This document shows, piece by piece, positions 1-64,000 of a DNA stretch of 64,000 nucleotides. Below the pieces are notes generated by a model. It did not search any database. It was given only the letters and a program-made list of their open reading frames with translations, and was not told the DNA's origin. How positions within the stretch are numbered: the first letter of the stretch is position 1; each line of letters opens with the position of its first letter. Source of the DNA: Strigamia acuminata. Its lineage: Eukaryota. The DNA is taken from the NCBI GenBank assembly GCA_949358305.1, contig OX442314.1, positions 16,368,001 to 16,432,000 of the forward strand, written 5' to 3'. The translations under genes and the position numbers were made by a program.

Positions 1-1429
1 AGCCAGAGACTTTAGGTAATATACCATAGCTGGGTCCGTGTGATTCCAATGGCTAGCCAATAATTTCACCTCAACCTGCCTCTCTATTGCAGCTTTTTTA
101 AGTGCATCGTCTATCAGGGGCCAAAACCTGTAATAAAACGGTTTTCAATTTATTTATTTACAATTCATTATTACTACTTCACCTACATTGGCCGAGTTGT
201 GTAAATTGTAGCTGGAAAATAGTCCATAACAGCAACATAAATATATTTTTCAGCGCTGTTAATAACATCCAAAATAGCATCGATATCCGATGTTCGACCT
301 TGAGCACAAAATGGTGGCGGTGAACTCTAATTAAGTAATTGTTTGGTATAAAATAAATAATCAGGTTTCTCTATTTTATGTTTAACATTACGGCTAAGTA
401 TGTGTATGTGTTTGAATCGTTGAATTTAACGTGCAATGGAGACGTGCTGTTGTATCGAGTCGAGTATTCTTCGGGCCAATGCGGTGGAATTTCTGCTCCG
501 GGTTGGCCCAAATCCCAATAAATTTGAAATATTTTTGACATATCCTCGGCCAGACAGCTACAATTGTGAATTGCAACACCTAGTTCCTTAACCTTTGGTG
601 ATTTAAAACAAGCTCAAACGATTTTTCGTTAAAAATAAACAATTCTTTCAAACTATACCTGAGTAAGTGATCTCCAATCTAAATTCGCACTACCCAAATA
701 AATATGCGTGTTGTCAACCAGCCACATTTTCGTATGTAAAATGCCGCCACCCATTAGTTTTTGAAAGTCCAAACTTCGAACTTCCGCGGCCTTTTTCGCC
801 TGCAATTCTTCAGTATCTAAATTAGGTTGTGACGGGGCTGGTTGGTTTTGGGCAATTCGAATTTTGATGTTCCGCTCAGTGCCCGCTTTAAGTAACTCTG
901 AGAAAATTTGTTCGCCTTGCCAATCCGATGGGTCGCGCCAAACGTCACTACCACGAAGTGTCCAATACGACGAAGCGATATCGATGGATTTCTTAGCATT
1001 TCGTATCAGACCGAGCCAACTGTCAAAAACTGACAAATTGTCAACTGTGCTGTTGTTATACACCAAGTCTTCCGGTATACTTTCCAAAATGACCAATCTG
1101 GAAGTATAGGGCAAAAGATCAATGTCAATACGCGTTTTACCATTATAGTGATCGATTTTACAAAACCTGCAATTGTCAGTACATCTATCCCATCGCATGA
1201 GAAAGGATTTTATTTCGACTGCATCTCTCGCTTCTTTTCTTTGTCCCAAAAATGGCAAGACCACGACCAAAACTATCAGAACCAGGATTATAGTTACAGG
1301 AATACAAGATGGTTTCAACCAGTGACTCCATTTATCTTCCCCAGTGTCTTTAGAATGTAAAAGGTCGACGTCTGACTTTGAAATATCATTTTCAGACGAC
1401 TTGTCTATAGTTTCATTACTACTCTCATT
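1..1429 (-). CDS. PLD3: Phospholipase D3-like (PLD3/PLD4 family) multi-exon gene; 3' end runs off the window start, first exon uncertain (possibly near 1973-1984)
   Basis: TM anchor ([19 protein letters not shown]), [11 protein letters not shown]-like motif [25 protein letters not shown]. Downstream exons give [23 protein letters not shown] and [13 protein letters not shown]. Introns are GT-AG. Confidence 0.9.
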
Positions 1430-2368
1430 CTGCAAAGATAAATAATAATACATTAGGGTATATTTTGAATTTTCTGCGATGAGGCCATCTCCATCTATTG
1501 CCAATTTCATACATTGTCACGTTTATATGCATTAAACAATGGTCAATGCCATTAACAATGATCGTTGCAACAAATACATTAACAACAATAGCCAATGGGT
1601 TTTTACTCTGAGCTGTTCATCAATTTAGGTCATTAATAATGATTATAACACTGGTCTAACGTAACAGTATACAAATATCTAGTATAAAATATCTAGAAGT
1701 CACGACTTTTGATTTGGAACCAAATGCGTGGGGATGAATAACAATTCTACCTCTCCTTTTATAGCTTAATGATTTTTGAAAAACAATTTACAACCTATTA
1801 AACAATTAAAGAACCCGTTAAAACGTAATAATTGAACAACCCACGTAGCATTTAATATTCAATCTTGAGACATAAAATTTACTTAAAAGGAGGTGTAGGG
1901 GAAAAGTGTGGAAGAAAATATAATAATTATTGTAATAGTGTAGTTGCTAAATCATTTTTCCAGAAAACAGACCTCGGCTCTCATTTTTATGCATTTCGTA
2001 GATCAGGTAAACGGAAAACGAGATACGGCTACAAACACCACTCCCAGAAGGAATAACCCCCTTTCGAACAACTTATTCCGAGACTTATTCTGATTTCATC
2101 ACAGATGTCAAGGATATCTCCAGGTTCTTGCAATTAATTGAAAAATATATATATTTATCACACATATTAGATTGGAAAATGATTCAAACCACTTTATTTT
2201 GTAAAAATGGCAATAAAATACACAATTCTATTGAGGACTTTTCTGGTTTTTTTTTTGTCAACAATCTTTTTTGTGTGTTGATCCTGCTTCTCATCAGAAA
2301 AAAAAGTTTATTTTTAGAGAATCTATGTCCAGATTAAAATAAAGTCAATGACGTAAGCCTGTCACCGT

Positions 2369-2378
2369 GGGTTTTTCC
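2369..2378 (+). promoter_or_regulatory. kappaB/Dorsal-type site GGGTTTTTCC in the divergent PLD3/dorsal intergenic region
   Basis: Matches the GGG(W)5CC Dorsal consensus; CRE-like TGACGT motifs lie nearby (~2349, ~2499). Confidence 0.35.
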
Positions 2379-3040
2379 CATTGACTAGCCGATCGCAGCG
2401 CCCTCAACTATGGCGGCAATGCATGAAATAAATAACATGGTAGAGAAACTCGACCAATCACATCGCGCAAATTACAATAAATGTTCGTAACAGGGAAATG
2501 ACGTGACCGAATAACAGCGACCAATCGTCGGACGATACTCGATTTTTCTTCGAAAGTTCGTGTTTTCCTCTTCCGTGAAGCTGATTTCATATGAATCATA
2601 GGACGAGTGGACAAGTAGCTAGACGCACTTTCTCTCTGCAGTTATCATGTTCACACTGACAATCGCCACTCGTTCACATTTTATCACCACTGTATAGAAA
2701 CTAGGTAAGTTAGATTGAGAAATAACAATTTGTAGGAAAAAAATCAAGGACAAGGTTACCAGTCTTGATTTATATACTAATGTCGCAATGTTCATTTGAG
2801 ATTCAGAGAATTTGTCTGAACTTATGAAAAAATTTAAAACGTGTGAAAATTCGATAAAAGTTGTAGGTAAAATGGTGAAAAATTGTGGTTTTTTAAGTAC
2901 GTTTGACATTTTACAACTTTGTTATCAGCTTTTTTCACGTTTTATTTATTTAATCTTATAAGCACTTGGAACATAGTTACCCACAGAATAGGTCTAGGCG
3001 TTTGTGTACTCATTTTATCTCACTATTTAGACCTGTATGC

Positions 3041-6000
3041 ATGGAGAACACCTCGACTACATCACGGATTAAATTTCATAGCCAAAGTGAAGACAGCAGC
3101 AGTAGTAATCACGATATCACAATCGAAGATGTTGGTTTGTACACATTTGTCATTTTTGAACGTTTAATTTTGTATTTTTTTTACTTAAATAGTTATTTTT
3201 TTACGTTGATAACTTTTATTTTTAATTCTATCGGCGAGTTTCGAATTTAAGTTTAATTGTTATTGATAGAAAGTGAAATAAAGGTGTGGTTCGAAAACGG
3301 GGACATGATAGGAAAATCTCTCGTTTCTGTATGGAAACGAGCACCGTAAAGAGGAAAAAAAATGTTTTCTCTGTTTAGTTCTGGGAATTTTTCTTTCATT
3401 TCGTTTTATCTGAAATCAGATTTTTTTAAAAATAATTTGAAATTTGATTTGAAAAAATTAATTCAACCTTAATTTATTTGTACATTTATTTATTTATTTA
3501 TTTATTTATTTTCAGTTATGTTTGTTTTTATTTATTTTTTATTTATGATTTTATTTTGTTTTATTTTGTTTAGATTTAATTTAATCGAGTACGAGCGAGT
3601 AAAGTCCTGATTTACGTACGTCTATATTATTTTTATTTTATTTTAAATAAAAGAAAAATGTTCTAGTCACATGGCGATTTTTTTCTCTTAAAAATTACTT
3701 TAAATTACATTGAAAGATCAAAGATTGATATCTTAAAAAAAGTGAAAGTATAATTTATTTTAATTTTATCGCTGTGTGATTTCTTCTAAACACCTACCTA
3801 AATTAACTCGTTGTTCCGTATTTAAACAGATGAGGTGATCCAACGAGCCTGCTCGCAAGGTCTATGGTCTACGGAAGAAGAAAATTCACACTCGCATGTT
3901 AAACCGTCAAAAAAAATGGCCTCGGATATAGCTCGCAACCGGCCATTTATTAAAATTACAGAGCAACCGGCTTCAAAAGCGCTCCGATTTCGATACGAAT
4001 GCGAGGGCCGATCTGCAGGAAGTTTGCCCGGTGCAAACAGCACGCAAGAAGTGAGAACCTACCCGACGATACAAGTAAAAGAATTTATTATTACAAAGTT
4101 AAATCTCCAAATTTTTAATTTTTTAACTTTTTTTAACAATTAGATCATGAATTATAGAGGACCAGTCGTCGTCGTAGTATCGTGCATCACTAAAGATTTA
4201 CCATACCGGCCACACCCGCACAAATTAGTGGGAAAAGATGGATGCAAAAGAGGAATTTGCACCATGACGGTTAACTCTGAGAATATGATTTGCACGTAGG
4301 AAATTTTGATTTAAAATCAATGTGTAATATTAAAGTTAGAATTTATCGCGTAGGTTTTCCAATCTTGGAATTCAGTGCGTTAAGAAAAAAGACGTTGATG
4401 AAGCTTTGCGGGAGAGGGAAGTGCTTCGCGTGGATCCATTCAGAAGTACGACGCAATTAACGAGTCATTTGTGATGGATAATTACTAAAAGATTAGTTTT
4501 ATTTATCATTAGCGGGCTTTGATCATCGAAATCAAGCGAGTAACATCGACTTAAATTCAGTCCGGCTTTGTTTCCAAGCATTTATTGAGGGCTCTGAGAA
4601 AGATAAATTTACTCAGGCATTAACTCCTGTCGTATCAGATGCAATAACAGATAAAAGTAAATTTAAATTTATTCTATCGATTGTATTTTAAAATATCTCT
4701 CGATTCTCAATAGAGGCTACGGCGGAACTTGTAATATGCAAAATGAGTTCTTGTTCGGGGAGTGCCGATGGTAAAACTGAAATTATTTTGTTATGCGAAA
4801 AAATTGCGAAAGGTAAATATATTTAGTCGGTGTAATAATTACACGTATAAATAATTTGTAATTTTTTTTTTAATTAGATGATATTGACCTCGTGTTTTCT
4901 GAAGAGGAAAATGGTCGAGTTGTTTGGGAAGCATTAGGCGAATTCCAACCTAATGATGTCCATAAACAAGTATGTTGAACATTCCTCTTTTCCGGTTGTG
5001 ATTTGGAAATATATTTAGTGTTTTTTAAAATGGTATTTATTAGGTCGCAATTACATTTCGAACTCCGCCCTACTACAATAAAGAAATCGTGCAACCAGTC
5101 GAGGTGCGTCTGCAACTTCGACGCAAATCGGACTTGACGATGAGTGAACCGAGGGCCTTTCAATACACACCTTTAGATTTAGGTATAAGGACTTTATCTT
5201 CGAAACGACTCAAGTTGGAATGCGAATTATTTCAACGAGTTTTATGTGCGTCCGAAGGAGGGGACCGAGAAACCAACGATTCGTCGGGCCCTTTTGTTGA
5301 TCCACTTGTAAATGGAATGACATCCGACGTCTCGATGGGATTAAAGCGCAAAAATTCCAGCGCTATATTGGATCTATTTGTTTAATCACAATTTTTAATT
5401 TAGAATTAAAGCGATTAATTTATTTTTAAATTCAGATTATATGCAATTATGTTTCTAAACATATCTGTGGCGATGATTTTATTTTATGTCGAAAGAAATT
5501 TTTGTTGGTCGGTTTTTCAAATATTTTTTATTTTTGTAGATCCACAAGGATTACAAAAAAAGCGTAAAAAAGTATCTGACGATAGTTTGCAGAAATATCT
5601 CAGTCAAAACACGACTATACCGTCAATGAGTGAGTATAGTATATTTTCAATATCTAATCTCCAACCTGCTGTTTTTCTTTATTTTATTTTACTTTCTTTC
5701 AGTAATACTTCTTTGCACTTTCTTTTATTTTATTCAATGATTTTAAGGCATAAGGAAATTTTTTTGCGGGGGTTTTCAATTATAATTTATCATTTTTTTT
5801 GTTTATCTTTTTTTATCATCACATTTGTCGATTCTTATTAATCATCAAGTTTATTTGTTTTATTATTTGATTAATTTAATTTCTATTTATTTTTAAAAGC
5901 GCAGGATGGAGTGATAAAAATATTAGATAATTGGAAGTAATATTTAAAAATTGAAAAAGAATTTGAAAACTTGTGCGGTGATTTTTCAAATTTAAATAAA

Positions 6001-7727
6001 AGTTTGACTGTGTGAGAGAATTTAGGACTTAGGAGCGTGTTTGTATAAATAGGTGGAAATTGCAGTTGCGACGGAAAAAAGTTTGTTGATTAATGAAATT
6101 GTTATCCGAAATGTTTTATGACGGGGAGAGATTTTGTTATTTGTAATTAAGTATATAAATAATAAAATTCTCAACCTAGCATTTGGTGTGTACTTTGTAA
6201 GTATAAACTGTTGAAGTTAATTGTTTGGGAAAATTTAAAAAAAAAAAAAAAAAAAATCAGTTATTGCTCAGAAAATGACAATTGTCAGATATTTAATGTA
6301 CAGTTCTAAAAAGGTTTCACAGTACGAGTGTATGAACATTTTGTGCCAAAGATTTTATTATTATTATTATTATTGAAACACTCCCAACTTATTGTAGGTA
6401 GTAGATAAGGTAAACATTTTTACGACGTTATAAGTGCAGATATTTTAGTAGTAAAAAAAAATAGCTTTGATACTGATCTTGATATGATTCTGGAATGGCA
6501 TGTTTTAACATTTAACAGTAGAATATTCATTAGTCTCGGGATAATGACATAATGTTAATAATTTGCTTGCATTTTTCCTCAATTAATTTTTAGCTTCCTT
6601 ATCAATGTAAGTATTAAAAAGTTCCACATGTGTTTTGTGGTTTCTAAAATCATTGATTGTGTTAATTCTTTTCCTATTTGTGTAATATGGTGGATTTATA
6701 TATTTGTAATAGATCGAAATTGATTATTTTGGTTATTTCTTTGCAAAGTAATTTTTTTAAGAAAATTTGCCAATATGTGAAAACAAAATTCAAAATAAAA
6801 GCTATAAAAACTTAAAGGAATCGTTTTCATTCCTGGTTTTCCTTTTCTTGGCTTTTTTTTTTATTTTCATATTTCTTTTTCGTTTTTTATTTTATTTTTA
6901 TTTTATTTTTTTATTTTTTCAATTTTTATTTAAATGATTTTTAGGGCCAGTTGTGAGGCCTTTTTCAAGCGTACACCCTGTTCCATCAACTTCGGGTGGA
7001 AATATAATGGCTCCACGATCGGTTATTACACCTAAACGGTTCATTAAGCAAGAAGGTAATTTTTTTCATTTAATAAGTTTTATTTCCTTGTAAATAAAAA
7101 TGTCTAATTTTTTTGTTATCACGTTTTAAAGAACCTTCGCGGCTTCCTACACCAGTTTATACTTTTACAACTGCAAATACAATTGTACAGCAACCTATAA
7201 ATTTCTACCAGAGTATTGCGCAAACTTCCATTCCATCACAGTCACAATCACCATTCAATGATCGGATGCAAGTGTCGCCCAACCCATTGCAAATGAATAT
7301 GGGATTATCCAGCCATCAACCATCGCCCATGTCAACTGACACCTCTCAAACTTCTTGCTTAACTGAAGCGATGGCGGTTTTGGGTAATTTGGGTGATCCC
7401 AATTTGGGCGATCCAAATTTGGTTTATCAAAACGCTGCAGCTGCGAATCAGCAATTGTGTGGTGTCAAGGAAAAAGAGCCGAATCAAGAAGATATGCAAC
7501 TGACAAGTTTGGACTTTAATTTGTCGCTTGATTCGAATGACTTTAAGAATTTGTTGCCGGGTTCTGATGCAAGTCTCAATGCATTAGTTTCGACAATGAG
7601 CAATAACAGTCTTCATTTTTCATCTTTAGACAGTATGGCTCCCGAAACACCCGACAGTTTCAACCTCATTCAAAACGAAATTATGCCTTTTACTCCAATG
7701 GGGCAAAACGTGCATCATCAGCAATGA
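3041..7727 (+). CDS. dl: Rel/NF-kappaB transcription factor, Dorsal-type (RHD, IPT, NLS, Q/S/P-rich transactivation tail), multi-exon
   Basis: [76 protein letters not shown] exon [12 protein letters not shown] at 5540. No ankyrin repeats, so not Relish. Confidence 0.95.
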
Positions 7728-8199
7728 CAGATTCATAATTGAAAGAAATTTTCTAAGATTACCCTATGTAACCTTTTTTTTTAATACTTGAAGTTTTTAT
7801 TCAATTGACAAATTTTGATGGATTAACAATTTTTACCTTTTATACTGTGTAGAAAGGTTAAGGTTCTAATGAATTAGCACTTTAGATGACAAATTTTAAA
7901 ACTCGATTTACCTGTGTTAATGTTCAACCGTTCTACCGTAAACGTTTATTTTGTTGACTCTAATTTTCATACATTTGTTACGGATTTCTGGAAATATTTT
8001 TGAATTGTTTGTTGAACATGAGTAAAATAATCAAATTTTGGTTTGAAAAAATGTATTTTTATATATATCCTTGTTGAACATAATTTTTATAAATTTTGTT
8101 TGTTATTCATGTATTTTATTATAGAGTCAATTGTATCTTTGTACGAATAAATACTTCAGAAGGTAAAAATAATTTTTTTTATTTTTATTGAGATCATTT

Positions 8200-10635
8200 T
8201 TATGTAGATGATTCTTCTTCTTCAATAGTGGGTGGCCAGTCTAATTGCACAGACTAAAATATAAACAAAAACTATAAATCCAATTCCAAAGACATTTCTG
8301 CATATTTTACCTCGACATCCAATTCTAAAATATCAGTTTCAACATTAAGTAAAGTTCCCAGGCTCGGTTCCGTTCTGCCAAAATCTCCGTGTACAAATTC
8401 TTTAACGTAACTGGAAATTAATGTAAGGAATTTTGTCTAGTTTAACCTCAATTTATATTTTTCTTTCAAATAAAGGATACGTTCCAGCCTGAGTGGTTAA
8501 AACGATCTTAAAATGATATGTATCGATCAGCGAAGCTTTAATCTCGTGCACGACCCTCTGTCGTACTGCGAGAGGCCGTCTGTGCAAAACACGAATTGGT
8601 GTCTTTTGTCGAAGTGTCAAATTTTGAAAGTTTTGCAGCAAATTTAACCGTTCTGCAGTTAATGGTTGACGTGAAAAACAACGAGCTGAATATGTTTTGG
8701 TTTTTTTTTCTTCACCAACTCTCAATTCTGAAACCTCGTCTCTGTAAAAAGTAAGTCAGTCAAAGTGTATCCCAGTTCAGATTTTAAAAAACATACCTCC
8801 TCACTATTTGAAGATCTCGAACAGCTATATCATTTGTACTTTGATTAATTTCCTACAAACCAAAATTTCATTATTAGCCATCCTGATGAATTGACTAAAC
8901 ATTATATTTTACTTTTTGAAATGCTTGGATTTGACGTTGAGTAAACCGTATTCTCCGCGGGTTAACAAATTCCAATACAAATGGACGACCTGTAACAATT
9001 TAATTTTTACTTATTCAATTATTTTTTTCTTAGGTAAATTAAATTAATAATATTTCAAACCTCTTCCTAATGTTCTGACATCAACATCTTCACGCCCCGA
9101 CGCAGAAAATTTGACATCTAGACCATTAATTTGATTTAATTAATGAATAACGCAATTTTTCCACTTATTTCCCTACCATCGGCTTTAAAATAAATTTCTA
9201 GTTTTTCACAAATCAATTCTTGAATTGATGTTTCCATCAACTTCTCACCATCTATTAGCCATGGAGTTTGGCTTAACTTTCTGGAAAATTTGTTGTACCG
9301 TCCTAAATGTAAGAAAAATGGAATTTAATGAAGGAAAATTCATTAAAATCTACTTCGAACCTCCTAGATATAACGATTTGTGGAAACATTTTACTTCCTT
9401 GTAAAATGATACCGAATTAGGAATCAATGGAGGCCATTGTGTGCAGCTGTAAGTAATTTATATTTAATTTATATCCATTATTTTAACTTATACAATTAAC
9501 TCCCTTTGGACCGGGCATAGATCTAGACAGAAAGTCTCTCTGGGCACTCGTCTAGACCGGGCGCTTTTTCCTGGATCCGCCTTTGCCCGGTCTAGAGGGA
9601 GTTCACCGTACATTAATAATTCATATTATACCTTATAATCTTTTCGTCATCGAGTTCTGTTATTGCTTTTTCCACTTTGGCACGAGAAGGACCAAATTTC
9701 TAAAAAAAAAAAAAAAAATTAAATATCAGGGTATTTTAAAACTGAATTACTTGTAAATTGTAATCTTACTTTTAAATTTTTCTTCGGAGTGTTATCGATC
9801 CAGTCCAACTTATTCAAACTGTAAAAAGATAAAAAGATAAAATTTGATTTATGGTATTAAAATACTTTTCTTCTTTTTTTTCCCCAATTTCCTTACATTT
9901 CTTCACATTCCTTTGAATCATTTTCATAATTCGTTGTAATAATAATATCAAATTTGCTAACAAAGTTAAATGAAACATGGAATTCATTTTCAACCATTGC
10001 GCCTACAATCCACTTCCACACTTCTTTAACACTCGATGGCTGTTGATTCGCATACATTTTTGGAAATTTTCTTTTCAAATAAACTTGAATAATATGCTAA
10101 AAAAAAAAGAAACACAAAAGAAACAAAGTTACAGCAAAAATAAGCGGAAACTACGGTATACTTACGTCTTGCAAAATACAACACAGGGGGATTGTTAAAG
10201 CCAATACAAAATCTTCAAACTGATAATCCAATCTTTTTACACTAGCAATAATCTATAAAAAAAAATAATTAATAACTTGCGAGTCTTGAATAAACCACCC
10301 GTACTTGTGAAATTTCAGAAATGTCACACAATTCTTGCAAGATCCCATAGCAAGCAACACAAGGGTTTAAACGTTCCCTCTTCACTTTAGGCGCTTCATT
10401 GTCAATTTTCTCATCGAGATATTTAGCAATTTCCTATAAAAATATTAATTTATATTTTATAAAGTTAAAGCCAGGCGAAACTTTTAGTATGACAAACTTC
10501 TTTGACAGCTTCGACAGACCGAAAAACCTCAATTTCCTTCACGTTAATATATCGTAAAATGCATTTAGGACAAAATCCTGCATGCTGTAGTTCCTTAACA
10601 ATACTTGTCACTTCTTCCTTAGCATCCGTAATCAT
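8200..10635 (-). CDS. PUS10: tRNA pseudouridine synthase Pus10, multi-exon (start approximate)
   Basis: N-terminal C-x2-C (FCPKCILRY), GRYNKFSRKLSQTPW, catalytic FSASGREDVDVRTLG, QKTPIRVLHRR, TQAGTYVKEFVHGDFGRT, LDWPP. Confidence 0.95.
8411..8480 (-). other. U12-type (minor spliceosome) GT-AG intron in PUS10
   Basis: The 5' splice site is GTATCCTTT, and a branch-like TTCCTTACA lies ~11 nt before the CAG acceptor. The intron splits AGT/YVKE. Confidence 0.8.
9493..9608. mobile_element. 116-bp Tc1/mariner-type MITE in a PUS10 intron
   Basis: Imperfect TIRs (aactccctttggaccgggca / tgcccggtctagagggagtt) flanked by TA on both sides. Confidence 0.7.
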
Positions 10636-10922
10636 CTTCAGACTTGGTATCAATCAATTCAACGTGTGTTGGCTTTTGTTGGCTTACACGATAGTCTACC
10701 TAACCGCCGCCAGTGCACGACACGTATCCGTATTCTTACCGGAAGTTGTCGGTTTCTGGCTGGTTGGATGGTTGGATCAGCTGCTTGTCATCTTTTTGTG
10801 TGGACGATATATTTGTTATACACTTTGGGTGGAGACGTGGAGGTTTGATCGTTTAGATCGAATGAAATGTTTACTTCTGCTTTTCCTTTGTGTTATTTTT
10901 AAATTCCCACGTGTCAATTGCC

Positions 10923-11826
10923 ATGTGTGCAATGTTTAAATCAAATCCAGATTATGATGCAGAAAATTATTTCTCGTCGATTAATTCAATGGCCAAACGG
11001 ATTGTCATGGACACTGTTTCATTGCAAGCAACTCATGCGGAAAAATGGAAAGACCTTCAATATTCCGATCAGGATGATTTAATAACGCAGAATTTCATGA
11101 AACCAGCTATGACGGAAAATCAGCTCAATGTTTCTTCCTCAACCGAACAGAATTGTTTTCCAAAATTGAAGATTACGCCTGGGCAAAAAATTGTTGTTGA
11201 AGAGGACAATGCGAATAGATTAAGAGCTGTAATTGATATTTATATAAGTGGTTTTAATTTCTCGGCTGAATTCTGCTTTGAATTTTAGGGCAAATCGTGG
11301 CGAGATGAACATTCTGCTCCTTTTATGTGGGAATCGAAAGTAAATTGCACGTACATAATAATTGTATCTACTAAAATGATTTTATTTTTTAGAGTCAACT
11401 AAATTTGAGTTATATATTGCAAGAAATTCCACCTGAAACTCCAAACGTGGAGGAAATGAAACCCGAGGAAGTTGTAGCTGTTGACATGAAGCCGGAACAT
11501 GAAGCGAGTGAAACTTGCGATGCTGAATCTCAGAATGTTAAACAGCAAAGTTTTAAAATGAAGGAAGAGGTTGTAAAGAGAAGTCATTCGAAAAAGAAGA
11601 TTGCACCTCCGATTCCAATTCCGGTTACAGCCCAGAAAGAGGTGGAACCTGCTGCAGTGAGAAAAGAGATTAAGGTTGAAAAAATGCATTCACCGGTATC
11701 TGACGATGAAAACGTAATTCAGTGGACAAACAAAAGCAGAATAGTTTTTACGTTTAATACCTTTTCTTCTTTTTATTTTAGGATGGTATTCCAAAAACTG
11801 GATTTGATTTTTTGGATAATTGGTAG
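10923..11826 (+). CDS. C1orf198: C1orf198-like (DUF4706) protein, multi-exon
   Basis: CFPKLKITPGQKIV, SWRDEHSAPFMWESKSQL and the C-terminal signature KTGFDFLDNW-stop. Confidence 0.85.
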
Positions 11827-12225
11827 GCCGTATTTTGTTCATGTTCAACAGCAATAATTAATAAACATTGAAACTTGTTGTATGTACAATATGTTCTGCG
11901 AATATTTGTAACACTTAACATATATATTTATACTTTTTACCACTAAGCTTTTGTATTTATTTTTAATTTTTTTATTCAATAAAAGTGTTTACAGCCTTGA
12001 TATTTATTTCTTCGATTCTGTTTCAAACAGTAATTAACATTTTATTTTCAGGTGTTTCATTACGGTATTATTTATTATTGAAATAGAATAAACCACCACT
12101 AGATGTCGTTAAACTTGAGGTACGTAGCGAAATGTAGATGGCGATTGTGATGATGAGTTCATGAGTGCTACAAACGTGGCATCGTTTTTGTAGATTTAAT
12201 CAGCCTTAATTTTCAAATTTTCGTC

Positions 12226-13508
12226 ATGGGTCTCTGTAAATGTCCGAAAAAGAAGGTGACAAACCAGTTCTGCTTTGAACATCGAGTCAATGTGTGCGAG
12301 CATTGTATGGTGACGAACCATCCGAAGGTGTGTATTTCCCGGTGAAAAATAAAGAAATTGACATTGAATTTGTTTTATTATTTATTCTCTTAGTGCATTG
12401 TGCAGTCGTATTTACAATGGCTTCAAGATAGTGACTACAACCCCACCTGCGAATTATGTAAAACACAGTTGGAAGGAGAATGTGTCAGATTGACTTGTTA
12501 CCGTAAGTTTTGTCACAAGTAAACACCGTAAACATAAATTACAATATTACGATCTTTCTCTCTTTTGTCAGATGTTTTTCACTGGTCGTGCTTGGATAAT
12601 TTTGCCAGTGCACTCCCAGCTCACACGGCCCCGGCCGGCTACACATGCCCGAACTGTCACGTGTCAATTTTCCCCGCTCCAAATGTTGTTTCGCCAGTTG
12701 CTGACAATCTTCGGTCAATTTTGTCAAAAGCTGCTTGGGCTCGTCCTGCTTTTGGCCTGCCCTTGGCAAGTTTATTTTTATTTGTTATCGAAATTATCTT
12801 AATTAGTGTATTTACAGATTGAATCGGGCAGTGAAGATAATACGTCGGTCGTAACGAACGGAAATCATTCCTCCTCTGCGTTGGCTTCGTCTTCATTTAC
12901 ACACAAAGAATCTTTGTCCATTGAACCAAAAACAACAACTTGGTCTTCTTCCGTTGTTAATACGAACACCCAGAGAACTTCAACTAATGCCACTCACACT
13001 GCTGCAAACTTTGCTCCAACAAGTGTAACCTATCCTAGCGTAATATCTGGTTAGCAAACATGATTAGCAATTTTAAAAAAGGGCTTGTTTAATTAATTTT
13101 ATAATTTAGCTCAGGGTACTTCACCCAGGAAACTGTACGATTCAACTGATCACTTTTCACTGTTGAACACATCGACTGATCACGATGAAAATAAGTACAA
13201 AAGAAGATCCGCTCTTGAATGGCTAGCAAGATGGTTCAAGTAAATATTTTTTTGTTGGAAATACATAGAAGCATGAATTCCTTTGTTTTATGTTATTTAT
13301 TTTATTTTATTTTAGATCTCGAACAAATGCACGAGGTCGGCCTGATCCCCATTGGAGATTTAAGCGTTGGGTCATAGTGGCTATTCTTGTGTTGCTGGGC
13401 TTCTTCACGTTAATTATGGTTTTTATACGTCTGGGAAGAGCTGCAGCTGATGATGATCCTTTTTTAAACCCAATGGCTAATCCACAAATCAGAGTTAACG
13501 AAAGATAA
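12226..13508 (+). CDS. ZFPL1: Zinc finger protein-like 1 (Golgi membrane protein), multi-exon
   Basis: [67 protein letters not shown]-terminal TM and [15 protein letters not shown]. Confidence 0.96.
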
Positions 13509-16500
13509 AAGCCAAAACTGATTGCGAATAGTTTGGAGCTTTGATACAATTATTTTGTGTATTTTGCTTTTATTTGTATGGATCTATTTAAACACGTTAA
13601 TTCTAGTGTACAAATAAAAATGCATGCTCTTGTAGTCATCTAAAAATTCTAATATAAAAAAAATTGGATTCAATAATTTTTAAGTTCAAAATATTTTAAT
13701 TCGATATATGGACATACTAAAATTTAATCGATCATGATTTGTGGTAAGTTTTTTTTTTTTTTTTGTTGTTACAATTTTAAATTCAGCTTTAAACTATTTT
13801 ATAGCATATAATATTCAGGATGATAATGAATGAATAGAGCTTCCACGCACATACGCATTAAAAATAATATTACACTTGAGCCTGAAAGATAAAATTGTTT
13901 TCTTTTAGTTAATAAATTTCGGATGAACGTACTCGTTTACCAAGTGCGATTATACACACAGTGTGCGAAAAATACTTGGAATAACCACTTTCGTAACCAG
14001 ATACAAACCCCATTGCTGCGAAGATAAAGCCTGCGGTATGACTTATCTGAAAGCACAAAAATGTATAAATTGACTTTTTATTTTGTTTCTTGAGTTTACC
14101 AAAACGATGTACAGCCATTGGCTGGAGGAATGCGACACATCACCTGTGTACGCATCGTATACAATGTTGTCATTAATGAGTATTATAGTACAAAATATTT
14201 GTAAACTTATTGACAAGGTCATGAATAGGTCGGTGACTCGTATTCGCTTGCAAAAAAATAGTATCCTCATACCATAGTTTCAGAATCGCATATGTCAATA
14301 ATGACGTAGTCATTTCTTTATTCGGGCTCTTGATACAGCCCACGAAGCAATCACAGCTTTTACTTTTTTAGTGTCATTATTTGTGGATAGATTTTTTGCG
14401 TTATAATATTCAGAAAAACATGTCAGGAAACAATGCCATCTCACAAAATTAACAAAAATGGGCGTGTGGTGTCATCACAGATTATTGGCGAAAGTGTTCG
14501 GCATAATTGTTTAATATCTTCGCTTTGTTTTGTAATCACATTAGACTACGGTTTGTTTACATCCTACTTATCACGACCCAGAGTTTGGGTACTTATGGGG
14601 GTACCTTTTCCCTATCAATTCAGATTTTCAAAAAATTTATCTTTTACTAAAACTTTCAGTATTTTTTCTCTATACTGATTTTTTTTTACTTGCACTGGGA
14701 CACATTTGTCTGGGTTGGCTTTCCTCCCATGCTCCAAATATGCTCTTGCTCTTGCCTCGGTTCTTTCACAAGGATTTCTGTTTTTACAGGGGGCTAGACA
14801 TTTTCGACCTTTGTCTGTTCGAAGGAGACGATATCGCGTGCTTCACTAGAAAACAGCAATTTTTATTGGAAATAGAAAAAACCCGGAAATATGTGAACCT
14901 TTTGTTCCCATTACCACCAGATGTAAATAACCTAAACCATAAAAATATGAAAAATTCGATAATTAATATTGGATAAGGCGGTTACACTTTCGAGTTGCTA
15001 AGCAACCCATTACATTCCTATAAAATTAATTACTCTGTCTAAATTAAAATTAAGTACAAAACACGTAAAGCGATGCATTTAAATTTATCAACACTTAAAT
15101 TACACTAATAAAACTCAAGTATACATAATTTTAGCCATAAAAGTGAATTTATTTCTCTCTATTAATAATTAAAATCAATGAAAATATCAAACACTGTCTC
15201 TCAAAGAAGATAAAAAGCTCTTACACTAATTATAATAATTTATTGATCTTTATTCAATACGGAATAAAAAATCTTTAAGAGAGAATAACTGGGGCAAAGA
15301 GCAGAGCAATCAGCAGAGAGTACGCACAACTATTATGCCAGTACTAATGCCCATGCAGAATCACAATCGCATCAGTTTGATTGGCTTATATTCGTGACTC
15401 GTTGCAACCAATCGATAGCAGACTACATACGGCAAGAGTAAAGGGAAGGAAGCGGATTGTATAAACGAGCTTTAAATTTAGTATAGAATCAATAAGGTTC
15501 CGTTGCTTACAACAAAATGAATTGTTTGACTGCATGGAGTTAGTTACCTACACCATGATAACATTATATATAGTTACAATGCAGTCTTAACAGCTGACAG
15601 CGAGTCAAAATCCATCCAAGACATTGAAACATCCCAAGGTAAGAAAACTTAAAAGGAAAAGTGTGTTCATTTTGTTAATAATCTTGCGTTCGATTAATCT
15701 CGATTTTATTGATTTTATATTGAATACTCACATATTTTTTACAAAGAAATTACTTTGCTTTTGATATTTTTCTTAAGTCAGCATAAAATTTTTTAATCGA
15801 ATAAAAACGAAGCAATACAATTGTTAATGAAGTTCAAAGATTCCCACTCTCACAATTGCATCATTGTAGTCTTCTGACATAGATAGGGTTGGATTAAAGC
15901 GCTTATCTGGTAAAAATGCATTTTGTACGTGTATCGAATACCATGATAGCCCCTTTGTTTAGGGGGCATTTGCCCTTTGCCTTCCCTTAATCCGGCCTTG
16001 GGAATACATGTACAATCCTGCTCACATAAATTGTTCATGCAAACGTGTGACACGTTGTATAATTTCCCTTTGACCCAATTATTAATTATAATCTAAATGT
16101 CACTTGTTGTTTTTAATTTGCTTTCTGTTTCCATGGAGAAATTGAGTACAGTGCCTGTCTGCCTAATGAGCCTTCCAGCTTTTATGAGCTAAAGTATCTT
16201 TGCTCACGCAAAGTGATGTTGGCCTTTAAACTGCAGACAACTAGATAGACATAAGAAACATTTCCATAAAAAACTCTTGTCAGAAATCGCTAAGCACCAA
16301 ATCAAATACTGTAGCACTTACCACAAATTGGCACAATATTACTGTATGGTATTTAACAGCAACAAATAATTTTTACTGTGAATTTGTGTTTATTTTAAGT
16401 AATATATGTATATGAAAGCATTTTTAATTTTTAATTTTATCCAAACAGACTAGATTGGATGGAATCATGGCAATGGCGGGATCCAATCCAACTGTACTAC

Positions 16501-17634
16501 TTAGGAAGAGCGCATTTATTTGGAGGACAACAACCAAACAGATATCGGTCAGTTTAAAAATATAATGTCTATAAAAAAATTTAAAAATTAAATGGTTATT
16601 AATTGTTGATGACCAACCTGTTAACAAAAAACTTTGAAAGGCTAACTTAGCCAATCGATATTTTTTTCCAGTTGTTGTTGCCATAGTTTCAAAGCAAAGA
16701 AAGAACTTTTTAAAATACAATTGTGTATACCGAACCTTGATTAAACATACCATAAAAATACCGGTACAAGTATTTATTTTCTTGCTTCGTAAATTGCTTC
16801 ATAAAGTCCGAAAAATTGTTTAGTAAAGTTAATTAATTCCATTAACTGAAGTAGCTTTTCAGCTTTTCATATTTTATTTAAATGACACGCCAAGTTGGCA
16901 TTTAACGAGGAAGTAATGCCAAAAATTCATTCGTTAAAGGTCAGATCAAATATACATCAATAAAGATTGATACAGTAAAAAAAAATTGCCAGAAATTTAG
17001 CGTTTACATATAAAATTAGAGTCGGTTCATTGAAACTGACATTTCAGTTTCGTTTAGAGTAATAATTAACTCTTCGAAAGGGTCTTTCAGGGTTATTGCT
17101 CCAAAAAAAAACATGCACAACGTATGAAATCAATTAAATGATTGGGACCGAGCAATAAATAGATGGCGCTAAATGTTTGTTCTTGAAAGTGAAGTAGTTG
17201 CTGTGACAACAAACGCCTAATAACAACAAACGAACAACTCACTTTAGAAATAGTAATCGAATGGTTTTTGATTGACTCAACTTGGTTATAAACGATAAAT
17301 TGAGGATCAAATTGGCAACATGTTATGACTTTTATCGAAAAAGGAATTTTACATAACATTATTTTGAATAGGAGGTACGTAAGAAAGCATGCGTGTACGT
17401 ACATGTTGTAAACGGTCGTAAACCTAAGCCGAATGTAGTTATTCAAGCCCCGTTAACGATTGAGTTAAATAGTTTATGAATAAACGAAAAATTTGCATAT
17501 AACAAAAAGTCGATTGGTATTTTCAGAGATTTTTTCTTTGGAACTTTTGTTTGCAGATAAATATTGTTAAAAAATGGTTAAAGAAAATCTGGAGGATGTA
17601 ACATTATTTTGTTGTTTGTAAATTAAAATTATAA

Positions 17635-19330
<1,696 letters not shown>

Positions 19331-20164
19331 AAAAAGAATGATTTTCAAAGTTAATTACAATTATTTGTAATGTTTCAGTCTCGAGTTTAGCAGTTAATGT
19401 CATAACAGTTATTTGTTTGGAATTGTTTTTAATATTAAAGACCAAAATTAAAAAGTGTTTTTCTTGTTAAATTTGTATTTTTTTTTATTTTGTTTCAGTT
19501 TATTATAAACTCGAGTGTTTGTTTATTTTAATTAGTAAAGATTGTTTATCACAAACCAAAAAAGTTTTTATCGCTTTCAACTTTCTACATTTTAAGCTAA
19601 ATTTAAACAAACTGCATGAATGAAGTTATAGACATAAACTTTAACTTAAAATGTACAAAAATATACTTATAAATTCTTCCATGTAATGTGAAATAGATTG
19701 TTGATATAAACGTTACTATTAAAATATTTAGTCAAGCAAAATTTATTCTTTATTCTTGAAACTTACTTAAAGCTGTGAACTGGCAAATAGGTAGCGAGAC
19801 AATCCGCAATTGACGTCATTTCTCTATTCCTTTGAGGTTGTTGATTGTTTTTGTGATAAACGAATAGCCCTACACAGTAACGATTTTACAGCGAGGTTCT
19901 TATATTACGAAATCAAATACGCTTGCAGTTCAAATCTTTCAGCATTAATTCTTTATTTTTTATTTGTCGCACTACATCTGATACTGATAAATTGATATTA
20001 ATGAGAATTTATACGGTAATGATAGATATGATAATTAAAATTCTAAAGAACGATAACACTCACTATTATACGAATTAATATTATTTGTGCTATATCGATT
20101 GAAAAAAGTACGTGATTAAAATTAGTTGCGTTACATTAAAAATAAGTGAACAGAAAATTATTAT

Positions 20165-23100
20165 CTAATTAGATTTTGAACAAAGACGCAATAATTTTGT
20201 AATTGTAACATCAATTACACTGTAAAATGACATAATAGATACACCCATAGTGAGACCAAGTGCTGATCCAATGTCAGACAAAAAAGCCTCCAACGTGTAA
20301 GACCATTTTTCAATAAACTGTTGAATGAGGTTATGCTTGAATACAAATACGAAAGAATTGAATCCTGTTTTGTAGGGCTGAAAGTAAATTTGAATATTGA
20401 AAACAGTCTCTTCGCATTTTTTGAAACAATTGCAATGCTTCATAAAGTTGGGATCCATTTTCGAGGTAATAAGTGAATACATTTCATAAACTTTTAAAAG
20501 ATCATACGAATAGCTGCACGTTGGTAGAGAAATGTTGATCATAAACGGCAATCTAATAAATAAATAATCAATTACGATAACTAATCAAATGACCATCTTG
20601 TCAACTTACTTGCAACTCAGATGCTTTAGCCACATGGATTCAATACATCGATCCAAACACAGATCGTAGACATTTGAACTCGTACATGGGTGTTTTGGAT
20701 GATTTAATCGTTGAATCTTTAACAAATCATCAAAATTATTGGAAACTAAATCAAGAAAAATCACTGGGTGCATATACTTTTGTGACATCATATATAATTA
20801 AAGTACGAGAAAATAACGGAATTTCGTAATGCGAAGAAACTTGTAGATATTGATTCGCATTAACTGAGAAAAGCTAAACAAGCAACAATAACAATTTTAT
20901 TTAGAAATAAAATGTTCATATTTACCTGGAAATTGTCTTTACATTCATTTAAAAGTCCGCTAGTAAATGTAGTAAACATATTTGTTCCACTATAAATGTG
21001 CGATTCTGCAAATTACCATATTTAAAGCCTACAGTTGAGTACGGTATACAACATGCAATAGATATTTACCTATTTGTACTTCTGTACACAGACCTAAATG
21101 TGTCTTGATAGACTTCAATGTTGCATTTGGAGAATTTCCATGCGTTCTATACTGAATAAATAGGTTTAAGAAATTATATTATTTACATTATAAAAATGTC
21201 AGTGCTGCATGTAATAAGGTATTGCTCGTGTTAATATCCCTTTCTCCTACGCAAGATCAATAAAAACGACGCGTTTGTAAAATTTTCAACTCAAGGGATA
21301 TTGCCACTACAAACACCAAATAAAATGGTTTGTTAATTCTTACCTTAAAAGGATCTACTTTTTTCGGAATTCTCCACATCTTATCAAACTTATACTTGGT
21401 AATGTTGTCAGGCCATTTTAAGTAGTCTTCAAATTTTACGTCACATGCTTGTTTACCAATTTTTTCGGCAACCTTATTGCGGATTGGAACCAAGTCTTTG
21501 GAGCATAAAATTAGACGGGGATAAAAGACGGTTTTGTTTTCAGTCATTGTAATAATATTGGCAACAGGATACGATTTATAACGTTTCACCAGTGTGTAAA
21601 TGTGATACGATGATACAGTAATGCATATTATAGTAACCATAACCGACAGTATATTTGAAATGGAAAGTGTATATTTTTTTATACTATTACTCTGGCTTTG
21701 AAATTTCTCTTCTAAAACGAAAAGAGTTTTGACTTTGATGTACAAAAACTTAAACTTTCTATATCTCGTTCCGTCGTGATTACTCGTGAATATCAACGCA
21801 AACAGTTGAAACAACGACAACGCGCAAAGATTTAAAAATAAAACGAGATTTCCACCAATTGAACATAATAAATCAATCACGTAAAATGTATATCGCTGTG
21901 TAATGTAGACAGCACTGCTTTCAGTCAGTCGGAGATCAATGGATGTATTTCGTTCTGTGATTTGATGTAGGCTTGGTTTATACTGGAATACAAGCCGTTC
22001 ACAACTTTTCAGACAATTACATTCGTCCTGCGGATTTAACCCAAAAAATGTGTTTACGGCACGTTCATACATTTGTCCATTTGCCTCAGCTGCCTGGCAG
22101 AGAGGCATGTGCAATTCCTTCGGAAAAAACGGATAACTAGAACGAACAAATAGGGGAAAAATATTATTTAAGAATTTTTCCTTAACTCTATAACAATTAA
22201 GGTGGGCACCATATTTTTCAATTGTAACCAGAAGCGTGGTAAACGAGAATTTACTGACTTTTTCTTTACCAAAAAATAACCTGAATTTTACAAATCTTCA
22301 AATATCTCCAGTCACTTTTTTCCCACTTGAGCCGGAAATGCCTTTCTGGCTTTACACGGCCGGCCACGTGTTCGTTTCTCACTTACGGAGAGGTTTTGGC
22401 CTCAGCTGGAAATGTTCTACCACACCTAGAACACATTGAAATAATATGTGATGGATTCATGATGCATAATAAATTCAAAGATCTATCATTTTTAAAATTC
22501 GAAATCTTTTCATGCAACTGTTGCTCAAACTTTATTATTGTATCAACACATTGTTTGCCCAGGAATATGCAGAGGCGGGTTTAGTAACTGTCAAAATTTC
22601 CTCAGCAAATATCATAAACTGCAACTTTAACTTTGAAACTCAAATGAACTTTGATTTTTTTGTGTTATTCCTACTTGCAATTTTTCAAACAAGAAGATGG
22701 CACTAAAACATTATAACTAAATACAGTAGGTAAAGTAATTTTTTTGGGGAGGGGAATTGGGAATTGGATGGGAATTTGGTGTTTAAAAAATAATTATGAT
22801 GTGGGAAAACCAGCGTGTGTAAAATTCAGATTTCTTTTGAGTGTAAAATCAGAAAAAAGGAAGAGATAAATAGAAAGCACCCAAATGCATGCAGGGGCAG
22901 TATTTTGTGGGGCAGAATTTTAGAGGGGCTGAACACTCAAACGGCATTTATTTATTTATTTTTAAGTTCTTAAAAGATGCCCCCTTCAATTTGGCAGCCC
23001 TGAATCACGTTGCAAAACTCAGCTTTACCGGTAGGCATACAAAAATGATCCCCTGCTTTCGAATCCAAAGTCAAAATTTAACACGAAGTCCTGGAAGGTA

Positions 23101-25390
23101 AAGCATACTTTGACAACAGCAGAATTAATGACATAAAAGCAGAGAAATTCACCACTTATGACAATTGGTAACAGGGTCATCCACCTTAGTCTTAAAAGCT
23201 TAATTCATCATTGACTCCTACCTACAGTTGTGTTCTTGCTTCAGTTTTTCGGTTAAGCATCTATTAGCACACAATCCGTATTGATGATCATCGACACACC
23301 GCTCCCTAGAATTGTTGAGCGTTTTGTACTACAAATGAATTACGATATTAACGGCTTCTTAACGTTAACTGAGCAATGATCGTATATACCTCTGTTATTT
23401 GAATTGGTACACTAACGAGCGAACCGACAGGAAGTGTCCATGTGTTTTTGTTGTTCCATAATTGTCTTGCACCCTTAAAGGTCCCCTAATTGAGAGTTTG
23501 TAGAAAGTTTTCTATCTATTTCTACTTTTCTCTTTCAGAATGTTCAAATAAGTTAGTGTGATTACGAGCTACCTACTAAAGAAATCGAGATAACGATTGG
23601 CTCAATTTCAAACGAAAATAGGTTTCGGCAACATCTGACTAGCCATTAATTAAATGGGCGGCATTCGAACAGCGTTAATTTCACAGGTGGACAATTAACG
23701 GGGTGACATCAATCAGAGCAACAGTATCCAGCTGGCTAACCAGCTTATCAGCAGCGCCCTGTCCGATTTTTTTTTGCGTTCCGTTTTGTTCATCGTTGTT
23801 TTGAATGCTCGATCGTGCTTTAGCCAGGCCTGCAGCTTACATAATCCGAGTTCTTTCAACCTCAACCTCCACCCATTCAATTGTCGTCCCTTATAATTAG
23901 CACCTGTACATTCTACCACTTTTACATAGTTCCGTTCGTTTTCTAAAATCTGTTAAACCTGTAGATTTCGTGGAAAGCAGAGCCGTCTTAACACTCTTCA
24001 GCGCCCTGGGTTTAAAAAAATCAGGCGCTCCTTGCCCCTTGTCGTAATTAAATAAAAAATCATTTGTGTAGTGTAGTGTAGTGCACTCGTATTTTTGGGG
24101 CATTCTGGCGCCCTACTTCCACCCTCCTCCAAAAGAAGTACCGGTAAGCATTTTTGTGAAAAATAAATTCAAACCAAAAGAATGTTTGAACCTAAAATGC
24201 ATTTTTGGACCTAAAGATGCATCTTTAGAAAAAAAATGCCACCCGGGGTTTTACACACTATCAACAATGTGTAGGAACAGGCCTACAAGTTCAGCTTATA
24301 TTTGAACAATCATGAAGAATCTTTGTAGGAGGTGCCTGGCAGCCTTCTCTGCCTGGCGTTCCTCTCTGCCCAGCACCCCTGGGCTGCAGCCCAGTTAGCC
24401 CAATGGTGAAGGTGGGCCTGGTGGGAAGGCCGTCATATGAGAAATAATAATATTAAAAAAAAAACTTTAAACGTAATTAAATGTTTCTACTTCCAAATAA
24501 AACTAATACTGTGCAGTAAAAAAAATATGAAATAGTGAAGAAATTATGTAAAATGTAATAACATTAAGACACTTGCCATAATTGAGCGAGTTAACGCTAA
24601 TATACCCGTAGCATAAACATCAAGTTTTAATCGGAATGAATTTTTTATGTTCGCAATCTCATCTATAAAAAAAAAATGTCAAAGTAATTTACATATTACA
24701 CACACTTTCTAAGAAGTAAAATTCACCAAGACGAAATGCAGAGCATATACCCATGGGATGATCAACTTTTTTCGTTGGTATAATATTCATGTGTTGTTTG
24801 TTTCTCTAAAAAAATCATGATTATTATATCTGGAGCTTAACAGATTCATTGAACTGATTAAAGTCAAATTAACTTACTAATACCAACTGAAAACTGGTAT
24901 TCACATTTGAAGCAGAAGTAAAATCAGAATAGTTCCAAAGAATTCTGAGATCATGCTCTCCCTTTTCGATCATTGTTTTCAAAAGATTCAAATACTCATC
25001 CGCGTACATATCCACTTGCTCTAAGCCATTAATCATCTCTGGTGTTAATTGATTACAAATAGTCAATTCAGGCTTAAATTCATTCAAGATTGTCGAGCTT
25101 TCAGAAAAGGCTACATCAACAGCAACCGGCCATGACAGAAAATAAGCAATACGCTGATACGAAAGCAAAAAGCAGCATCCAGCGCTCGCAAAAAATAACA
25201 AAAACCAAAAAAACTTCAAAATGCTTGGTGCGTTATTTTGCGCTATAAGGTCTAGTCCAGGGATAAGATTTTTTTTCGTTTCACTTAACTTGGCATCTTC
25301 GAACAATTCTCGAACTATCCCCCGAATAGCCATATTTCGTCTTCGTTTCAGTTTCTCCCAGGGATTATACATTTCCATTTTGGTCAACAT
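20165..25390 (-). CDS. DEG/ENaC (pickpocket-like) gene encoding two tandem channel subunits in one reading frame
   Basis: Unit 1: TM1 FFWFLLFFASAGCCFLLSYQRIAYFLSWP, MGICSAF, CANRC, CNCLKSC, TM2 LLCSIGGNLVLFL. Unit 2: TM1 ..YHIYTLVKRYKSYP, YPRLILCS, LGLCTEV, CLDRC, CNCFKKC, TM2 FLSDIGSALGLTMGVS. The exons I traced join in frame through GT-AG introns. Confidence 0.85.
23978..24420. mobile_element. Non-autonomous hAT-like element (443 bp) in a DEG/ENaC intron
   Basis: CAG...CTG ends with imperfect TIRs (cagagccgtcttaac / ggtgaaggtgggcctg) and an 8-bp TSD GTGGAAAG / GTGGGAAG with one mismatch. Confidence 0.65.
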
Positions 25391-25809
25391 TATAGTACAC
25401 CGATTTTAGCTCTTGAATGAATCAAGTTTCTGATGACAGTGTCGAATGATTAAAATAATGCGTTATTTTGTAACTTTGTAATCGATAAGCTAGTACATTA
25501 TTTGAAAAGTGGTATCCGCCTTCCCCATTCAGCATTCGACGGCTTTCATTCGCAATGCTTTTCTCGTGCAATTTGTTACGCCCATTGCCATTGCTTTAAA
25601 AAATAACAAATACAATTTTAAAATTTAATCAACAACACAAAGAATTGCAATAAAAATATTCAAAGTACTGGATTTAAAAACTAATTAAAAATTCATCATT
25701 TTTTTAAAAAAAAAACTTTGCTTAGAATATTCTTTTGAAAAAGTTTTCTAATCAATTTGAATTTTATCTTTGTTTAACTACAAATTCAAAAGCATTAAAT
25801 CCAAAATCA

Positions 25810-25870
25810 AAACAGTCTATTCGCATTTTTAAAAACAATTGCAATGCTTCAAAAAGTTGTGATCCAGCTT
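25810..25870 (-). pseudogene. Left part of a DEG/ENaC pseudogene fragment interrupted by the Polinton
   Basis: aaacagtctattcgcatttttaaaaacaattgcaatgcttcaaaaagttgtgatcca aligns by eye to 20401-20457 (the KHCNCFKKC exon). Confidence 0.8.
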
Positions 25871-26255
25871 AGTAGTGGGTTTGTGGGGATCCTGGGCCAG
25901 TGGTTGGTGGTGAGGGGGGGTGGGGGTGGTGAGGGTTAAGTGGGGGGAGAGATAAGGGGAGGGGGAGATAAGTGGAGGGGGAGATAACGGGAGGGGGAGA
26001 TAAGGAGAGGGGGAGATAAGGGGAGAGCTAAGTGGGGGTGACTAATTGCTTCAATCAATCAGTCTTATCATTCAATCAATGTACCCTAGGCTATTATTTG
26101 TTATTGTTTTTCTTTACTTAAGTACCTTGTTGTTGTTTTTCCCAAATTTTCAAAGGACCCTTGTTTTTCTTTACTTAAGCACCTTGTTGTTGTTTTTCCC
26201 AAATTTTCAAAGGACCCTAGGCCACTTTTAATCAAAGGAGGGATATTATTGGGTA
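25871..26255 (+). repeat. Left terminal inverted repeat of the Polinton
   Basis: Reverse complement of 40923-41308. By eye it is identical over the outer ~286 bp, with a few mismatches internally. It contains a G-rich GGGGGAGATAA array and a 57-bp direct duplication (26104-26217). Confidence 0.97.
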
Positions 26256-26354
26256 GTTATCTTAACCAATGGGAAACTAGTAATGGGTATATATACTTGC
26301 AATTCCCTACTCTCTTCTCTTCACTTCTTGCAAGTGCTAGGTTTTGTTTGCATC

Positions 26355-29300
26355 ATGGAATTTAACCACATTCAGTCTGAATTTGAAGAGTTGTTTATGG
26401 AGATTGAAGAATCTCTCTTTCCTCCTATTAACACACCTAATTCACTGCTTGATGTTGATGATGAAGAAAATGGATCCAATGATTCTCCATGTTGGATTTA
26501 CAATCATTCTCTGATTTATCCACTCTCATCGTCTACCATCATCAACCAGTCTCAACACGTGCAATCTCCAACCTGTGTCCTCCAATCTCAACCTGCATCA
26601 TTTCAATCATGCAATCCATTGACATCATGTGAGTCTCCCGTTCCTCTCTTGATTAATCATCAAATCCATAATCAAGTGGTGCAACATAATATTTGTGAAT
26701 TTGAAGAGATGCTTACGGAAATTGAAGAATCTCTATTTCCTCAAGTTAACACGCCCAATCCTCTACTGGAAGAAGAAAATGGATACAATGATTCTCCATG
26801 GATTTATAATCATTCTCCAATTTATCCACTCTCACCACCTACCATCATCAACCAGTATCAACACGTGCCATCTCCATCCTGCACCAATGCGTTTCAACAT
26901 GTGCCAACTCCAACCTGCATCAATCAATCTGAATCTGCATCATCTCAATCGTGCAATCCATCGATATCATGCGAGTCTCCAGTTCCTGTGTACCACTACC
27001 AACCAAATTTACACCAAGCAAGAACAAGCCGCATCGTCAATCCCCCATCTCCTATGACTTTAGTGCAACAAATTGGAGGTGGAGAGAAAGTACATTCGTG
27101 TGAGTACTGCAAAAAAAATTTTTCTTGTTTTTCAACTTTAAAAAGGCATCTTATTCATTCACATACTCTTGCTAAAAGCACATTCGCATGCGCAATTTGT
27201 ACAAATATTTTTTCACGCAAAGATGCCTTGCTGCGACATGTTAAAAAAATTCACAATCGCAGCAAAGAGACATTTACTTGCAATGTTTGCAAAAAGTCTT
27301 TTTCTTCAAATAATAATTTACTTAAACACATGCAAGTTCACATTCATCCTTTACCCGCCGTTCCACATCCACAACCACTACCCTGCGATGATCCTTGTGT
27401 TGACGCATTAGAGGGAAACGTCAACACGTATAAAATTCCCGGTGATGATTGTGGTGATTTAAATCATTTTTTCATTCAACACCACACTCGAGTGAAACGG
27501 ATCTTAAACTTCCAATTGATTAAAAAGAAAGCGGTAAAATATTATATCGCCGTTAATATACATTTCACTCGAACATCACAGAGTGGTGATACGGAAACCG
27601 TTGCATGTTTTCGAAGCATTTGCTATATTGCGCTCGTTGAATCGGATCTCGAGGACCAATTATTGGAGGCGTACGAGAAAATTAAACGTTCTTGCGCCGA
27701 ATTTCAACGAGATGGTAGTGGTTGGGTATTTGAAGCGGTGGTAGAGATGCATGTGAATATTGGTAGATATCGCCCATTGGCTGGAAGATCTTACATCGCA
27801 CTCCCCAAATTTTTAGCAGACAAAAAAGCAATAATAAATGTACAAAATCAAGATTCTTTGTGTTTTCTCTGGAGTGTTTTAGCTGCTCTGCATCCTGCAC
27901 CTTCCCACCCTGAACGTGTTTCACATTATACCAAGTACCGAAACACTTTAGATTTAACCGGACTTTCATTCCCAATGACTCTTCAACAAATCCCCAAGTT
28001 TGAAACCATGAATTCTATTAGTGTTCATGTGTTTGGTTTCGAAAAAGAAGTGTTTCCCCTATACATTAGCAAATTGGAACATAAAACCCAAATAAATTTG
28101 TTACTTTTTGCTAATGATCAAACCCAACATTATTGTTGGATTAAAAATTTAAATAAACTGTTACATTCCTTAACACATCACAATGAATTAGCTCACTATT
28201 GTAAATATTGTCTGCATAGATGTTCGTCAGAACGGATACTAAAAGATCACTTGGAGTACTGCTCAACCCATGGACTACAAAAAGTTAAATACCCCACCGA
28301 TGAAACAAAATGGATGCACTTTACTGATTTCCATAAACAATTTAAAGTCCCATTTGTAATATATGCGGATTTCGAGTCACTGCTCGTTAAAAATGTTGAA
28401 AAAGATGAGACAAGCAAAGTGCAAAAAGTGTCCAAGCACGTACCATCGGGTTATGCTTATGCCGTTATCAATACGGAAGGTAAACTGCACCAACCTCCAT
28501 CGGTATATCGAGGTGAAAATGCAGTTGATCATTTTCTTGATCATATTACTAAATTGGAAGTAGAGTTGGGAAAGCTTATGGCTTTAAATCTTCCAATGGA
28601 TTTATCAAATGAAGAAAAATTGTTTATGGAAAGTGCTACATCTTGTCACATTTGTAATAAGACATTTTTAAAAAATGAAAAGAAAGTAAGGGACCATGAT
28701 CATGCTACTGGCAAGTTCCGTGGCCCTGCTCATAATTTTTGTAATCTGATGTATCGCAGAACATCTAAACAAATTCCCGTTGTGTTTCATAACTTAAAAA
28801 ATTATGATTCACATTTGTTAATGCAGGGAATTGGAAAGTATAAAGATCGTGAAATAAGCTGTATTCCAACCAACATGCAACGATATATTACTTTTTCACT
28901 CGGAAATCTTCGATTTCTCGATAGTCTGCAATTTATGAATGCATCTTTAGAATCATTGGTTGCTAATTTATTCAAAAGTGATCCAAACCAATTCCGAATA
29001 ATGAATCAACATTTCAAACCTGATCAAATCGGTTTGTTATTACGGAAAGGTATTTTTCCATATGAGTACATGGACTCTTGGATCAAATTCAACGAAGTCC
29101 AACTTCCTCCCATATCTGCATTTTACAGTACTCTAAGTGCGCAAAGTGTATCCGAATCTGACTATATTCATGCAAAGAAAGTGTGGGATAAATTCAATAT
29201 CCTAAATCTCGGTGTTTATCAAGACCTTTATGTTTTGACTGACGTTTTGCTGCTAGCTGACGTCTTTGAAAATTTTCGATCAATTTGTTTAGAGACTTAT

Positions 29301-30779
29301 AAATTGGATTGTTGCAATTATTTCACAACACCCGGTCTCTCATGGGGGGCATGTCTGAAACTAACAGATGTTAAATTAGAACTGTTAACGGATCCGCTTA
29401 TGCATGTCTTTATTGAAAATGGTATTCGCGGTGGTATATCAATGATTAGCCATCGATTTGCTAAAGCCAATCACAAAGATATAGATGGTTATAAAAAGGA
29501 CCTTCCATCCAATCACATCATCTATCTCGATGCGAATAACTTGTACGGCTGGGCAATGAACCAATATTTACCAACTCATAATTTCAAATGGATACCGCCC
29601 ACCGATGATTTTGATGTGTTAAGCATTAGTGAAACCGGCACAAAGGGATATATTTTGGAGGTAGATTTAGAATATCCCAAAGAACTCCATGATTCCCATA
29701 ACGATTATCCTCTTGCTCCTGAACGACTAACAGTAACTGAAAACATGTTATCACCCTACAGTCTCGAACACCTTATCCTACTAGAACAAAAACATCACCC
29801 ATCTCCCAAATTAGTTCCTAACCTTGCTAACAAAACAAAATACATTATCCACTACCAAAACCTCCAATTGTATTTGAAATTGGGAATGAAAGTCACGAAA
29901 ATTCATAAAATTCTGGAATTTGAACAATCTGATTGGCTTGCAAAGTACATTGGCTTAAATACTGAGTTGCGAAAACAAGCAACCAATAGTTTTCAAAAGG
30001 ACTTCTTCAAATTGATGAATAATAGTGTTTTTGGGAAGTCGCTCGAATCCGTCAGGAAACGTGTTGATGTGAGGTTGGTGCAAAATCCAGAGCGAGTGAC
30101 TAAATTATTAAATTCACCAACTTTTCACGAGTTCAAGATTTTCAATGAAGATCTTGTAGGTGTACATTTAAAGAAAAGAAATATCCTATTAAATAGACCC
30201 ATATACGTGGGCTTTTGCATTCTAGAACTTAGCAAAGTCCTTATGTATGATTTTCATTATAATCATATCAAAAAAACATATGGGAACAAAGCCAAGTTGC
30301 TTTTTACTGATACGGATAGTTTAACGTATAATATCGAAACAGATGATATTTATGCAGACATGAAAAAAGATTTAGAAAAATTCGACACTTCAGATTATCC
30401 TTCCACACACTCCCTATACAGCACAAAGAATAAAAAGGTAATTGGAAAGTTTAAAGACGAAATGTCCGGGAAATGCATACAGGAATTTCTCGGACTTCGA
30501 TGTAAAATGTATTCGTTTAAAACAAAAGATCAAGAAAAAAAGACAGCAAAAGGTGTACCTCGAAGTGTGCGAAATCAACTTCGCCACAAAGACTACAAAG
30601 AGTGTCTATTCAACAAAATAGAAAACGCACGTTCATCAAATCAAATTCGCTCTTTCGATCACGAATTATATACAATTTTGCAAAAGAAAATTGCTTTGTC
30701 TGCTGGAGATGATAAAAGGTACATTTTGAGTGATGGTGTAACGACTCTAGCTCATGGGCATTACAATATTATTTTGTAA
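26355..30779 (+). CDS. polB: Protein-primed family B DNA polymerase with an N-terminal duplicated acidic region, three C2H2 fingers and an endonuclease VII-like insert
   Basis: Exo motifs YADFES, FHNLKNYDSH, YVLTDV; Pol motifs YLDANNLYGWAM, KLMNNSVFGK, FTDTDSL; EndoVII-like CHIC..DHDHATGKFRGPAHNFCN. The ORF opens at 26283, but a TATATA at ~26288 favours ATG 26355. Confidence 0.97.
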   Translation: MEFNHIQSEFEELFMEIEESLFPPINTPNSLLDVDDEENGSNDSPCWIYNHSLIYPLSSSTIINQSQHVQSPTCVLQSQPASFQSCNPLTSCESPVPLLINHQIHNQVVQHNICEFEEMLTEIEESLFPQVNTPNPLLEEENGYNDSPWIYNHSPIYPLSPPTIINQYQHVPSPSCTNAFQHVPTPTCINQSESASSQSCNPSISCESPVPVYHYQPNLHQARTSRIVNPPSPMTLVQQIGGGEKVHSCEYCKKNFSCFSTLKRHLIHSHTLAKSTFACAICTNIFSRKDALLRHVKKIHNRSKETFTCNVCKKSFSSNNNLLKHMQVHIHPLPAVPHPQPLPCDDPCVDALEGNVNTYKIPGDDCGDLNHFFIQHHTRVKRILNFQLIKKKAVKYYIAVNIHFTRTSQSGDTETVACFRSICYIALVESDLEDQLLEAYEKIKRSCAEFQRDGSGWVFEAVVEMHVNIGRYRPLAGRSYIALPKFLADKKAIINVQNQDSLCFLWSVLAALHPAPSHPERVSHYTKYRNTLDLTGLSFPMTLQQIPKFETMNSISVHVFGFEKEVFPLYISKLEHKTQINLLLFANDQTQHYCWIKNLNKLLHSLTHHNELAHYCKYCLHRCSSERILKDHLEYCSTHGLQKVKYPTDETKWMHFTDFHKQFKVPFVIYADFESLLVKNVEKDETSKVQKVSKHVPSGYAYAVINTEGKLHQPPSVYRGENAVDHFLDHITKLEVELGKLMALNLPMDLSNEEKLFMESATSCHICNKTFLKNEKKVRDHDHATGKFRGPAHNFCNLMYRRTSKQIPVVFHNLKNYDSHLLMQGIGKYKDREISCIPTNMQRYITFSLGNLRFLDSLQFMNASLESLVANLFKSDPNQFRIMNQHFKPDQIGLLLRKGIFPYEYMDSWIKFNEVQLPPISAFYSTLSAQSVSESDYIHAKKVWDKFNILNLGVYQDLYVLTDVLLLADVFENFRSICLETYKLDCCNYFTTPGLSWGACLKLTDVKLELLTDPLMHVFIENGIRGGISMISHRFAKANHKDIDGYKKDLPSNHIIYLDANNLYGWAMNQYLPTHNFKWIPPTDDFDVLSISETGTKGYILEVDLEYPKELHDSHNDYPLAPERLTVTENMLSPYSLEHLILLEQKHHPSPKLVPNLANKTKYIIHYQNLQLYLKLGMKVTKIHKILEFEQSDWLAKYIGLNTELRKQATNSFQKDFFKLMNNSVFGKSLESVRKRVDVRLVQNPERVTKLLNSPTFHEFKIFNEDLVGVHLKKRNILLNRPIYVGFCILELSKVLMYDFHYNHIKKTYGNKAKLLFTDTDSLTYNIETDDIYADMKKDLEKFDTSDYPSTHSLYSTKNKKVIGKFKDEMSGKCIQEFLGLRCKMYSFKTKDQEKKTAKGVPRSVRNQLRHKDYKECLFNKIENARSSNQIRSFDHELYTILQKKIALSAGDDKRYILSDGVTTLAHGHYNIIL

Positions 30780-30962
30780 AAAGTGTTATTTATTTATTTA
30801 TTTATTTTGTAAACAAAACTGTTACATATTTTTATTATTATTATATCATTATCTTATCATGTAATTTATTTTGTAAATGAAATTATTATTATTATTATTA
30901 TTATTATTTTTATAAAATAAAACCATTATTATATATATTATCGTGTCATTCTTTCACAAACC

Positions 30963-31349
30963 ATGGACAGAGCAGGATTACAGAAAAACCTGATGCTCTT
31001 ATTTGAAAATCATAAATTATGGATTACGACTGGAAGTTTCTCTGTTGTTGGATGTTGTATCGTTATTCTACAAATCATGATTCTGATGTACTCTCCTCCA
31101 ACCTTAATCCAACCAACTGTGGATGTAGTGAAAATGTTGCCTGTATCCAATGGATGCAATTCCACTTTTGATCTAGGAAATGGAAAACAACTAAATATTT
31201 GCAAACGTGGAGATGATGTAATATTTGATATCAGACAGTTTAGCAGAGCTGGTCCATCCATCAAAGGAATTAATTTAAATTGGTATCAATGGATTAGATT
31301 AACTCGAGCAATCTCTTTTCTCCATTCGAATGTAACTATTGTTAAATAA
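30963..31349 (+). CDS. PC4-like ssDNA-binding domain protein with an N-terminal hydrophobic segment
   Basis: FDLGNGKQLNI..VIFDIRQF..PSIKGINLNWYQW resembles the PC4 (Sub1) signature; it is preceded by FSVVGCCIVILQIMILMY. Confidence 0.7.
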   Translation: MDRAGLQKNLMLLFENHKLWITTGSFSVVGCCIVILQIMILMYSPPTLIQPTVDVVKMLPVSNGCNSTFDLGNGKQLNICKRGDDVIFDIRQFSRAGPSIKGINLNWYQWIRLTRAISFLHSNVTIVK

Positions 31350-31401
31350 ACAAGTGCATATGCAATGATCGAAATATATCTTTATTATTTGTGTATACAA
31401 A

Positions 31402-32496
31402 TTATAATGGTGGGTTGTCTCGTAAGTCATCAGCGGGAATCCAGGAATTAAATTCATCTCCATAACCCATCCACTTTACAAAATATAATTTATTCGCACC
31501 TTTGCCTTTAGACTTTAATACTGTTTCTACAGCATACTCCGCATCCTTGGGTTTATTAATTTTCTGCAACTCAAATTCATAAAATGTACCGAGTAAAGGT
31601 TCATCATTGTAATCTTTAAGCATATAGACAACTTCTGGTGGTCGGATTAATCGATTGGCAATATAATAAATTTGATGCGAATAGCTTCCCCTGTATCCCT
31701 TTCGGAAAACCACTTTTGATTTTGATATTCTAACACCATCACCAATATTAAACTTAAATTTTTTATGTCTTTTATTTATTGTATCACCATATAAGTGGTA
31801 AAACACTGCCGGTTCTTTCTCTTTCGTAACATCAACAGGTTTCATTCCTAATGTTCGATGAACGCTATGATTATATGAATCAATAAATGTTTGCAGTTGG
31901 TCAATATATCGATGTCTGCCGGTATATGTGAAATAAGTCCACATTTTCTGCTTTATGGTCCGATTTAATCTTTCACAAAGTGAACATTTAATATCATCAT
32001 TTTCACTTGTAAAATGTTTGATGTTATTTTTTAGTAAGAATTCCTGAAAAGCTTTATTTAAGTATTCTTTTCCCTTATCGGTCTGTAGAAAAAGGGGTTT
32101 AGTCTTGGCACGTTTTAGAATTGTTTCAAAAGCTTTTATAATATGTTGCGCAGACTTTGTTGGTAAAGCTTCAATATACGCATATCGTGAAAATACATCA
32201 ATGACAGTCATTAAATATCTATTTCCATCATTTTCCTTTGCTATGTTTCCAACTTCAACCAAATCCGATTGCCATTGGTAATTAATAGATGGTACAATAG
32301 TCTTAGAGCGTTGAAACTTGTATCGAACTGGTTTATGTAAGGTATATGAGTCTAGTCCTTGTAACCAATCTTGAATCTCCTTTCTGGTAACTTGTACCCC
32401 CCGATTACGTGCAGCATGGAACAATTTATCTCGACTACTAAATCCGGCAGGATTTCTTGGATTAAAGTAGATATCTTTCAATTGTTGCTCTGCCAT
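31402..32496 (-). CDS. Retroviral-like (rve) DDE integrase with C-terminal chromodomain
   Basis: WQSDLV, VIDVFSRY, LQTDKGKEY, CERLNRTIK; chromodomain YAVETVL..YFVKWMGYGDEFNSWIPADDL. Confidence 0.97.
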   Translation of the reverse strand: MAEQQLKDIYFNPRNPAGFSSRDKLFHAARNRGVQVTRKEIQDWLQGLDSYTLHKPVRYKFQRSKTIVPSINYQWQSDLVEVGNIAKENDGNRYLMTVIDVFSRYAYIEALPTKSAQHIIKAFETILKRAKTKPLFLQTDKGKEYLNKAFQEFLLKNNIKHFTSENDDIKCSLCERLNRTIKQKMWTYFTYTGRHRYIDQLQTFIDSYNHSVHRTLGMKPVDVTKEKEPAVFYHLYGDTINKRHKKFKFNIGDGVRISKSKVVFRKGYRGSYSHQIYYIANRLIRPPEVVYMLKDYNDEPLLGTFYEFELQKINKPKDAEYAVETVLKSKGKGANKLYFVKWMGYGDEFNSWIPADDLRDNPPL

Positions 32497-32544
32497 ATGT
32501 TTTTCTAACTTTGTTCTATGCTCCTAGTTATACTGTTTATTTCT

Positions 32545-33429
32545 TTATTTTTTTTTCTTTTTTTGTGAACCGGAACTTGGTGTTTTATATTTGAATAAAC
32601 TCTCGTCTTGATCTCGTTGAAATCTTAAAGATTTGTTTGGTGTTCCGTAATGTGCCCAAGTGTTCTCTAAGTCTGACAGCTCTTGATCTTGATCTGATAG
32701 TGTTTGATTATTGATGATGGAGTCATTTCCACTCAATGACTCTCTATGAATGTCCCTAGTAATTGTGGGAGTTGAAGTGCTCATCGGTCTAATTAATTCC
32801 TTTCTTAAATTCTTGTTTATAATGTATTCTTTTGGTACATTTGAATCAATCAAAATTTTAATATACTCTGACTGACCAATCGGAATTACATTTTGCTTCG
32901 GGCGGTTTCTTATGGTATAGTTTATAAGATCAGCTTTGGTTGTATTTGGAATTTTTACTCCATCTATAATCATTTCCGATAGATTGCTCCATTTCAACCT
33001 TGGATTCAAATTCATAACTTCCATTAACGCAATAGCTTGTTTCTTTTGATCTTTTGACATTTTATTCAACATTATTTTATCCAATGGTTGAAGAACAAAT
33101 GGCGATTGAGATGTGGATAAGTGCGAAACAATTGGTGGTGGTGATTGAGGTGGAGATGCGGATTGAGTTGGAGGTGATATAGTAACAGTTTTTGGTGCAT
33201 TTAATTGTTTAATTAGCTTTTGTTTAAAGTTTCCAAATTGCGATTGAAGTGTCGATATAAGTTTAGCTTTCATTTCATCATTCAAGTTTGCATCATTGAA
33301 AATTTCCTCTATTGACGATTCAATCTTTTGCAATTTTTGATATTGCGGATCAATATCATCATAGTTCTTTTTCGAATATTGTAAAGATGACATCATTTCC
33401 TGCGGTACTAAAACCATTTTCCTAGCCAT
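32545..33429 (-). CDS. Polinton protein of unknown function (coiled-coil N-terminus, Pro/Ser linker, basic tail)
   Basis: 294-aa intronless ORF starting MARKMVLVP; LKWSNLSEMIIDGVKIPNT-type block; lies between the core-protein and integrase genes; overlaps the upstream stop codon. Confidence 0.75.
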   Translation of the reverse strand: MARKMVLVPQEMMSSLQYSKKNYDDIDPQYQKLQKIESSIEEIFNDANLNDEMKAKLISTLQSQFGNFKQKLIKQLNAPKTVTISPPTQSASPPQSPPPIVSHLSTSQSPFVLQPLDKIMLNKMSKDQKKQAIALMEVMNLNPRLKWSNLSEMIIDGVKIPNTTKADLINYTIRNRPKQNVIPIGQSEYIKILIDSNVPKEYIINKNLRKELIRPMSTSTPTITRDIHRESLSGNDSIINNQTLSDQDQELSDLENTWAHYGTPNKSLRFQRDQDESLFKYKTPSSGSQKKKKK

Positions 33430-33757
33430 TTTGTTTACTAATTAGTTTACCTACTAATGCTCCAATAATTGGGGCGAGTAGTTGCGGTAAAAATCCACCA
33501 GTTTGAATGACCAAGTTCCGTCTTTGTTTGAATGAAGATGTAGGAGTGGCCAATTTTCTTAACAACCTTCTCTTTCGATAAAGTGATTGTTTCTGATTTG
33601 CTCCTAACTTAATTGTACCTTTTATAATGTTTAAACAAATTTCACAGATGGTTTTACAGAAATCATCGTTAGAATGTTTGAGAAAATCCTTGATTTGTCT
33701 CTTATTTAAATCGGGAATGGCCCGGAGCACATTGGCGTGACGTCTTACTCGTTTCAT
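33422..33757 (-). CDS. Small basic Polinton virion/core protein with an amphipathic C-terminal peptide
   Basis: Arg/Lys-rich; ICEICLNIIKG; QTGG followed by FLPQLLAPIIGALVGKLIS. Confidence 0.8.
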   Translation of the reverse strand: MKRVRRHANVLRAIPDLNKRQIKDFLKHSNDDFCKTICEICLNIIKGTIKLGANQKQSLYRKRRLLRKLATPTSSFKQRRNLVIQTGGFLPQLLAPIIGALVGKLISKQNG

Positions 33758-33766
33758 TGGTGGAAT

Positions 33767-34366
33767 CTATATGTAAACTATAGTATATTCATCCGGAAAT
33801 ATATTAGTCTTCACTCTTTGATCTTGGGGTGTATCCGGTTTCAAATCAATTAATAAATACCCAAAACTTTGCGCTGTTGCATCGTTAAATGCTGATATGA
33901 AAAATTTACCTCGCTGTGGGAACATTTGACTCCCTACTTTTGCGATTTGATTCATATCCCTTGGATTTCGAAAAAGGATTAAATAGTGACTATTTAAAGA
34001 TAAAGTTCGTTGATATTTGCTTTGATGAAATATGTTTTGGCATAAATAAAATACACTAGTGCTCGTATGGTGCGAATATTTAGTCCACAATAACCCAATC
34101 TCTTGATTTAAATTTTCCATTTGATCGTCAATGATGAAAAGCTTTCTCGTTGATGAATCCAAAGTCTTTAAATTGGGTAATCCTTCGTGGAACTGCACAT
34201 TGGGAAATTCGATATACCACTGTTGCCATATTGAATAGTACCAGCAAATATCTTGTGGGGGTGGATCAATCATTTTACTCGCATTTCGGATAATTTTCTT
34301 ACATATCTCCGTTTTGCCCGTACCCGAACTTCCAGAAATAATAGCAGTAAATGGATGATGAAACAT
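33767..34366 (-). CDS. A32/FtsK-like genome packaging ATPase
   Basis: Walker A GSSGTGKT, Walker B LFIIDDQ, SHH, LSLNSHYLILFRNPRD, FGYLLIDL. Confidence 0.95.
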   Translation of the reverse strand: MFHHPFTAIISGSSGTGKTEICKKIIRNASKMIDPPPQDICWYYSIWQQWYIEFPNVQFHEGLPNLKTLDSSTRKLFIIDDQMENLNQEIGLLWTKYSHHTSTSVFYLCQNIFHQSKYQRTLSLNSHYLILFRNPRDMNQIAKVGSQMFPQRGKFFISAFNDATAQSFGYLLIDLKPDTPQDQRVKTNIFPDEYTIVYI

Positions 34367-34419
34367 TGTTCATATAAGAGGTGATGTCACCTCAATGATG
34401 CAATCAGAAGTGAGCAGGC

Positions 34420-35550
34420 ATGGATCCGGAACAGAGTTTCTATGTGAGTCTTCCATCAAATAGCAGCTTAGATTATTACCCGAATAATACATTGACGGAA
34501 TTTCATACGCAATTACCATCATATATTAATTTAGATGAAAATTGGGAAGTGGGTCTGGTTGGATTCCTTTATCCAAGAAGCTGGAGTACTGCTCTATTGC
34601 CCCGAGGTGCCGATTTTCGAATACTGAAGAATGAAGTCAATGCAATCAAATTTCCACCATTCAAATTTGTGGATGCATCCCTACCGCAGGATAAGCTAAT
34701 ATCCGAGTTTCTTAACTTTTTAAATAATAATTTAACATCTCCAACCAAGAAAGATGAGAAAGTTAAAGATCTTGACAAAGCATTGCAAAAATTAGGAATT
34801 AAATTTCACTGGAATTCCACTCGTTTAAGATTTGAAATAATAATTATGCCTAAGTTTCAAGTCATGATCCCGCAGAGGCTGGCATATGTGTTAGGTTTTG
34901 TGAAAGATGAAGATGATGATTTTTACGCTGATGAATCCAAGACGGCTCGTGATTCTCCACGTCTCACACCAAATCTTATCAATGATAAAAATTGGAATTT
35001 ATCAATTGAAAAGGAGACTGATGGTAAACAGAAACAAAGCTTGAAACCTGGAAATTATTCGGGACCTGATCAATTAGTAGATGCTTTAAATCTTAAAGCA
35101 CTCGTAGTTATTGATAAAGCACCATTTAGTTTTAATATATCATCAAAGAAAATTGAGATTAACTTGCCAATTAACACCAAGTTGGTTCTTGATAAAGCCT
35201 TGGCATCAACTCTCGGTTTTAATGATTTGCGTGTAATTACAAAAACAACAGAAGCTTTTCATAAAATGGATGAACAAGTTGGACTATATCATATGTACTT
35301 GTATTGCAATCTAATACAACCAAACATTGTTGGGGATACTTTAGCGCCACTGTTAAGAATAATACAGATTCAAGGAAAAGAGCGAGGACAATACATCTCC
35401 CAAACTTTTGAAAATCCACATTATAAACCGCTGGCAAAATTGCAATTTGAATCCATACAAGTGCTTATAAGGGGTGACACCGGAGAAAAAGTACCATTCG
35501 AGTTTGGACGTGTCGTTGCAACGTTACACTTCAGGAAGAGATTGGATTGA
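34420..35550 (+). CDS. Minor capsid (penton-like, PX) protein
   Basis: FYVSLPSNSS..YPNNTLTEF..WEVGL N-terminus and MYLYCNLIQPNIVGDTLAPLLR..PHYKPL..LHFRKR C-terminus, typical of Polinton minor capsid proteins. Confidence 0.88.
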   Translation: MDPEQSFYVSLPSNSSLDYYPNNTLTEFHTQLPSYINLDENWEVGLVGFLYPRSWSTALLPRGADFRILKNEVNAIKFPPFKFVDASLPQDKLISEFLNFLNNNLTSPTKKDEKVKDLDKALQKLGIKFHWNSTRLRFEIIIMPKFQVMIPQRLAYVLGFVKDEDDDFYADESKTARDSPRLTPNLINDKNWNLSIEKETDGKQKQSLKPGNYSGPDQLVDALNLKALVVIDKAPFSFNISSKKIEINLPINTKLVLDKALASTLGFNDLRVITKTTEAFHKMDEQVGLYHMYLYCNLIQPNIVGDTLAPLLRIIQIQGKERGQYISQTFENPHYKPLAKLQFESIQVLIRGDTGEKVPFEFGRVVATLHFRKRLD

Positions 35551-35554
35551 CAAG

Positions 35555-36037
35555 ATGAGATTTCACTATGAACTAAACCCTCAAATCTGCATGGATAGAT
35601 ATTGCTCAAATCATGCGCAAATAGGTGGAGCAGATCTTCCTATATTTGTAGGATCTCGCTATCAACAAGGACATGGTTTGGGTTCACTTATAAGTGACGC
35701 ATTTCGAATTGTAAAGCCTTTTGTGAGAAGTGGAGCGTTGGATGCAGCAACGTATGGTTTGAAGAGAGGATTAGACGTAATTTCCGATATGCGTGTAAAC
35801 AAGAGAAAATTTGGAAATGCATTTAAAGATCAGGTTGTTCGAACCAAATCGGATTTTTTAAAAAAGATTGGTGTACAGAAAGGAGGCAAACAAAAGCGGA
35901 TGGATGGTAAACAAAAGAAAAGACGTGTAACCAAACAAAAGAATCAGTCTAAGAGACGAACTCGACCAAAGAAGAACGTGCGTAGGAAGTCCTGCAAAAG
36001 GAAAACTTCACTTCTTGGACCTGACATATTTGATTAG
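35555..36037 (+). CDS. Basic core/virion protein (PZ-like) with putative protease sites
   Basis: QIGG, F.GSRYQQGHGLGSL, QKGG, very Lys/Arg-rich tail ending DIFD; lies between the penton and major capsid genes. Confidence 0.8.
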   Translation: MRFHYELNPQICMDRYCSNHAQIGGADLPIFVGSRYQQGHGLGSLISDAFRIVKPFVRSGALDAATYGLKRGLDVISDMRVNKRKFGNAFKDQVVRTKSDFLKKIGVQKGGKQKRMDGKQKKRRVTKQKNQSKRRTRPKKNVRRKSCKRKTSLLGPDIFD

Positions 36038-36039
36038 CC

Positions 36040-37377
36040 ATGCCGCAATTTCCCCATGAATCATCTGCCGAAGGCGCGACTCCAGAACTAGACATTTTTG
36101 GATTACCACTCACACAAATAACAGTGGAAGATAATTATTGGAGTGAATACCATCCAATTACAGCCGTAACTGCAGGACAGCCATTAGATTTTTCAATCAA
36201 GGGTACTGCTGATACGTACATTGACTTGAGTCAAACATACTTGTTACTAAATGTAACTGTAACCGATGGTGCTGGGGCTGTAATTACAAAAACAGCTAAG
36301 GTTTCTCCTACAAATTTATTCCTACATTCATTGTTCAGTCAAATAGATGTTAGACTAAATGATAAGCTAGTGTCAGCTTCCGATTCAAATTATTGTTATA
36401 GAAGTTATCTCGAAACAATTCTCAGTTTTTCAAATGATGCCAAAAAGAGTTATAAAACAGTGGAGATGTATTATGAGGATACAGGAGGATCATTTGATGA
36501 TTTAGATCCAACAGTAGCAGATTTTAACGAGGAGTTTGGAATTTATAAACGATATCATCGACTCATGCAGGATGGTGATTGTGGAAAATTACAGATGTTT
36601 GGAAGACTTCACTGCGATATCTTTTCTCAACCACATTATCTCATAAATAATGTTGACTTGCGAATTACACTTACTAGACAAAATGATGCATTTAGTTTAA
36701 TTTCAAAAGAGGCAGGGGCGGCCTATAAAACAGTTATAAATGATGCAACTTTATTTGTAAAAAAGATAGTTCCTAGCGCTAGTGTACTCTTAGCTCATCA
36801 TCAAGCATTAGAGCAACGTAATGCGAAATATCCCATTAGAAGGGTAGAAGTTAAGACATTTACAATTGCTACAGGATCGCAAACTGCTATGATTGATAAT
36901 GCATTTCTCGGTCAATATCCATCCCGATTGATTATTGGTCTTGTGAAAAACACTGCCTACTGCGGATCATATGCCAGTAATCCGTATAATTTTGAAAACC
37001 AAGGAATAAATTTTCTTCAAGTATTTTTGGATGGAAAAGGAGTACCAATGAGTCCATATAAGCCAGATTTTGCAAAAGGACAAGCAGCTCGTGAATTTAT
37101 TACCTTATACCAAACTATGAATAGAGCAGATAAAGATTTAGGATTAGGCATTTCGTATACTGATTATTGTTTAGGCGGAAATGTTTTATTTGGATTTGAT
37201 TTAACGCAAGATGCATCCGCCGGTCAACCACATTTGAATTTAGTAAAACAAGGAAATGTTAGGATTGAAATGAGATTTAATAAAGCCTTAACTGCAACCA
37301 TAACCGTATTAGTACTGGCGGAATATCAATCCATACTGGAGATTGATAGAGCGAGGAATATCATTACTGAATTTTAA
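36040..37377 (+). CDS. Major capsid protein (double jelly-roll, PY)
   Basis: 445 aa; ELDIF..P.TQ, YIDLSQTYL, NLFLHSLFSQIDV, GRLHCDIFSQ, G...NPYNF, LFGFDLT, GNVRIEMRF. Confidence 0.93.
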   Translation: MPQFPHESSAEGATPELDIFGLPLTQITVEDNYWSEYHPITAVTAGQPLDFSIKGTADTYIDLSQTYLLLNVTVTDGAGAVITKTAKVSPTNLFLHSLFSQIDVRLNDKLVSASDSNYCYRSYLETILSFSNDAKKSYKTVEMYYEDTGGSFDDLDPTVADFNEEFGIYKRYHRLMQDGDCGKLQMFGRLHCDIFSQPHYLINNVDLRITLTRQNDAFSLISKEAGAAYKTVINDATLFVKKIVPSASVLLAHHQALEQRNAKYPIRRVEVKTFTIATGSQTAMIDNAFLGQYPSRLIIGLVKNTAYCGSYASNPYNFENQGINFLQVFLDGKGVPMSPYKPDFAKGQAAREFITLYQTMNRADKDLGLGISYTDYCLGGNVLFGFDLTQDASAGQPHLNLVKQGNVRIEMRFNKALTATITVLVLAEYQSILEIDRARNIITEF

Positions 37378-37385
37378 CTCAAGCT

Positions 37386-37910
37386 ATGAACACGCTCCAA
37401 ATAACGGAGATTTTATCTAAGAATTCAGTGACGAGGCAAATTTTTAAAGGTGTATATCCAATTGATTTGCTATCCTCATCGCAACAAACAAACAAAACAT
37501 GCGCGTTTGTTGTAAATACTCATCCCCATACAAAACCAGGCGAACATTGGGTAGCATTGTTTCGAGATGAGAAAGTACCCGGTGCGATTGAATATTTTGA
37601 TTCGTTCGGTAAACCACCAGCGAAAGAAATTACTGCTTTTATTCAAAATATTGGATGTAAACTAACCAACAGGATTACTCAAACCTATCAATCACCGTGT
37701 AGTCTCGCATGTGGATATTATTGCATTTATTTTATTTATAATAGGTGTAAAGGAAAAAGCTTTGATTATATAAAAAATCAATTTAATCCAAGAAATCCAT
37801 ATTACAATGATAAAAAAGTTACAAAATTTGTTAAACATATTTTTAATTTTAAGATGTCAACATTGTATGATAAAAATTGTATCGTACAAATAAGTAAAAC
37901 AAAGAAATAA
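37386..37910 (+). CDS. Adenain/Ulp1-like cysteine maturation protease
   Basis: Catalytic H-D-C set with the oxyanion Gln: GEHWVA, EYFDSFG, YQSPCSLACGYYC. Confidence 0.95.
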   Translation: MNTLQITEILSKNSVTRQIFKGVYPIDLLSSSQQTNKTCAFVVNTHPHTKPGEHWVALFRDEKVPGAIEYFDSFGKPPAKEITAFIQNIGCKLTNRITQTYQSPCSLACGYYCIYFIYNRCKGKSFDYIKNQFNPRNPYYNDKKVTKFVKHIFNFKMSTLYDKNCIVQISKTKK

Positions 37911-37939
37911 AGTAATTGTTACAAAATCTGGTGTTTCTA

Positions 37940-38266
37940 TCAACCTGGTGTATCTAACCCATAGATGGATTTATAAATCAACCACTCTTCATTCAGTCCT
38001 TTTTCAAAAGTAATTCTCATTAATGGACAATAGGCATACCAAGAATAATGTTCCAAAAGAGGTATGTCACCACGTTTCCACTCTTTTAATCGACCGAGAC
38101 AGTAGACGCACTCAACATGATCATTTTCACCCAAGTATTTGAATCCAGCACGGGCTAAGGTGGAAGGGTCGGCGATGTGTCTAGAAACAGGCCAGTTGCG
38201 AAAGGTTTGCTTCCGTTCCCGGATTCGCCGCATCATCTCCGTTCGCATTTTCATTTCCCGTTCCAT
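37940..38266 (-). CDS. Single BIR-domain (IAP-like) protein carried by the Polinton
   Basis: RKQTFRNWP..LARAGFKYLGENDHVECVYCLGRLKEWKRGDIPLLEHYSWYAYCP contains the C-x2-C..W..H-x6-C zinc-binding BIR pattern. Confidence 0.92.
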   Translation of the reverse strand: MEREMKMRTEMMRRIRERKQTFRNWPVSRHIADPSTLARAGFKYLGENDHVECVYCLGRLKEWKRGDIPLLEHYSWYAYCPLMRITFEKGLNEEWLIYKSIYGLDTPG

Positions 38267-38870
38267 GAAGGAGGGCTTCAAGATCGTCGAGATAAGAATG
38301 GTCTTGAGTTTCAATACACCACTCCTTAAAGCAAAGACACTCAGCTTGAGGACAGTGCATTAACTTGGAGGGAAGTAGGGATTCATGAAGGTGACATAAA
38401 GGTTTTGAATCAGGATCAAGATTAAAATGAAGGTCCTGATATTTTGGACATCCCAATGATTCCAGGTCGAGGTATGGAATGTCACATTTGATTAACCAAT
38501 TTTTTTCAATTTGGCCTCCTTTGAATGCAATAATTGGTCTGTTGGCTTCCTGAACACAATTTATATGTAAAGATGTGAGGATAAAAGGAATCCAGCTTTG
38601 AGGTAGATCATCAGGACCATCTTCAAACTTCATACCGTGGATATTACGTTTTAACCAAGCAGCAACTTTTTGCCATTTTGGTTCTAGTTTGTCAAATTGT
38701 CCAACACGAAAGTGATAACTTAAAGTAGAATCCTTGTATAGAAAACACACTCCGAGCTCCTTGAGTAGAAAGTCGGGACCAAACTGGAATCCCTCAAAGT
38801 CAATAATACAACCTACGTTTTTTAATTGTTCCGAATTCATTCTAAAACACGAATTAAAATAAATATTCAT
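38181..38870 (-). CDS. DEDD/DnaQ-like 3'-5' exonuclease-fold protein
   Basis: IIDFEGFQ..LLKELGV, LKRNIHGMKF, AFKGGQIEKNWL, DLESLGCP, CHLH..HCPQAEC. Alternative start at 38840. Confidence 0.7.
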   Translation of the reverse strand: MNIYFNSCFRMNSEQLKNVGCIIDFEGFQFGPDFLLKELGVCFLYKDSTLSYHFRVGQFDKLEPKWQKVAAWLKRNIHGMKFEDGPDDLPQSWIPFILTSLHINCVQEANRPIIAFKGGQIEKNWLIKCDIPYLDLESLGCPKYQDLHFNLDPDSKPLCHLHESLLPSKLMHCPQAECLCFKEWCIETQDHSYLDDLEALLHGTGNENANGDDAANPGTEANLSQLACF

Positions 38871-39559
38871 TTATAATAATATCATTAAATAAATGGAACT
38901 TACTTTGAATGATGTTTCTAAAAGTTAAGTTGATTCGCGGATGAAGTGCAGAAATTTGCTTTGGAAGACTGTGATACCAAAAACGGTTTGTAGGTTGGTG
39001 CATTAGCAGAATGCTACCGTGTTCCAACGCGAGAGAAATCGGCTTTGGTGGTAAGACTGAGTTGCGAATAGTATACTTTCGCTTAAGAGACACGTGACGA
39101 AGAACAAAGTTTCTGTTTTGTCCTAGAGACAGGCTCGCTATTGGTGCGTTTGGATGAAGTCCCACCTCATCGTCTCGATGTTCACCAATAGTCTGGTTGC
39201 CATTTGCATAACGATTAACGAGAACAAAGTTAAATTCATGTCCGGTAACAAACTGAACGGCATCTCGTAAATCACGCAAAAGAGGAGTCCAAGTTTTAAC
39301 CGGTAAAGTATTACCAGAAAATGAATATTTCAATCCATCATCACCAAATGCAACTTGTTGTCTCGGTATATTGATCCACTTGCCATAAATCTTGATTTGA
39401 CTCACAAGTCAGTCTACCTGTATAGTATGTGATTTCATTTTCCAGCTTTTGAAATGTAGAATCAGCTACTTCTTTGTTGAAAAGAAGCCCATACTGCAAG
39501 TGTAAATCCTGCTTGGGAATATCTTTCCAACAAACAGGCTCTATTGTCGTCTTCTCCAT
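38854..39559 (-). pseudogene. ALKBH2-like AlkB dioxygenase with a frameshift near 39401-39412
   Basis: 5' ORF gives LFNKEVADSTFQKLENEITYYTG. The 3' ORF, in another frame, gives QIKIYGKWINIPRQQVAFGD..FNFVLVNRY..GEHRDDE..WYHSLP..RINLTFR. Confidence 0.88.
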
Positions 39560-39626
39560 GTTTTTTCATCCAAAAGAAACATCAGCTCGGTATATATAGC
39601 AGTTAACCTATTCTGCTGTCCAATCG

Positions 39627-39940
39627 GAGACATGTCTAAACTTGCCCCCCCAAGCGGTTTCAACAAATTATAGCAGAGGACTCCTCCCCTTTGCACCGCT
39701 CACTTCCTGTTTTATCCCCCCTTCCAAACAGTGCCATTGCTGAGACATGTTGAAACTTGTCTAAAATGGTTTCAACGAATCATAGCAGAGGAGACATTTG
39801 CACCACTCACTTTCTGTTTTATCCTCCCTTCCAAACAGTGCAATTGATGAGACATGAAACTTGTCTAAAATGGTTTCAACGAATCATAGCAGAGGACAAC
39901 GTTGCACCGCTCGCTTCCTGTTTTATCCTCCATTTCCACT
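39627..39940. repeat. Three imperfect tandem copies of a ~107-115-bp unit upstream of the AlkB gene
   Basis: GAGACATG recurs at 39627, 39742 and 39849, each followed by ggtttcaac..atagcagagga..ttgcacc.ctc.ctt.ctgttttatcc. Confidence 0.9.
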
Positions 39941-40140
39941 AATATAACACAAACACCCTTATTACAACTTAACTTATTTGTTAAAGAAATTAATGAAAGA
40001 AAAAAGATGTATTCTTATTCAAACAAATTTTATTTATATAATTAACACAAAAAAAAAAAGAAATAAGTACAAAAAAAAAAATTTAAACTAAAGTATACAA
40101 TTTCTATTCTACCAATACAAATAACAAATTAACTATAAAT

Positions 40141-40797
40141 CTATTCATCATCATCAGTATCGACAGGTACACTGGTAGGTTTTGAATCGACATCCTCATC
40201 AGAAGAATCCACAAAATGCACACCAGGAATGGGTCTCTGATATGGTTTCTTCTTCATTTGCTTTCTCTCCTTTTTCTTTTTTAAAACAATTGGAGCTTGA
40301 GATGTGGTCGGAGTAACAAATGAACTTGCAGTTGTTTCCTCGGGAATAGCTGGAAATTGAAGGTTGCTCTCTTGCAACTTTGACAGAGCTTCATCGATGC
40401 CCGAAAATATGGATGATCGCTGCTTCTTGAGTTGACGCCATTGTTCATACGAAAGCAGAATAAACTTCTCTGGCGCAAATGAATGACATATCATCAAAGA
40501 TACATCATCAGTTTTCGACTTGGAAATAGTGACTAAAACACCACCTACACACTCAATGGTTGATGATTTCTTGGTTTTTAAATTCGCAATTTCACTCGTT
40601 ATCTGCTTCCAATGTTCCACAAAATCATAAAATGTCTTAACGTTCATGCACATACCATCACGAGAGGGATACAGCTTTCCGTTCGGGTATGTCAGAAATC
40701 GTCTTAGGTGGATGTAGACTCCAGCTAGAAATGGATTGACTTGACAATAGATCTCCCCACCAAGAGAGTAGATCCCGCTGCTTGAAGTAGTAGTCAT
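40141..40797 (-). CDS. PC4-like ssDNA-binding protein (probably two PC4-like units) with basic NLS and acidic tail
   Basis: YSLGGEIYCQV..GVYIHLRRF..LYPSRDGMCM; second unit ending FILLSYEQWRQLK; KKKKERKQMKKKP; DTDDDE tail. TATAAA at 40845-40850 favours ATG 40797. Confidence 0.7.
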   Translation of the reverse strand: MTTTSSSGIYSLGGEIYCQVNPFLAGVYIHLRRFLTYPNGKLYPSRDGMCMNVKTFYDFVEHWKQITSEIANLKTKKSSTIECVGGVLVTISKSKTDDVSLMICHSFAPEKFILLSYEQWRQLKKQRSSIFSGIDEALSKLQESNLQFPAIPEETTASSFVTPTTSQAPIVLKKKKERKQMKKKPYQRPIPGVHFVDSSDEDVDSKPTSVPVDTDDDE

Positions 40798-40922
40798 GGC
40801 TTGTTTGTGAAAGAAATGGTGAGTATCCCAAAATGCGAGTTGCATTTATACAGGATAACTCCTCCCCTTTGAACCGCTCACTTCCTGTTTTACCCTTCCT
40901 TTCCATCACTGACATTGATGAG

Positions 40923-41308
40923 TACCCAATAATATCTCTCCTTTGGTTAAAAGTAGCCTAAGGGTCCTTTGAAAATTTGGGAAAAACAACAACAAGGTGC
41001 TTAAGGAAAGAAAAACAAGGGGCCTTTGAAAATTTGGGAAAAACAACAACAAGGTACTTAAGTAAAGAAAAACAATAACAAATAATAGCCTAGGGTACAT
41101 TGATTGAATGATAAGACTGATTGATTGAAGCAATTAGTCACCCCCACTTAGCTCTCCCCTTATCTCCCCCTCTCCTTATCTCCCCCTCCCGTTATCTCCC
41201 CCTCCACTTATCTCCCCCTCCCCTTATCTCTCCCCCCACTTAACCCTCACCACCCCCACCCCCCCTCACCACCAACCACTGGCCCAGGATCCCCACAAAC
41301 CCACTACT
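40923..41308 (-). repeat. Right terminal inverted repeat of the Polinton
   Basis: Reverse complement of 25871-26255; ends ...CCCACTACT followed by the CAGCTT TSD. Confidence 0.97.
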
Positions 41309-41732
41309 CAGCTTCGAGATGAAGGCTGAATACATTTCATAAACTCCTAAGAGACCATACGAATAGTTACATGTTGGTAGAGATACGTTGGTCATAAATG
41401 AGAATCTAATAAATAAATCATCAATCAAACACATCGTGGACATTTGGATTTGTACATGGGTTTTCTGGATCATTTATACGATAATCTTTAACAAATCATC
41501 AAAATTATTGGAAATTAAATCAAGAAAAATCACTGAGTGCTTATACTTTTGTGTGACCTCCAAACGGAATTGAGTAATGCAGCTATTGATTCGCATTAAC
41601 CGAAAAAAGCTAAATAAACAACAATAACAATTTATTTCTGTTACATTCACATTTTCTTGTGCCTGAAAATTGTCTCCACATCGATTCAAAAGTGATTGAA
41701 GTAAAATTATAGTAAAAATATTTGCTCCACTC
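41309..41732 (-). pseudogene. Right part of the DEG/ENaC pseudogene fragment interrupted by the Polinton
   Basis: Aligns by eye with 20455-20990 (e.g. gaatacatttcataaact, atctttaacaaatcatcaaaattattggaaa), with internal deletions. Confidence 0.8.
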
Positions 41733-42113
41733 AAAAAATTGCAATAAGAATATTCAAGCTATTGAGTTCAGAAACAAAATTCATACACAGTTTATAATAA
41801 TTTAAAACTTCTGTAAACCTTTTTCAAAACTTTTCTAATCAATTTTAATGTTATCATTGGAATTTTGGCAGCTGAAGAATCCGCCTGTTTGTTTCGATAT
41901 CTCAAAAGTCATTAATTTCTGAAGACAGTATTTAGTAGTCATTTAAAGTCATTTTTTTATAAAGCCTATAAATTCCTACGTATTGAGGAATCAAAACAAT
42001 TTAAAAGGATATCTATCACATGTTAAACCCTTATCATTTGCACCAATACCCCAATTTGTATAAAAGATCCCGCTTAGCCAAAATCAACCACTCCGACTTA
42101 ATAACATTTCAAA

Positions 42114-43313
<1,200 letters not shown>

Positions 43314-44594
43314 ACACCTAAATCCTTACTATGTAATTGAAAATCGTTAAATTGGTTTATGCTAATGCTGAAACACTAGTCATGTACAAAGAAAATAAAA
43401 GTATGTTTACCGAACTGAAATTCTCTTTCAATGAAAACACGCAAATCCAGTGGACTATAAATTATTTACAGCACACATTATTCAAACTAAACCGCCTCTA
43501 AAAGCCTATAAAAGATGTTTATCTTAAAATTCAAACAGATGATTAACAATTTATAAACTGCCACATTACAGCAGACTATAAATAGACATTCATACTAAAA
43601 TAGCAGTTTCACATAGAATCATCTATTTATTTAGAAATCTTCTAGCTATAGATTAAAATGTACAAGTAAAATAAAATGTTGAAAGTAATTTAGATGTTTT
43701 TAGGCCGCTTGAAATTGAGTGCAATAAATTCCTACAAGGTCCGACGAATGTTTAGATACGAAGTCGCCACAAATTCATACAAATTCTCTTGTTTGATCGA
43801 CACTATGCCCTAGACATGGAAGTTTCACGTAAGAAATTTCCTAAGACTCAATTTCTGATTTGTTATGAAATCGAGTACTAGTAGTATTGGTTAAATCAAC
43901 CCAAAGTGCGATCTTTGCGTTACAACTTCGGATTGATGACATCATCATCGAAGATATAAATAACAACTTCAAACATTATCACCATATCCAATGCATATTC
44001 TACTTTCATCCGAGAAAAGATAACCATTTCCCAGTCTTCCATTGTCCACGTTTCATATGTTTTTGCCCAGGTTAATCTCGTTCTCTGCTGTCTTAATGTT
44101 ATAAAAAGTACAGACGAAATAAACTTCCCTTCAGTTAAGCTTTTTTAAGTTTATATACCAATGGCATCAATCTTGAGTTTCTTGACTCGGTCTTTCGTTA
44201 TCCTAACAACAGTATTAAAAGATAGACCGGGCAAATAATGATAGATAAACTTAAAACAGCTAAACAGAAGGGAAGTATATTTTGTCCTCGACTGTACAAT
44301 AAACAAAAAAACAAATCGAAAGTTGTACTTTTCCTGTATTTAATATTCAGAAATTAATTGTGACATTATTTATTGACCGGCTCATATTCTTTGAAGACTT
44401 CAAACATAATTACACCAAGCACGAAAGCTAACGATTAGAAATATTCTTTCAATCCATTACAATCTAAAAATCAAACTTAGTACATCGTGTAATAAATTAT
44501 TATCTAATAAAATATTCATTCACTCAAATAAAACAGTCGTGCCGTACATCAAGCGTCCATTTACCGCAACAGATTCGATCACAAACTATCAACC

Positions 44595-47591
44595 ATGGTC
44601 AAAGCAAGAAAAATTATCAAGCAACTCTTGCACAGCCACGAGAAAAATAATTGGACATCTACAACCGGTTTAAGACAGGTGTCTAATCCTAATTATCCAA
44701 TTTGGTTGCGTGGCGTTTGGTTGATGATTTTCATCACGAGTTTAGCTCTATGCTCGTATCAAACGTACAATAGAGTAATGCATTACCGATCGGGTCCAAT
44801 TGCAGTCGATGTTCGATTCGTTGAAATCACCAGATTTCCTTCATTCACGGTTTGTTCGCAAGATACTCAAGAAATGATAAACTACAAGCAAAAACATTTT
44901 CTCGACGACAACATATTTTCCACATTTACTTGCATGAATCAACTTTTGTATGTGATGGATCAAGTCCAGAATGTAAATGTAGATGAGTTGTGGAAACTAA
45001 CCAATACGGCTAACATCGTCTCATCGGCAGTATTGAAACGGGTAAGATACAATCGTTTTCTATTTTAAAAATTTTGCATTCGAGATTTCTCGTTTAAAAT
45101 TGCTGTGTGGTAAATCCAACAAAAGTTCGCCAAGTAAACCCAGCTCATACTATTTTTTTAGTTAAATAATATCACAACAGTTACTCCAAAGCAAGTAATT
45201 GCACCAATGGGAATATGTTCAGCATTTCATTTAGGTATGGTTAACTATCTTTTTTCAAATTAATAGTTACGGTACAATTAATTTTTAATACGTTGTAAAA
45301 CCCAGATGGTGAAATGAAACATCCTACTTCAACTCAATTTATTCTGAAATTGGCAAAACTACCAAACAGCTGTGAAACTTCAATAATTTCAGTAAGTAAC
45401 TTAAGTTAGTTTATAAAATTAAATTAAATTATGTTCTTTTTAGGGCAGTGCACATGAACCTGGAGAACATTCACCAGACATTCGCAATCTATTTGGATTT
45501 TCTCCATTTCAAATCATCTACATTACTCTAGTCTACAAACAGGTATATTTCCTACATTTAAATTATGACCATAAACTAAAATCGTCATTTTACTTTTATT
45601 TTCCAGTACATCTTTTTAAATTCTACAAAAAATCCCTGTGTGGATCATACGACCTACAACGAATGCCAGTTAAAATGCTTATTGAAAATGTACACCAAAC
45701 ATCAATTTCCATGCAGGTATTTATTTTAAAAAATCAAATAATTAAATCCAACACCACTAAGTTTTCTCTAGGTTCCCATTCATGCCAAGTAAATTAAATT
45801 TAGATTTATGCACCACAAAAAAAGACGTTACCAAAGAATTGTACGCCAAAGCAACAAACACCTTCATCAGCACAAATCCAACACAAGATTGCAACTGCCT
45901 TCGACGTTGCAACAGAATCGTTTTCGAATTCTCTCTAACCAATAACGACATGCATCAAAACGAAACAACATTCAACTTGATTCTTAGAAACAAACAACTT
46001 TTATCAGTAGAAGAGCGGCTTGCCTTCGATTTCATATCCCTACTCGGAGACTTTGGCGGCAATTTAGGCTTATATTTCGGATTATCCATTCTCTCTGCAG
46101 TTTACTACGTGCAACAATACATAGAATGCCTCGATGCCCGAGCTAAAGTCAACAGTCTGCGGAGAAAACATCCAAAAGCCTACCGTTTTCTCGCCCACAT
46201 TTTCAACAAAGAAATGAAGAAAAGAGAGAAAAATATCTTTTCCAAATACACATTTCAAAGACACCCTCATTGCCTCGTTTCACTTTTGCTATTGGTTGTC
46301 ACAATTTATTTACTAACGATCCGCGTATTATTCTACATTTCTGAACCAACCCAAGTAGTGATCAACGTTGTCGAAAACTCGACCATGAATTTCCCATCAC
46401 TGACACTCTGCGGTGAAAGCAGGAGCTATTCCAAACTCAGAAAAGCATATGCAAAAAAAGACGCAACAAAGCACTACTGCGAAGCCAACTTTTGGGATTT
46501 CTTTGACAAAAATCTAACCGCTCAAGAGATATGGGCCTTCACAGATATCACTGACGTAATTTCTAACAGAACCGAAGAATTTGCAAAGGTATATCACAGC
46601 CGTCTGCAACTTATTTTTTTTTACTAATAAAACACCCACCATTTCCACACAACAGGCGAATGTTGGTATTTTATCACTAAAAGCAGAGAAACAAACAGCG
46701 ACCAATACCCCAACAGGCCGCTGTTCACATTTCAAAATAGGTAAATAATTTCTAACAAAAAATAAATAAATAAATCGATCATCACATTAGGTGAACACAC
46801 GTTTGCTGGAACCGCTACACTGTTTGCCATTTTGTTGCAACAAAAACAGTGTCAACCAGAAGCCTTATCGTACATTACGGAAAACGATATGGAGCCAAAC
46901 ATTATTTACCGCACTCCTGTAATCGTCGGTGGAAATGCCGCTATCCTTCTTACAGCCAAAAAGGTATTACTTTACACACCCCAATAATCTAAAAAAAACC
47001 AAAGATATTTAAATATTTAGCCTAATAAGTCTAATTTCCTAGGTGACTTACCACAAAAGCTACAATAACCCATGCGTAAGTCCTAAAAGCGCTTTAAAAT
47101 GTGAAACTCGGTGCCTACAAAGAAAACTGAACGAGAAACTGCAATGCAGGTAAGCCTACCAAAATTAATTCTATATAAAAAAAATACAGAAGATAATTGT
47201 CTTCAGACTCCCATACATGAAAAACATTCGCTATCCAATGTGCACCTCTTCAAAATCAGCGCTATTAGCCCAACTTACATTTAAAGATGTTTTTCTAGAC
47301 AAAAAATCATGTAATTGTACTAAATCTTGCACCACCGTTATTTACGACACAAACTGGTATTTCGAACCCCATGATCATTGGTTAATGACAATGTACGTAA
47401 CGATTTTTATTCACAACACAGTCGAATATATCAACGAGCTACCTCATTACACACATGTCCAATTAATGTGCGATATTGGCTCCATCTTAAGTCTCACTCT
47501 GGGTTTATGCATTCCAGTTATATTTCTCACTTTGCAGAATATTACATTTTCCACTTGCAGTAAAATACTTGCAAAAAAACACTCGAAATAA
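44595..47591 (+). CDS. Second DEG/ENaC gene encoding two tandem channel subunits in one reading frame
   Basis: Unit 1: WTSTTGL, TM1 VWLMIFITSLALCSYQ, FPSFTVCS, MGICSAF, CNCLRRC, LLGDFGGNLGLYFGLS. Unit 2: TM1, FPSLTLCG, TGRCSHF, CETRC, CNCTKSC, LMCDIGSILSLTLGLC. Confidence 0.87.
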
Positions 47592-47693
47592 AAACGAAAC
47601 GTCTGTAACTGTTTTATGTAACAATAATAATAAAAAAGTGTATTTCACAAATTAATTTACAAACTTCTAAGTTAAAAGAAACCACAAAAATAG

Positions 47694-48479
47694 TTACATT
47701 TTAAAACGCTTGGAAATGAAAGAAGAATCGTCTCCACTAGATCTTTTTCCCAAATTGTCAAATGTGTGATTTCCTGCATCGACGTGAAATTCCTCGCCCC
47801 AATCCGGAGACGTTATTGTTGACATACGACTCGAATTTCCTGCACCGTTATAAAATCCACGGCACCGAGCCGGTTTTCCTGCATCATTGTACAATTCCTG
47901 GCACCAAAACGAAAGCTCTATTATTGGCACATGAGTCGGATCACCATATCGAGTAAATAGTTCGAGTAAATAATCCGCTCTGTATATCCCAGGTGGTCTA
48001 GCTTGCGCAAATTCCTTAACGGCTGAACGTACGTCCCATCCCTGCTTCTCTACCAAGTAAGCAACAATCAAGAATCCAGTTCTATTAAATCCGTGGGTGT
48101 CATGAATTCCTATAAGCTGCGACGTGTGTGCCAATATAAAGTTACTACAGATATTAATAAATTCACGCGTTTCATTTAAATCCGGGCATTCGTCGTTCCT
48201 TCGACATGAAAGTCTCAAGTATAATATATCCCGAGATTCAACCTCTGCTTTGTCATAAAATCCGTCGGTGTTCGTCAAATTAATCCACAGACCCAAATTT
48301 GCTTCATAACTGAGCATGACCATAAATCTGTGTTGTACTATCATTGAAGGTGTGAATATATAGTCAGGAGGGACTTGATTTGATTTCAAAGGCGTTTTAA
48401 ACGCAAAAAAACGTTCGCCTACTAAACGAGTTGCTGTGTTTGGACACTGCAACCACCTTTGAGGAATATCAGTAGACAT
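47694..48479 (-). CDS. Intronless RNA 5'-triphosphatase domain (RNGTT N-terminus-like) with catalytic Cys replaced by Asp
   Basis: IPQRWLQCP, RFFAFKTPL, LGLWINLTNT..FYDK, IGIHDTHGFNRTGFLIVAYLVE, FAQARPPGIY. No guanylyltransferase domain follows. Confidence 0.88.
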   Translation of the reverse strand: MSTDIPQRWLQCPNTATRLVGERFFAFKTPLKSNQVPPDYIFTPSMIVQHRFMVMLSYEANLGLWINLTNTDGFYDKAEVESRDILYLRLSCRRNDECPDLNETREFINICSNFILAHTSQLIGIHDTHGFNRTGFLIVAYLVEKQGWDVRSAVKEFAQARPPGIYRADYLLELFTRYGDPTHVPIIELSFWCQELYNDAGKPARCRGFYNGAGNSSRMSTITSPDWGEEFHVDAGNHTFDNLGKRSSGDDSSFISKRFKM

Positions 48480-49253
48480 CTTACGACTTAAACACGACAC
48501 CAAATGAGTTAAATGCTCGTTTGTACTAAAATGCCACGTCTAACTTCTATATAACCTTCAATTCGTGCTGCAAAGTTGCTGATGTTGGAATTCTCGGATC
48601 CGGAACAATACGACAAGTGATTTTATTCAACGAAATACACAGGTTAAGTACTACAATAATCAGCCCTGATTGGCTGCTACAAAAAACGTTCGCTGGACGT
48701 ATTGGCGGCCGACATACACAATGTCCAACAGCTGATTCGTTGATAAGTTAATGATATTCATGTACGAAACGTCTCAAGGCAGCATAATTTGTTTTAAATT
48801 TGTTTTTATACGCCTAATTTACAATTTTATTATTTCGTCAGTGTAAAATGCCAAAATTCACAACATTTTTTTATATTTGTATTACTCTCTTTACGATGTT
48901 TAATATTAAATATTAAATATTTCAATTTCAATACTTCAATTTACGATAATTAGACAATTTTAATAATTATGTCGTATTTTATCTATTCCACCAACGTTCT
49001 GTACGAGACTTTACATTTGGATAGTCTTATTCGTCTAAAATAATTCGTCTATAATAATTTGCCACACAAAGTTTATTTCAACCATAATTATTTGAAATAT
49101 TAATTAAAAACCTATTACGTGTCGAATATATCATGATTTATTTAATATTAATCTAGTTTACAGCTCAGTAGTAAATTGTAATTGATTACTGATGTCTGAT
49201 AAAATTCGACTCGATGTATATGACATGCGAGTAAAATCGAATGCTTCGACCAA

Positions 49254-50558
49254 TCAAGTTGGTGGCAATGTTGCCATTCCACCATCCACAAGAATTCTGC
49301 TGCCTGAGACGAACGAAGCCATATCAGATGCCATGACTGCAACAATCTTAGCGACTTCTTGCGGCGTACCAGTGCGCTTTAACGCATGACCTGGCTCTAA
49401 ACTCTTAATAAGCTAAACGTTACAGCACGTTATTAATTATTCTCTTTTCTTCGTAATAAATCTCATACTCCTGTACACGCTTCTTCATCCATATTTTCAA
49501 ATTTCCACAAGTTCGTCGGTATCACTCCAGGACTAAATCAAAAAATTATTCTTTCAAACTCAAATAAACATTCACAACCCTTGAAAAACTTTACTTAATT
49601 GAAACAACCCTAACCGCACTCGGACCTAACTCTAGAAGTAGAAAAAAATGTCACTTCAATTGTCAGTAATTTATTGCCATGTCAGCAACCAATTGCTTAC
49701 CCGCTGCTAAACAAACCGTAAGTTGGTCTAAAGCTGCTTTAGAGATTGCGTAAACTCCAGCGATATGATTCTAAAACCAGCAAATTATTCATTAAATCCA
49801 AATCAAACCATTATATTTACATCTCGAAAACATTCCTAACCGGGCGAACAGAGACTACGCTTGACATATTGATGATGCAACCTTTGGTATCAAGTAAATG
49901 GGGGATGCACAAACGACATAAATCATACGGAACCCTTAAAAAATGTATAATGACCACTTCATTTAATCCATTTAATCCTTTTCCGAATCCGTATCAGTAA
50001 TTACCGAAAATTAATATCAAACGTTTTGTCGAATGCATCGAGTGGTGACTGTTGCACATTTCCCAACTCCAATATACCAGCATTATTGACCTACACAGTT
50101 ATCTCGAAAAAAAATTTTTCATAAAAATAAAAATTTGATAACGGGGATTAAATTACCAGAATATCAATTTTCGAAAATCTTTGAACCGTTTCGTTTACTA
50201 CATATCGGCGGAATTCTCGTTGAGTTAGATCTCCAACTATTGTTACAGGCTGCATTGAAAAGAAAACGAAAAATATACACAGAATTTTACGAGTAGTTTA
50301 ATAAAAATAGTCTAGGCTTATAAGAACCTTGGCAGTGGATATTTTCTGGCATTCAAGTTTCACATACTCGAGATCAGTAGCGTTTCTTGCAACAAGTGAC
50401 AAGAAACAGCCTTGACTTGCCAATTCGGTGGCAATTGCAGCTCCTAAACCTCTGCTTGCTCCTAATTGTACAGCAAAATGTAAATAAAAGTATACAAATA
50501 AGAAATTTAGAATTGTTTTCTAACCCGTCACGATTGCTACTTTATCCTGAAGATTCAT
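49254..50558 (-). CDS. Short-chain dehydrogenase/reductase, multi-exon
   Basis: MNLQDKVAIVTGASRGLG, VNNAG, IINMSS, catalytic YAISK, VRVVSI..PGV, LPVDGG. Confidence 0.9.
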
Positions 50559-50796
50559 TATCCGTGTCACTTAATTTTTAATGAATGCCACTACGGTAAT
50601 TGAAACGAATCAAAGTTTAGACTCAATAAACACAAAGTTCAAAGGTTGAAAAACTAAATAAAATCGTGGTTGTCATGGATACAATTTGACAACAAATAAG
50701 TCGAAGAATAGAGAATGATGTTTCTAATGTTTTCTTTGGAATTCGGAAGAAAATAATCGAATTTTTCGTCTCGGTTCGAACTGCAGAAATCGAATT

Positions 50797-51132
50797 ATGG
50801 ACACAAACAGAAAACGAAATGAGGACGAAGTGGACCAAATCGACGCAATTAAGCAACGATACAGGGCATGGTCGCAGCCATTTCCGGTAATATTTGCTGA
50901 GAAAAAGAAATCACCTACCTGTACTTCAAGTTCCGCCGTGATTTCCGACAGAAATTCGGCATCGTTGGAATCGACAAAAAGCGGGATAAATAAGAGTCCA
51001 TCTCCGCAAATTCCGAAGCAGAATGCTGGGCCGAACCCAAAGCCGACTAAGACGAGTGATATGCGCCAGAAGTTGCACGGAATTCCTTTTTACAACTGGC
51101 CAATGTGGATTGAAGATGATGGATGCAATTGA
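50797..51132 (+). CDS. Hypothetical 111-aa protein
   Basis: ATG-initiated ORF divergent from the SDR gene, with AATAAA at ~51189; no recognised motif. Confidence 0.3.
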   Translation: MDTNRKRNEDEVDQIDAIKQRYRAWSQPFPVIFAEKKKSPTCTSSSAVISDRNSASLESTKSGINKSPSPQIPKQNAGPNPKPTKTSDMRQKLHGIPFYNWPMWIEDDGCN

Positions 51133-51519
51133 AACTGTTAAAAATTGATGCAAATTTCATGTTATGACTATGAATTAATTGTAACTCTAATAAAGTAACT
51201 AATCACTCAGTGAGCTTTACAAAATATAATGAAAGGAAATTCATGGTGATGACGGATAATACATACATGAATGTTGGACAAAACAGTCGTATGAATTTGG
51301 CGGTGGCCATTTTAAAATTGAAAATCTGTCCTGCTTTTCCCTCTGGTGACCAATTTACCAATTTATCGATAAGTGGCGCCAACTCCAAGTTAAACTGTTT
51401 TTTGTTAAAAATTTATTTGACAATTTTATGAAATATTTTCTGAAAAGATTTGAAATAATCTAAATTTAATTTTAAAAATAAGTTTTGGTTGTCATGTGAT
51501 CATTCGTTCACATCAAGAT

Positions 51520-52452
51520 ATGGCGGTTAGCGACTTAGGCCCCGCCGTTTTAAATAAAACATTGCAATTGAGCGATTTTCATAGCGCTTTGATTCGAAGT
51601 GGAATGCACGTAAAAGGTTTAATTTAAATCTATGAAAATTCGAATATATCTCGGGTAATGTTTCAATGATATTAGTATCGAAATCAACTTTACCAAACAG
51701 TTGCATATTTCCGAAAATATGCTTGGCTTTCTTAATAGAATCTTTGACAGACGATGACATTGCTAATCCCAAAGATATTCAAACAAGGCATGCGTTTAAT
51801 TTATTACTAAAATATAAAACGATTAAATTCTAAATGACTTGTTTAGAATTAAAGAATTCATTGATCTTCACCAGCAATCGCTTCTCATAATTATAGTTCA
51901 ACAGTTAGATGAAAATACATTACATTCCATTGGAAACATTCAGCTGACGTAAGTAATAAACTTCCTTGATATTCCTATAATTTATAATTTATTTGTTCAG
52001 ACTGCATCCGCAAGAAACCAATATTATTTGTGTTTTGAATTACTTAGAAGCTGTGGAAGTTATACGAAATTTAAGCTCTGTAAGTAAATATTTTTTATAT
52101 TTCAACAGCAATTTTATTTTATATTTTTCTTTAATATATAGATGATTCATCCACGTGTAAAACAAATCTCTCGAGATAGAATTGATGCCGTTTTATGTAA
52201 TCTTAACAAGGAAAACATATTGGCAAATTCTTTAGGATGCATTTTATCAACATCAATGGGTGGTATGCAGCTATTGTTATAATACCTACCTTGTTTTTTT
52301 CCAGTAGAAAAAATCTGAAATAGTCTTAATTTTCTTCAGATCACTCGCGTACTCATCTTTTAAACACTTTCGGTAGTATTTCAGCGATAGTAAAATCTAA
52401 CCCACAACAATTAATAAACTCTTTTGAAAATAATTTTGTCAGTGAAGATTAG
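51520..52452 (+). CDS. SPO16/C1orf146-like (ERCC4/XPF-like fold plus HhH) protein, multi-exon
   Basis: Spliced exons give ETLPNSCIFPKICLAFLIE, IKEFIDLHQQSLLIII, NIICVLNYLEAVEVI and an HhH-like LLNTFGSISAIVKSNPQQL. The resemblance to SPO16 is from memory only. Confidence 0.55.
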
Positions 52453-52695
52453 AGAATGAAAATGATATAAAGTTTTCTTTTAATTTGTATTGTATTTTAA
52501 TTGTATTTATATATTTTTGTTGTTCAGTTTTATGAAATAAATTATACGGGGTCACCAAAGTGAAAACGTTTTTGTTTCATTCATTCTTTCGTGTAGTTTG
52601 ATTTGAATTACCCGCTATTAACTGCGCTTGCGTAGTCGACGTGAAATCGTGTTTATAAACGAAAGGGAGCGTGGTGAGAGAGCGCAGTTGTCATC

Positions 52696-55566
52696 ATGAT
52701 GCGAATGTGGTCGGGTTTTTTCATAGTGTTTTCCTGTTTGACAGTTGCATTGTACGCCAACAATGTAGATTTTAAAACATGTCCGAAAGGTAATTTATTT
52801 GTAGTTTTCTTTTTAAGTGTTTCTCTAAAAATTTTATTTTAGCATTTAAATGTTTTATAAGCTTTAAAAAATATAATGCATGGGGTAAAACACATAAACG
52901 TTAAACTTTAATAATCGGAATTTAATTTTCCTACGTTGAGGAAAATATCTGTCATCTGTTTCTTTGTTTTTTAAAAAAAAAACGTTTGAATTTGTATACG
53001 CGGATGAATTGTATATGCCGGATACTAAAGTTAAGTTAAATATCAATTTTTTTCTTTATGGTTTCAAATTTTTGCAAATAAATGGTAAACAAATAGCGAT
53101 AATCAAATTTCTTCGGTGAAACAAAACAAAAAATATTCAAACAGAATTGTTTGATGAAAGTTCACTGCTTTCTACGCAGACAGTAATAATTAATGGAAAT
53201 GTATTTAATGACCTATTTACAAAATAAATTTTTTTTCCTTCATTTTTTTTGTTTAAAAGAAAATAACTGCATAAATCCCTAGAACTTTTTATTTCACTTT
53301 GACCTGTTTTTGAAAGTTCATACGAAAATTTTGACCGGTCAAATCAGGTCGAACAGTTGTGTGATTGAACTTTTGAATTAAACCTAGGTGTGCTTATTCC
53401 GTGTTTCATATACAAGTAATTCTAATTTGGCTGAAAAACTGCAAAATTCAAATTAAATAAGCTTCAAACACATGTTTTTACTCTTAAACCTCGAGGAAAA
53501 ATAGAGGTGCAACTGCACCTAGTCCCGCGCGGGTATGTCTAGACTGTGTATACAGAGTGGGGGCAAAGCTAAGCTTAAGTTAACAAACGCGACATGTTGA
53601 ATCTCATGGCTGAATCTCGGGAAAAAAGGAGGAAAATCAATGAAATTTTAACTGAGTACTTGTCCAACATTCTGCTTTGATGTCACTTCACAAAATAATT
53701 TTTTCATCCAGAGCTAATGGATAGATTTTCATAAAATTTTAGGTGAACAAAGCAGAATGTTGGACAAGTACTCAGTTAAAATTTCGTTGGTATTCCTCCT
53801 TTTTTCCCCAAGATACAGCCATAAGATTAAACATGTCGCGTTTGTTAACATAGTTTTGCCCCGCACTGTAGTAGACAGAGCATTGAAGCAAAGCAGACTT
53901 GTCTGAAACTTCAGTATTGGATTTGGATATTACGGAGTTAGTACTGTTTGTTCCCAAATTTTGTCATTTGTAGTCTGTTAAAAATTGTTGATATTCAGAA
54001 TTAATGCTTTTGGAAAAATAGACAAAACGTTTAATCAACATTTTCTCAACATTTTATTATAACTATATAAAAATTAGATAAGAGTGTTTTCACATTAACA
54101 CCATAAAACACAAAACCATAATAACAAGTAACAACCTATACATAGCACAATAATTCAATAAAAAAAACATTTTAAATCTATCAACAACTGCAATCAATTT
54201 CTGATCATTGATTTGAAATAAATTGGTTCACGGCCACAAACTTTTGTCTAGCCAAAGGCTTTGTAAAAATATCTCATTAATTACAGTCTAGTCCGTTGGA
54301 AAATTGTGGAGAAATTGTGGAGTTGGAGAAATTGTGTAGCTAAACAATGAGGATGTTATAAAAAAAATAAGTAATATACTAATATAAGACGAGCAACTAC
54401 ATGGGATCATCCATCTTGGATGTCACCAGAATAAAAGTTAGCACAAGCTGTAAACAGCTCTGACAGCACAACGTGTGATCACTTCACAATAAAGTACTGT
54501 ATGTGTGTATGCTTTATATACACATACAGTACGGTACTTTATTGTGAAGTGATCACACGTTGTGCTGTCAGAGCTGTAAGTTATATGTGGCTAAACAATG
54601 AGGATGTTATAAAAAAAAATAAGCAATATAAGACGAGCGACTACATGGGAGCATCCATCTTGGATGTCACCAGAATAAGAGTTAGCGCAAGTTGTATACA
54701 GCTATGACAGCACAACGTGTGATCACTTCACAATAAAGTACTGTATGTGTATATAAAGCATACGAACGGCCCAAATGGGCTCTAAAGGTTACCAAATATC
54801 CAAAGAAAACGCACTTTACTCCACACTTATCCAAGTGCATTACTTTCGAATATTCCCCGGTTTTCCCTGATCCCAGACTTCGTACGGAGTTTTACCGGCG
54901 ATTTGGTTCACCGTTCGATCTCTCATGTAAACCGTAGTACTGACAGCTTCAACCCAAAAATTGGCCCCCAATAGGACTGATAATCTCTAATTTTCTCATC
55001 TTTAACTACTTTCAGTTGCTGGAAATGATGCCAGTATCGTTAAAGCTGTTCGTGTTGAAAAATGTAAGGGCCATCCGTGCGAATTGAAAAGAGGAGAAAC
55101 CTACTCGTTTGAAATTGATTTCGTTCCAAGTGAGTGTAATATAAGAAATAGAATTAAATGTAGAACGTGCTTAGTGGAGTGGCCCTTTTAATTTTACCAA
55201 TATATTCTCAAAAAGACAAGGACGCTGAGAAAGTCGATGTTGCTGCATTCGGAGTGCTTATAGAATCATTGGAAGTGCCTTGGCCCGGGATGAAAACTAA
55301 TGTGTGCGAAAACGAACAATTCAACATCAAATGTCCGATACAAGCGAAGGAAAAAGTCACGTACATCAACAAAGTTGAAGTTCTGTCATCTTATCCAACG
55401 GTAAACCGGAAATATTTTTAAACTTTGGCCAGAAAACACGACAGTACCACATTTTTTAAATTCATACTATATTTCGTTTTAGGCTAAGGTTTCAGTTCAC
55501 TGGAAAATAAAACTTAACGGCGTACTGGCATCGTGTGTCGTTGTCGACGTTAAGATTGTAGCATAA
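52696..55566 (+). CDS. NPC2: NPC2/ML-domain lipid-binding protein, four exons
   Basis: Signal peptide; VDFKTC, CKGHPCELKRG, VPWPG..NVC, KCPI, VLSSYP, VHWKI..SC; six-cysteine ML pattern. Confidence 0.9.
53553..53868. mobile_element. 316-bp foldback Tc1/mariner-type MITE in NPC2 intron 1
   Basis: TA-CAGAGTGGGGGCAAA...TTTGCCCCGCACTG-TA with ~130-bp inverted arms (e.g. aactgagtacttgtccaacattctgctttg / caaagcagaatgttggacaagtactcagtt). Confidence 0.85.
54339..54762. repeat. Direct duplication (~170 bp) separated by an inverted copy of the unit's 3' part
   Basis: gctaaacaatgaggatgttata...aaagtactgtatgtgt occurs at ~54339 and ~54590; 54508-54577 is the reverse complement of the unit's end. Confidence 0.85.
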
Positions 55567-56061
55567 ATTAGGATCCAGAAACAAAAAGTCAATCTCAGTG
55601 TAGCAATAATGTATACCGATAGTCCGGCATTTTGCAGTAATAAAAAATAGTGTTTTAAGAAAGATTCAAAAAAGTTATTTAAAAATTGAATTGCGTAACA
55701 CAAGATTTAAAATTCAATATGTAAAATTAATTAGGTTTGCCTACCGGAAGTAAGAATTATAAATTAAACATCGGTAAGGAAAATTGCAAAAATGCTTATC
55801 AGTTGTTAGGCAATTCAAGGTAATCGTTCATTATTAAACAATTGTTCACTTTTCAAGGCTAAGCTTTATGCATCCTGAAAGTAATTTAGGAGTTGTATGC
55901 GTGTGGTGTGGGTGTTGGCATTTTTAATACAATCCAAAACACCCATCACACACTTGTGTAAGTAATAATTGTTGTCATTATCAAGTGCATCAATCAGAGA
56001 ATGTAATCTTTATGCTGCAATTTCAAAATTCAATATTTTAATTCAAATTTTAAATACAGTA

Positions 56062-57107
56062 TTATATCATTTTAGTTTTTCTGAAAAATAATTCTCTTGC
56101 ACTAATGAAAAACTTTTATCATTCCTTTGTAATATTTCTTGAATTTCTTTATAAATTTTTAGTAAACAATTTAGACGTGGTTTGCTGTGCTACAGAAGTA
56201 ATGAAAAAACTTAATAATATATTCTTAACAATTAAAAATAACAAAAAAAATAATTTAACTTACTATTAATAACGGCTTTAACGACTTATCCTTCATAACT
56301 ACAGTCAAGTAGAAAATCACTTGTCCCTGCGCAGAAATATTTTGTAAATTAATGTAATCGAGCTTCGATAAACTTTAAATCTTAACCATCGTAACTGCTT
56401 CATTGATGACAACATCAACAATGTCTTCACGATTTAAAATCTCAGTTGATTTCCAACCAAACCAATAAACTGTTGTTTGTTGTATTCCAATCATTTCCAT
56501 TTCGATGAGAAGCGATTCTGTTAATAATAACACAAACGTTTAATAATAAGATTTAAAAAACGTTTAATAATAAAAGAGACAATAAAGCTAGTTTCTTCGT
56601 ACCTTTAGTAACACAAGAGAACATATTCATTGCGGCAATTAAAATAACGATGCAATAAATGCATATAAATATTAATGTCATCTACAAAATAAATTTGTTG
56701 TAAATAATAAATAATTAAATAAGATCACAACTTGATTTATACATATAGGTATACTTGTACATCTTTAACAAATCCATTCAAAAGAATAAACGATCCCAAT
56801 AACACAGTCCACATCTTAACTGTTTGAGCTAAATCGACTGGAATTTCCACCGTGTATTCATTACAGCGATATAATCCTTGTGTACAAATATAATGACGTT
56901 TATAAAATTGCAACTTTGCTTTAGACAAGCCATCAACCACTTCTGAGTAAGTTTCCACTGTCTTCATTTTAATTGTGTTCAAGTTTATAATTATTTACAG
57001 TTCCACTCGACAGACTCTTATAACTGCAAAAAAAAGGAAATAAAATAAATATCAAATCATCAGACATCACCTACAATCACAAATATTTACCTTAAGGCCG
57101 CCGCCAT
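56062..57107 (-). CDS. PIGH: GPI-GlcNAc transferase subunit H, multi-exon
   Basis: Two TM segments, then ESLLI..IGIQQTTVY, IVDVVINEAVTM, QVIFYLTVVMKD, SKPRLNCLLKIYKEIQEIL. Confidence 0.85.
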
Positions 57108-57457
57108 TTTACATCCGACACAGACTGTAAGAATCGATCTGTTGGTAGACCTTGAAAGCATTCTGCCGTCTGGCGAGCAGATCCTCAACTCGTAAGAATA
57201 AAAGCATAGCAGTGATGCCAACTTAACTGTATCCACAACAACACCTTCAATTGTAGCCAACGAATAAAAAAAAACTTACCGTAATAATTTATTAAAAGGA
57301 ATGAATTTCTGTAAAAACTGACATTTTATGACCTCCCCAAACAAATCCAAACGCAAACATTAACTGAACGAATCTATAATTTGGTTGCTAATAGTAACGC
57401 TGCAAAAATACACAACACTAGTACAGAAATAATTGTTGCTTTTGATCCACTGAAAAC

Positions 57458-59379
57458 ATGGATAAAGACGATAACGTTTGGGTTTTTGAATCATTAGTGG
57501 GACTGTTAAGAGGACCGGTTTGGAATGTTCCAATATTAACATTTATTGAACAAAAATCTTTAAGTAAGTACTGTACAGGAGTATTAAGAATCAATTTCCG
57601 ACTTTCTTTACTGATTTTTTTTTTAATTGTAAAAAAAGCAATTAAGTTTTAATGTTTGCTTACTTTTTTCTTCTCACAAAAAGTATTCGAACCAGATACC
57701 GAAGAGTGTGAAGAGTACCAAGTAATTCACAATGAATACAAGAACTTGGTAAAACTTTAATTTTTTATCATAAAATTAATTTCTGTTTACTTTACACGAA
57801 CTAAGTTAAATTGCATTTCAAATATTCATCTTTTGAACATTAATAATTTTAGATAATGTCAATAATCGATGCTAATTTATTTTTAAATTATACATTAATA
57901 TTGATTATTAGTAGTTCTGGTAGGACATAAGCAAAATGCGCAGACTCCATTTAAAAAAAAATTCATTTTCATTTATATTATTAAATTTTTTTTTTTTTTA
58001 TCTTTCTGTGTCTTATGTTTGTAGAATGCTTCGCACGGATATGTTCCTATGGCAACTTAACAAAAAATTCTGAAATGTGAAATCTATCCTGTCATATATA
58101 CTTAATTTAAATTAATTTTATAATAAAACGTGTACAGAGAAACTACACCAAATACATTAGAAATGTTATGTTTTTCAGGTGGATTTTATGCTTGGAAGTT
58201 ACATGGAAGATTTAGGCATAACACCTGAGCAATTTGGAGATGCGTGTGAAAAGGCTTCGTGCAATCTCGCAAAAAAATTTCATCATGTATAATTTTGTAT
58301 ATCAGCAATTAAACAACCAGTGGCAGATTTATGATTCCCAAGACACTAAAATAAAATTTTGAGATTTCACTTTTAATTAAGAATATATAATATAAATACA
58401 TACATTTGAGGGCCACTCAGCCATACGGACCTGTAAATCTGCCACTGCAAACACTGTAATAATAATAATACGGTAATAATTATAATGTATTCTATTTTTG
58501 CAGTCACTTTTTGAACAAGTGTGGGCGGCAGAAGATTATGAGATATTTAAACGCATGATGATTCAAAAAAACATTGAATTGCAATTGCAAGCTTTAGAAT
58601 TATTACAGCAAAGGTATGGCATTTTCCCCGAGTCTATGAGTGGGAGTTATGGACACGGCTCATCAGACCTGCCCCGAGATGAGGAAGAAGTCATGGAAGA
58701 AGTGCTCAAGTAAAAACATTTATTTATTTATTTATTTATAATAATTAATTTTATTATTAATTAGAAAATCTCTGGAGGAACATTCATCCTTGCTGGCTAG
58801 TATGGACAGTGATACTAAGAAATTCGAAGCCAACTTAGCCAATACTCAAGACGAAAAACTCCGATTGGAAGGCGAAAATATTCGAGAAAAGGAATTGCTA
58901 GAAAAAGTAAAACAATCGTACATAAACATAAATAACATAATTCTTATGCTATTGTTATAGGCAATGAAAATAACCCTAAACGACACTGCCAGTCCCACGG
59001 AGCCGCAGAAAGAAGATTCCAAGCCTCAACCTAAACCCGTAATTACATCATTTTTATTTATCGCCAAAACGTTTTGGGTGAATTGAATGGTTTACAGGTT
59101 GCCGACACTTCAGCAGAAACCAAGCCAGAAGAAATTGCAAAACGAAAAGAATATTTGCGCCAACAACGGGACAAGTTGTTGGCCTTAAAGAAGCAAGAAC
59201 GCGAGAAGCAATTGGCCCAAATGGAGAAAAACAACCCCCAGAAACGACCGAAATCAGCCCGGGCAGCAAAATCAGTATTGGAAACGACTAATAACGAATC
59301 GTCAATCGATCCACGCACACTGGCTGCTCGTCGTGCCCTAGCAGCGCGATTGAAGGCTGAAGTTATTGGAAACCAATAA
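57458..59379 (+). CDS. CFAP36: Cilia- and flagella-associated protein 36 (BART domain), multi-exon
   Basis: WVFESLVGLLRGPVWNVPILTFIEQKSL, HNEYKNLVDFMLGSYMEDLGI, VWAAEDYEIFKRMMIQKNIELQLQAL, RKEYLRQQRDKL, RRALAARLKAEVI. Confidence 0.93.
58318..58447. mobile_element. 130-bp hAT-like MITE in a CFAP36 intron
   Basis: 14-bp TIR CAGTGGCAGATTTA / TAAATCTGCCACTG; the putative 8-bp TSD is degenerate (taaacaac / caaacact). Confidence 0.7.
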
Positions 59380-60253
59380 ATATTATCATTACTCACGCCA
59401 TTTTTTCTAGTTCCCCCAGTTCTTTGCTTATCTTTCGAACAAATAGTATTGTAACACAAAGAGAATCTCTTTCATTGGGAAAGTAATTTGGGTTTCTGTA
59501 ACCTGTACCACATTATTATATCTTGTTTCACTGTAAATGTGTAACTGTATAAAAATACCATAGGGTTTGAGAATCAATAAAAGTCTAGTGTTATTTGCAG
59601 CTTTGTATTTTAACAAGCCATGGGCATGTAAGTGGGTTGATTAACCCACTGCCATAAGTCTTTACCTTAATTTTAAAACAGTCGCCATCTTGAATTCTCT
59701 TGAATTCGCTTAGCTGAGAAGCCAACCTCCTGTCGGTCCCTCATCAACCTTGAATTTTTCCCGTCACAAATGTAATAAATATCACCAATAAACCTCACGT
59801 TTGCTTTCATTACGCTTAAATTTGATGTGGACCGGCCTTTAGAACCAGGGCCGTCAGAATTGGGCCATCCAATTCCAGTTTGAATCACAAATCCGACATT
59901 TCCCGGCAAATCGACTCTTATTCGCTAAATAAAACGAACAAAATTAAGGGGAAAATGAATGAATCAAATTCACAACAGAAAAACAAAAAACGAGAATGGT
60001 TGCTCTCTCGAAATGATTACTCACTTTGCGTTGATTGGCTGCGATGCGAAAGGGGAAAATGGCTGAGTGCCAATTTCAGAAGAGCACAATCACGATCAGT
60101 TAATTCCGCTCGTTGGGTTGACATCTATATTCTATACCTACTTACATTTTATCCTCTTTGTATCGGGAAACAATTTCGCAATGTATGATGTTTAAATTTT
60201 CCACTGGGGTGGAAAACATTTAATATTATACCGTTTGTGTTTATAATCAGATT

Positions 60254-61011
60254 ATGGATGAAAACTACAATCGACAAAGTTCCGATGACGAAGGAGACGA
60301 ATACGAAAATTACGAACAATATTATTCTAGTAAGTGTGTTTGTGTGTGTGAAACACGTGATACAACACTTGTTTTCCTCGTATTTCTGTTTGGATTTTTA
60401 ATTATTTACTTTTAATCAACAGACATTAATTTGGGTCCATTAGGAGATATTCTAAATGAAATCAACAGCGGTTAGTAATGTGTAGAATTAATTTTCTATT
60501 TCTGTCATTATTTTCCATTAATAGGAGCGAGTGACACGATAAAATCGACATTTATTACTCAAGTTGGTAAAATTAACCACTGTGAAGTAGGAAACAAGAC
60601 TACAACCAATTATTATAATTCCTCTCCTCCGTCACAAAATATTAATACCGGTACCTATCAGATAATATTTGTAATTGCTACAGCAATGAGTTTGGTTTAT
60701 AGCTCAATGCTCGTTGTACAGATGAGAAGGATTTGAGTGAGATGATATCAACTGTGAGTCGAAGAATTCGAGGCAAATGGAGCGAATTAATTGAGAAACT
60801 TGGCGCACAAAGAGACGAGGTAGAAGACATAAGGACGCAGATCATGAAGAGAGAGCACAACTGCCAAGGTCGAGTCGAAGAACTACTACAGAAAATGGCG
60901 AAAACTGCTTTGGTGACATGGAAAATTGAAAACGGCAAAAATGCCACCTGCAATAACTTGATTTTAGCACTGAGATTTGTCAACGCGGATTATATAATTA
61001 ATGATGAATAA
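60254..61011 (+). CDS. Death-domain protein with a possible cRHIM-like motif, four exons
   Basis: Exons join in frame; the last encodes VSRRIRGKWSELIEKLG..EVEDI..LVTWKIENGKNATCNNLILAL (death-domain pattern). Exon 3 has INHCEVGNKTTTNYY. Confidence 0.7.
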
Positions 61012-61291
61012 TCAATTATATTGAATGTATTACGTATTAGAATATACCGGTATTTGTAAAATCCAATCAAAAACAAAAACTGTTTCAAATATTGAATATT
61101 TTGTAATTTTATACCTACAAACAAACAAACTGTCAAACCTCACCAGTATTTATGCTGGTAAGTGGTAAATATCTTGAAAATAAAATTTGTCCAAGTTATT
61201 TTGTCATTCGAACAACTCAAAGCGGGTAGCGACATCTATTGATGGTACGGAGAACGTGGCGTAACTGCCTTTATATTCAGAGAAATTAAAA

Positions 61292-62403
61292 ATGGATTCA
61301 TCTGTTTTGCTAACGCTGCAGTTGTTATCCGAGACACAAAAGCAAGAAGATAACGACACGGATTTGTTTGCAGTAATATCAGCAATATTAGCCCTTCTCC
61401 CTGATTCTGATTTACAATTTTTTGACGGAGACGAGATTCTCGCGCAATATTCCTTGGATGATTTTCGTGCCACTTTCGGCCTGCATCGGAACACTTTCGA
61501 TCTTCTTAACGGTAATTACCAAATAATTCGATTCGTTACCTCAACTACAATCCATTTTTTACAGGTCTATTTCACCGCACACAGACAATCAAGGTAGAAA
61601 ATCCAGTACATCAATCTACTGGACTGACGACGCAACTCCTATCGACGCTTTGGTACTGCGCCAGCACCGAACCGTTAAATGTAATCGCAGCGAATTTTGA
61701 GATGAACGAATCGACATTTTTATATTGTATCCGTAATGTCGCCTCTTGGATACTCAGAGACGTGAAGAAAATATTTTTAAGATGGCCGAAAGGGAAGCGA
61801 TTAACACAAGTCCTGGAAACGTATAAAAAGCAGTCGAATATGCAAGGCGTGATCGGTGCACTTGGAAGCATTCAAGTCGGGATAAAAACTCAACCTGAAG
61901 ATCATTCCTACTTCAAAGATGAATCGATGCAACAAGCTGCTATTCTCCAAGTTGTTGCCTTACCGAATTTCATGTTGAGCAGTGCGTTTTGTGCTTCTCC
62001 AGTCGCGGGGACTGTGGAGGAAGTGTTTGAAAGTTCCCCCCTGTGTGAAATCATTGACACGAATCCAAGTTTACTTTTTCCAGACGATTGTAAATTAATT
62101 GGTGGAAATGTGTACGCGAAGGACCCTTGGATAGCCGTGCCCTTCGTTGATCGAGGATACTTAACTCGCGATCAAAAGGCGTTTAATAAGCGCCACGAGA
62201 AAATCCAATCTATTTTGATTAAATCATTAGAACTATTGAGTAAAAGGTTTCCGAGACTGCAAATGGTGGATTTGAGAAAGACTGAATGGGTTACGGATTT
62301 GGCCGTTGCTTGCTGCGTGTTACATAATATTTGTTGCTTGACCGAGGATGAAATTGAACAATTCATCGACGAAGGAATCGAATTGAAAGAAGAAAACAAT
62401 TGA
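61292..62403 (+). CDS. PIF/Harbinger transposase-derived (HARBI1-like) protein lacking the DDE triad; intron 61512-61564
   Basis: DFRATFGLHRNTFDLL, TLWYCAS, FLRWP, GVIGALGSIQV, ILQVV, LIGGNVY, FNKRH, KRFPRL, ACCVLHNIC. Confidence 0.85.
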
Positions 62404-62509
62404 GACATTAAATGATGGAAATTGTAAACAATTAGCTCTGTTTTGTTTTTAATAATATACAAATGACGTTATTAAACGAATAAAAGACATAAATATAACA
62501 AAAATCATT

Positions 62510-63730
62510 TCAATTCTTTGCAAGATTTGTACAAATAGTGGTCAATAAGTCAACTTTCTTTTTTTCCATCTCCATGATTTCTCTGTGTCGCTTTTGTTCG
62601 TCTTTACGTTTTTCCTCTAAATAATCGCGTAGGAAAAGTAGAACTTCCATAGATTTGGATTTCTTTAAACGCTTTTTAACTGGATTTCCCTCGGAATCGC
62701 TGTCCTCATCGTCGGTGAACGATGTCGGCTGATTTAAGGGTGTGCTGGGCGTATCAGGAATGCGGTTTCGAGCTAAACTCATCATCACTGCGGTGGAAGA
62801 TCCAAGTAATTTGTCAATAACCTCGTAAAACTTAAAAGCTGTTTTCCTGTTATCGCCCTTCGCTTCACGGTGTTTTGCCTTCCTATACGCTTTCAGTAAA
62901 CTTTTCCATTTGTTTGTCACATGCTCTGGCGTAACCTAAAGTCCAAAATTAAAAATTCAAAAACATGAAACTTTGTAAGGATTATACCGTAAATGCTCTC
63001 GCACAACACCCGCGCTCTATTGACCACAACTTAGATATCCCCTGCATCCGCATACGAAATTATTAGGCGATAATTAAAATAAATTTTCAACCTCTAAAAG
63101 TCGATGTTTGCATATAAAAATGCATTTTTTTCACATAGAAAATGTCCAAAAATCTATTTTTACTTAGAAAAGTACATTTTTAAGGCCAAAAATGCAATAA
63201 AAATGTACCTTTCTAAGTAAAAATAGATTTTTGGACAAAAATAAATGCATTTTTGCACTTTCTGGCCACATTATAAAGGATACCGCGTTCAATGAAAGCA
63301 TTTACGGTAATTAATTACCTGAATTCCTTGCTTGCTCATATCATTAGCAATTTCTTCCCAGACCTTCTTCATTTTATATCCAGGATTTCCAAACTTATCT
63401 TGATGTTTTTTGCACGCAGTGATTAGACATAACGTTTCTTTGTCGGTCCATCCTCTTCGGTTGGGATTATTGCTTATAACTTCACCTTCAAAATTTAGAT
63501 TCACTGCACTTAATAGAAATAATACTTGCGCATACATATAAATATAGGCTACCTTGGAATGACTCGGTAGTAACTTCATTTGTACCATCATTTATTTCGT
63601 CAGCGGCCTCTATCGCTGTGACAGCAACTTCGGCTGTCACGGTTTCTTCATCTTTTTTACAAGTGTGCTGCAAAGCCGCATTACTGTCCAAAAAATATTG
63701 TAGGCATTCCTTGCAAAAGAACAATGTTGT
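62510..63730 (-). CDS. Myb/SANT-like (MADF/trihelix) DNA-binding protein with C2HC finger and C-terminal coiled coil; 5' exon uncertain
   Basis: CKECLQYFLDSNAALQHTC; WTDKETLCLI..KKVWEEIA, spliced to VTPEHVTNKWKSLLKAYRK..FKFYEVIDKLLG; RHREIMEMEKKKVDLL. Confidence 0.8.
63117..63256. repeat. Inverted repeat (foldback element) in the Myb/SANT gene intron
   Basis: tgtccaaaaatctatttttacttagaaaagtacattttt pairs with aaaaatgtacctttctaagtaaaaatagatttttggaca; outer aaaaatgcattt arms. Confidence 0.75.
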
Positions 63731-64000
63731 CTGGAAGGAAATTGCAAATATCCATTAGGGCTCGGGGAAAACATAATTTTTTTTTAAAAAAAGCTGTGCA
63801 ATAAACGTAGAAATTCAATAAGTAATAAAAAATAAAGCTTCGGTTGCATATTACAGTGAAAGCAATTCGGTTTTGAATGATCCAAAACGAAATTTGTTTT
63901 CACGGTCATCATCGTTCGTTTTACTAAATTTCAACTCGCAGAACTAGATCCTTTTGATCCATCACAATTATTACAAGCACAGTTGAGTACAGACGGTAAG

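What the first reader, a model, noticed from the sequence alone, without database searches (positions are those of the whole stretch)
20165..25390. Natural two-subunit concatemer DEG/ENaC channel gene (copy 1)
Seen: TM2 of unit 1 (LLCSIGGNLVLFL) runs without a stop, inside one exon (ORF 21257-22114), into TM1 and YPRLILCS of a second complete unit. Both halves have compact ectodomains and a similar exon pattern, which points to internal gene duplication. Known: DEG/ENaC channels are trimers of 2-TM subunits. Inference: a 4-TM tandem dimer would need a third subunit, two chains, or cleavage, so the architecture is unusual and may be undescribed.
Basis: partly seen in the sequence, partly recalled or inferred. 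Interest (0 to 1): 0.8.

Follow-up and report, generated by a model that had tools for sequence, protein, structure and literature searches.

The report
Fused two-subunit DEG/ENaC channel gene
This gene, likely from a soil centipede, joins two sodium-channel (DEG/ENaC) subunits in one unbroken reading frame, a layout shared by a family of related predicted genes; the predicted double protein would likely fill two of the three seats of a sensory ion channel and borrow the third from a separate gene.

Summary
Confirmed and extended. An 11-exon model (minus strand, 25390-20165) gives an intact 808-aa protein with two complete DEG/ENaC units. TM2 of unit A, a 40-aa basic linker and TM1 of unit B lie in one exon (22136-21344), with no stop, Met, strong donor or poly(A) signal between them. 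DNA contigs of two runs span it unchanged. A paralogue at 44595-47591 has the same junction; its Strigamia maritima orthologue (T1J963) keeps the linker gap-free at 65% identity. Of the 150 best library hits, 32 chain several units, at least 21 from S. maritima. First units and second units form separate clades, so this is one old fusion followed by family expansion, not a private duplication. Closest solved relatives are centipede BRTNaC1 and PDPNaC1 (single-unit homotrimers). Crustaceans carry separately evolved three-unit chains. Likely mechanism (about 0.5): a 2+1 trimer with an asymmetric pore. No RNA, protein or functional evidence was available, and copy 1's unit A has an odd pore helix.

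The parts
20165..25390 (-). Copy 1: 11-exon double DEG/ENaC gene model, 808 aa
   Evidence: no internal stop, canonical splice sites; two full units
24878..25390 (-). Exon 1: N-terminus, TM1 of unit A (aa 57-75), start of ectodomain A
   Evidence: (ASC E 2.6e-10)
24727..24805 (-). Exon 2 (unit A)
   Evidence: phase-1 intron at the same profile column in all four units
24577..24662 (-). Exon 3 (unit A), ends at a GC donor; same 86-nt length as exon 3 of copy 2
   Evidence: inferred without RNA
23390..23485 (-). Exon 4 (unit A); least certain exon, chosen by phase, length and match to copy 2
   Evidence: (weak profile hit)
23222..23328 (-). Exon 5 (unit A thumb cysteines)
   Evidence: E 2e-8
21344..22136 (-). 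Exon 6, the junction exon: end of ectodomain A, TM2-A, linker, TM1-B, start of ectodomain B
21791..21880 (-). TM2 of unit A (aa 380-409); deviant pore positions: S, V, N where most relatives have D, G, G
21671..21790 (-). Predicted cytosolic linker, 40 aa, 9 basic and 3 acidic residues, no Met, one predicted helix
   Evidence: low-confidence model
21587..21670 (-). TM1 of unit B (aa 450-477)
20610..21151 (-). Exons 7-10 of unit B (21151-21070, 21005-20926, 20873-20778, 20716-20610)
20165..20552 (-). Exon 11: end of ectodomain B, TM2-B with intact G-x-S, stop codon
   Evidence: ASC E 4.7e-9; BRTNaC1 E 1.6e-14
44595..47591 (+). Copy 2: 10-exon double DEG/ENaC paralogue, 793 aa, junction exon 45772-46588; 74% identical to S. 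maritima T1J963
41309..41731 (-). Decayed partial duplicate of copy 1's last exons, continuing at 25870-25809 on the far side of a Polinton insertion
   Evidence: 73-91% nucleotide identity; stops and frameshifts

Best explanation
The gene holds two complete DEG/ENaC units in one reading frame, and is likely translated as a single four-helix chain whose units A and B would take two neighbouring seats of a three-subunit cation channel, the third seat likely being filled by a separately encoded single subunit. Shown: the continuous frame, the intra-exon junction, the paralogue, the conserved linker, the position-specific clades, and a DEG/ENaC fold predicted for both halves of a family member. 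Inferred: both termini and the linker are cytosolic, so topology is preserved; fusion fixes an A-B order; B-type pore helices differ systematically from A-type ones, giving an asymmetric pore; by kinship to BRTNaC1 and PDPNaC1 the channel is probably a sensory (proton, heat or chemical) receptor of centipede neurons. Odds: about 0.88 that the chain is made fused, about 0.5 for the whole 2+1 mechanism.
For: Junction in one exon in 2 of 2 window genes, with no Met in copy 1's linker, no GT[AG]AG donor and no AATAAA in either junction exon. Linker of copy 2 versus T1J963: 48 of 48 residues aligned without gaps, 65% identical, against 71% for TM1-B and 73% for ectodomain B. 32 of the 150 best hits are multi-unit; 21 of them are S. 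maritima models. Anchor-to-anchor spacing across the join is 102-130 aa in 22 of 22 A-B sequences measured. B units form one clade (14 rows, 100/98), A units another (13 rows, 88/91), apart from 16 singles. At the position equal to PDPNaC1 G375, A has Gly in 15 of 15 and B has Ser or Asn in 9 of 10 with that column; singles have Gly in 55 of 60. AlphaFold of family member T1JD34: pLDDT 67.7, pTM 0.64; B half matches BRTNaC1 at Z 20.6 (rmsd 4.5, 324 aligned), A half matches FaNaC at Z 12.9 (rmsd 7.1, 316 aligned). Crustacean three-unit chains (P0093 in 4.4-4.6 kb contigs, P0039, P0043) group by position for units 1 and 2 (98 each), which fits linked units sharing one trimer. Engineered ASIC1a trimer concatemers work (PMC8871370, passages).
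Against: No transcript, protein or current was seen for any centipede double. The S. maritima entries are automatic gene models, many partial, and I could not see whether their junctions lie within exons. No partner subunit is identified and the window holds none. An engineered two-subunit ASIC1a fusion gave currents on its own, with cleavage or incomplete synthesis products (PMC4529235, passages), so a double may not need a partner gene. Copy 1 has no close library counterpart (best 26% identity; nothing) and its TM2-A is the only one of 15 A units lacking the Asp and the G-x-S glycine, so this copy may conduct differently or not at all. One single-annotated model, P0038, nests among B units and starts within what is linker in its sister P0027: a split model or a real free B subunit. 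The 43-row tree was chosen after seeing the 115-row tree, in which B was not resolved as one clade (7 changes) and A had support 80.
Confidence: 0.5

Rival explanations
1. The chain is made whole but channels are built from doubles only: two chains with one unit left outside the trimer, or three chains forming two tethered pores (A2B plus AB2).
For: Needs no partner gene; the engineered ASIC1a dimer was functional alone (PMC4529235 passages); doubles are numerous among the best hits; the 40-aa linker is predicted with low confidence (pLDDT under 50), so it may be flexible.
Against: Wasteful in the two-chain form. Crustacean chains stop at three units, which suggests that linked units share one pore. 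Single-unit relatives exist in centipedes. Not tested directly.
Confidence: 0.25
2. The chain is a polyprotein: the cytosolic linker is cut, releasing free A and B subunits in equal amounts that assemble as ordinary heterotrimers.
For: Linkers are rich in basic residues; engineered ASIC fusions showed monomer-sized products.
Against: No conserved motif in 22 linkers; basic residues are expected on the cytosolic side of TM helices, and secretory-pathway convertases do not reach a cytosolic loop (established knowledge, no call). Most B units, including both window genes, lack the N-terminal motif seen before TM1 in singles and A units.
Confidence: 0.1
3. Two separate or dead genes: the open spacer is accidental, transcripts stop or start between the units, or copy 1 is an unexpressed relic; database doubles are annotation merges.
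For: No RNA seen. Merged models do occur in S. maritima (P0012 joins ankyrin, ASC and WD40 parts), and P0002/P0004/P0005/P0015 chain near-identical units in a way that could be merges. Copy 1's pore helix A is deviant.
Against: About 3% chance per gene, seen in two 26%-identical paralogues and a second species; gap-free conserved linker; merges would not sort units by position; copy 1 keeps 808 open codons and 14 Cys per unit while its recent partial duplicate has decayed.
Confidence: 0.1
4. Two doubles form a pseudo-tetrameric pore, as tandem two-pore K+ channels do.
For: Simple arithmetic; one paper argues for ASIC1a tetramers at the cell surface (PMC4529235 passages).
Against: The closest solved relatives are deposited with three chains per entry and PDPNaC1 is described as a homotrimer; the halves keep the same fold.
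Confidence: 0.04

Closest known systems
BRTNaC1 (Scolopendra heat receptor; PDB 8YMR/8YMW/8YMX; PMC9974506)
   Same: Best solved match for unit B by sequence (27% over 373 aa; E 1.6e-14 for the last exon) and by fold of a family member (Z 20.6); compact ectodomain; same broad clade in the tree.
   Different: One unit, 431 aa, two TM helices, three chains per entry. The window gene has two units per chain and no shown stimulus.
PDPNaC1 (Scolopendra proton-dissociation channel; PDB 9JF7; PMC12714832)
   Same: Top PDB hit of copy 2's junction exon (E 9.7e-9) and of the fold search; also lacks the HG motif.
   Different: 421-aa homotrimer. Its selectivity-setting Gly378 is Val in copy 1 unit A and Ser in 5 of 10 B units.
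Uncharacterised Strigamia maritima double-ASC models (T1J963, T1JD34, T1ITL7, T1IPM9 and others)
   Same: Same A-linker-B layout; T1J963 is the 74%-identical orthologue of copy 2; T1IPM9 is nearest to both halves of copy 1 in one tree (90/85 and 85/67, unstarred).
   Different: Database predictions with no description found; none is close to copy 1 (22-26% identity).
Engineered ASIC1a concatemers (PMC8871370, PMC4529235)
   Same: Head-to-tail subunits in one chain that still form channels.
   Different: Artificial, identical subunits with native tails; here two long-diverged units with position-specific pore residues.
Heterotrimeric ENaC and tandem-repeat channels (K2P, TPC, Nav/Cav); comparison recalled, not from a call
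   Same: Fixed order of unlike subunits around one pore; subunit fusion as an evolutionary route.
   Different: ENaC subunits are separate genes; the tandem channels are four-fold, so two or four repeats close the ring, whereas two units cannot close a three-fold ring.

Membership tests
DEG/ENaC (Pfam ASC PF00858), per unit | ASC domain above the curated cut-off | tested here: met
   Exon 1 40.4 bits, junction frame 39.2 bits in 2 stretches, last exon 36.2 bits; cut-off 23.6.
DEG/ENaC, per unit | Two TM helices around a cysteine-rich ectodomain | tested here: met
   Hydrophobic peaks at aa 57, 391, 450 and (weaker, 1.52) 777; 14 Cys in each half.
DEG/ENaC, per unit | DEG/ENaC fold | tested here: met
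   Tested on family member T1JD34, not on the spliced window protein: Foldseek E 4.8e-17 to PDPNaC1; both halves align to DEG/ENaC chains.
Canonical DEG/ENaC subunit | One unit (2 TM) per polypeptide | tested here: not met
   Two units and four TM helices in one frame; so filed as a variant, not as a canonical subunit.
Canonical DEG/ENaC subunit | G-x-S motif in TM2 | tested here: inconclusive
   Present in copy 1 unit B and copy 2 unit A; G-x-C in copy 2 unit B as in BRTNaC1; absent in copy 1 unit A (Asn for Gly).
Canonical DEG/ENaC subunit | Pre-TM1 HG motif | tested here: not met
   Pro-Gly in copy 1 unit A, Thr-Gly in copy 2 unit A, nothing alignable in their B units. PDPNaC1 also lacks it and conducts, so this is not universal.
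DEG/ENaC | Trimeric assembly | not testable with these tools
   Double plus single is about 1200 aa, above the 1000-residue limit of the complex predictor; no job sent.
DEG/ENaC | Voltage-independent cation current, amiloride block | not testable with these tools
   Needs electrophysiology.
Myriapod BRTNaC1/PDPNaC1-like group | Groups with BRTNaC1 in a tree | tested here: inconclusive
   A, B and BRTNaC1 (P0040) share a 38-row clade at 98/95; order inside it is open and source organisms of most singles were not looked up.

The most novel reading that the evidence does not exclude
Arthropods have at least twice evolved natural DEG/ENaC concatemers. Soil centipedes expanded a family of obligate two-thirds channels (fixed A-B pair plus an exchangeable third subunit, a combinatorial sensory receptor code), and crustaceans built complete single-chain trimers, the three-fold counterpart of the four-repeat Nav/Cav channels, each with position-specialised pore helices.
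Probability: 0.45. Interest if true: 0.88.

Novelty: new variant of a known kind. Interest (0 to 1): 0.76.

Why it matters
Every solved DEG/ENaC seen in my PDB searches is built from one-unit chains, and subunit order in heteromers is usually studied with artificial concatemers. A natural, old, expanded family of fused pairs shows how a three-fold channel evolves fixed asymmetry, and gives ready constructs to test what each seat contributes to gating and selectivity. It would add a large unstudied candidate sensory receptor family in a centipede lineage whose sequenced member is blind. It also warns that surveys which filter DEG/ENaCs by length or treat double hits as merges would discard real genes.

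Tried and rejected
No whole genome is held for this window. No RNA holder listed, so nothing on expression. Contigs do not cover about 24480-25580 (exons 1-3) in either run; the tool filters records, so the hole proves nothing. Word-indexed homologue searches were insensitive: copy 1 junction exon 0 hits among 576 candidates, family alignment 1 hit among 7988. The protein atlas did not complete (six tries), so no language-model look-alikes. The first careful tree with the mixture model returned nothing; all trees use LG+G4, which is more prone to long-branch joins. The fold of copy 1's junction exon alone is low-confidence (pLDDT 59.8, pTM 0.36) and is used only for helix boundaries. No complex prediction was sent: the informative assembly exceeds the size cap and trimmed ectodomains would pass by likeness to solved trimers. 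Rejected: a third unit beside either gene; the upstream fragment as a third unit (it is a decayed copy of unit B's own 3' end); a recent gene-specific duplication; an assembly artefact at the junction. Earlier scan notes: 5 look-ups gave only notes on separate single-unit genes.
Full report
Observation. The minus strand from 25390 to 20165 carries an 11-exon reading frame of 808 codons with no internal stop; all ten introns end in AG, nine begin GT and one GC. The model was built by hand from splice signals, phase and comparison with the paralogue, without RNA; exons 3-4 are the least certain. The junction does not depend on them. Exon 6 (22136-21344) runs from the thumb cysteines of unit A through TM2-A (aa 380-409), a 40-aa linker and TM1-B (aa 450-477) into ectodomain B. 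Pfam ASC matches that frame in two stretches, and matches exon 1 and exon 11 separately. A profile of related units finds two full units, aa 22-441 and 446-807, and no further unit in the window. The junction exon has no GT[AG]AG donor and no AATAAA, and the first Met after TM2-A lies inside TM1-B. One contig from each of two runs of one study covers 20739 to about 24000 without a difference; these runs may include the source sample, so this guards against an assembly error only.

More than chance. 731 of 7752 non-coding 40-codon stretches of the window are stop-free, about 3% with the frame requirement. A second gene at 44595-47591 (+) gives 793 aa with the same intra-exon junction, 30% identical over that exon. 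Its junction exon hits Strigamia maritima T1J963 at 76% over the full length; over the whole model identity is 74%. The linker aligns gap-free, 31 of 48 identical, close to the level of TM1-B and ectodomain B. The organism is therefore likely a relative of S. maritima (inference from this orthologue).

A family. A profile of the junction region found 504 proteins at E up to 0.001; I examined the best 150. Of these, 32 chain two or three units (where 34 of 152 includes the two window models). Sources: 21 S. maritima, 2 Halocaridina rubra, 4 unnamed, 5 not looked up. The spacing from the TM2 glycine to the proline after the next TM1 is 102-130 aa in all 22 A-B type sequences measured (three further ones were not measured), 112 and 113 in the window genes. 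One unnamed 241-aa junction-spanning protein, P0022, was called on a 1154-nt contig.

History. A quick tree of 115 of 191 units (multi-unit pieces of 150-520 aa, singles of 330-520 aa) grouped 15 of 17 first units together (SH-aLRT 80) and left second units unresolved. For a careful tree I then chose 43 rows, leaving out the young array P0002/P0004/P0005/P0015 multi-unit rows, the crustacean chains, several short or gappy rows, long-branch singles, and three single-annotated models that nest among B units (P0032, P0038, P0049). There B is one clade (14 rows, 100/98) and A another (13 rows, 88/91). Of the three left-out models, P0032 and P0049 begin with a piece of an upstream unit and look like mis-predicted doubles; P0038 starts within what is linker in its sister and may be a split model or a free B subunit. 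On 20 rows the AU test rejects the halves of copy 1 (p 0.005) and of copy 2 (p 0.001) as sisters; A+B as one clade is unsupported (31/14). So the join is old and was inherited through whole-gene duplications. The shared intron pattern shows common ancestry of the units but cannot tell internal duplication from fusion of neighbours.

Anatomy. AlphaFold on the full-length family member T1JD34 with a 23-row alignment gave pLDDT 67.7 and pTM 0.64, four long membrane-region helices and a low-confidence linker helix. A pTM above 0.5 for two equal halves hints at a preferred relative placement, but I could not inspect coordinates. Top fold matches are PDPNaC1 and BRTNaC1; the B half aligns to BRTNaC1 at Z 20.6 (rmsd 4.5, 324 residues) and the A half to FaNaC at Z 12.9 (rmsd 7.1, 316 residues). 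A low-confidence model of copy 1's own junction exon shows helix, linker helix, helix in the same order. Pore helices differ by position: at the PDPNaC1 G375 position A has Gly in 15 of 15, B has Ser or Asn in 9 of the 10 (of 18) rows that reach it; at G378, which sets selectivity in PDPNaC1, 5 of 10 B units have Ser. Copy 1's unit A is the family outlier, with Ser, Val and Asn at the D372, G378 and G382 positions, and no library protein is closer than 26% to copy 1. Evidence for function is thus stronger for the family and for copy 2 than for copy 1.

Mechanism. With an even number of helices per unit, the linker and both termini should be cytosolic, as in engineered concatemers (inference). 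Solved relatives have three chains per entry, so two units cannot close the ring. I favour a 2+1 trimer with a separately encoded subunit (0.5), then channels of doubles only (0.25), cleavage (0.1), no fused product (0.1) and a tetramer (0.04). Support for linked units sharing a pore comes from outside the window: three-unit chains of 1244-1289 aa in Halocaridina models and in P0093, which has three 99%-identical full-length members on contigs of 4.4-4.6 kb. Their units 1 and 2 group by position (98 each), unit 3 less firmly, all outside the myriapod clade, which points to a separate origin. Against a required partner, an engineered ASIC1a dimer gave currents alone, with smaller products on blots. 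A sensory role is inferred only from kinship to the antennal channels BRTNaC1 and PDPNaC1.

Literature. Ten full-text searches listed no paper on natural multi-unit DEG/ENaCs. Seen: PMC12714832 abstract, passages and sections 10 and 13; passages of PMC9974506, PMC5203786, PMC8438182, PMC7067487, PMC7510291, PMC8871370, PMC4529235; term look-ups in PMC10148893 and PMC9822975 with no relevant passage; and no mention of ENaC or pickpocket in the main text of the S. maritima genome paper PMC4244043. No supplements were read. Those of PMC4244043, and Vizueta et al. 2020, cited in PMC8438182 for S. maritima PPK sequences and not listed by my searches, may bear on novelty. The library lacks most subscription journals. 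The scan's own notes held nothing on this layout.

Verdict. A real, conserved two-unit DEG/ENaC gene and a member of an apparently undescribed expanded family; a new variant of a known kind. Interest 0.76. Expression and assembly are untested.

Noticed in passing
P0093 (with P0152, P0153), P0039, P0043; outside the window: Three-unit, six-TM DEG/ENaC proteins: two Halocaridina rubra models and an unnamed 1268-aa protein on three contigs of 4.4-4.6 kb. Units sort by position, suggesting a conserved natural single-chain trimer. Worth its own study.
   Followed up: partly
window 25871-41308: A Polinton/Maverick element of 15.4 kb: about 350-nt terminal inverted repeats 99% alike, 6-bp target duplication, long ORFs including a 1515-aa polymerase-like and an integrase-like one (labels from recalled motifs, not from a scan). 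It sits inside the decayed DEG/ENaC fragment. One contig of run X2 leaves the window sequence at 25870, a weak hint of an empty-site allele.
   Followed up: partly
window 41309-41731 and 25809-25870 (minus): Decayed partial duplicate of copy 1's 3' exons, 73-91% identical, upstream of copy 1 and split by the Polinton.
   Followed up: yes
P0002, P0004, P0005, P0015 (S. maritima T1IZL2, T1IU28, T1ITG7, T1IL99): A separate young group in which closely similar units are chained two or three to a model; a second centipede concatemer lineage or merged tandem genes.
   Followed up: partly
P0103 and P0124 (unnamed, 1029 and 970 aa): Chains related to the crustacean triples whose middle unit seems to lack its front half; topology unclear.
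   Followed up: no
P0038 (410 aa): Single-annotated B-type unit; a candidate free third subunit or a split model.
   Followed up: partly
window 23930-24480: High-copy repeat in intron 3 of copy 1, with summed contig depth 40 to over 300 times the gene's.
   Followed up: no
window 47694-48539 (minus): Intronless 281-aa ORF resembling the triphosphatase part of an mRNA capping enzyme, with His-Asp-x-x-Gly where an active-site Cys is expected; possibly a retrocopy (identification recalled, untested).
   Followed up: no
window 3826-7727, 653-1516, 18390-18650: Neighbours look like a Rel/NF-kB gene, a phospholipase D3-like gene and a CDKL-like kinase (labels recalled from motifs). No evident link to the channel genes.
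   Followed up: no

Follow-up and report, generated by a model that had tools for sequence, protein, structure and literature searches.

We conclude with good confidence that the 64,000-nucleotide stretch of DNA analysed here (the window) holds, at 25,871-41,308, a coding-intact Polinton provirus of the beta-adintovirus type that is recent and likely to be multi-copy and mobile, with a predicted capacity for building icosahedral particles. That the element is a Polinton/Maverick is practically certain.

Structure and gene content

The element is 15,438 bp long, begins with AGTAGT at 25,871 and ends with ACTACT at 41,308. The initial annotation had described a perfect target-site duplication (TSD), terminal inverted repeats (TIRs) identical over about their outer 286 bp, uninterrupted ORFs with intact catalytic motifs for pPolB, integrase, ATPase and protease, both capsid genes, and AlkB as the only lesion. 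This description proved accurate: CAGCTT is present on both flanks and is single in the empty allele (see below), the recomputed identity of the 348-bp TIRs extends over exactly 286 bp, with mismatches only at offsets 287 and 303, and the frame break in AlkB is the only one among the ORFs examined. The ends and the TSD agree with the definition of an intact Maverick (PMC8097293). The features are as follows; the loci mentioned are 80 Polinton-like metagenomic loci (L001-L080).

25,809-41,425 (-): target, interrupted by the element: a degenerate, partial copy of a DEG/ENaC exon
25,865-25,870 (+): left TSD, CAGCTT, single copy in the empty-site contigs
25,871-26,218 (+): left TIR, 348 bp, starting with (AGT)2; contains a 16-bp G-rich tandem array and two 57-bp repeats
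26,283-30,779 (+): pPolB, 1,498 aa; Pfam zf-C2H2 and Endonuclease_7; tblastn matches in 12 of the 80 loci
30,963-31,349 (+): small PC4-like protein, 128 aa, weak (Pfam PC4 E 0.032, under cut-off)
31,402-32,496 (-): retroviral-like integrase with C-terminal chromodomain, 364 aa; Pfam rve 7.7e-18, Chromo 3.2e-8
32,545-33,429 (-): PZ-like conserved protein, 294 aa, named by position; 6 of 80 loci have a match, placed close to or between PM and integrase
33,422-33,757 (-): PM-like (GasderminX/pX-like) protein, 111 aa, named by position; matches in 17 of 80 loci; weak Adeno_PX E 0.037
33,767-34,366 (-): FtsK/A32-like packaging ATPase, 199 aa; weak Pfam Pox_A32/Adeno_IVa2; relatives 37-50% identical
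34,420-35,550 (+): predicted minor capsid protein (penton, PX), 376 aa; matches in 60 of 80 loci
35,555-36,037 (+): PW-like (Cupiennin-like) protein, 160 aa, named by position; matches in 66 of 80 loci
36,040-37,377 (+): double-jelly-roll major capsid protein (MCP), 445 aa, from model and Foldseek
37,386-37,910 (+): adenovirus-like maturation protease, 174 aa; Pfam Peptidase_C5 4.2e-7
37,940-38,266 (-): single-BIR (IAP-like) protein, 108 aa; Pfam BIR 1.5e-19; zinc ligands intact
38,181-38,870 (-): predicted DEDDh exonuclease with ECHC zinc site, arenavirus NP exonuclease/Maelstrom-like; domain at about residues 17-188, tail overlapping the BIR ORF
38,854-39,560 (-): ALKBH2-like AlkB dioxygenase in two frames, frameshifted near 39,400; Pfam 2OG-FeII_Oxy_2
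39,668-39,934 (-): putative promoter-like repeat, three copies, upstream of AlkB
40,141-40,845 (-): PC4-like protein, 234 aa; Pfam PC4 7.6e-5, just under cut-off
40,846-40,922: putative promoter-like repeat, fourth copy, upstream of the PC4 gene
40,961-41,308 (-): right TIR, ending with (ACT)2
41,309-41,314 (+): right TSD, copy of the left

The eight core genes have open frames, and 88% of the element's length is ORF sequence; no internal stop interrupts pPolB, the integrase-chromodomain protein, the ATPase, either capsid protein or the protease. In pPolB we recognize what we take to be motifs Exo I-III and Pol A-C, all six in order, and Cys527/His616 as the presumed vOTU pair. The presumed catalytic triad of the integrase (D78/D140/E175), what we take to be the Walker A/B motifs of the ATPase and, in an alignment, the presumed His/Asp/Cys residues of the protease are likewise in place. 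The promoter-like repeat occurs four times, against 0.01 matches expected in a motif count; its core, which we take to be ETS-like, fits host RNA polymerase II, while no shared late-promoter motif stood out on inspection upstream of the late genes.

The domain layout of pPolB was read after PMC11071308; the protein gave no PF03175 match in Pfam, and its core matched neither Pfam nor PDB sequences. A PolB of this divergent class (no pfam03175, with the OTU inferred from the Cys/His motif) together with a chromodomain integrase is the combination by which beta adintoviruses are defined in the available parts of PMC8502044 and PMC11071296, and the element was placed among them by such gene features. 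The PM, PZ and PW positions in the gene order of PMC8097293 (section 7) are occupied by three conserved ORFs, which are named accordingly.

All five morphogenesis genes are open. The MCP is predicted to fold as a complete double jelly roll (model pLDDT 89.9), with Sputnik 3j26 as the best Foldseek match (E 1.5e-17) and PBCV-1 and iridovirus capsids next; it has 461 homologues, the best 45% identical, and no match in PDB sequence and viral_contigs searches. The predicted minor capsid protein, with no PDB sequence match and no named match, owes its identity to conservation and to its position one gene before the MCP, an arrangement as in PMC4028283. The element carries 58-87% of the columns conserved among its metagenomic relatives (MCP 89/123, integrase 68/85), compared with leave-one-out medians of 93-100% for the relatives, which are closer to one another than to the element. 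None of the missed columns falls at a presumed catalytic residue; harmful missense changes may nevertheless be present.

Insertion site, copies and age

Public sequencing runs of the species were examined as assembled contigs. Contigs of runs X1 and X2 span the insertion site with a single CAGCTT and without the element; this empty allele was found in two of the three runs aligned at the junction, both from study P1. Other insertion flanks, at least three, are seen before the TIR: X1 has two and X3 has one, covered at roughly the depth of single-copy sequence. Relative to the flanks, the depth of the element contigs is 7.3-8.1x in X1, 5.0-9.1x in X2 and 4.9-8.9x in X3, figures that are not a strict copy number and in which integrated and free genomes are not separable.

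The central block of the element agrees with the high-depth contigs at about 99.9% of positions. In the capsid block (35,022-37,969) only 2 of 2,948 letters differ from a high-depth contig of X1, so that few lesions there are private to the copy in the window. The first kilobase of pPolB shows several differences from all aligned run contigs, and the AlkB break is absent from one high-depth contig in each of X1, X2 and X3. No contig of the three runs contains the left junction of the window copy, which is thus known from the window only.

The initial annotation had called the insertion recent and had proposed to examine insertion polymorphism, copy number and identity across the genome. The empty allele in X1 and X2, the other insertion flanks and a multi-copy family of near-identical members (contigs at 5-9x flank depth) bear out its reading, and the single fixed copy that it had named as a refuting case is excluded by the empty allele and the other flanks. 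We therefore hold with high confidence that the insertion is recent; the element likely belongs to a group of several copies that are nearly identical and moved recently, and on balance the family is probably still transposing.

The main alternative is that the burst of transposition was recent but has ended, the copies being intact through youth alone and now silenced by the host. The window copy already has the AlkB frameshift and two TIR mismatches, among the run contigs are subfamilies with a likeness of about 85-95% as well as joints resembling deletions, and vertebrate Mavericks are mostly degraded (PMC8097293). It appears rather unlikely, however, that the burst is over, considering that the site is not fixed, that the central block is nearly identical to the high-depth contigs, and that CpG-decay contexts show no excess (5 of 17 listed transition sites, p 0.28, the list comprising the best-supported rows only).

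As to the target, the insertion did not break a working ion-channel exon: two stops to the left of the site are already present in the X1 empty-site contig, with no other letters there. An intact paralogue of the DEG/ENaC exon lies at 20,165-20,584. A joint of 25,866 to 41,327 (skipping 15,460) was considered as an empty allele and rejected, its letters being those of the paralogue at 20,400-20,572.

Element pieces in run X6 (share 0.03) were rejected as evidence of expression, since the four listed pieces have a likeness of about 90% or contain gaps, at a depth of 3-4, and so represent another subfamily or DNA carry-over. It should be noted separately that one X6 contig skips three GT-AG introns of a neighbouring protease gene and looks RNA-derived. 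Sites at which many molecules terminate did not come up in the run data, which as contigs are blind to them.

Proposed life cycle and the predicted nuclease

From what is known of the family, the integrase would generate the 6-bp duplication. The protein-primed polymerase would then copy an excised element from its TIRs, with the vOTU domain of the polymerase freeing the terminal protein. The ATPase would load DNA into double-jelly-roll capsids, which the protease would mature, and re-entry followed by integration would found new sites. That particles are made in nature today is quite possible, our judgement falling just short of even. According to the available part of PMC8502044 (section 12), adintovirus DNA was recovered together with nuclease-treated particles that had been purified from cultured insect cells. 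In the literature covered, direct support for virions from integrated animal Polintons in nature consists of one unpublished co-purification from insect cell lines, together with selection and expression data, and a young, polymorphic, multi-copy family offers a system for seeking particles, free ends and new insertions.

It is conceivable, but unlikely, that the element is an intracellular self-synthesizing transposon making no particles, with the capsid module as a passenger. The evidence here comes from assembled contigs, and insect polintons devoid of polB are still mobile according to the part of 10.1101/2025.02.07.637071 that was available; on the other hand, the open state of the whole morphogenesis module, the complete double jelly roll modelled for the MCP, and the purifying selection on fish Maverick capsid genes (PMC8097293) argue for particle formation. 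A virophage-like dependence, in which particles would form only on co-infection by a larger DNA virus and the element could defend its host, is improbable: the literature, as covered through abstracts and listings, links Polinton-like viruses to entomopoxvirus occlusion bodies and to reactivation by giant viruses, but no common late-promoter motif was evident here and the ETS-like upstream repeat suits the host polymerase. That the clean copy is a collapsed repeat misplaced by the assembly is hardly credible in spite of its missing left junction in the run contigs, because misplacement would not make a duplication of the very sequence that is single in the empty allele, and because the private differences of the window copy show that it is not a consensus.

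Besides the morphogenesis genes, the element has a right-hand block (BIR, DEDDh/ECHC nuclease, AlkB and PC4) that is likely to serve counter-defence and repair. The BIR protein would damp apoptosis; the 3' part of AlkB matches human ALKBH2 with E 9e-51; and the nuclease would break down double-stranded RNA or small-RNA precursors.

The nuclease model (pLDDT 94.1) has a DnaQ-like fold, and its best structural match is the Lassa NP exonuclease (Z 12.3, rmsd 3.4, 150 residues aligned; Z 13.4 in a second search). Since the bacterial DinG exonuclease (Z 11.9, tied with the top) and DnaQ (Z 11.2) score close to this, any specificity for RNA has to be argued from the zinc motif. Conserved in the family are D24, E26, H172 and E177 and the zinc ligands E38, C159, H162 and C173, the third acidic residue being E122, D135 or E137; the nine acidic and zinc sites are kept in 78 of the 89 fully covering rows (97 aligned). 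The spacing of D24-x-E26 and H172...E177 equals that of Lassa D389-E391 and H528...D533 (PMC3675627).

A HMMER library search gave 391 representatives of this family. Cluster look-ups yielded no names other than those of hypothetical proteins, among them a protein of the spider Araneus ventricosus. A structural look-alike is present in Drosophila-associated adintovirus 2. An Atlas look-alike search returned Maelstrom at 0.90, but with a low recognition value, and none of 98 family members matches the Pfam Maelstrom profile PF13017 at E 0.05. No match was found in the 80 metagenomic loci, which are mostly short, or in word-index, viral_contigs and PDB sequence searches. Bidnavirus NS3 was also considered as a relative; it is described, in the portion of the source available, as a four-cysteine protein.

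The arenavirus NP exoribonuclease and Entamoeba Maelstrom (PMC3675627, PMC4408791, PMC7968707) share with the element's nuclease, whose model they match best in structure, the DEDDh acidic residues, the ECHC zinc motif and the DnaQ fold, at 16-18% identity. Unlike arenavirus NP, the protein predicted here would stand alone and belongs to a DNA virus; animal Maelstrom lacks the catalytic residues, whereas the family of the element's nuclease retains them. The gene was at first taken as undescribed, an idea dropped because the label 'mael/MAEL' is used in two preprints, whose available parts report such genes and IAP genes on adintoviruses and polintons (10.1101/2025.02.07.637071; 10.64898/2026.07.28.741253). 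The ORF is likely to be the mael gene of insect polintons. No catalytic or arenavirus comparison for polinton MAEL genes was found in the text passages covered, which give the label only.

The gene is likely to be a counter-silencing gene, and that its predicted product is an active anti-silencing RNase can be proposed tentatively. The wider picture of a spreading, particle-making Polinton that would disarm RNA silencing through a catalytically intact, arenavirus-type dsRNA exoribonuclease is doubtful. If it were true, adintovirus 'MAEL' genes would constitute a widespread, uncharacterised family of viral nucleases directed against RNAi/piRNA, and a possible bridge between arenavirus NP exonucleases and Maelstrom. 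Being common, unannotated and in possession of both catalytic and zinc residues, this family of candidate silencing suppressors is a more useful lead than the element itself.

Comparison with known systems

The rarity that the initial annotation implied is not supported, since the literature contains ample records of intact and of polymorphic Polintons (PMC8097293; 10.1101/2025.02.07.637071): 134 intact Mavericks are known from 17 vertebrates (PMC8097293), and insect pangenomes include a cluster of 685 SVs comprising polintons (available part of 10.1101/2025.02.07.637071). With the intact vertebrate Mavericks the element shares eight intronless core ORFs, TIRs, a 6-bp TSD and (AGT)2//(ACT)2 ends, and it falls within their ranges of length (12.7-24.6 kb) and of TIR size (46-1,447 bp) (PMC8097293). 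In contrast to them, its host is an invertebrate-like animal, its pPolB and capsid genes face one way and its integrase, grouped with ATPase-PM-PZ, the other, and its proteins are at most 45% identical among the matches listed.

Beta adintoviruses/group 1 Polintons, as described in the available part of PMC8502044, have in common with the element the OTU-type Cys/His polymerase without PF03175, the chromodomain integrase, hexon, penton, FtsK, adenain, a pX-like gene and IAP; AlkB and PC4 were not found for adintoviruses in the text portions and one supplement of that source. The 'mael' insect polintons, from the accessible portions of 10.1101/2025.02.07.637071 and 10.64898/2026.07.28.741253, share the Maelstrom-like gene and polymorphic insertions, and IAP in leafhopper adintoviruses. 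In the insect survey, however, as far as it was available, mael and cupiennin/gasderminX fall in separate subclusters, whereas the element has MAEL-like and PM/PW-like genes together.

The 80 metagenomic loci share the core genes, with an MCP identity of 37-45%. An ATPase, an integrase and a minor capsid gene occur together in 29 of them; in 28 of these the three follow in that order, in tandem on the capsid strand, and none has the inverted ATPase-integrase block of the element. The element thus belongs to a well-described kind, for many members of which particle formation has already been proposed, and differs from known Polintons in small ways: its ATPase-integrase block is inverted, and it combines a MAEL-like gene with PM/PW-like genes.

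Ends, gene content and gene order

The initial annotation described an intact endogenous Polinton virus at 25,871-41,308, and this description holds: ends, target-site duplication, inverted repeats, open reading frames (ORFs) and AlkB lesion were all found again. The element is 15,438 bp long, begins with AGTAGT and ends with ACTACT, is adjoined at both ends by CAGCTT (a 6-bp target-site duplication), and has inverted repeats of 348 bp that mismatch only at offsets 287 and 303. ORFs make up 88% of it. Pfam matches were obtained for an integrase with chromodomain, a protease and a BIR domain; the polymerase matched C2H2 fingers and EndoVII, and the ATPase and PC4 genes matched weakly. AlkB lies in two frames with a break near 39,400, and the 3' portion of the gene aligns with human ALKBH2 (E 9e-51). 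A 445-aa ORF has 461 homologues (best identity 45%), and its model (pLDDT 89.9, built from 113 sequences) matched in structure comparison the major capsids of Sputnik, PBCV-1 and iridovirus.

The core genes are common to 80 related Polinton-like metagenomic loci. The ATPase-PM-PZ-integrase block (PM and PZ being accessory genes) is inverted with respect to 28 of 29 informative loci, the remaining one having another order. Because high-depth contigs of X1, a public sequencing run of the species, cross both block edges unchanged, the inverted arrangement is family-wide.

Further features of the element and of related loci:
26,283-27,400: N-terminus of the protein-primed polymerase (pPolB), duplicated and low-complexity, with three C2H2 fingers; length and sequence vary among family contigs, and the element copy is unlike every compared contig at several places
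34,367-34,419: 53-bp gap between the divergent ATPase and minor-capsid starts, due to the block inversion; a compact two-way promoter is possible
39,668-39,934 and 40,846-40,922: promoter-like motif with a presumed ETS-like core, in four copies that lie upstream of AlkB and PC4; joints among the motif copies differ between element copies
L045:5563-5775: BIR gene in a related Polinton with different gene order
L080:3538-5279: two minor-capsid-like ORFs in tandem

Polymorphism and integrity

The initial annotation had proposed a recent insertion, to be checked by copy number and insertion polymorphism. Three runs of two studies (X1, X2 and X3), seen as assembled contigs, covered most of the query. 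The depth ratio of single element contigs to flank contigs (X1 7.3-8.1, X2 5.0-9.1, X3 4.9-8.9) is no strict count and suggests several element copies per genome. In both X1 and X2, one contig passes from 25,779-25,870 directly into the letters from 41,315 onward, with a single CAGCTT; since these runs contain the empty allele, the insertion is not fixed. Among the rows listed, three other flanks precede the terminal repeat (two in X1, one in X3). The empty site and the other flanks both support the proposed recency. The element's own left junction was not found in the contigs of the three runs, which drop variants, so that this does not amount to absence. A whole-element skip seen in one contig comparison was a paralogue at 20,400-20,572, not an empty allele. 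Deletion-like joints at 28,224-35,142 and 31,173-32,793, of about single-copy depth, may be internally deleted copies, or possibly false, their sides being short (21 letters).

The element sits in a partial DEG/ENaC exon duplicate that is dead; the stops in this duplicate are older than the insertion. The spliced host genes in the flanks (Rel, PLD, DEG/ENaC, protease) are those of an animal.

Host neighbourhood of the element:
653-8,755: consecutive PLD-family gene, Rel/NF-kB gene and Pus10
20,165-25,405 (-) and 44,532-47,591 (+): DEG/ENaC (amiloride-sensitive channel) gene cluster; some ORFs continue from one channel module into another, and partial duplicates flank the element on both sides
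24,248-24,422: short GC-rich repeat, probably SINE or MITE, whose copies have many different flanks; bin depth 2,700-38,800 against 27-330 in the flanks, in all three DNA-like runs
42,280-43,304 (+): spliced gene for a trypsin-like serine protease; a contig of run X6 skips three of its GT-AG introns
47,694-48,539 (-): long single-exon dual-specificity-phosphatase ORF, presumably resembling RNA triphosphatase; possibly a retrocopy
60,703-63,591: death-domain exon, followed by a Harbinger-like gene pair (either domesticated or mobile) of DDE_Tnp_4 nuclease and Myb/SANT, one on each strand

Catalytic motifs, as we take them to be, are present in polymerase, vOTU, integrase, ATPase and protease. 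Conservation was scored over columns kept in at least 90% of relatives, which were themselves scored leave-one-out.

Conserved columns matched by the element:
pPolB: 178/209
Integrase: 68/85
ATPase: 41/49
Protease: 22/28
Minor capsid: 35/41
Major capsid protein: 89/123
PM: 13/15
PW (accessory): 16/25
PZ: 11/19

The element's scores lie at or under the low edge of the relatives' values; the relatives form a tighter cluster without the element, and most of its misses are conservative. This test cannot clear the genes of missense damage. Near-identity to X1 contigs is the better argument for intact genes: only 2 of 2,948 letters differ at 35,022-37,969 (contig depth 812), and none of 1,011 at 32,687-33,697. 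As one high-depth contig each in X1, X2 and X3 is without the AlkB break, this lesion belongs to the element copy or to a minority of copies. The element is real, young, polymorphic and, except for AlkB, intact.

The accessory nuclease

The ORF at 38,181-38,870 (-) had no Pfam match, and none was consistent among 97 relatives, yet it has 391 matching representatives, many in multi-member clusters. Its likeness to the combined DEDDh and ECHC pattern was recognised ahead of the fold results. The conserved sites are D24, D/E26, E38, E122, C159, H162, H172, C173 and E177, all kept in 78 of the 89 family rows covering the nine. A 40-residue tail past the family domain (38,181-38,304) overlaps the BIR ORF, the two being read in different frames.

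Among 48,161 chains, the best match of the model (pLDDT 94.1) was the Lassa NP exonuclease (Z 12.3, rmsd 3.4, 150 aligned), tied with DinG exonuclease (Z 11.9) and LCMV NP (11.8); Maelstrom gave Z 9.2-10.6. In a second structure search, arenaviruses took 23 of the 24 top rows, many being repeats of one protein. Among models of viral proteins, the nuclease matched arenavirus NP, ichnovirus ORFs and, in Drosophila-associated adintovirus 2, an uncharacterised protein.

According to PMC4408791, PMC7968707 and PMC3675627, proteins with both DEDDh and ECHC motifs are active exoribonucleases, whereas animal Maelstrom no longer has the catalytic residues. We infer that the nuclease may be an active 3'-5' RNase; DNA is a possible substrate. 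Such an RNase would weaken silencing by dsRNA or small RNAs. As a label, the gene class is already in the literature, since insect adintoviruses have been listed with a 'mael/MAEL' gene and IAP; a catalytic analysis of it was not found in the text passages searched.

Comparison with known Polintons

PMC8097293 (Barreat and Katzourakis) defines intact Mavericks by eight intronless ORFs, terminal inverted repeats and a 6-bp duplication, and counts 134 in 17 vertebrates. Our element fits this definition; position and conservation are the sole basis for the names PM, PZ, PW and minor capsid. The polymerase carries the paired Cys and His expected of a vOTU domain (layout as in PMC11071308) and gave no match to PF03175 in a Pfam profile search; it is therefore placed with the beta adintoviruses, as these are presented in PMC8502044. 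Polinton polymerases with inner homing-type nucleases are already known (PMC10748475).

The initial annotation also held that the element may still replicate and form particles. Particle formation is plausible and tentatively predicted, and the value of the element rests on its polymorphic multi-copy state and on the nuclease lead. In the literature, fish Maverick capsid genes are reported to be under purifying selection (PMC8097293), hallmark genes are expressed in coral (PMC11131425), near-complete adintovirus contigs occur in Drosophila pools (PMC8363768), adintovirus DNA co-purified with particles (unpublished observation, PMC8502044), and polinton insertions are polymorphic in insects (10.1101/2025.02.07.637071). 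In view of the reported selection, expression, co-purification and polymorphism, replication and particle formation are the standing hypothesis of the field, for which this element is one more good candidate.

Follow-up and report, generated by a model that had tools for sequence, protein, structure and literature searches.

By what means Polintons withstand piRNA and siRNA silencing is an open question, and most of their accessory genes have so far been little more than names on a map. Within a 64,000-nucleotide stretch of the Strigamia acuminata genome (assembly GCA_949358305.1, contig OX442314.1, positions 16,368,001 to 16,432,000; hereafter the window, in whose numbering all coordinates are given), three such genes lie side by side in one Polinton and encode an AlkB protein, a nuclease and a BIR protein. 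A preliminary description took them for a single captured counter-defence and genome-protection module and for the best candidate for a new system. Do they form one system, or an assortment? The verdict reached here is that the block is a patchwork accessory set rather than a fixed three-gene system. On balance, these are probably independent accessory genes with jobs of their own rather than parts of one machine, carried on one likely spliced transcript of an intact Polinton.

The Polinton and its accessory block

Polintons are defined by terminal inverted repeats with AGT ends and a 6-bp target-site duplication. The complete Polinton/Maverick in the window spans 15,438 bp, ends in AGTAGT and is flanked by an identical 6-bp duplication. 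Its features relevant to the block are as follows.

25871..41308, no strand: whole Polinton/Maverick element, with AGTAGT ends and 6-bp target duplication
25871..26218, no strand: left terminal inverted repeat, which over 353 nt matches the right arm at 99%
40961..41308, no strand: right terminal inverted repeat
40141..40845, minus strand: PC4-like gene of the single-strand-DNA-binding type (PF02229, E 7.6e-5, narrowly short of the curated threshold)
39640..39940, minus strand: three repeats of ~105 nt, copies of the unit 40846-40922 directly before the PC4-like gene
39591..39598, minus strand: TATA-like run, 37-39 nt before the AlkB ATG
38904..39559, minus strand: ALKBH2-type AlkB gene, frameshifted near 39400-39415; the downstream frame keeps HxD, the second His and RxxxxxR
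38842..38903, minus strand: candidate GT-AG intron (predicted), 62 nt, 16% GC
38181..38870, minus strand: MAEL-like/arenavirus-NP-like DEDDh nuclease with ECHC zinc site, assigned from a fold model and residue conservation
37940..38266, minus strand: single-BIR protein, 108 aa, no RING (PF00653)
37726..37731, minus strand: first AATAAA downstream of the AlkB, nuclease and BIR genes on their strand

Pfam recovers the rve integrase (E 7.7e-18) and an adenain-type protease (Peptidase_C5, E 4.2e-7), and the packaging ATPase gives weak matches only (Adeno_IVa2, E 0.0017; Pox_A32, E 0.0025). PolB and capsid domains had no match in the family libraries searched, nor did PF03175 in the PolB ORF with Pfam; the motifs visible in the 1498-aa ORF are ones that we take to be of PolB type, and the capsid genes are presumably such from their size, position and resemblance. 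The start of the PolB ORF (26283-27350) holds an internal duplication of ~310 nt and C2H2 zinc fingers, and its residues 777-824 form an endonuclease-VII-like zinc domain. Two PC4-like genes are present, one beside PolB (30963-31349) and the other near the right terminal repeat (40141-40845). The latter shares the orientation of the accessory block, has its own polyA signal at 40029 and probably starts at the Met at 40797. Rfam found nothing within the element.

The Polinton sits within a copy of another host repeat (25809-25866 and 41313-41633), and ~5 kb to the left (20400-20900) that repeat occurs again without interruption. A small inverted-repeat element at 44113-44286, likely a MITE family, has very high contig depth, the mean per bin running from thousands to tens of thousands. 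Copies of the Polinton itself were judged from the contigs of sequencing runs. Three runs of the same species cover its contigs ~6-9 times as deeply as the unique host DNA nearby (in run X1, 755-812 against 95-103); such depth is rough and is not a copy number, and its simplest reading is a small family of near-identical copies.

The three accessory genes run in one orientation in the order AlkB, nuclease, BIR and converge on the protease gene across a gap of 29 nt, an arrangement that the preliminary description had given correctly, as it had the TATA box and repeat array upstream. TATA-like runs are similarly spaced before the integrase and left PC4 genes. The unit 40846-40922 ends in TATAAA at the PC4-like gene, and the ~105-nt repeats are likely a duplicated promoter unit; since they copy the unit that precedes the PC4-like gene, AlkB seems to have been placed behind a duplicated promoter. 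A 9-nt motif is common to these repeats and to the gap (34380-34420) between the divergent ATPase and penton-like genes. Between 39620 and 37900 the gene strand holds no AATAAA, and the weaker ATTAAA occurs at 38821 and 38085.

The genes had also been called intronless, which is probably wrong because the candidate 62-nt intron would join AlkB to the nuclease gene. Its donor matches the consensus, 3001 nt hold no other T-rich YAG besides its acceptor, and four neighbouring host introns are 59-64 nt long. Splicing would end AlkB five residues past the LTFR motif, with a stop that overlaps the nuclease ATG at 38840 (ATGA). The unspliced tail would have 20 residues, and in ALKBH2 relatives the tail has a median of 7 and is no longer than 10 in 98 of 119. 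In two of the three related loci discussed below (L001 and L003), an acceptor-like site lies 44 nt before the first Asp codon of the nuclease, compared with 40 nt here, and no in-frame ATG precedes that codon; in L002, PC4 and the nuclease are linked by an ATGA overlap. A diverged contig from run X6 begins with the donor hexamer ~54 nt ahead of the candidate acceptor. The same run contains spliced host joints and little Polinton coverage, and its single nuclease piece (a diverged 258-nt contig at depth 4) has no splice joint. A TATAAA within the candidate intron, 35 nt before Met11 of the nuclease, could be a separate promoter for that gene, and it is possible that each of the three genes has its own TATA box.

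The overlaps between the genes, also part of the preliminary description, hold in a reduced sense. That of AlkB and the nuclease (17 nt) exists only if the first Met is used, and the probable nuclease start is Met11 at 38840. The overlap of 86 nt between nuclease and BIR involves only a poorly conserved tail, which extends 52 residues past E177 where 123 relatives have a median of 17. Neither coupling nor a splice route to BIR was found at the locus.

A predicted nuclease resembling Maelstrom and arenavirus nucleoproteins

The middle gene has no match in Pfam, PHROGs, NCBIfam, sequence or profile searches of the PDB, phages or a word-seeded search; a Pfam match to cobra toxin (E 0.094) was treated as noise. 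Its relatives form 391 clusters at E<=1e-3. A fold model built with an alignment of 123 of the best 150 matches, from which short, partial and very long ones were excluded, reaches a pLDDT of 89, compared with 38 from the single sequence. In a Foldseek search of the PDB, the best 24 of 40 matches (E<=0.001) are all nucleoprotein exonucleases, arenaviral wherever the title names the virus. VIA gives Z 12.0 both to Lassa NP (rmsd 3.4, 150 aligned) and to a bacterial DinG exonuclease domain; LCMV NP (11.8), DnaQ (11.3) and Maelstrom (10.9, rmsd 3.7, 159 aligned) come next. The 40 chains at Z>=8 are nearly all DEDD-type nucleases with a DnaQ-like RNase H fold. The DEDDh fold is therefore firm and its nearest branch less so. 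The DEDD nuclease of the preliminary description is thus upheld by predicted structure, without any family-library match.

Among the named proteins of a viral fold library, the best match (E 7.7e-9) comes from Drosophila-associated adintovirus 2. ORFs of ichnoviruses (wasp polydnaviruses) and a 1022-aa viral protein also match the fold (E 5e-15 to 1e-4), and one relative (P0025) carries two copies of the domain. In the Atlas, a Preplasmiviricota-rich cluster scores 0.95 and a Maelstrom cluster (PF13017) 0.90, at a recognition value of 2037 that lies below the reliable range; PF13017 is absent among the best 25 of 34 families for 124 members. No HMG box was found by Pfam or in the model, which is of a single domain.

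Two sets of residues are conserved among 124 aligned proteins drawn from separate 50%-identity clusters. The catalytic-type set D24, E26, E122, H172 and E177 is complete in 103 of them, and the ECHC zinc site (E38, C159, H162 and C173) in 120. The acidic residues were assigned by spacing and secondary structure, without superposition; on that footing E122 is likely the third acid and H172 the residue before the last, and Glu takes the place of Asp at acidic positions three and four. In Bombyx Maelstrom, the zinc ligands are E137, C290, H293 and C302 and the dead catalytic places are D122, N124 and R306, according to the available part of Chen 2015 (PMC4408791). By spacing, these correspond here to E38, C159, H162 and C173 and to D24, E26 and E177. 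Both residue sets are present in amoeba MAEL and Lassa NP, which the same passages describe as active exoribonucleases (PMC4408791). Within the part of another source at hand, the ECHC site is described only in Maelstrom and the arenavirus ExoN, both directed at RNA (PMC7968707). In comparison with diverged sibling contigs, 18 of the 20 nucleotide differences listed for the nuclease gene are silent where 27% would be expected (p 6e-9); the gene is under purifying selection.

From the model and these residues, the protein is likely an active RNase of the Maelstrom/arenavirus type. The arenavirus NP exonuclease (PDB 4o6i, 3r3l, 4gv9), a viral enzyme tied to immune suppression in the passages available (PMC4408791, PMC7968707), has the same DEDDh fold and ECHC site. 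The nuclease here differs from it in being a stand-alone protein of ~220 aa in an integrating DNA element, in its 15-18% identity and in the Glu at two Asp positions. The MAEL domain of Maelstrom (Bombyx 5af0, Drosophila 4ybg) likewise shares the fold (Z 8.9-10.9) and ECHC spacing. Unlike animal Maelstrom, the nuclease has no HMG box and keeps the acidic catalytic residues, as does the protist enzyme (Entamoeba EHI_192630).

The alternative that fares best is that the nuclease is catalytically dead and, like animal Maelstrom, acts as an RNA-binding decoy that jams the piRNA pathway through RNA or Piwi complexes. The Glu residues at two catalytic Asp positions are consistent with this, as is a fold near that of Maelstrom, which in animals binds RNA but does not cleave it according to the available account (PMC4408791). 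But where Bombyx Maelstrom lost its site to Asn124 and Arg306, the corresponding positions here are E26 and E177, and so many separate clusters retain all five residues that a dead decoy appears unlikely. The active RNase remains the preferred reading, and the roles in counter-defence and genome protection proposed in the preliminary description agree with the fold and conserved residues of the model.

Related loci and the composition of the block

One metagenome scan of 72 candidate stretches yielded three related loci of 1.1-3.9 kb each, with nucleases 40-44% identical to the one here; repeated scans found none in viral contigs, and a word search with BIR gave no candidate. PC4 lies upstream of the nuclease in all three. 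An ALKBH2-like gene is present in one (L003), where it is intact, encodes 192 aa and is 44% identical; the order there is AlkB-PC4-nuclease in a single orientation, which differs from the Polinton block here. BIR is present in none of the three, which is weak evidence because the loci are so short and L003 ends inside the nuclease gene. L001 and L003 are ~72% alike over their common stretches, with AlkB only in L003. A piece of a Polinton core gene, the integrase N-terminus, is found only in L002 (E 1e-5), and L001 and L003 are taken for elements by inference since no core gene is visible in them. Two GT-AG intron-like stretches lie upstream of the PC4 gene in L001 (590-960), and L003 has repeated motifs at its start (230-400), which we take to resemble YY1 and CRE sites. 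The co-occurrence that the preliminary description proposed to look for thus extends to AlkB and the nuclease in one of the three loci and to BIR in none of these short contigs; the full trio was seen nowhere else in the data examined.

The BIR gene is itself unexceptional in its domain, which the preliminary description had named correctly (PF00653, E 1.5e-19) and which has the canonical C2HC zinc ligands (C53-x2-C-x16-H-x6-C). Its best matches are NAIP, cIAP1/2 and ML-IAP, and the Atlas has many short proteins of 113-118 aa with a single BIR, in clusters of 83-411 members that are rich in invertebrates. A C-terminal RING E3 domain is typical of baculovirus and most cellular IAPs; Pfam finds none in these 108 residues. 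The zinc-binding BIR is thus like that of cellular and viral IAPs, whereas the protein here has one BIR and no RING, and its anti-apoptotic action is only putative. Two of the five differences listed against sibling contigs are silent, numbers too small for a verdict on selection.

Parts of the block have published counterparts in the same kind of element. IAP homologs are reported in adintoviruses (PMC8502044, section 3.2), and the part of that work at hand shows four MAEL and two IAP labels on its maps (Starrett 2021, Suppl. Fig. S2). A mael-associated polinton group is described in the available part of a preprint (Pannagram, bioRxiv 10.1101/2025.02.07.637071). A Maelstrom-like accessory gene is therefore common to adintoviruses and the Polinton here; published MAEL and the present nuclease family are presumably the same. 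The MAEL passages and labels available contain no analysis of catalytic residues, no AlkB and no splicing. The claim of a new system was accordingly overstated as regards MAEL and IAP, already on adintovirus maps, and holds better for AlkB.

These comparisons bear on the view that one selected counter-defence module moves as a unit. Tight packing on one strand behind a single repeat array, with no AATAAA between the genes, speaks for such a module, and so do diverged-subfamily contigs at similar depth on BIR, the nuclease and the AlkB/nuclease junction. Against this stand the gene order of L003, the presence of AlkB in only one related locus and of BIR in none, the visibility of AlkB in only one of two loci as alike as L001 and L003, and the separate labelling of MAEL and IAP on the maps available (PMC8502044). 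A module that travels whole is, on this evidence, rather improbable, and independent genes assembled on one transcript are preferred.

PC4 as the constant upstream neighbour also enters a different proposal, in which the nuclease is a DNA 3'-5' exonuclease for replication or the clearing of DNA ends, and AlkB, PC4 and the nuclease make up a genome-maintenance set unrelated to silencing. A DNA substrate is conceivable because Lassa NP ties with DinG and DnaQ follows closely, and DinG-exo, DnaQ, ExoX and TREX-like proteins all match at Z 10.8-12.0. Foldseek, however, ranks the NP exonucleases first, and the zinc site is one that the available source confines to RNA-directed proteins (PMC7968707); a DNA exonuclease is decidedly improbable, and an RNA substrate is favoured.

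The AlkB gene and the likely work of the block

The AlkB domain is clear (PF13532, E 2.3e-28), as had been described, and is of the ALKBH2 type (human ALKBH2, E 9e-51, compared with ALKBH3, E 2.5e-22), with 49-58% identity to the best 120 ALKBH2-type proteins listed. Like animal ALKBH2, it has its metal and 2-oxoglutarate motifs intact; it differs in having no introns seen within the domain and in being frameshifted. From the ATG at 39559, the first 48 codons match the ALKBH2 N-terminus, homology is lost near 39400-39415, and a stop follows after 72 codons; the remainder of the domain is read in a different frame, which has no ATG ahead of the catalytic core. The preliminary description had missed the frameshift, because of which AlkB cannot be made from this copy, whose product would have 72 residues. 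An intron concealed at the break was considered and discarded, as the stretch involved is much too short for one and the sibling contigs vary in length at that point.

Those contigs have depths of 781, 1721 and 306 in three runs, about that of the element itself, and the break is absent from most sibling contigs of the family. Decay in all copies, which would have told against a functional block, is not borne out, given these contigs and the purifying selection on the nuclease. Subfamily contigs ~85% alike span the AlkB/nuclease junction. A third type of AlkB-bearing contig (39039-39547, ~83% alike) is seen in runs X2 and X3 in contigs of 2.0 and 3.6 kb; it has a similar start context, other flanks and a depth 4-18 times that of unique host DNA, which differs between runs.

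The gene was likely captured from an animal. Trees of 56 and 28 rows picked from 122 settle neither the donor nor the number of captures: the two element-borne AlkBs are joined in 0 of 200 bootstrap trees, yet a single origin is not rejected (AU p 0.30). AlkB (PF13532) is known in giant viruses from the available part of one report (PMC10598087). In a Polinton it was not found in the literature searched, beyond whose reach lay subscription journals, Repbase reports and some supplements, and the portion of supplement text examined for PMC8502044 gave 0 matches.

AlkB might have been kept to undo 3-methylcytosine damage by host DNA methyltransferases aimed at the element. According to the part of the source available (PMC7343188), ALKB2 mends the 3-methylcytosine that DNMTs produce, and in arthropods it goes along with the level of methylation; the Polinton, moreover, is mildly CpG-poor (observed/expected 0.75). 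The host flanks show no CpG loss (1.04 and 1.07), which suggests little methylation in the host and makes this account very improbable.

Replication of the element itself offers the preferred reason for AlkB. The lesions 1-methyladenine and 3-methylcytosine are typical of single-stranded DNA, which strand-displacement replication exposes. Protein-primed strand displacement would expose Polinton single strands in need of repair, and in unbroken copies ALKBH2 may remove both lesions from them alongside the PC4-like binding protein. AlkB, nuclease and BIR would be read from a single transcript, its splicing and stop/start coupling being suggested by the candidate intron and the ATGA overlap. The nuclease is predicted to be the long-standing Polinton gene MAEL, a DEDDh ribonuclease of the protist-Maelstrom/arenavirus-NP type that works 3'-5' and is stabilised by zinc; most likely it would serve to destroy viral RNA, whether double-stranded or feeding small RNAs, and so to blunt host silencing. 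The RING-less BIR protein may bind N-terminal IAP-binding motifs as a decoy and damp cell death. In this copy, where AlkB is unmakeable, coupled translation of the nuclease may suffer too.

A more far-reaching interpretation is tentative and, taken whole, doubtful. In it, Polinton MAEL would be a large family whose members are active ribonucleases with both DEDDh and ECHC sites, and would correspond, among DNA viruses, to the exonuclease with which arenaviruses suppress immunity. It would be a first suppressor of silencing in Polintons and might connect animal Maelstrom with protist MAEL and arenavirus ExoN. Its transcript would be spliced and stop/start-coupled, and elements would time and again have inserted a host ALKBH2 there to repair their single-stranded replication intermediates.

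The trio itself matters less, as it appears to be a local assembly, and the parts of most interest are the MAEL family, with its full set of catalytic-type residues, and ALKBH2, which recurs. Two distant elements carry ALKBH2, a finding without precedent in the literature searched; this suggests that such elements go to the expense of repairing alkylation damage in exposed single-stranded DNA. The nuclease is a small candidate suppressor that keeps the catalytic residues lost by animal Maelstrom, and it bears on the origin of the arenavirus exonuclease.

What the first reader, a model, noticed from the sequence alone, without database searches (positions are those of the whole stretch)
44595..47591. 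Second, divergent two-subunit DEG/ENaC concatemer gene
Seen: the same architecture as the 20165-25390 gene, with the TM2-to-TM1 junction inside one exon (ORF 45782-46627) and a matching exon layout, but very divergent sequence. The pre-TM1 HG position reads TG and the filter-like positions read GLS and GLC. Inference: two diverged intact paralogs make an artefact unlikely and point to a maintained subfamily.
Basis: partly seen in the sequence, partly recalled or inferred. Interest (0 to 1): 0.75.

Follow-up and report, generated by a model that had tools for sequence, protein, structure and literature searches.

The report
Centipede double-subunit sodium channel gene family
This intact centipede gene encodes two DEG/ENaC ion-channel subunits joined head to tail in one reading frame, belongs to an old expanded family of such double genes, and likely pre-builds two of the three positions of a normally three-subunit sensory channel, leaving the third to a separate partner.

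Summary
Confirmed and extended. 44595-47591 is a 10-exon, all GT-AG gene for a 793-aa protein with two complete DEG/ENaC units; the TM2-linker-TM1 junction lies inside one 817-bp exon. The paralog at 25390-20165 is also intact (808 aa). A Strigamia maritima protein is 76% identical across the junction exon. A profile search found 23 database proteins with the same junction in this clade (12 of 12 looked up are S. maritima gene models). First units form one clade (99/99), second units another (90/94): one old fusion, then expansion. Both halves keep all ten ectodomain cysteines and shared intron positions; unit 2 is under purifying selection. Second units replace the pore-gate glycine (9 of 10) that first units (24 of 24) and single subunits (8 of 8) keep. 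Closest solved relatives are the centipede antennal channels BRTNaC1 and PDPNaC1, both single-unit trimers. Likely a 2+1 trimer with fixed asymmetry; stoichiometry, transcript and stimulus are untested (no RNA run listed). Ten literature searches found no natural DEG/ENaC concatemer. Shrimp sequences with three fused units also turned up.

The parts
44595..47591 (+). Gene B: two-unit DEG/ENaC gene, 10 exons, 793 aa
   Evidence: model; Pfam ASC; S. maritima T1J963 76% identical over exon 6
44595..45041 (+). Exon 1: N-terminus with TG at the HG position (44664-44669), TM1 of unit 1, start of ectodomain
45162..45234 (+). Exon 2 (unit 1 ectodomain; ends in a phase-1 intron shared by all four halves of genes A and B)
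45306..45391 (+). Exon 3 (unit 1 ectodomain; missing from the S. maritima model)
45444..45542 (+). Exon 4 (unit 1 ectodomain)
45607..45716 (+). Exon 5 (unit 1 cysteine-rich thumb)
45772..46588 (+). Exon 6, the fusion exon: end of unit 1, TM2, linker, TM1 and start of unit 2 in one open frame
   Evidence: one 1880-bp contig spans it in both DNA runs
46040..46114 (+). TM2 of unit 1 (aa 362-386): canonical pore face, filter GLS at 46079-46087
46115..46267 (+). Basic linker (aa 387-437), predicted cytoplasmic and helical; replaces the C-tail of unit 1 and the HG-bearing N-terminus of unit 2
   Evidence: 67% identical to S. maritima
46268..46336 (+). TM1 of unit 2 (aa 438-460)
46656..46740 (+). Exon 7 (counterpart of exon 2)
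46791..46963 (+). Exon 8 (counterpart of exons 3+4; the intron between them is lost here, kept in gene A)
47043..47149 (+). Exon 9 (unit 2 thumb; counterpart of exon 5)
47207..47591 (+). Exon 10: end of unit 2, TM2 (47463-47537) with Ser at the gate-glycine position (47481-47483), filter GLC (47502-47510), stop
20165..25390 (-). Gene A: intact two-unit paralog, 11 exons, 808 aa; fusion exon 22136-21344
   Evidence: 0 differences in long contigs of both runs

Best explanation
The gene encodes two DEG/ENaC subunits fused head to tail in one reading frame, and its four-transmembrane product likely fills two neighbouring positions of a trimeric cation channel whose third position would be taken by a separate single-unit subunit (2+1). 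Shown: the frame, both complete units, the in-exon junction, one old origin by duplication and fusion of six-exon subunit genes, expansion to many paralogs, purifying selection, and a position-specific pore signature. Predicted: the two units pack against each other like neighbours in a trimer (pTM 0.74). Inferred: the fusion fixes the order and ratio of two different subunits, a canonical first unit and a second unit with Ser/Asn at the lower-gate glycine, so the pore is asymmetric and the free third slot lets many double genes combine with many single ones. By kinship to the antennal channels BRTNaC1 and PDPNaC1 the likely role is sensory (pH, heat or chemical cues), weakly Na+-selective; the stimulus is a guess.
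For: Intact model. All eight thumb cysteines and the further ectodomain pair in each half of both genes. Junction kept in S. maritima at 76%; unit 2 is 74% identical and a neutral simulation gives P(no stop)=0.001; 4 of 15 coding differences in exons 9-10 between the window and variant contigs are non-synonymous against 73-79% expected, P 2e-5 to 3e-4, and 3 of 3 elsewhere are silent. Two clades by position. Linker basic (244 K+R, 77 D+E in 969 residues) and short (88-116 aa from the TM2 Asp to the Pro after the next TM1, 23 of 24 rows). AlphaFold2 of the S. maritima ortholog and of a full-length paralog: pLDDT 78.7 and 78.2, pTM 0.74 each; best structural matches BRTNaC1 and PDPNaC1, described as trimers. 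Single-unit relatives exist in S. maritima (T1JKA6, T1IGW0, T1JAY0, T1IV96, T1IQE5). Engineered ASIC concatemers with short linkers form working channels. Three-unit chains in shrimp fit a count of three.
Against: No transcript or protein evidence; all S. maritima relatives are automatic gene models and many are fragments. No partner subunit is identified. An engineered ASIC1a dimer gave currents when expressed alone, so a third gene is not needed in principle, and that paper argues for tetramers. Gene A's first unit has Val and Asn at two pore glycines, so some family members may not conduct. 17 of 23 linkers, this gene's included, hold a Met that could start unit 2 alone. BRTNaC1's D217/E218 pair is not kept in either half, so its gating mechanism does not carry over.
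Confidence: 0.55

Rival explanations
1. Self-sufficient assembly: two double chains make one trimeric pore with one unit left outside, or three chains make two linked trimers.
For: An engineered ASIC1a dimer is functional alone in oocytes (PMC4529235, passages). Needs no partner gene.
Against: Leaves an unassembled ectodomain with exposed interfaces; would mix 2:1 and 1:2 pores and so lose the fixed order that the position-specific signature suggests. In one search smaller products were present and could have supplied monomers.
Confidence: 0.17
2. The halves act as separate subunits: the chain is cut in the cytoplasmic linker, or unit 2 is made from an internal start.
For: A Met 17-19 residues before TM1 of unit 2 is kept in this gene and in S. 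maritima; 17 of 23 linkers have a Met. Engineered concatemers shed monomers and dimers.
Against: 6 of 23 linkers, gene A's included, have no Met; the junction is inside one exon with no room for a promoter outside coding sequence; unit 2 has lost the normal pre-TM1 segment; no stop at the junction in any of the junction models.
Confidence: 0.1
3. Two double chains form a four-unit (2x2) pore, a stoichiometry new for the family.
For: Two divides four and not three; other natural concatemer channels (two-pore K+, TPC, Nav/Cav; recalled) match repeat number to pore symmetry. PMC4529235 argues for ASIC1a tetramers at the cell surface. Larger residues at the gate of unit 2 would suit a wider pore.
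Against: Every solved relative in the fold searches is a trimer or an assembly intermediate by its title or paper; the shrimp fusions have three units.
Confidence: 0.08
4. The double chain does not conduct: it is a regulatory, scaffold or ligand-binding subunit that silences or tunes single-unit channels.
For: Gate glycine replaced in 9 of 10 second units; gene A's first unit has Val/Asn at pore glycines; unit 2 lacks the HG segment.
Against: TM2 helices are the best-kept segments between species (93% and 89%); first units keep the full pore signature in most rows; PDPNaC1 conducts without HG and with G378S.
Confidence: 0.08
5. Artefact or decaying read-through of two adjacent genes.
For: A variant contig with a net +4 indel in exon 10 is the only one laid there in both DNA runs; a broken third copy lies nearby.
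Against: Open junction in two species and many paralogs; clades by position; purifying selection; one contig across the junction with 0 and 2 differences. The indel contig goes with doubled depth and a loose end at 46971, as a partial duplicate elsewhere would give.
Confidence: 0.02

Closest known systems
BRTNaC1, broad-range thermal receptor of Scolopendra (PDB 8YMR/8YMW/8YMX; PMC9974506)
   Same: Best sequence hit in the PDB (E 3e-16) and best fold match (Foldseek E 3e-18; Z 21.3, rmsd 5.8, 325 aligned); short ectodomain, same cysteine pattern, Cys at the last filter position (GIC vs GLC).
   Different: 431-aa single unit with HG and gate glycine; only 24-26% identical to either half; its D217/E218 pair is not kept; not inside the clade of either half.
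PDPNaC1, proton-dissociation channel of Scolopendra antenna (PDB 9JF7; PMC12714832)
   Same: Second family hit (E 5e-13; Z 19.8); lacks HG; its pore residues 372-384 map directly on both TM2 helices.
   Different: Homotrimer of 421-aa single units; its proton-block Ser376 is Asn in unit 1 and Ile in unit 2; Gly375 is Ser and Gly378 is Ser in unit 2.
Heteromeric ENaC (alpha/beta/gamma) and ASIC2a/3 heteromers
   Same: Different subunits with different pore residues in a fixed ratio around one pore (ASIC2a/3 1:2, PMC10329638 title and passages; ENaC recalled and PDB titles).
   Different: There each subunit is a separate gene and chain; here two are covalently fixed in order.
Engineered ASIC/ENaC concatemers
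   Same: Head-to-tail units with a cytoplasmic linker; functional as dimers, trimers and tetramers.
   Different: Laboratory constructs that keep full tails plus a linker; the natural junction is about 50 aa and has dropped the HG segment of unit 2.
Natural repeat-fused channels of other families (K2P, TPC, Nav/Cav, sperm tetra-KCNG); recalled, from no call
   Same: Subunit gene duplicated and fused, repeats then specialised.
   Different: Their repeat number (2 or 4) divides the pore symmetry (4); two does not divide three.

Membership tests
DEG/ENaC (Pfam ASC PF00858) | ASC profile match above the curated cut-off | tested here: met
   Exon 1 41.9 bits, exon 6 69.5, exon 10 24.7, cut-off 23.6; ortholog 95.7 bits, 2 stretches
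DEG/ENaC (Pfam ASC PF00858) | Cysteine-rich thumb and palm/beta-ball ectodomain between two TM helices, per unit | tested here: met
   Ten aligned ectodomain cysteines in each half; models match BRTNaC1 and ASIC1 chains
DEG/ENaC (Pfam ASC PF00858) | One unit and two TM helices per polypeptide | tested here: not met
   Two units, four predicted TM helices; this is the departure from the family
DEG/ENaC (Pfam ASC PF00858) | TM2 pore signature (Asp, gate Gly, G-x-S filter) | tested here: inconclusive
   Met in unit 1 (D, G, G, GLS); unit 2 keeps D and the filter Gly but has Ser at two glycines and GLC
DEG/ENaC (Pfam ASC PF00858) | Pre-TM1 HG motif | tested here: not met
   TG in unit 1, segment shortened or absent in unit 2; PDPNaC1 also lacks it and conducts, so not disqualifying
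DEG/ENaC (Pfam ASC PF00858) | Trimeric assembly | not testable with these tools
   Three full units exceed the 1000-residue limit of the complex tool; no job sent
DEG/ENaC (Pfam ASC PF00858) | Voltage-independent cation current | not testable with these tools
   Needs electrophysiology
BRTNaC1/PDPNaC1 orthologue | Groups with them on the tree and keeps their gating residues | tested here: not met
   They lie outside both half-clades; D217/E218 and Ser376 not kept
Strigamia two-unit subfamily (defined here) | First unit in the first-unit clade, second unit in the second-unit clade, open TM2-TM1 junction | tested here: met

The most novel reading that the evidence does not exclude
Arthropods have repeatedly evolved natural DEG/ENaC concatemers: an old two-unit family in Strigamia that works as a pre-assembled, order-fixed two-thirds of a channel and forms a combinatorial sensory receptor code with single subunits (or breaks the trimer rule as a 2x2 pore), a younger separate set of fusions in the same centipede, and three-unit single-chain channels in shrimp that are to DEG/ENaC what Nav/Cav are to K+ channels.
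Probability: 0.6. Interest if true: 0.88.

Novelty: new variant of a known kind. Interest (0 to 1): 0.8.

Why it matters
DEG/ENaC channels are described as trimers of separate two-helix subunits. A maintained family of covalent dimers does not fit threefold symmetry, so it must take a partner, leave a unit out or change stoichiometry; each outcome says something on how these channels assemble, a question long studied with artificial concatemers. The family also gives a natural experiment in pore asymmetry (position-specific gate residues over many paralogs) and a candidate large sensory receptor family in a centipede lineage whose sequenced member lacks known photosensory genes and odorant receptors (passages). 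Domain-counting surveys would pass these proteins as ordinary members or discard them as mis-joined models.

Tried and rejected
No whole genome is held, so no genome-wide count and no S. maritima DNA for a true dN/dS. No RNA holder listed; the two runs laid are contigs of one study, nearly identical to the window at gene A, so probably not independent. In exon 10 no window-like contig was laid; contigs show presence, not absence. Word-index searches found only T1J963 and nothing for gene A's fusion exon. The 117-row quick tree needed 2 changes per group because the second unit of P0004 joined its first unit through P0101, a model that appears to join the start of one unit to the end of another; P0101 was left out, as were short units. 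Selection on the linker alone and on the exon-6 part of unit 1 is not shown by the stop-codon simulation (P 0.24 and 0.23). The TM2 counts used a pattern that required the glycine; they were redone by profile alignment, where 24 of 25 first units and 10 of 25 second units reach TM2. The 100-row alignment A2 was too gappy and was not folded. No complex prediction was sent: three full units do not fit, the partner is unknown, and a pass would reflect likeness to solved trimers. The atlas did not answer for the window exon; for the three-unit protein it gave only ASC clusters of 388-643 aa with a recognition score under its threshold. Earlier scan notes held nothing on this locus; two notes on Naegleria mini-channels concern separate neighbouring genes. 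A third unit next to gene B was looked for and not found: a trypsin-like gene lies upstream and a phosphatase-like ORF downstream.

Full report
Observation. Reading splice sites from the sequence gives ten exons, 44595-45041, 45162-45234, 45306-45391, 45444-45542, 45607-45716, 45772-46588, 46656-46740, 46791-46963, 47043-47149 and 47207-47591, all nine introns GT-AG and 50-120 bp, with an open 793-aa frame. Pfam ASC matches exon 1, exon 6 (two stretches) and exon 10 above the cut-off. The halves align over 368 aa at 22% identity. Exon 6 carries the end of unit 1, its TM2, a linker of about 50 aa, and TM1 plus the start of unit 2 without an intron. One 1880-bp contig crosses it in each of two DNA runs with 0 and 2 differences; these runs are probably not independent of the window. 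The paralog at 25390-20165 gives an open 808-aa frame in 11 exons, with a GC donor at its third intron that puts the intron in the same aligned column and phase as in this gene.

Origin. In an alignment of the four halves, introns fall at column 330 (phase 1), 493 (phase 0) and 533 (phase 2) in 4 of 4 halves, at 456-457 (phase 0) in 3 of 4, and at 301-303 (phase 0) in 3 of 4 with the fourth at 279 in a poorly aligned stretch. So each half descends from a six-exon subunit gene, and the last exon of one copy is fused to the first exon of the next. A Strigamia maritima model, T1J963 (660 aa, lacking the first 107 aa and exon 3), is 76% identical over exon 6; the window is therefore inferred to come from a related geophilomorph centipede. 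A phmmer search with it gave 228 hits, 150 listed. With a unit profile built from 49 single-length hits, 23 of the 150 carry the same TM2-to-TM1 junction and fall with genes A and B; 12 of these were looked up and all 12 are S. maritima models; 11 were not looked up. The library is clustered at 50%, so this is a lower bound, but all named ones are automatic models and many are partial.

Tree. With 50 rows (15 first units, 15 second units, 20 others) first units form one clade (99/99) and second units another (90/94). Holding this gene's two halves together is rejected (p-AU 0.00018). With TM2 cut off and a mixture model on 34 rows the split stands (12 of 12, SH-aLRT 90; 11 of 11, 89). An earlier 117-row tree had one exception, traced to a probably chimeric model that was then left out. 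Branches are long, and whether the two clades are sisters is not resolved. BRTNaC1, PDPNaC1 and single-unit S. maritima proteins lie outside both.

Selection. Against S. maritima: TM2 of unit 1 93%, linker 67% (34 of 51, no gap), unit 2 74%, TM2 of unit 2 89%. Neutral change to that divergence would put about 6 stops in unit 2 (no stop in 0.1% of 1000 runs); for the linker alone the test is not significant (24%). Among differences between the window and variant contigs, 4 of 15 in exons 9-10 change a residue against 73-79% expected (P 2e-5 to 3e-4, rough omega 0.09-0.14), and 3 of 3 in exons 1 and 6 are silent while intron 1 shows 9 differences. Against: the exon-10 variant contig carries a net +4 indel and is the only one laid there; doubled depth and a loose end at 46971 point to a partial second copy, but a broken allele is not excluded.

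Anatomy. Each half has eight thumb cysteines and one further pair; no N-glycan sequon lies in the linker. Linkers are basic and 88-116 aa from the TM2 Asp to the Pro after the next TM1 (23 of 24 rows), as expected of a cytoplasmic loop. Using PDPNaC1 numbering (PMC12714832, parts 1-3 of 9 read; gates at Asp372 and Gly375, selectivity at Gly378, no HG motif, G378S conducts), position 375 is Gly in 24 of 24 first units and 8 of 8 single subunits with TM2 but in 1 of 10 second units (Ser 7, Asn 2); 376 is Asn in 22 of 24 first units and 1 of 10 second units; 378 is Ser in 5 of 10 second units, this gene included. Related rows share ancestry, so these counts show a fixed early change, not many events.

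Structure. AlphaFold2 on the ortholog (39-row alignment) and on a full-length paralog T1JD34 (46 rows) gave pLDDT 78.7 and 78.2 and pTM 0.74; the paralog model shows four long hydrophobic helices, and the ortholog's linker is helical with low confidence at 294-302. Two freely placed halves would be expected to score near 0.5, so I infer a defined packing; I could not inspect coordinates. The window's own spliced protein was not folded. Best matches are BRTNaC1 and PDPNaC1, then ASIC1.

Mechanism. Shown: two complete, differently specialised units in one frame, kept in many paralogs. Established: close relatives are trimers, and engineered ASIC concatemers work (PMC4529235 and PMC10329638, passages). 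Inferred: the chain fills two adjacent slots and a single-unit subunit the third (0.55). Rivals: self-assembly with a spare unit or as linked trimers (0.17), separation of the halves (0.10), a 2x2 pore (0.08), a non-conducting regulator (0.08), artefact (0.02). A sensory role is inferred only from kinship to antennal channels (PMC9974506, part 1 of 5 and passages).

Beyond the locus. Four S. maritima models (T1IZL2, T1ITG7, T1IU28, T1IL99) hold junctions between near-identical units in a different clade, two with parts of three units: a younger, separate fusion. Two Halocaridina rubra models (1244 and 1289 aa) and a 1268-aa protein on three Logan contigs of 4447-4553 bases have three complete units that cluster by position (SH-aLRT 96, 98, 96); the contig lengths leave little room for introns, which suggests assembled transcripts (inference). 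These support a unit count of three and repeated origin of fusion.

Literature. Ten searches (listings and abstract starts seen) found no report of a natural DEG/ENaC concatemer. Term look-ups in the main text of PMC8438182, PMC5203786, PMC7067487, PMC9822975, PMC10148893, PMC11534843, PMC4244043 and PMC12804983 (passages only) showed none; the S. maritima genome paper has no ENaC term in its main text. Supplements and subscription papers were not seen and could mention double-domain models.

Verdict. A real, intact member of an apparently undescribed subfamily of two-unit DEG/ENaC proteins. New variant of a known kind; interest 0.8. The open points are the transcript, the stoichiometry and the stimulus.

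Noticed in passing
window 25871-41308: Polinton/Maverick-like element between the two channel genes: 397-bp inverted ends at 98% identity, 6-bp target duplication, long ORFs with Pfam hits to integrase+chromo, adenovirus-type protease and zinc fingers/endonuclease VII; polymerase, ATPase and capsid labels for other ORFs would be from recall.
   Followed up: partly
window about 41860-41314 and 25865-25635, minus strand: Degenerate copy of the last exons of gene A with stops and frameshifts, split by the element's insertion.
   Followed up: partly
window 46971-47630: Extra depth, a loose end and a variant contig with a net +4 indel in both DNA runs: probably a partial duplicate of exons 9-10 elsewhere in the genome.
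   Followed up: partly
proteins P0049, P0061, P0088 (P0152, P0153), P0096: Three-unit DEG/ENaC chains in the shrimp Halocaridina rubra and in unnamed Logan/ENA records; units cluster by position. Candidate natural single-chain trimers.
   Followed up: partly
proteins P0002, P0005, P0006, P0018: A second, younger set of fused units in S. maritima models, some with parts of three units.
   Followed up: partly
protein P0132: 727-aa two-unit protein on a 3782-base ENA contig, far from the centipede clade on the tree: possibly another independent fusion.
   Followed up: no
window 21344-22136, minus strand: Gene A's first unit has Ser, Val and Asn at positions where the family has Asp372, Gly378 and Gly382, the reverse of gene B, whose second unit is the more altered.
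   Followed up: partly
window 47694-48539, minus strand: Single open frame with a dual-specificity phosphatase match just below Pfam's score cut-off by domain coverage (E 2e-10), 100 bp from the stop of gene B; resembles the triphosphatase part of mRNA capping enzymes (recalled).
   Followed up: no
window 23950-24470: High-copy repeat inside intron 3 of gene A (summed contig depth up to several hundred times the flank).
   Followed up: no
window 653-1516, 3826-7727, 42796-43350, 61516-62403: Neighbouring exons of a phospholipase D-like gene, a Rel homology gene, a trypsin-like gene and a DDE_Tnp_4 transposase-like ORF.
   Followed up: no

Follow-up and report, generated by a model that had tools for sequence, protein, structure and literature searches.

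A convergent PIF/Harbinger transposase and Myb/SANT gene pair in the centipede Strigamia acuminata, probably co-domesticated in situ

The window analyzed in this study is a stretch of 64,000 nucleotides from Strigamia acuminata (assembly GCA_949358305.1, contig OX442314.1, positions 16,368,001 to 16,432,000 of the forward strand). Its DNA is eukaryotic with short introns, and it opens with a PLD3 gene whose nearest match is from Strigamia maritima, with 95–96% identity in two intron-free segments. A transposase gene on the plus strand and a Myb/SANT gene on the minus strand are arranged tail-to-tail between positions 61292 and 63730. The pair sits 3' of a BART-domain gene, which we take to be CFAP36-like, and of a death-domain gene. 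The features of the locus are listed below, with the supporting evidence in brackets; X1 to X6 denote the six runs whose contigs were searched.

60224..61011, plus strand: death-domain gene, upstream host neighbor and synteny anchor outside the module (PF00531, E = 3.5e-7; introns skipped in X4)
61292..61511, plus strand: transposase exon 1, residues 1–73 (X4 contig 26 covers 61289–61510)
61512..61564, plus strand: transposase intron, 53 nt, GT..AG (skipped by X4 contig)
61565..62403, plus strand: transposase exon 2, encoding the HTH and the RNase H-like DDE_Tnp_4 core and ending with the stop codon at 62403 (PF13359)
61864..61866, plus strand: first catalytic position, G174 for D, codon GGA (alignment)
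62104..62106, plus strand: second catalytic position, G254 for D, codon GGA (alignment)
62218..62220, plus strand: third catalytic position, I292 for E, codon ATT (alignment)
62404..62509, no strand: 106 nt separating the stop codons of the two genes, with AATAAA/ATTAAA hexamers on either strand (sequence inspection)
62510..62935, minus strand: last Myb exon with third helix (W131), basic NLS-like KKRLKKSK and C-terminal helix (PF13837)
62936..63318, minus strand: Myb intron, 383 nt, GT..AG (skipped in X4)
62985..63309, no strand: multi-copy MITE-like insertion in the 383-nt Myb intron, 13-bp inverted ends TACCGTAAATGCT (contig depth, sequence)
63319..63503, minus strand: Myb exon with the first two Myb helices (W78, W108) (PF13837, E = 1.3e-9)
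63504..63552, minus strand: Myb intron, 49 nt, GT..AG (skipped in X4)
63553..63730, minus strand: Myb exon encoding an acidic stretch and a motif that resembles a zinc finger, C-x2-C-x12-H-x-C (zf-MYST below the cut-off, E = 0.01)

Several other features of the window were recognized by eye. Exons like those of a Rel/NF-kB (Dorsal-like) gene lie at 5044–7727 on the plus strand. A Maverick/Polinton-like element at 26232–40845, identified from its ORFs, encodes a long DNA polymerase B with N-terminal zinc fingers and an integrase with a chromodomain-like end, besides ATPase, capsid-like, protease-like, BIR-like and AlkB-like frames, and is flanked by clusters of DEG/ENaC-like channel exons (20165–25405 and 44532–47591). 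An intronless ORF on the minus strand (47694–48539) resembles the mRNA capping enzyme's RNA triphosphatase domain and is possibly a retrocopy. The death-domain gene itself is small and spliced; it is presumably IMD/RIP-like and contains a possible RHIM-like stretch, ITQVGKINHCEVGN, a label that we assume here. Its last exon is fast-evolving, with 23 replacement and 15 synonymous differences among the 38 changes listed for organism B.

The transposase gene (61292–62403, plus strand) has two exons and an uninterrupted frame of 352 amino acids, in agreement with the preliminary description of this locus, which had called the ORF intact. At the end of exon 1 lies a helix motif, F..F(R>G)L..F..L, in degenerate form. 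The protein matches PF13359 (DDE_Tnp_4) above the Pfam cut-off (E = 4e-8), and this profile was matched by 128 of 128 aligned rows. The structure model of exon 2 (pLDDT 90) comprises an HTH and an RNase H-like core; its best fold match was Tn5 transposase (Z 9.1, rmsd 5.8, 230 aligned), followed by piggyBac (Z 8.2). No Foldseek match reached E ≤ 0.001, and PDB sequence searches yielded nothing relevant.

A search of representative proteins returned 1731 matches at E ≤ 0.001, the best 150 of which were 23–39% identical to the transposase, and a word-indexed search returned three proteins only (25–26% identity). In the alignment of the window protein with these 153 homologues, D, D and E occupy the three catalytic columns in 115, 128 and 108 sequences, respectively, and 92 rows have the full triad. 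The window transposase retains none of the three residues; it has G174, G254 and I292 instead, and the motifs GALGS, IGGNVY and LIKSL occur exactly as first described. Neighbors of the active site are lost as well (H177Q, the G-x-P-G-S-x-x-D motif, R288 and K299), and the structural positions W147-P148, N281, R301-F302 and C-x-L-H-N are retained. The triad codons differ from those for D, D and E by 2, 2 and 3 bases, so that the loss is no recent point mutation; it was read in the window's species. Conservation of the gene pair as such was seen among close relatives only. Complete loss is not unique to this protein, as several other homologues also have no triad residue left. The C-terminal tail is short (24 amino acids after LHN) and lacks the G..KR..I motif, which 74 of the 134 long-tailed homologues carry, and we therefore regard the transposase as remodeled. 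Taken together, the model and the alignment predict a catalytically dead transposase with an intact fold. A substituted triad was seen in about 50 of the 153 homologues, including scorpion, frog and argonaut proteins, hinting that there may be many more undescribed animal Harbinger domestications.

The Myb/SANT gene consists of three exons on the minus strand (63730–63553, 63503–63319 and 62935–62510), which together encode 262 amino acids without a start codon. Both halves of the domain match PF13837, one above the cut-off (E = 1.3e-9) and the other just under it (E = 9.7e-6), and all three tryptophans (W78, W108 and W131) are retained. A K-K/R-x-K/R NLS-like motif occurs in the Myb protein and not in the transposase, and the C-terminal helix is common to Harbinger Myb proteins. 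In an Atlas search with the Myb exon, PF13837 clusters were found at 0.88, which serves as a lead only. No Myb homologue was found among longer proteins, to which the protein-collection search was limited, and this result is accordingly weak.

Position 63730, the outer limit of the pair in the preliminary description, is a splice acceptor and not the start of the Myb gene; the first in-frame methionine of the available part falls within the Myb domain, at residue 104. No upstream start exon was found within the window. A probable short exon on the plus strand (63941–63996) lies just upstream of the Myb gene, so that the Myb start exon would be very close to it, overlap it or lie past the window end. 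Candidate first exons with an ATG at 63962, 63912 or 63909 were rejected, having weak donors and no read support.

The Myb gene had been placed about 106 bp from the transposase on the opposite strand, and the distance between the two stop codons is exactly 106 nt. Given the hexamers on both strands, the 3' UTRs of the two genes would overlap. As noted previously, no TIRs were seen: the best inverted matches between the flanks scored 11 and 13, within the range of shuffled sequences (9–13 and 10–14, 30 shuffles each), and a PIF-like TWA+RG end was absent from the available flanks, the right one being 270 nt long. The power of this search is limited, since inverted arms around both genes were detected in only one of four element loci tested. 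The MITE-like insertion in the larger Myb intron contains an internal hairpin (63143–63237, 40-nt arms) and is unrelated to the Harbinger element; Rfam matches at 63141–63238 were all under gathering scores and reflect this hairpin. If its ends are read as a TA duplication followed by CCGTA, the insertion presumably resembles Tc2/pogo-type elements.

Both genes of the pair appear to be transcribed and spliced. Contigs of X4, a single run of low depth, skip one transposase intron and two Myb introns as well as four stretches of the death-domain gene, and X4 was taken as RNA-derived because of these seven skipped introns. In X1–X3, the summed depth over both coding regions equaled the depth of one spanning contig, and the intronic repeat reached up to approximately 8-fold depth in X1 and X2 and 22-fold in X3; contig depth is not copy number, and the evidence on copies is the absence of further records at 85% identity. 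Copy number had been proposed as a check on domestication; at ≥85% identity, the contigs of X1–X3 contained neither coding region a second time. Dispersed similar copies were likewise not seen, X5 and X6 having one record each at 80% identity, and the contigs of all six runs contained no related element at 80–85% identity or more. This search covered records that passed filtering, at or above 80–85% identity.

Synteny and selection, two further checks proposed, were examined in two related species, B (X5) and C (X6). In each of them the last exon of the death-domain gene, the transposase and the last Myb exon lie in the same order on one contig; the synteny concerns the left side of the pair. 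In X5, the compared piece (61214–62939) contained 11 gap letters representing eight indel events, and all eight lay in non-coding sequence, which makes up 241 of its 1726 bases (p = 1.4e-7), with no indel inside the coding sequence of the pair. X6 showed no depth loss over coding bins, in which insertions are not placeable. The pair differed between X5 and the window at 149 of 1715 aligned bases, compared with 45 of 291 in the neighboring death exon (p = 8e-4) and with 15 of approximately 48 synonymous sites in that exon (Fisher's test based on its 38 listed changes; p = 1e-5). The transition/transversion contrast between pair and death exon was not significant (p = 0.095). An indirect bound, used because the 40 listed of 304 rows include none in the pair's coding sequence, places pN/pS of the pair in X5 at 0.14 at most, or at 0.4 at the low confidence limit. 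Among the 28 of 33 differences listed for X3, the transposase had six synonymous changes and one replacement (p = 6e-4 to 6e-3), and the Myb gene had two synonymous changes and no replacement. These patterns, although indirect as a measure of selection, indicate that the pair is probably under purifying selection. The protein collections, which include a Strigamia maritima protein, yielded no orthologue of the transposase or of the Myb protein.

Elements of the presumed parent type were found in metagenomes, which were scanned with a profile of 11 transposase relatives carrying catalytic residues where covered. The scan returned 51 loci; with the window transposase itself as query, it returned no relative. 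The window Myb domain alone matched eight of the 51 loci at E < 1e-3, all downstream of the transposase on the opposite strand, and its best match to Myb ORFs beside DDE-intact transposases reached E = 8e-18. A Myb profile detected 11 of the 51 loci at E < 1e-5 in the same position and orientation (9 of the 25 with at least 1.5 kb downstream plus two shorter ones), several of which form one clade, so that these loci are not independent. An upstream Myb homologue was found in none of the 18 loci with at least 1.5 kb upstream; one exceptional locus, L035, had a plus-strand match to the Myb profile (E = 5e-6, 37 columns). PF13837 scored above the cut-off in 8 of 10 tested metagenome Myb ORFs, all three catalytic motifs were present in 8 of 10 Myb-carrying loci checked, and five metagenome Myb proteins align with that of the window over the Myb domain, the basic motif and the C-terminal helix. 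The DDE-intact loci L003, L005–L007, L009, L011, L028 and L033 share with the window the same two genes tail-to-tail and a homologous Myb protein, but keep the GAIDG, GDxAY and ERAF-type motifs that the window transposase has lost. L014 has long inverted arms around both genes, unlike the window pair; they lie at 10–394 and 6135–6254 and offer a usable reference for Harbinger element ends. Both the tail-to-tail arrangement and the Myb architecture as a whole are those of the parent element type.

Pairs of this kind are already known (APLG1-APM1, DPLG7-DPM7, LPLG2-LPM2 and HDP1/HDP2). Four adjacent insect co-domestications and a nuclear-import model are reported in PMC9710019. Like the window pair, APLG1-APM1 and APLG2-APM2 of Anopheles, DPLG7-DPM7 of Drosophila and LPLG2-LPM2 of Lepidoptera combine adjacent transposase and Myb/MADF genes, and the insect pairs resemble the window pair in their apparent origin from one insertion, single copy, absence of TIRs (for the window pair, from the available flanks) and purifying selection (PMC9710019). 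APLG1 and APM1 are 97 bp apart, compared with 106 nt here, and APLG1, judged by eye from its sequence in the supplement, is likewise without D, D and E; the two genes are annotated as one dicistronic transcript, whereas the window pair is convergent (PMC9710019). That survey, as far as its accessible parts show, is restricted to insects, while the host of the window pair is a centipede.

In Arabidopsis, HDP1/HDP2 likewise combine a transposase without the full DDE triad and a Myb partner that keeps its tryptophans; this is a plant pair for which binding and membership in the IDM1 acetyltransferase complex are experimental, whereas the window pair is known from sequence (PMC5339849). ALP1/ALP2, also from Arabidopsis, resemble the window pair in combining a Harbinger nuclease that is catalytically dead with a partner derived from a Myb protein, but ALP1 has lost two of the three triad residues rather than all three, and ALP2 no longer has its tryptophans and lies apart from ALP1, whereas the window Myb protein keeps them and the genes adjoin (PMC7282668). 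The partners in the plant pairs bind each other via the C-terminal region of the Myb protein, and the pairs become part of a histone acetyltransferase complex or of PRC2, in line with the earlier statement that domesticated plant pairs act in chromatin regulation (PMC5339849, PMC7282668). BPLG1 of cockroaches and termites is, like the window transposase, an arthropod domesticated PIF transposase with a degenerate triad and a short C-terminal tail; the accessible parts of PMC9710019 report no Myb gene beside it, whereas the window transposase has one. BPLG1 is described there as cockroach-specific. In our trees, Zootermopsis BPLG1 (P0282, which matches by eye the sequence in the supplement of PMC9710019) grouped with triad-degenerate proteins of Anabrus and Gryllus (Orthoptera) and Timema (Phasmatodea) with an SH-aLRT support of 94. 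This group (P0117, P0133, P0143, P0144 and P0123/P0282) reached 99 when three Logan proteins were added, and BPLG1 may thus be a Polyneoptera-wide or older domestication.

Both genes are of Harbinger origin, and we consider it probable that they represent the two genes of one PIF/Harbinger transposon, were co-domesticated in situ and likely form a two-subunit regulator. This reading, which the preliminary description had put forward, is favored because the genes are spliced, found in no second copy and syntenic, their frames are kept, synonymous changes are in excess, and the parent layout is seen in DDE-intact elements. That the pair has been domesticated, taken alone, is held with high confidence. 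The two genes could nevertheless have been domesticated and be no longer partners, remaining neighbors only through one insertion and serving separate roles, since transposase-only domestications and pairs that later separated are reported in insects (PMC9710019) and the short tail without the G..KR..I motif points to a remodeled transposase. We regard this as unlikely: the Myb protein has kept a C-terminal helix that aligns with those of element Myb proteins and that mediates binding to the partner in ALP2, HDP2, NAIF1 and the Ping Myb protein (PMC5339849, PMC7282668), and the NLS-like motif is confined to the Myb protein, as in 33 of 42 insect cases (PMC9710019). Retention of the three Myb tryptophans and of the full transposase fold, with catalysis lost, would also suit a Harbinger repressor kept by the host, in which the Myb protein occupies subterminal motifs and the dead transposase poisons active complexes. 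Such a role appears improbable, as the six runs contained no related element within the identity range searched, the nearest proteins (the best 150 of 1731) are distant, and ALP1/ALP2 do not cross-bind to Ping proteins, which suggests diverged surfaces (PMC7282668).

It is very improbable that the pair is an ancient arthropod one whose orthologue is BPLG1 or another known domesticate of insects, and hence not independent. FastTree placed the window transposase beside the clade holding BPLG1 with a support of 0.45, and both proteins have G for D at the first catalytic position. The same G, however, occurs in 20 of the 153 homologues, and in an IQ-TREE analysis of 45 rows (approximately 40 of the 153 homologues, 23 with a degenerate and 16 with an intact triad, five element loci and the window protein) the window transposase sat on a long branch in no supported set, outside the clade supported at 99 and with a warning that long branches meet. 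A profile made from the BPLG1 clade also placed it only at rank 106 of 146, which argues that it is not BPLG1, and no Myb partner of BPLG1 is described in the available text of PMC9710019. On this rank and the lack of a supported placement, a BPLG1 orthologue was rejected, and the independent origin suggested previously holds with regard to BPLG1, the protein collections containing no orthologue. Independence from DPLG, APLG, LPLG and HARBI1 is inferred from their reported young, clade-restricted ages (PMC9710019); names were looked up for 20 of the 153 homologues, and none was identified as DPLG, APLG, LPLG or vertebrate HARBI1. Least credible of all is a decaying or non-autonomous Harbinger copy without host function. 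The element layout is intact, distant orthologues are missing from the protein collections, and a TIR might lie beyond the window end, 270 nt away; but both frames are open despite triad codons several changes from D, D and E, indels in X5 avoid coding sequence, polymorphism in X3 is mostly synonymous, and the pair has diverged less than the neighboring host exon.

If both genes were indeed co-domesticated, a working partnership of transposase and Myb protein is likely by analogy with the known pairs, and a role as chromatin adaptor is slightly favored. The model is drawn from HDP1/HDP2, ALP1/ALP2 and Harbinger3_DR, the latter as cited in PMC9710019. The Myb protein would bind DNA via the domain with the three retained tryptophans and, using its NLS-like motif, would bring the transposase into the nucleus by way of its C-terminal helix; a host chromatin complex would be scaffolded by the dead transposase. 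We infer such a DNA-targeted adaptor because the pair retains what the model requires, namely the Myb tryptophans, the NLS-like motif, the C-terminal helix and a dead transposase with its predicted fold. A complex prediction with the exon-1 peptide, the exon-2 protein and the last Myb exon gave a score of 0.00, with the alignment unused and the partner fold uncertain, and counts neither for nor against a partnership.

A literature search, which covered few subscription journals, found no myriapod Harbinger co-domestication. Only tentatively, we suggest that the pair may be the first such case, young and confined to Strigamia-like centipedes, and that it may be a chromatin regulator in which the active site has been erased and the Myb gene has gained a zinc-finger-like exon absent from parent elements. 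The pair reveals no new mechanism, as this route to new genes is already known from insects, plants and vertebrates. It would extend the repeated co-domestication of PIF/Harbinger genes from these groups to myriapods, and it lends support to the model in which a single insertion supplies both genes, the parent layout being visible in DDE-intact relatives. As a compact and apparently lineage-restricted pair, it may offer a clean case for determining which host complex animal pairs join.
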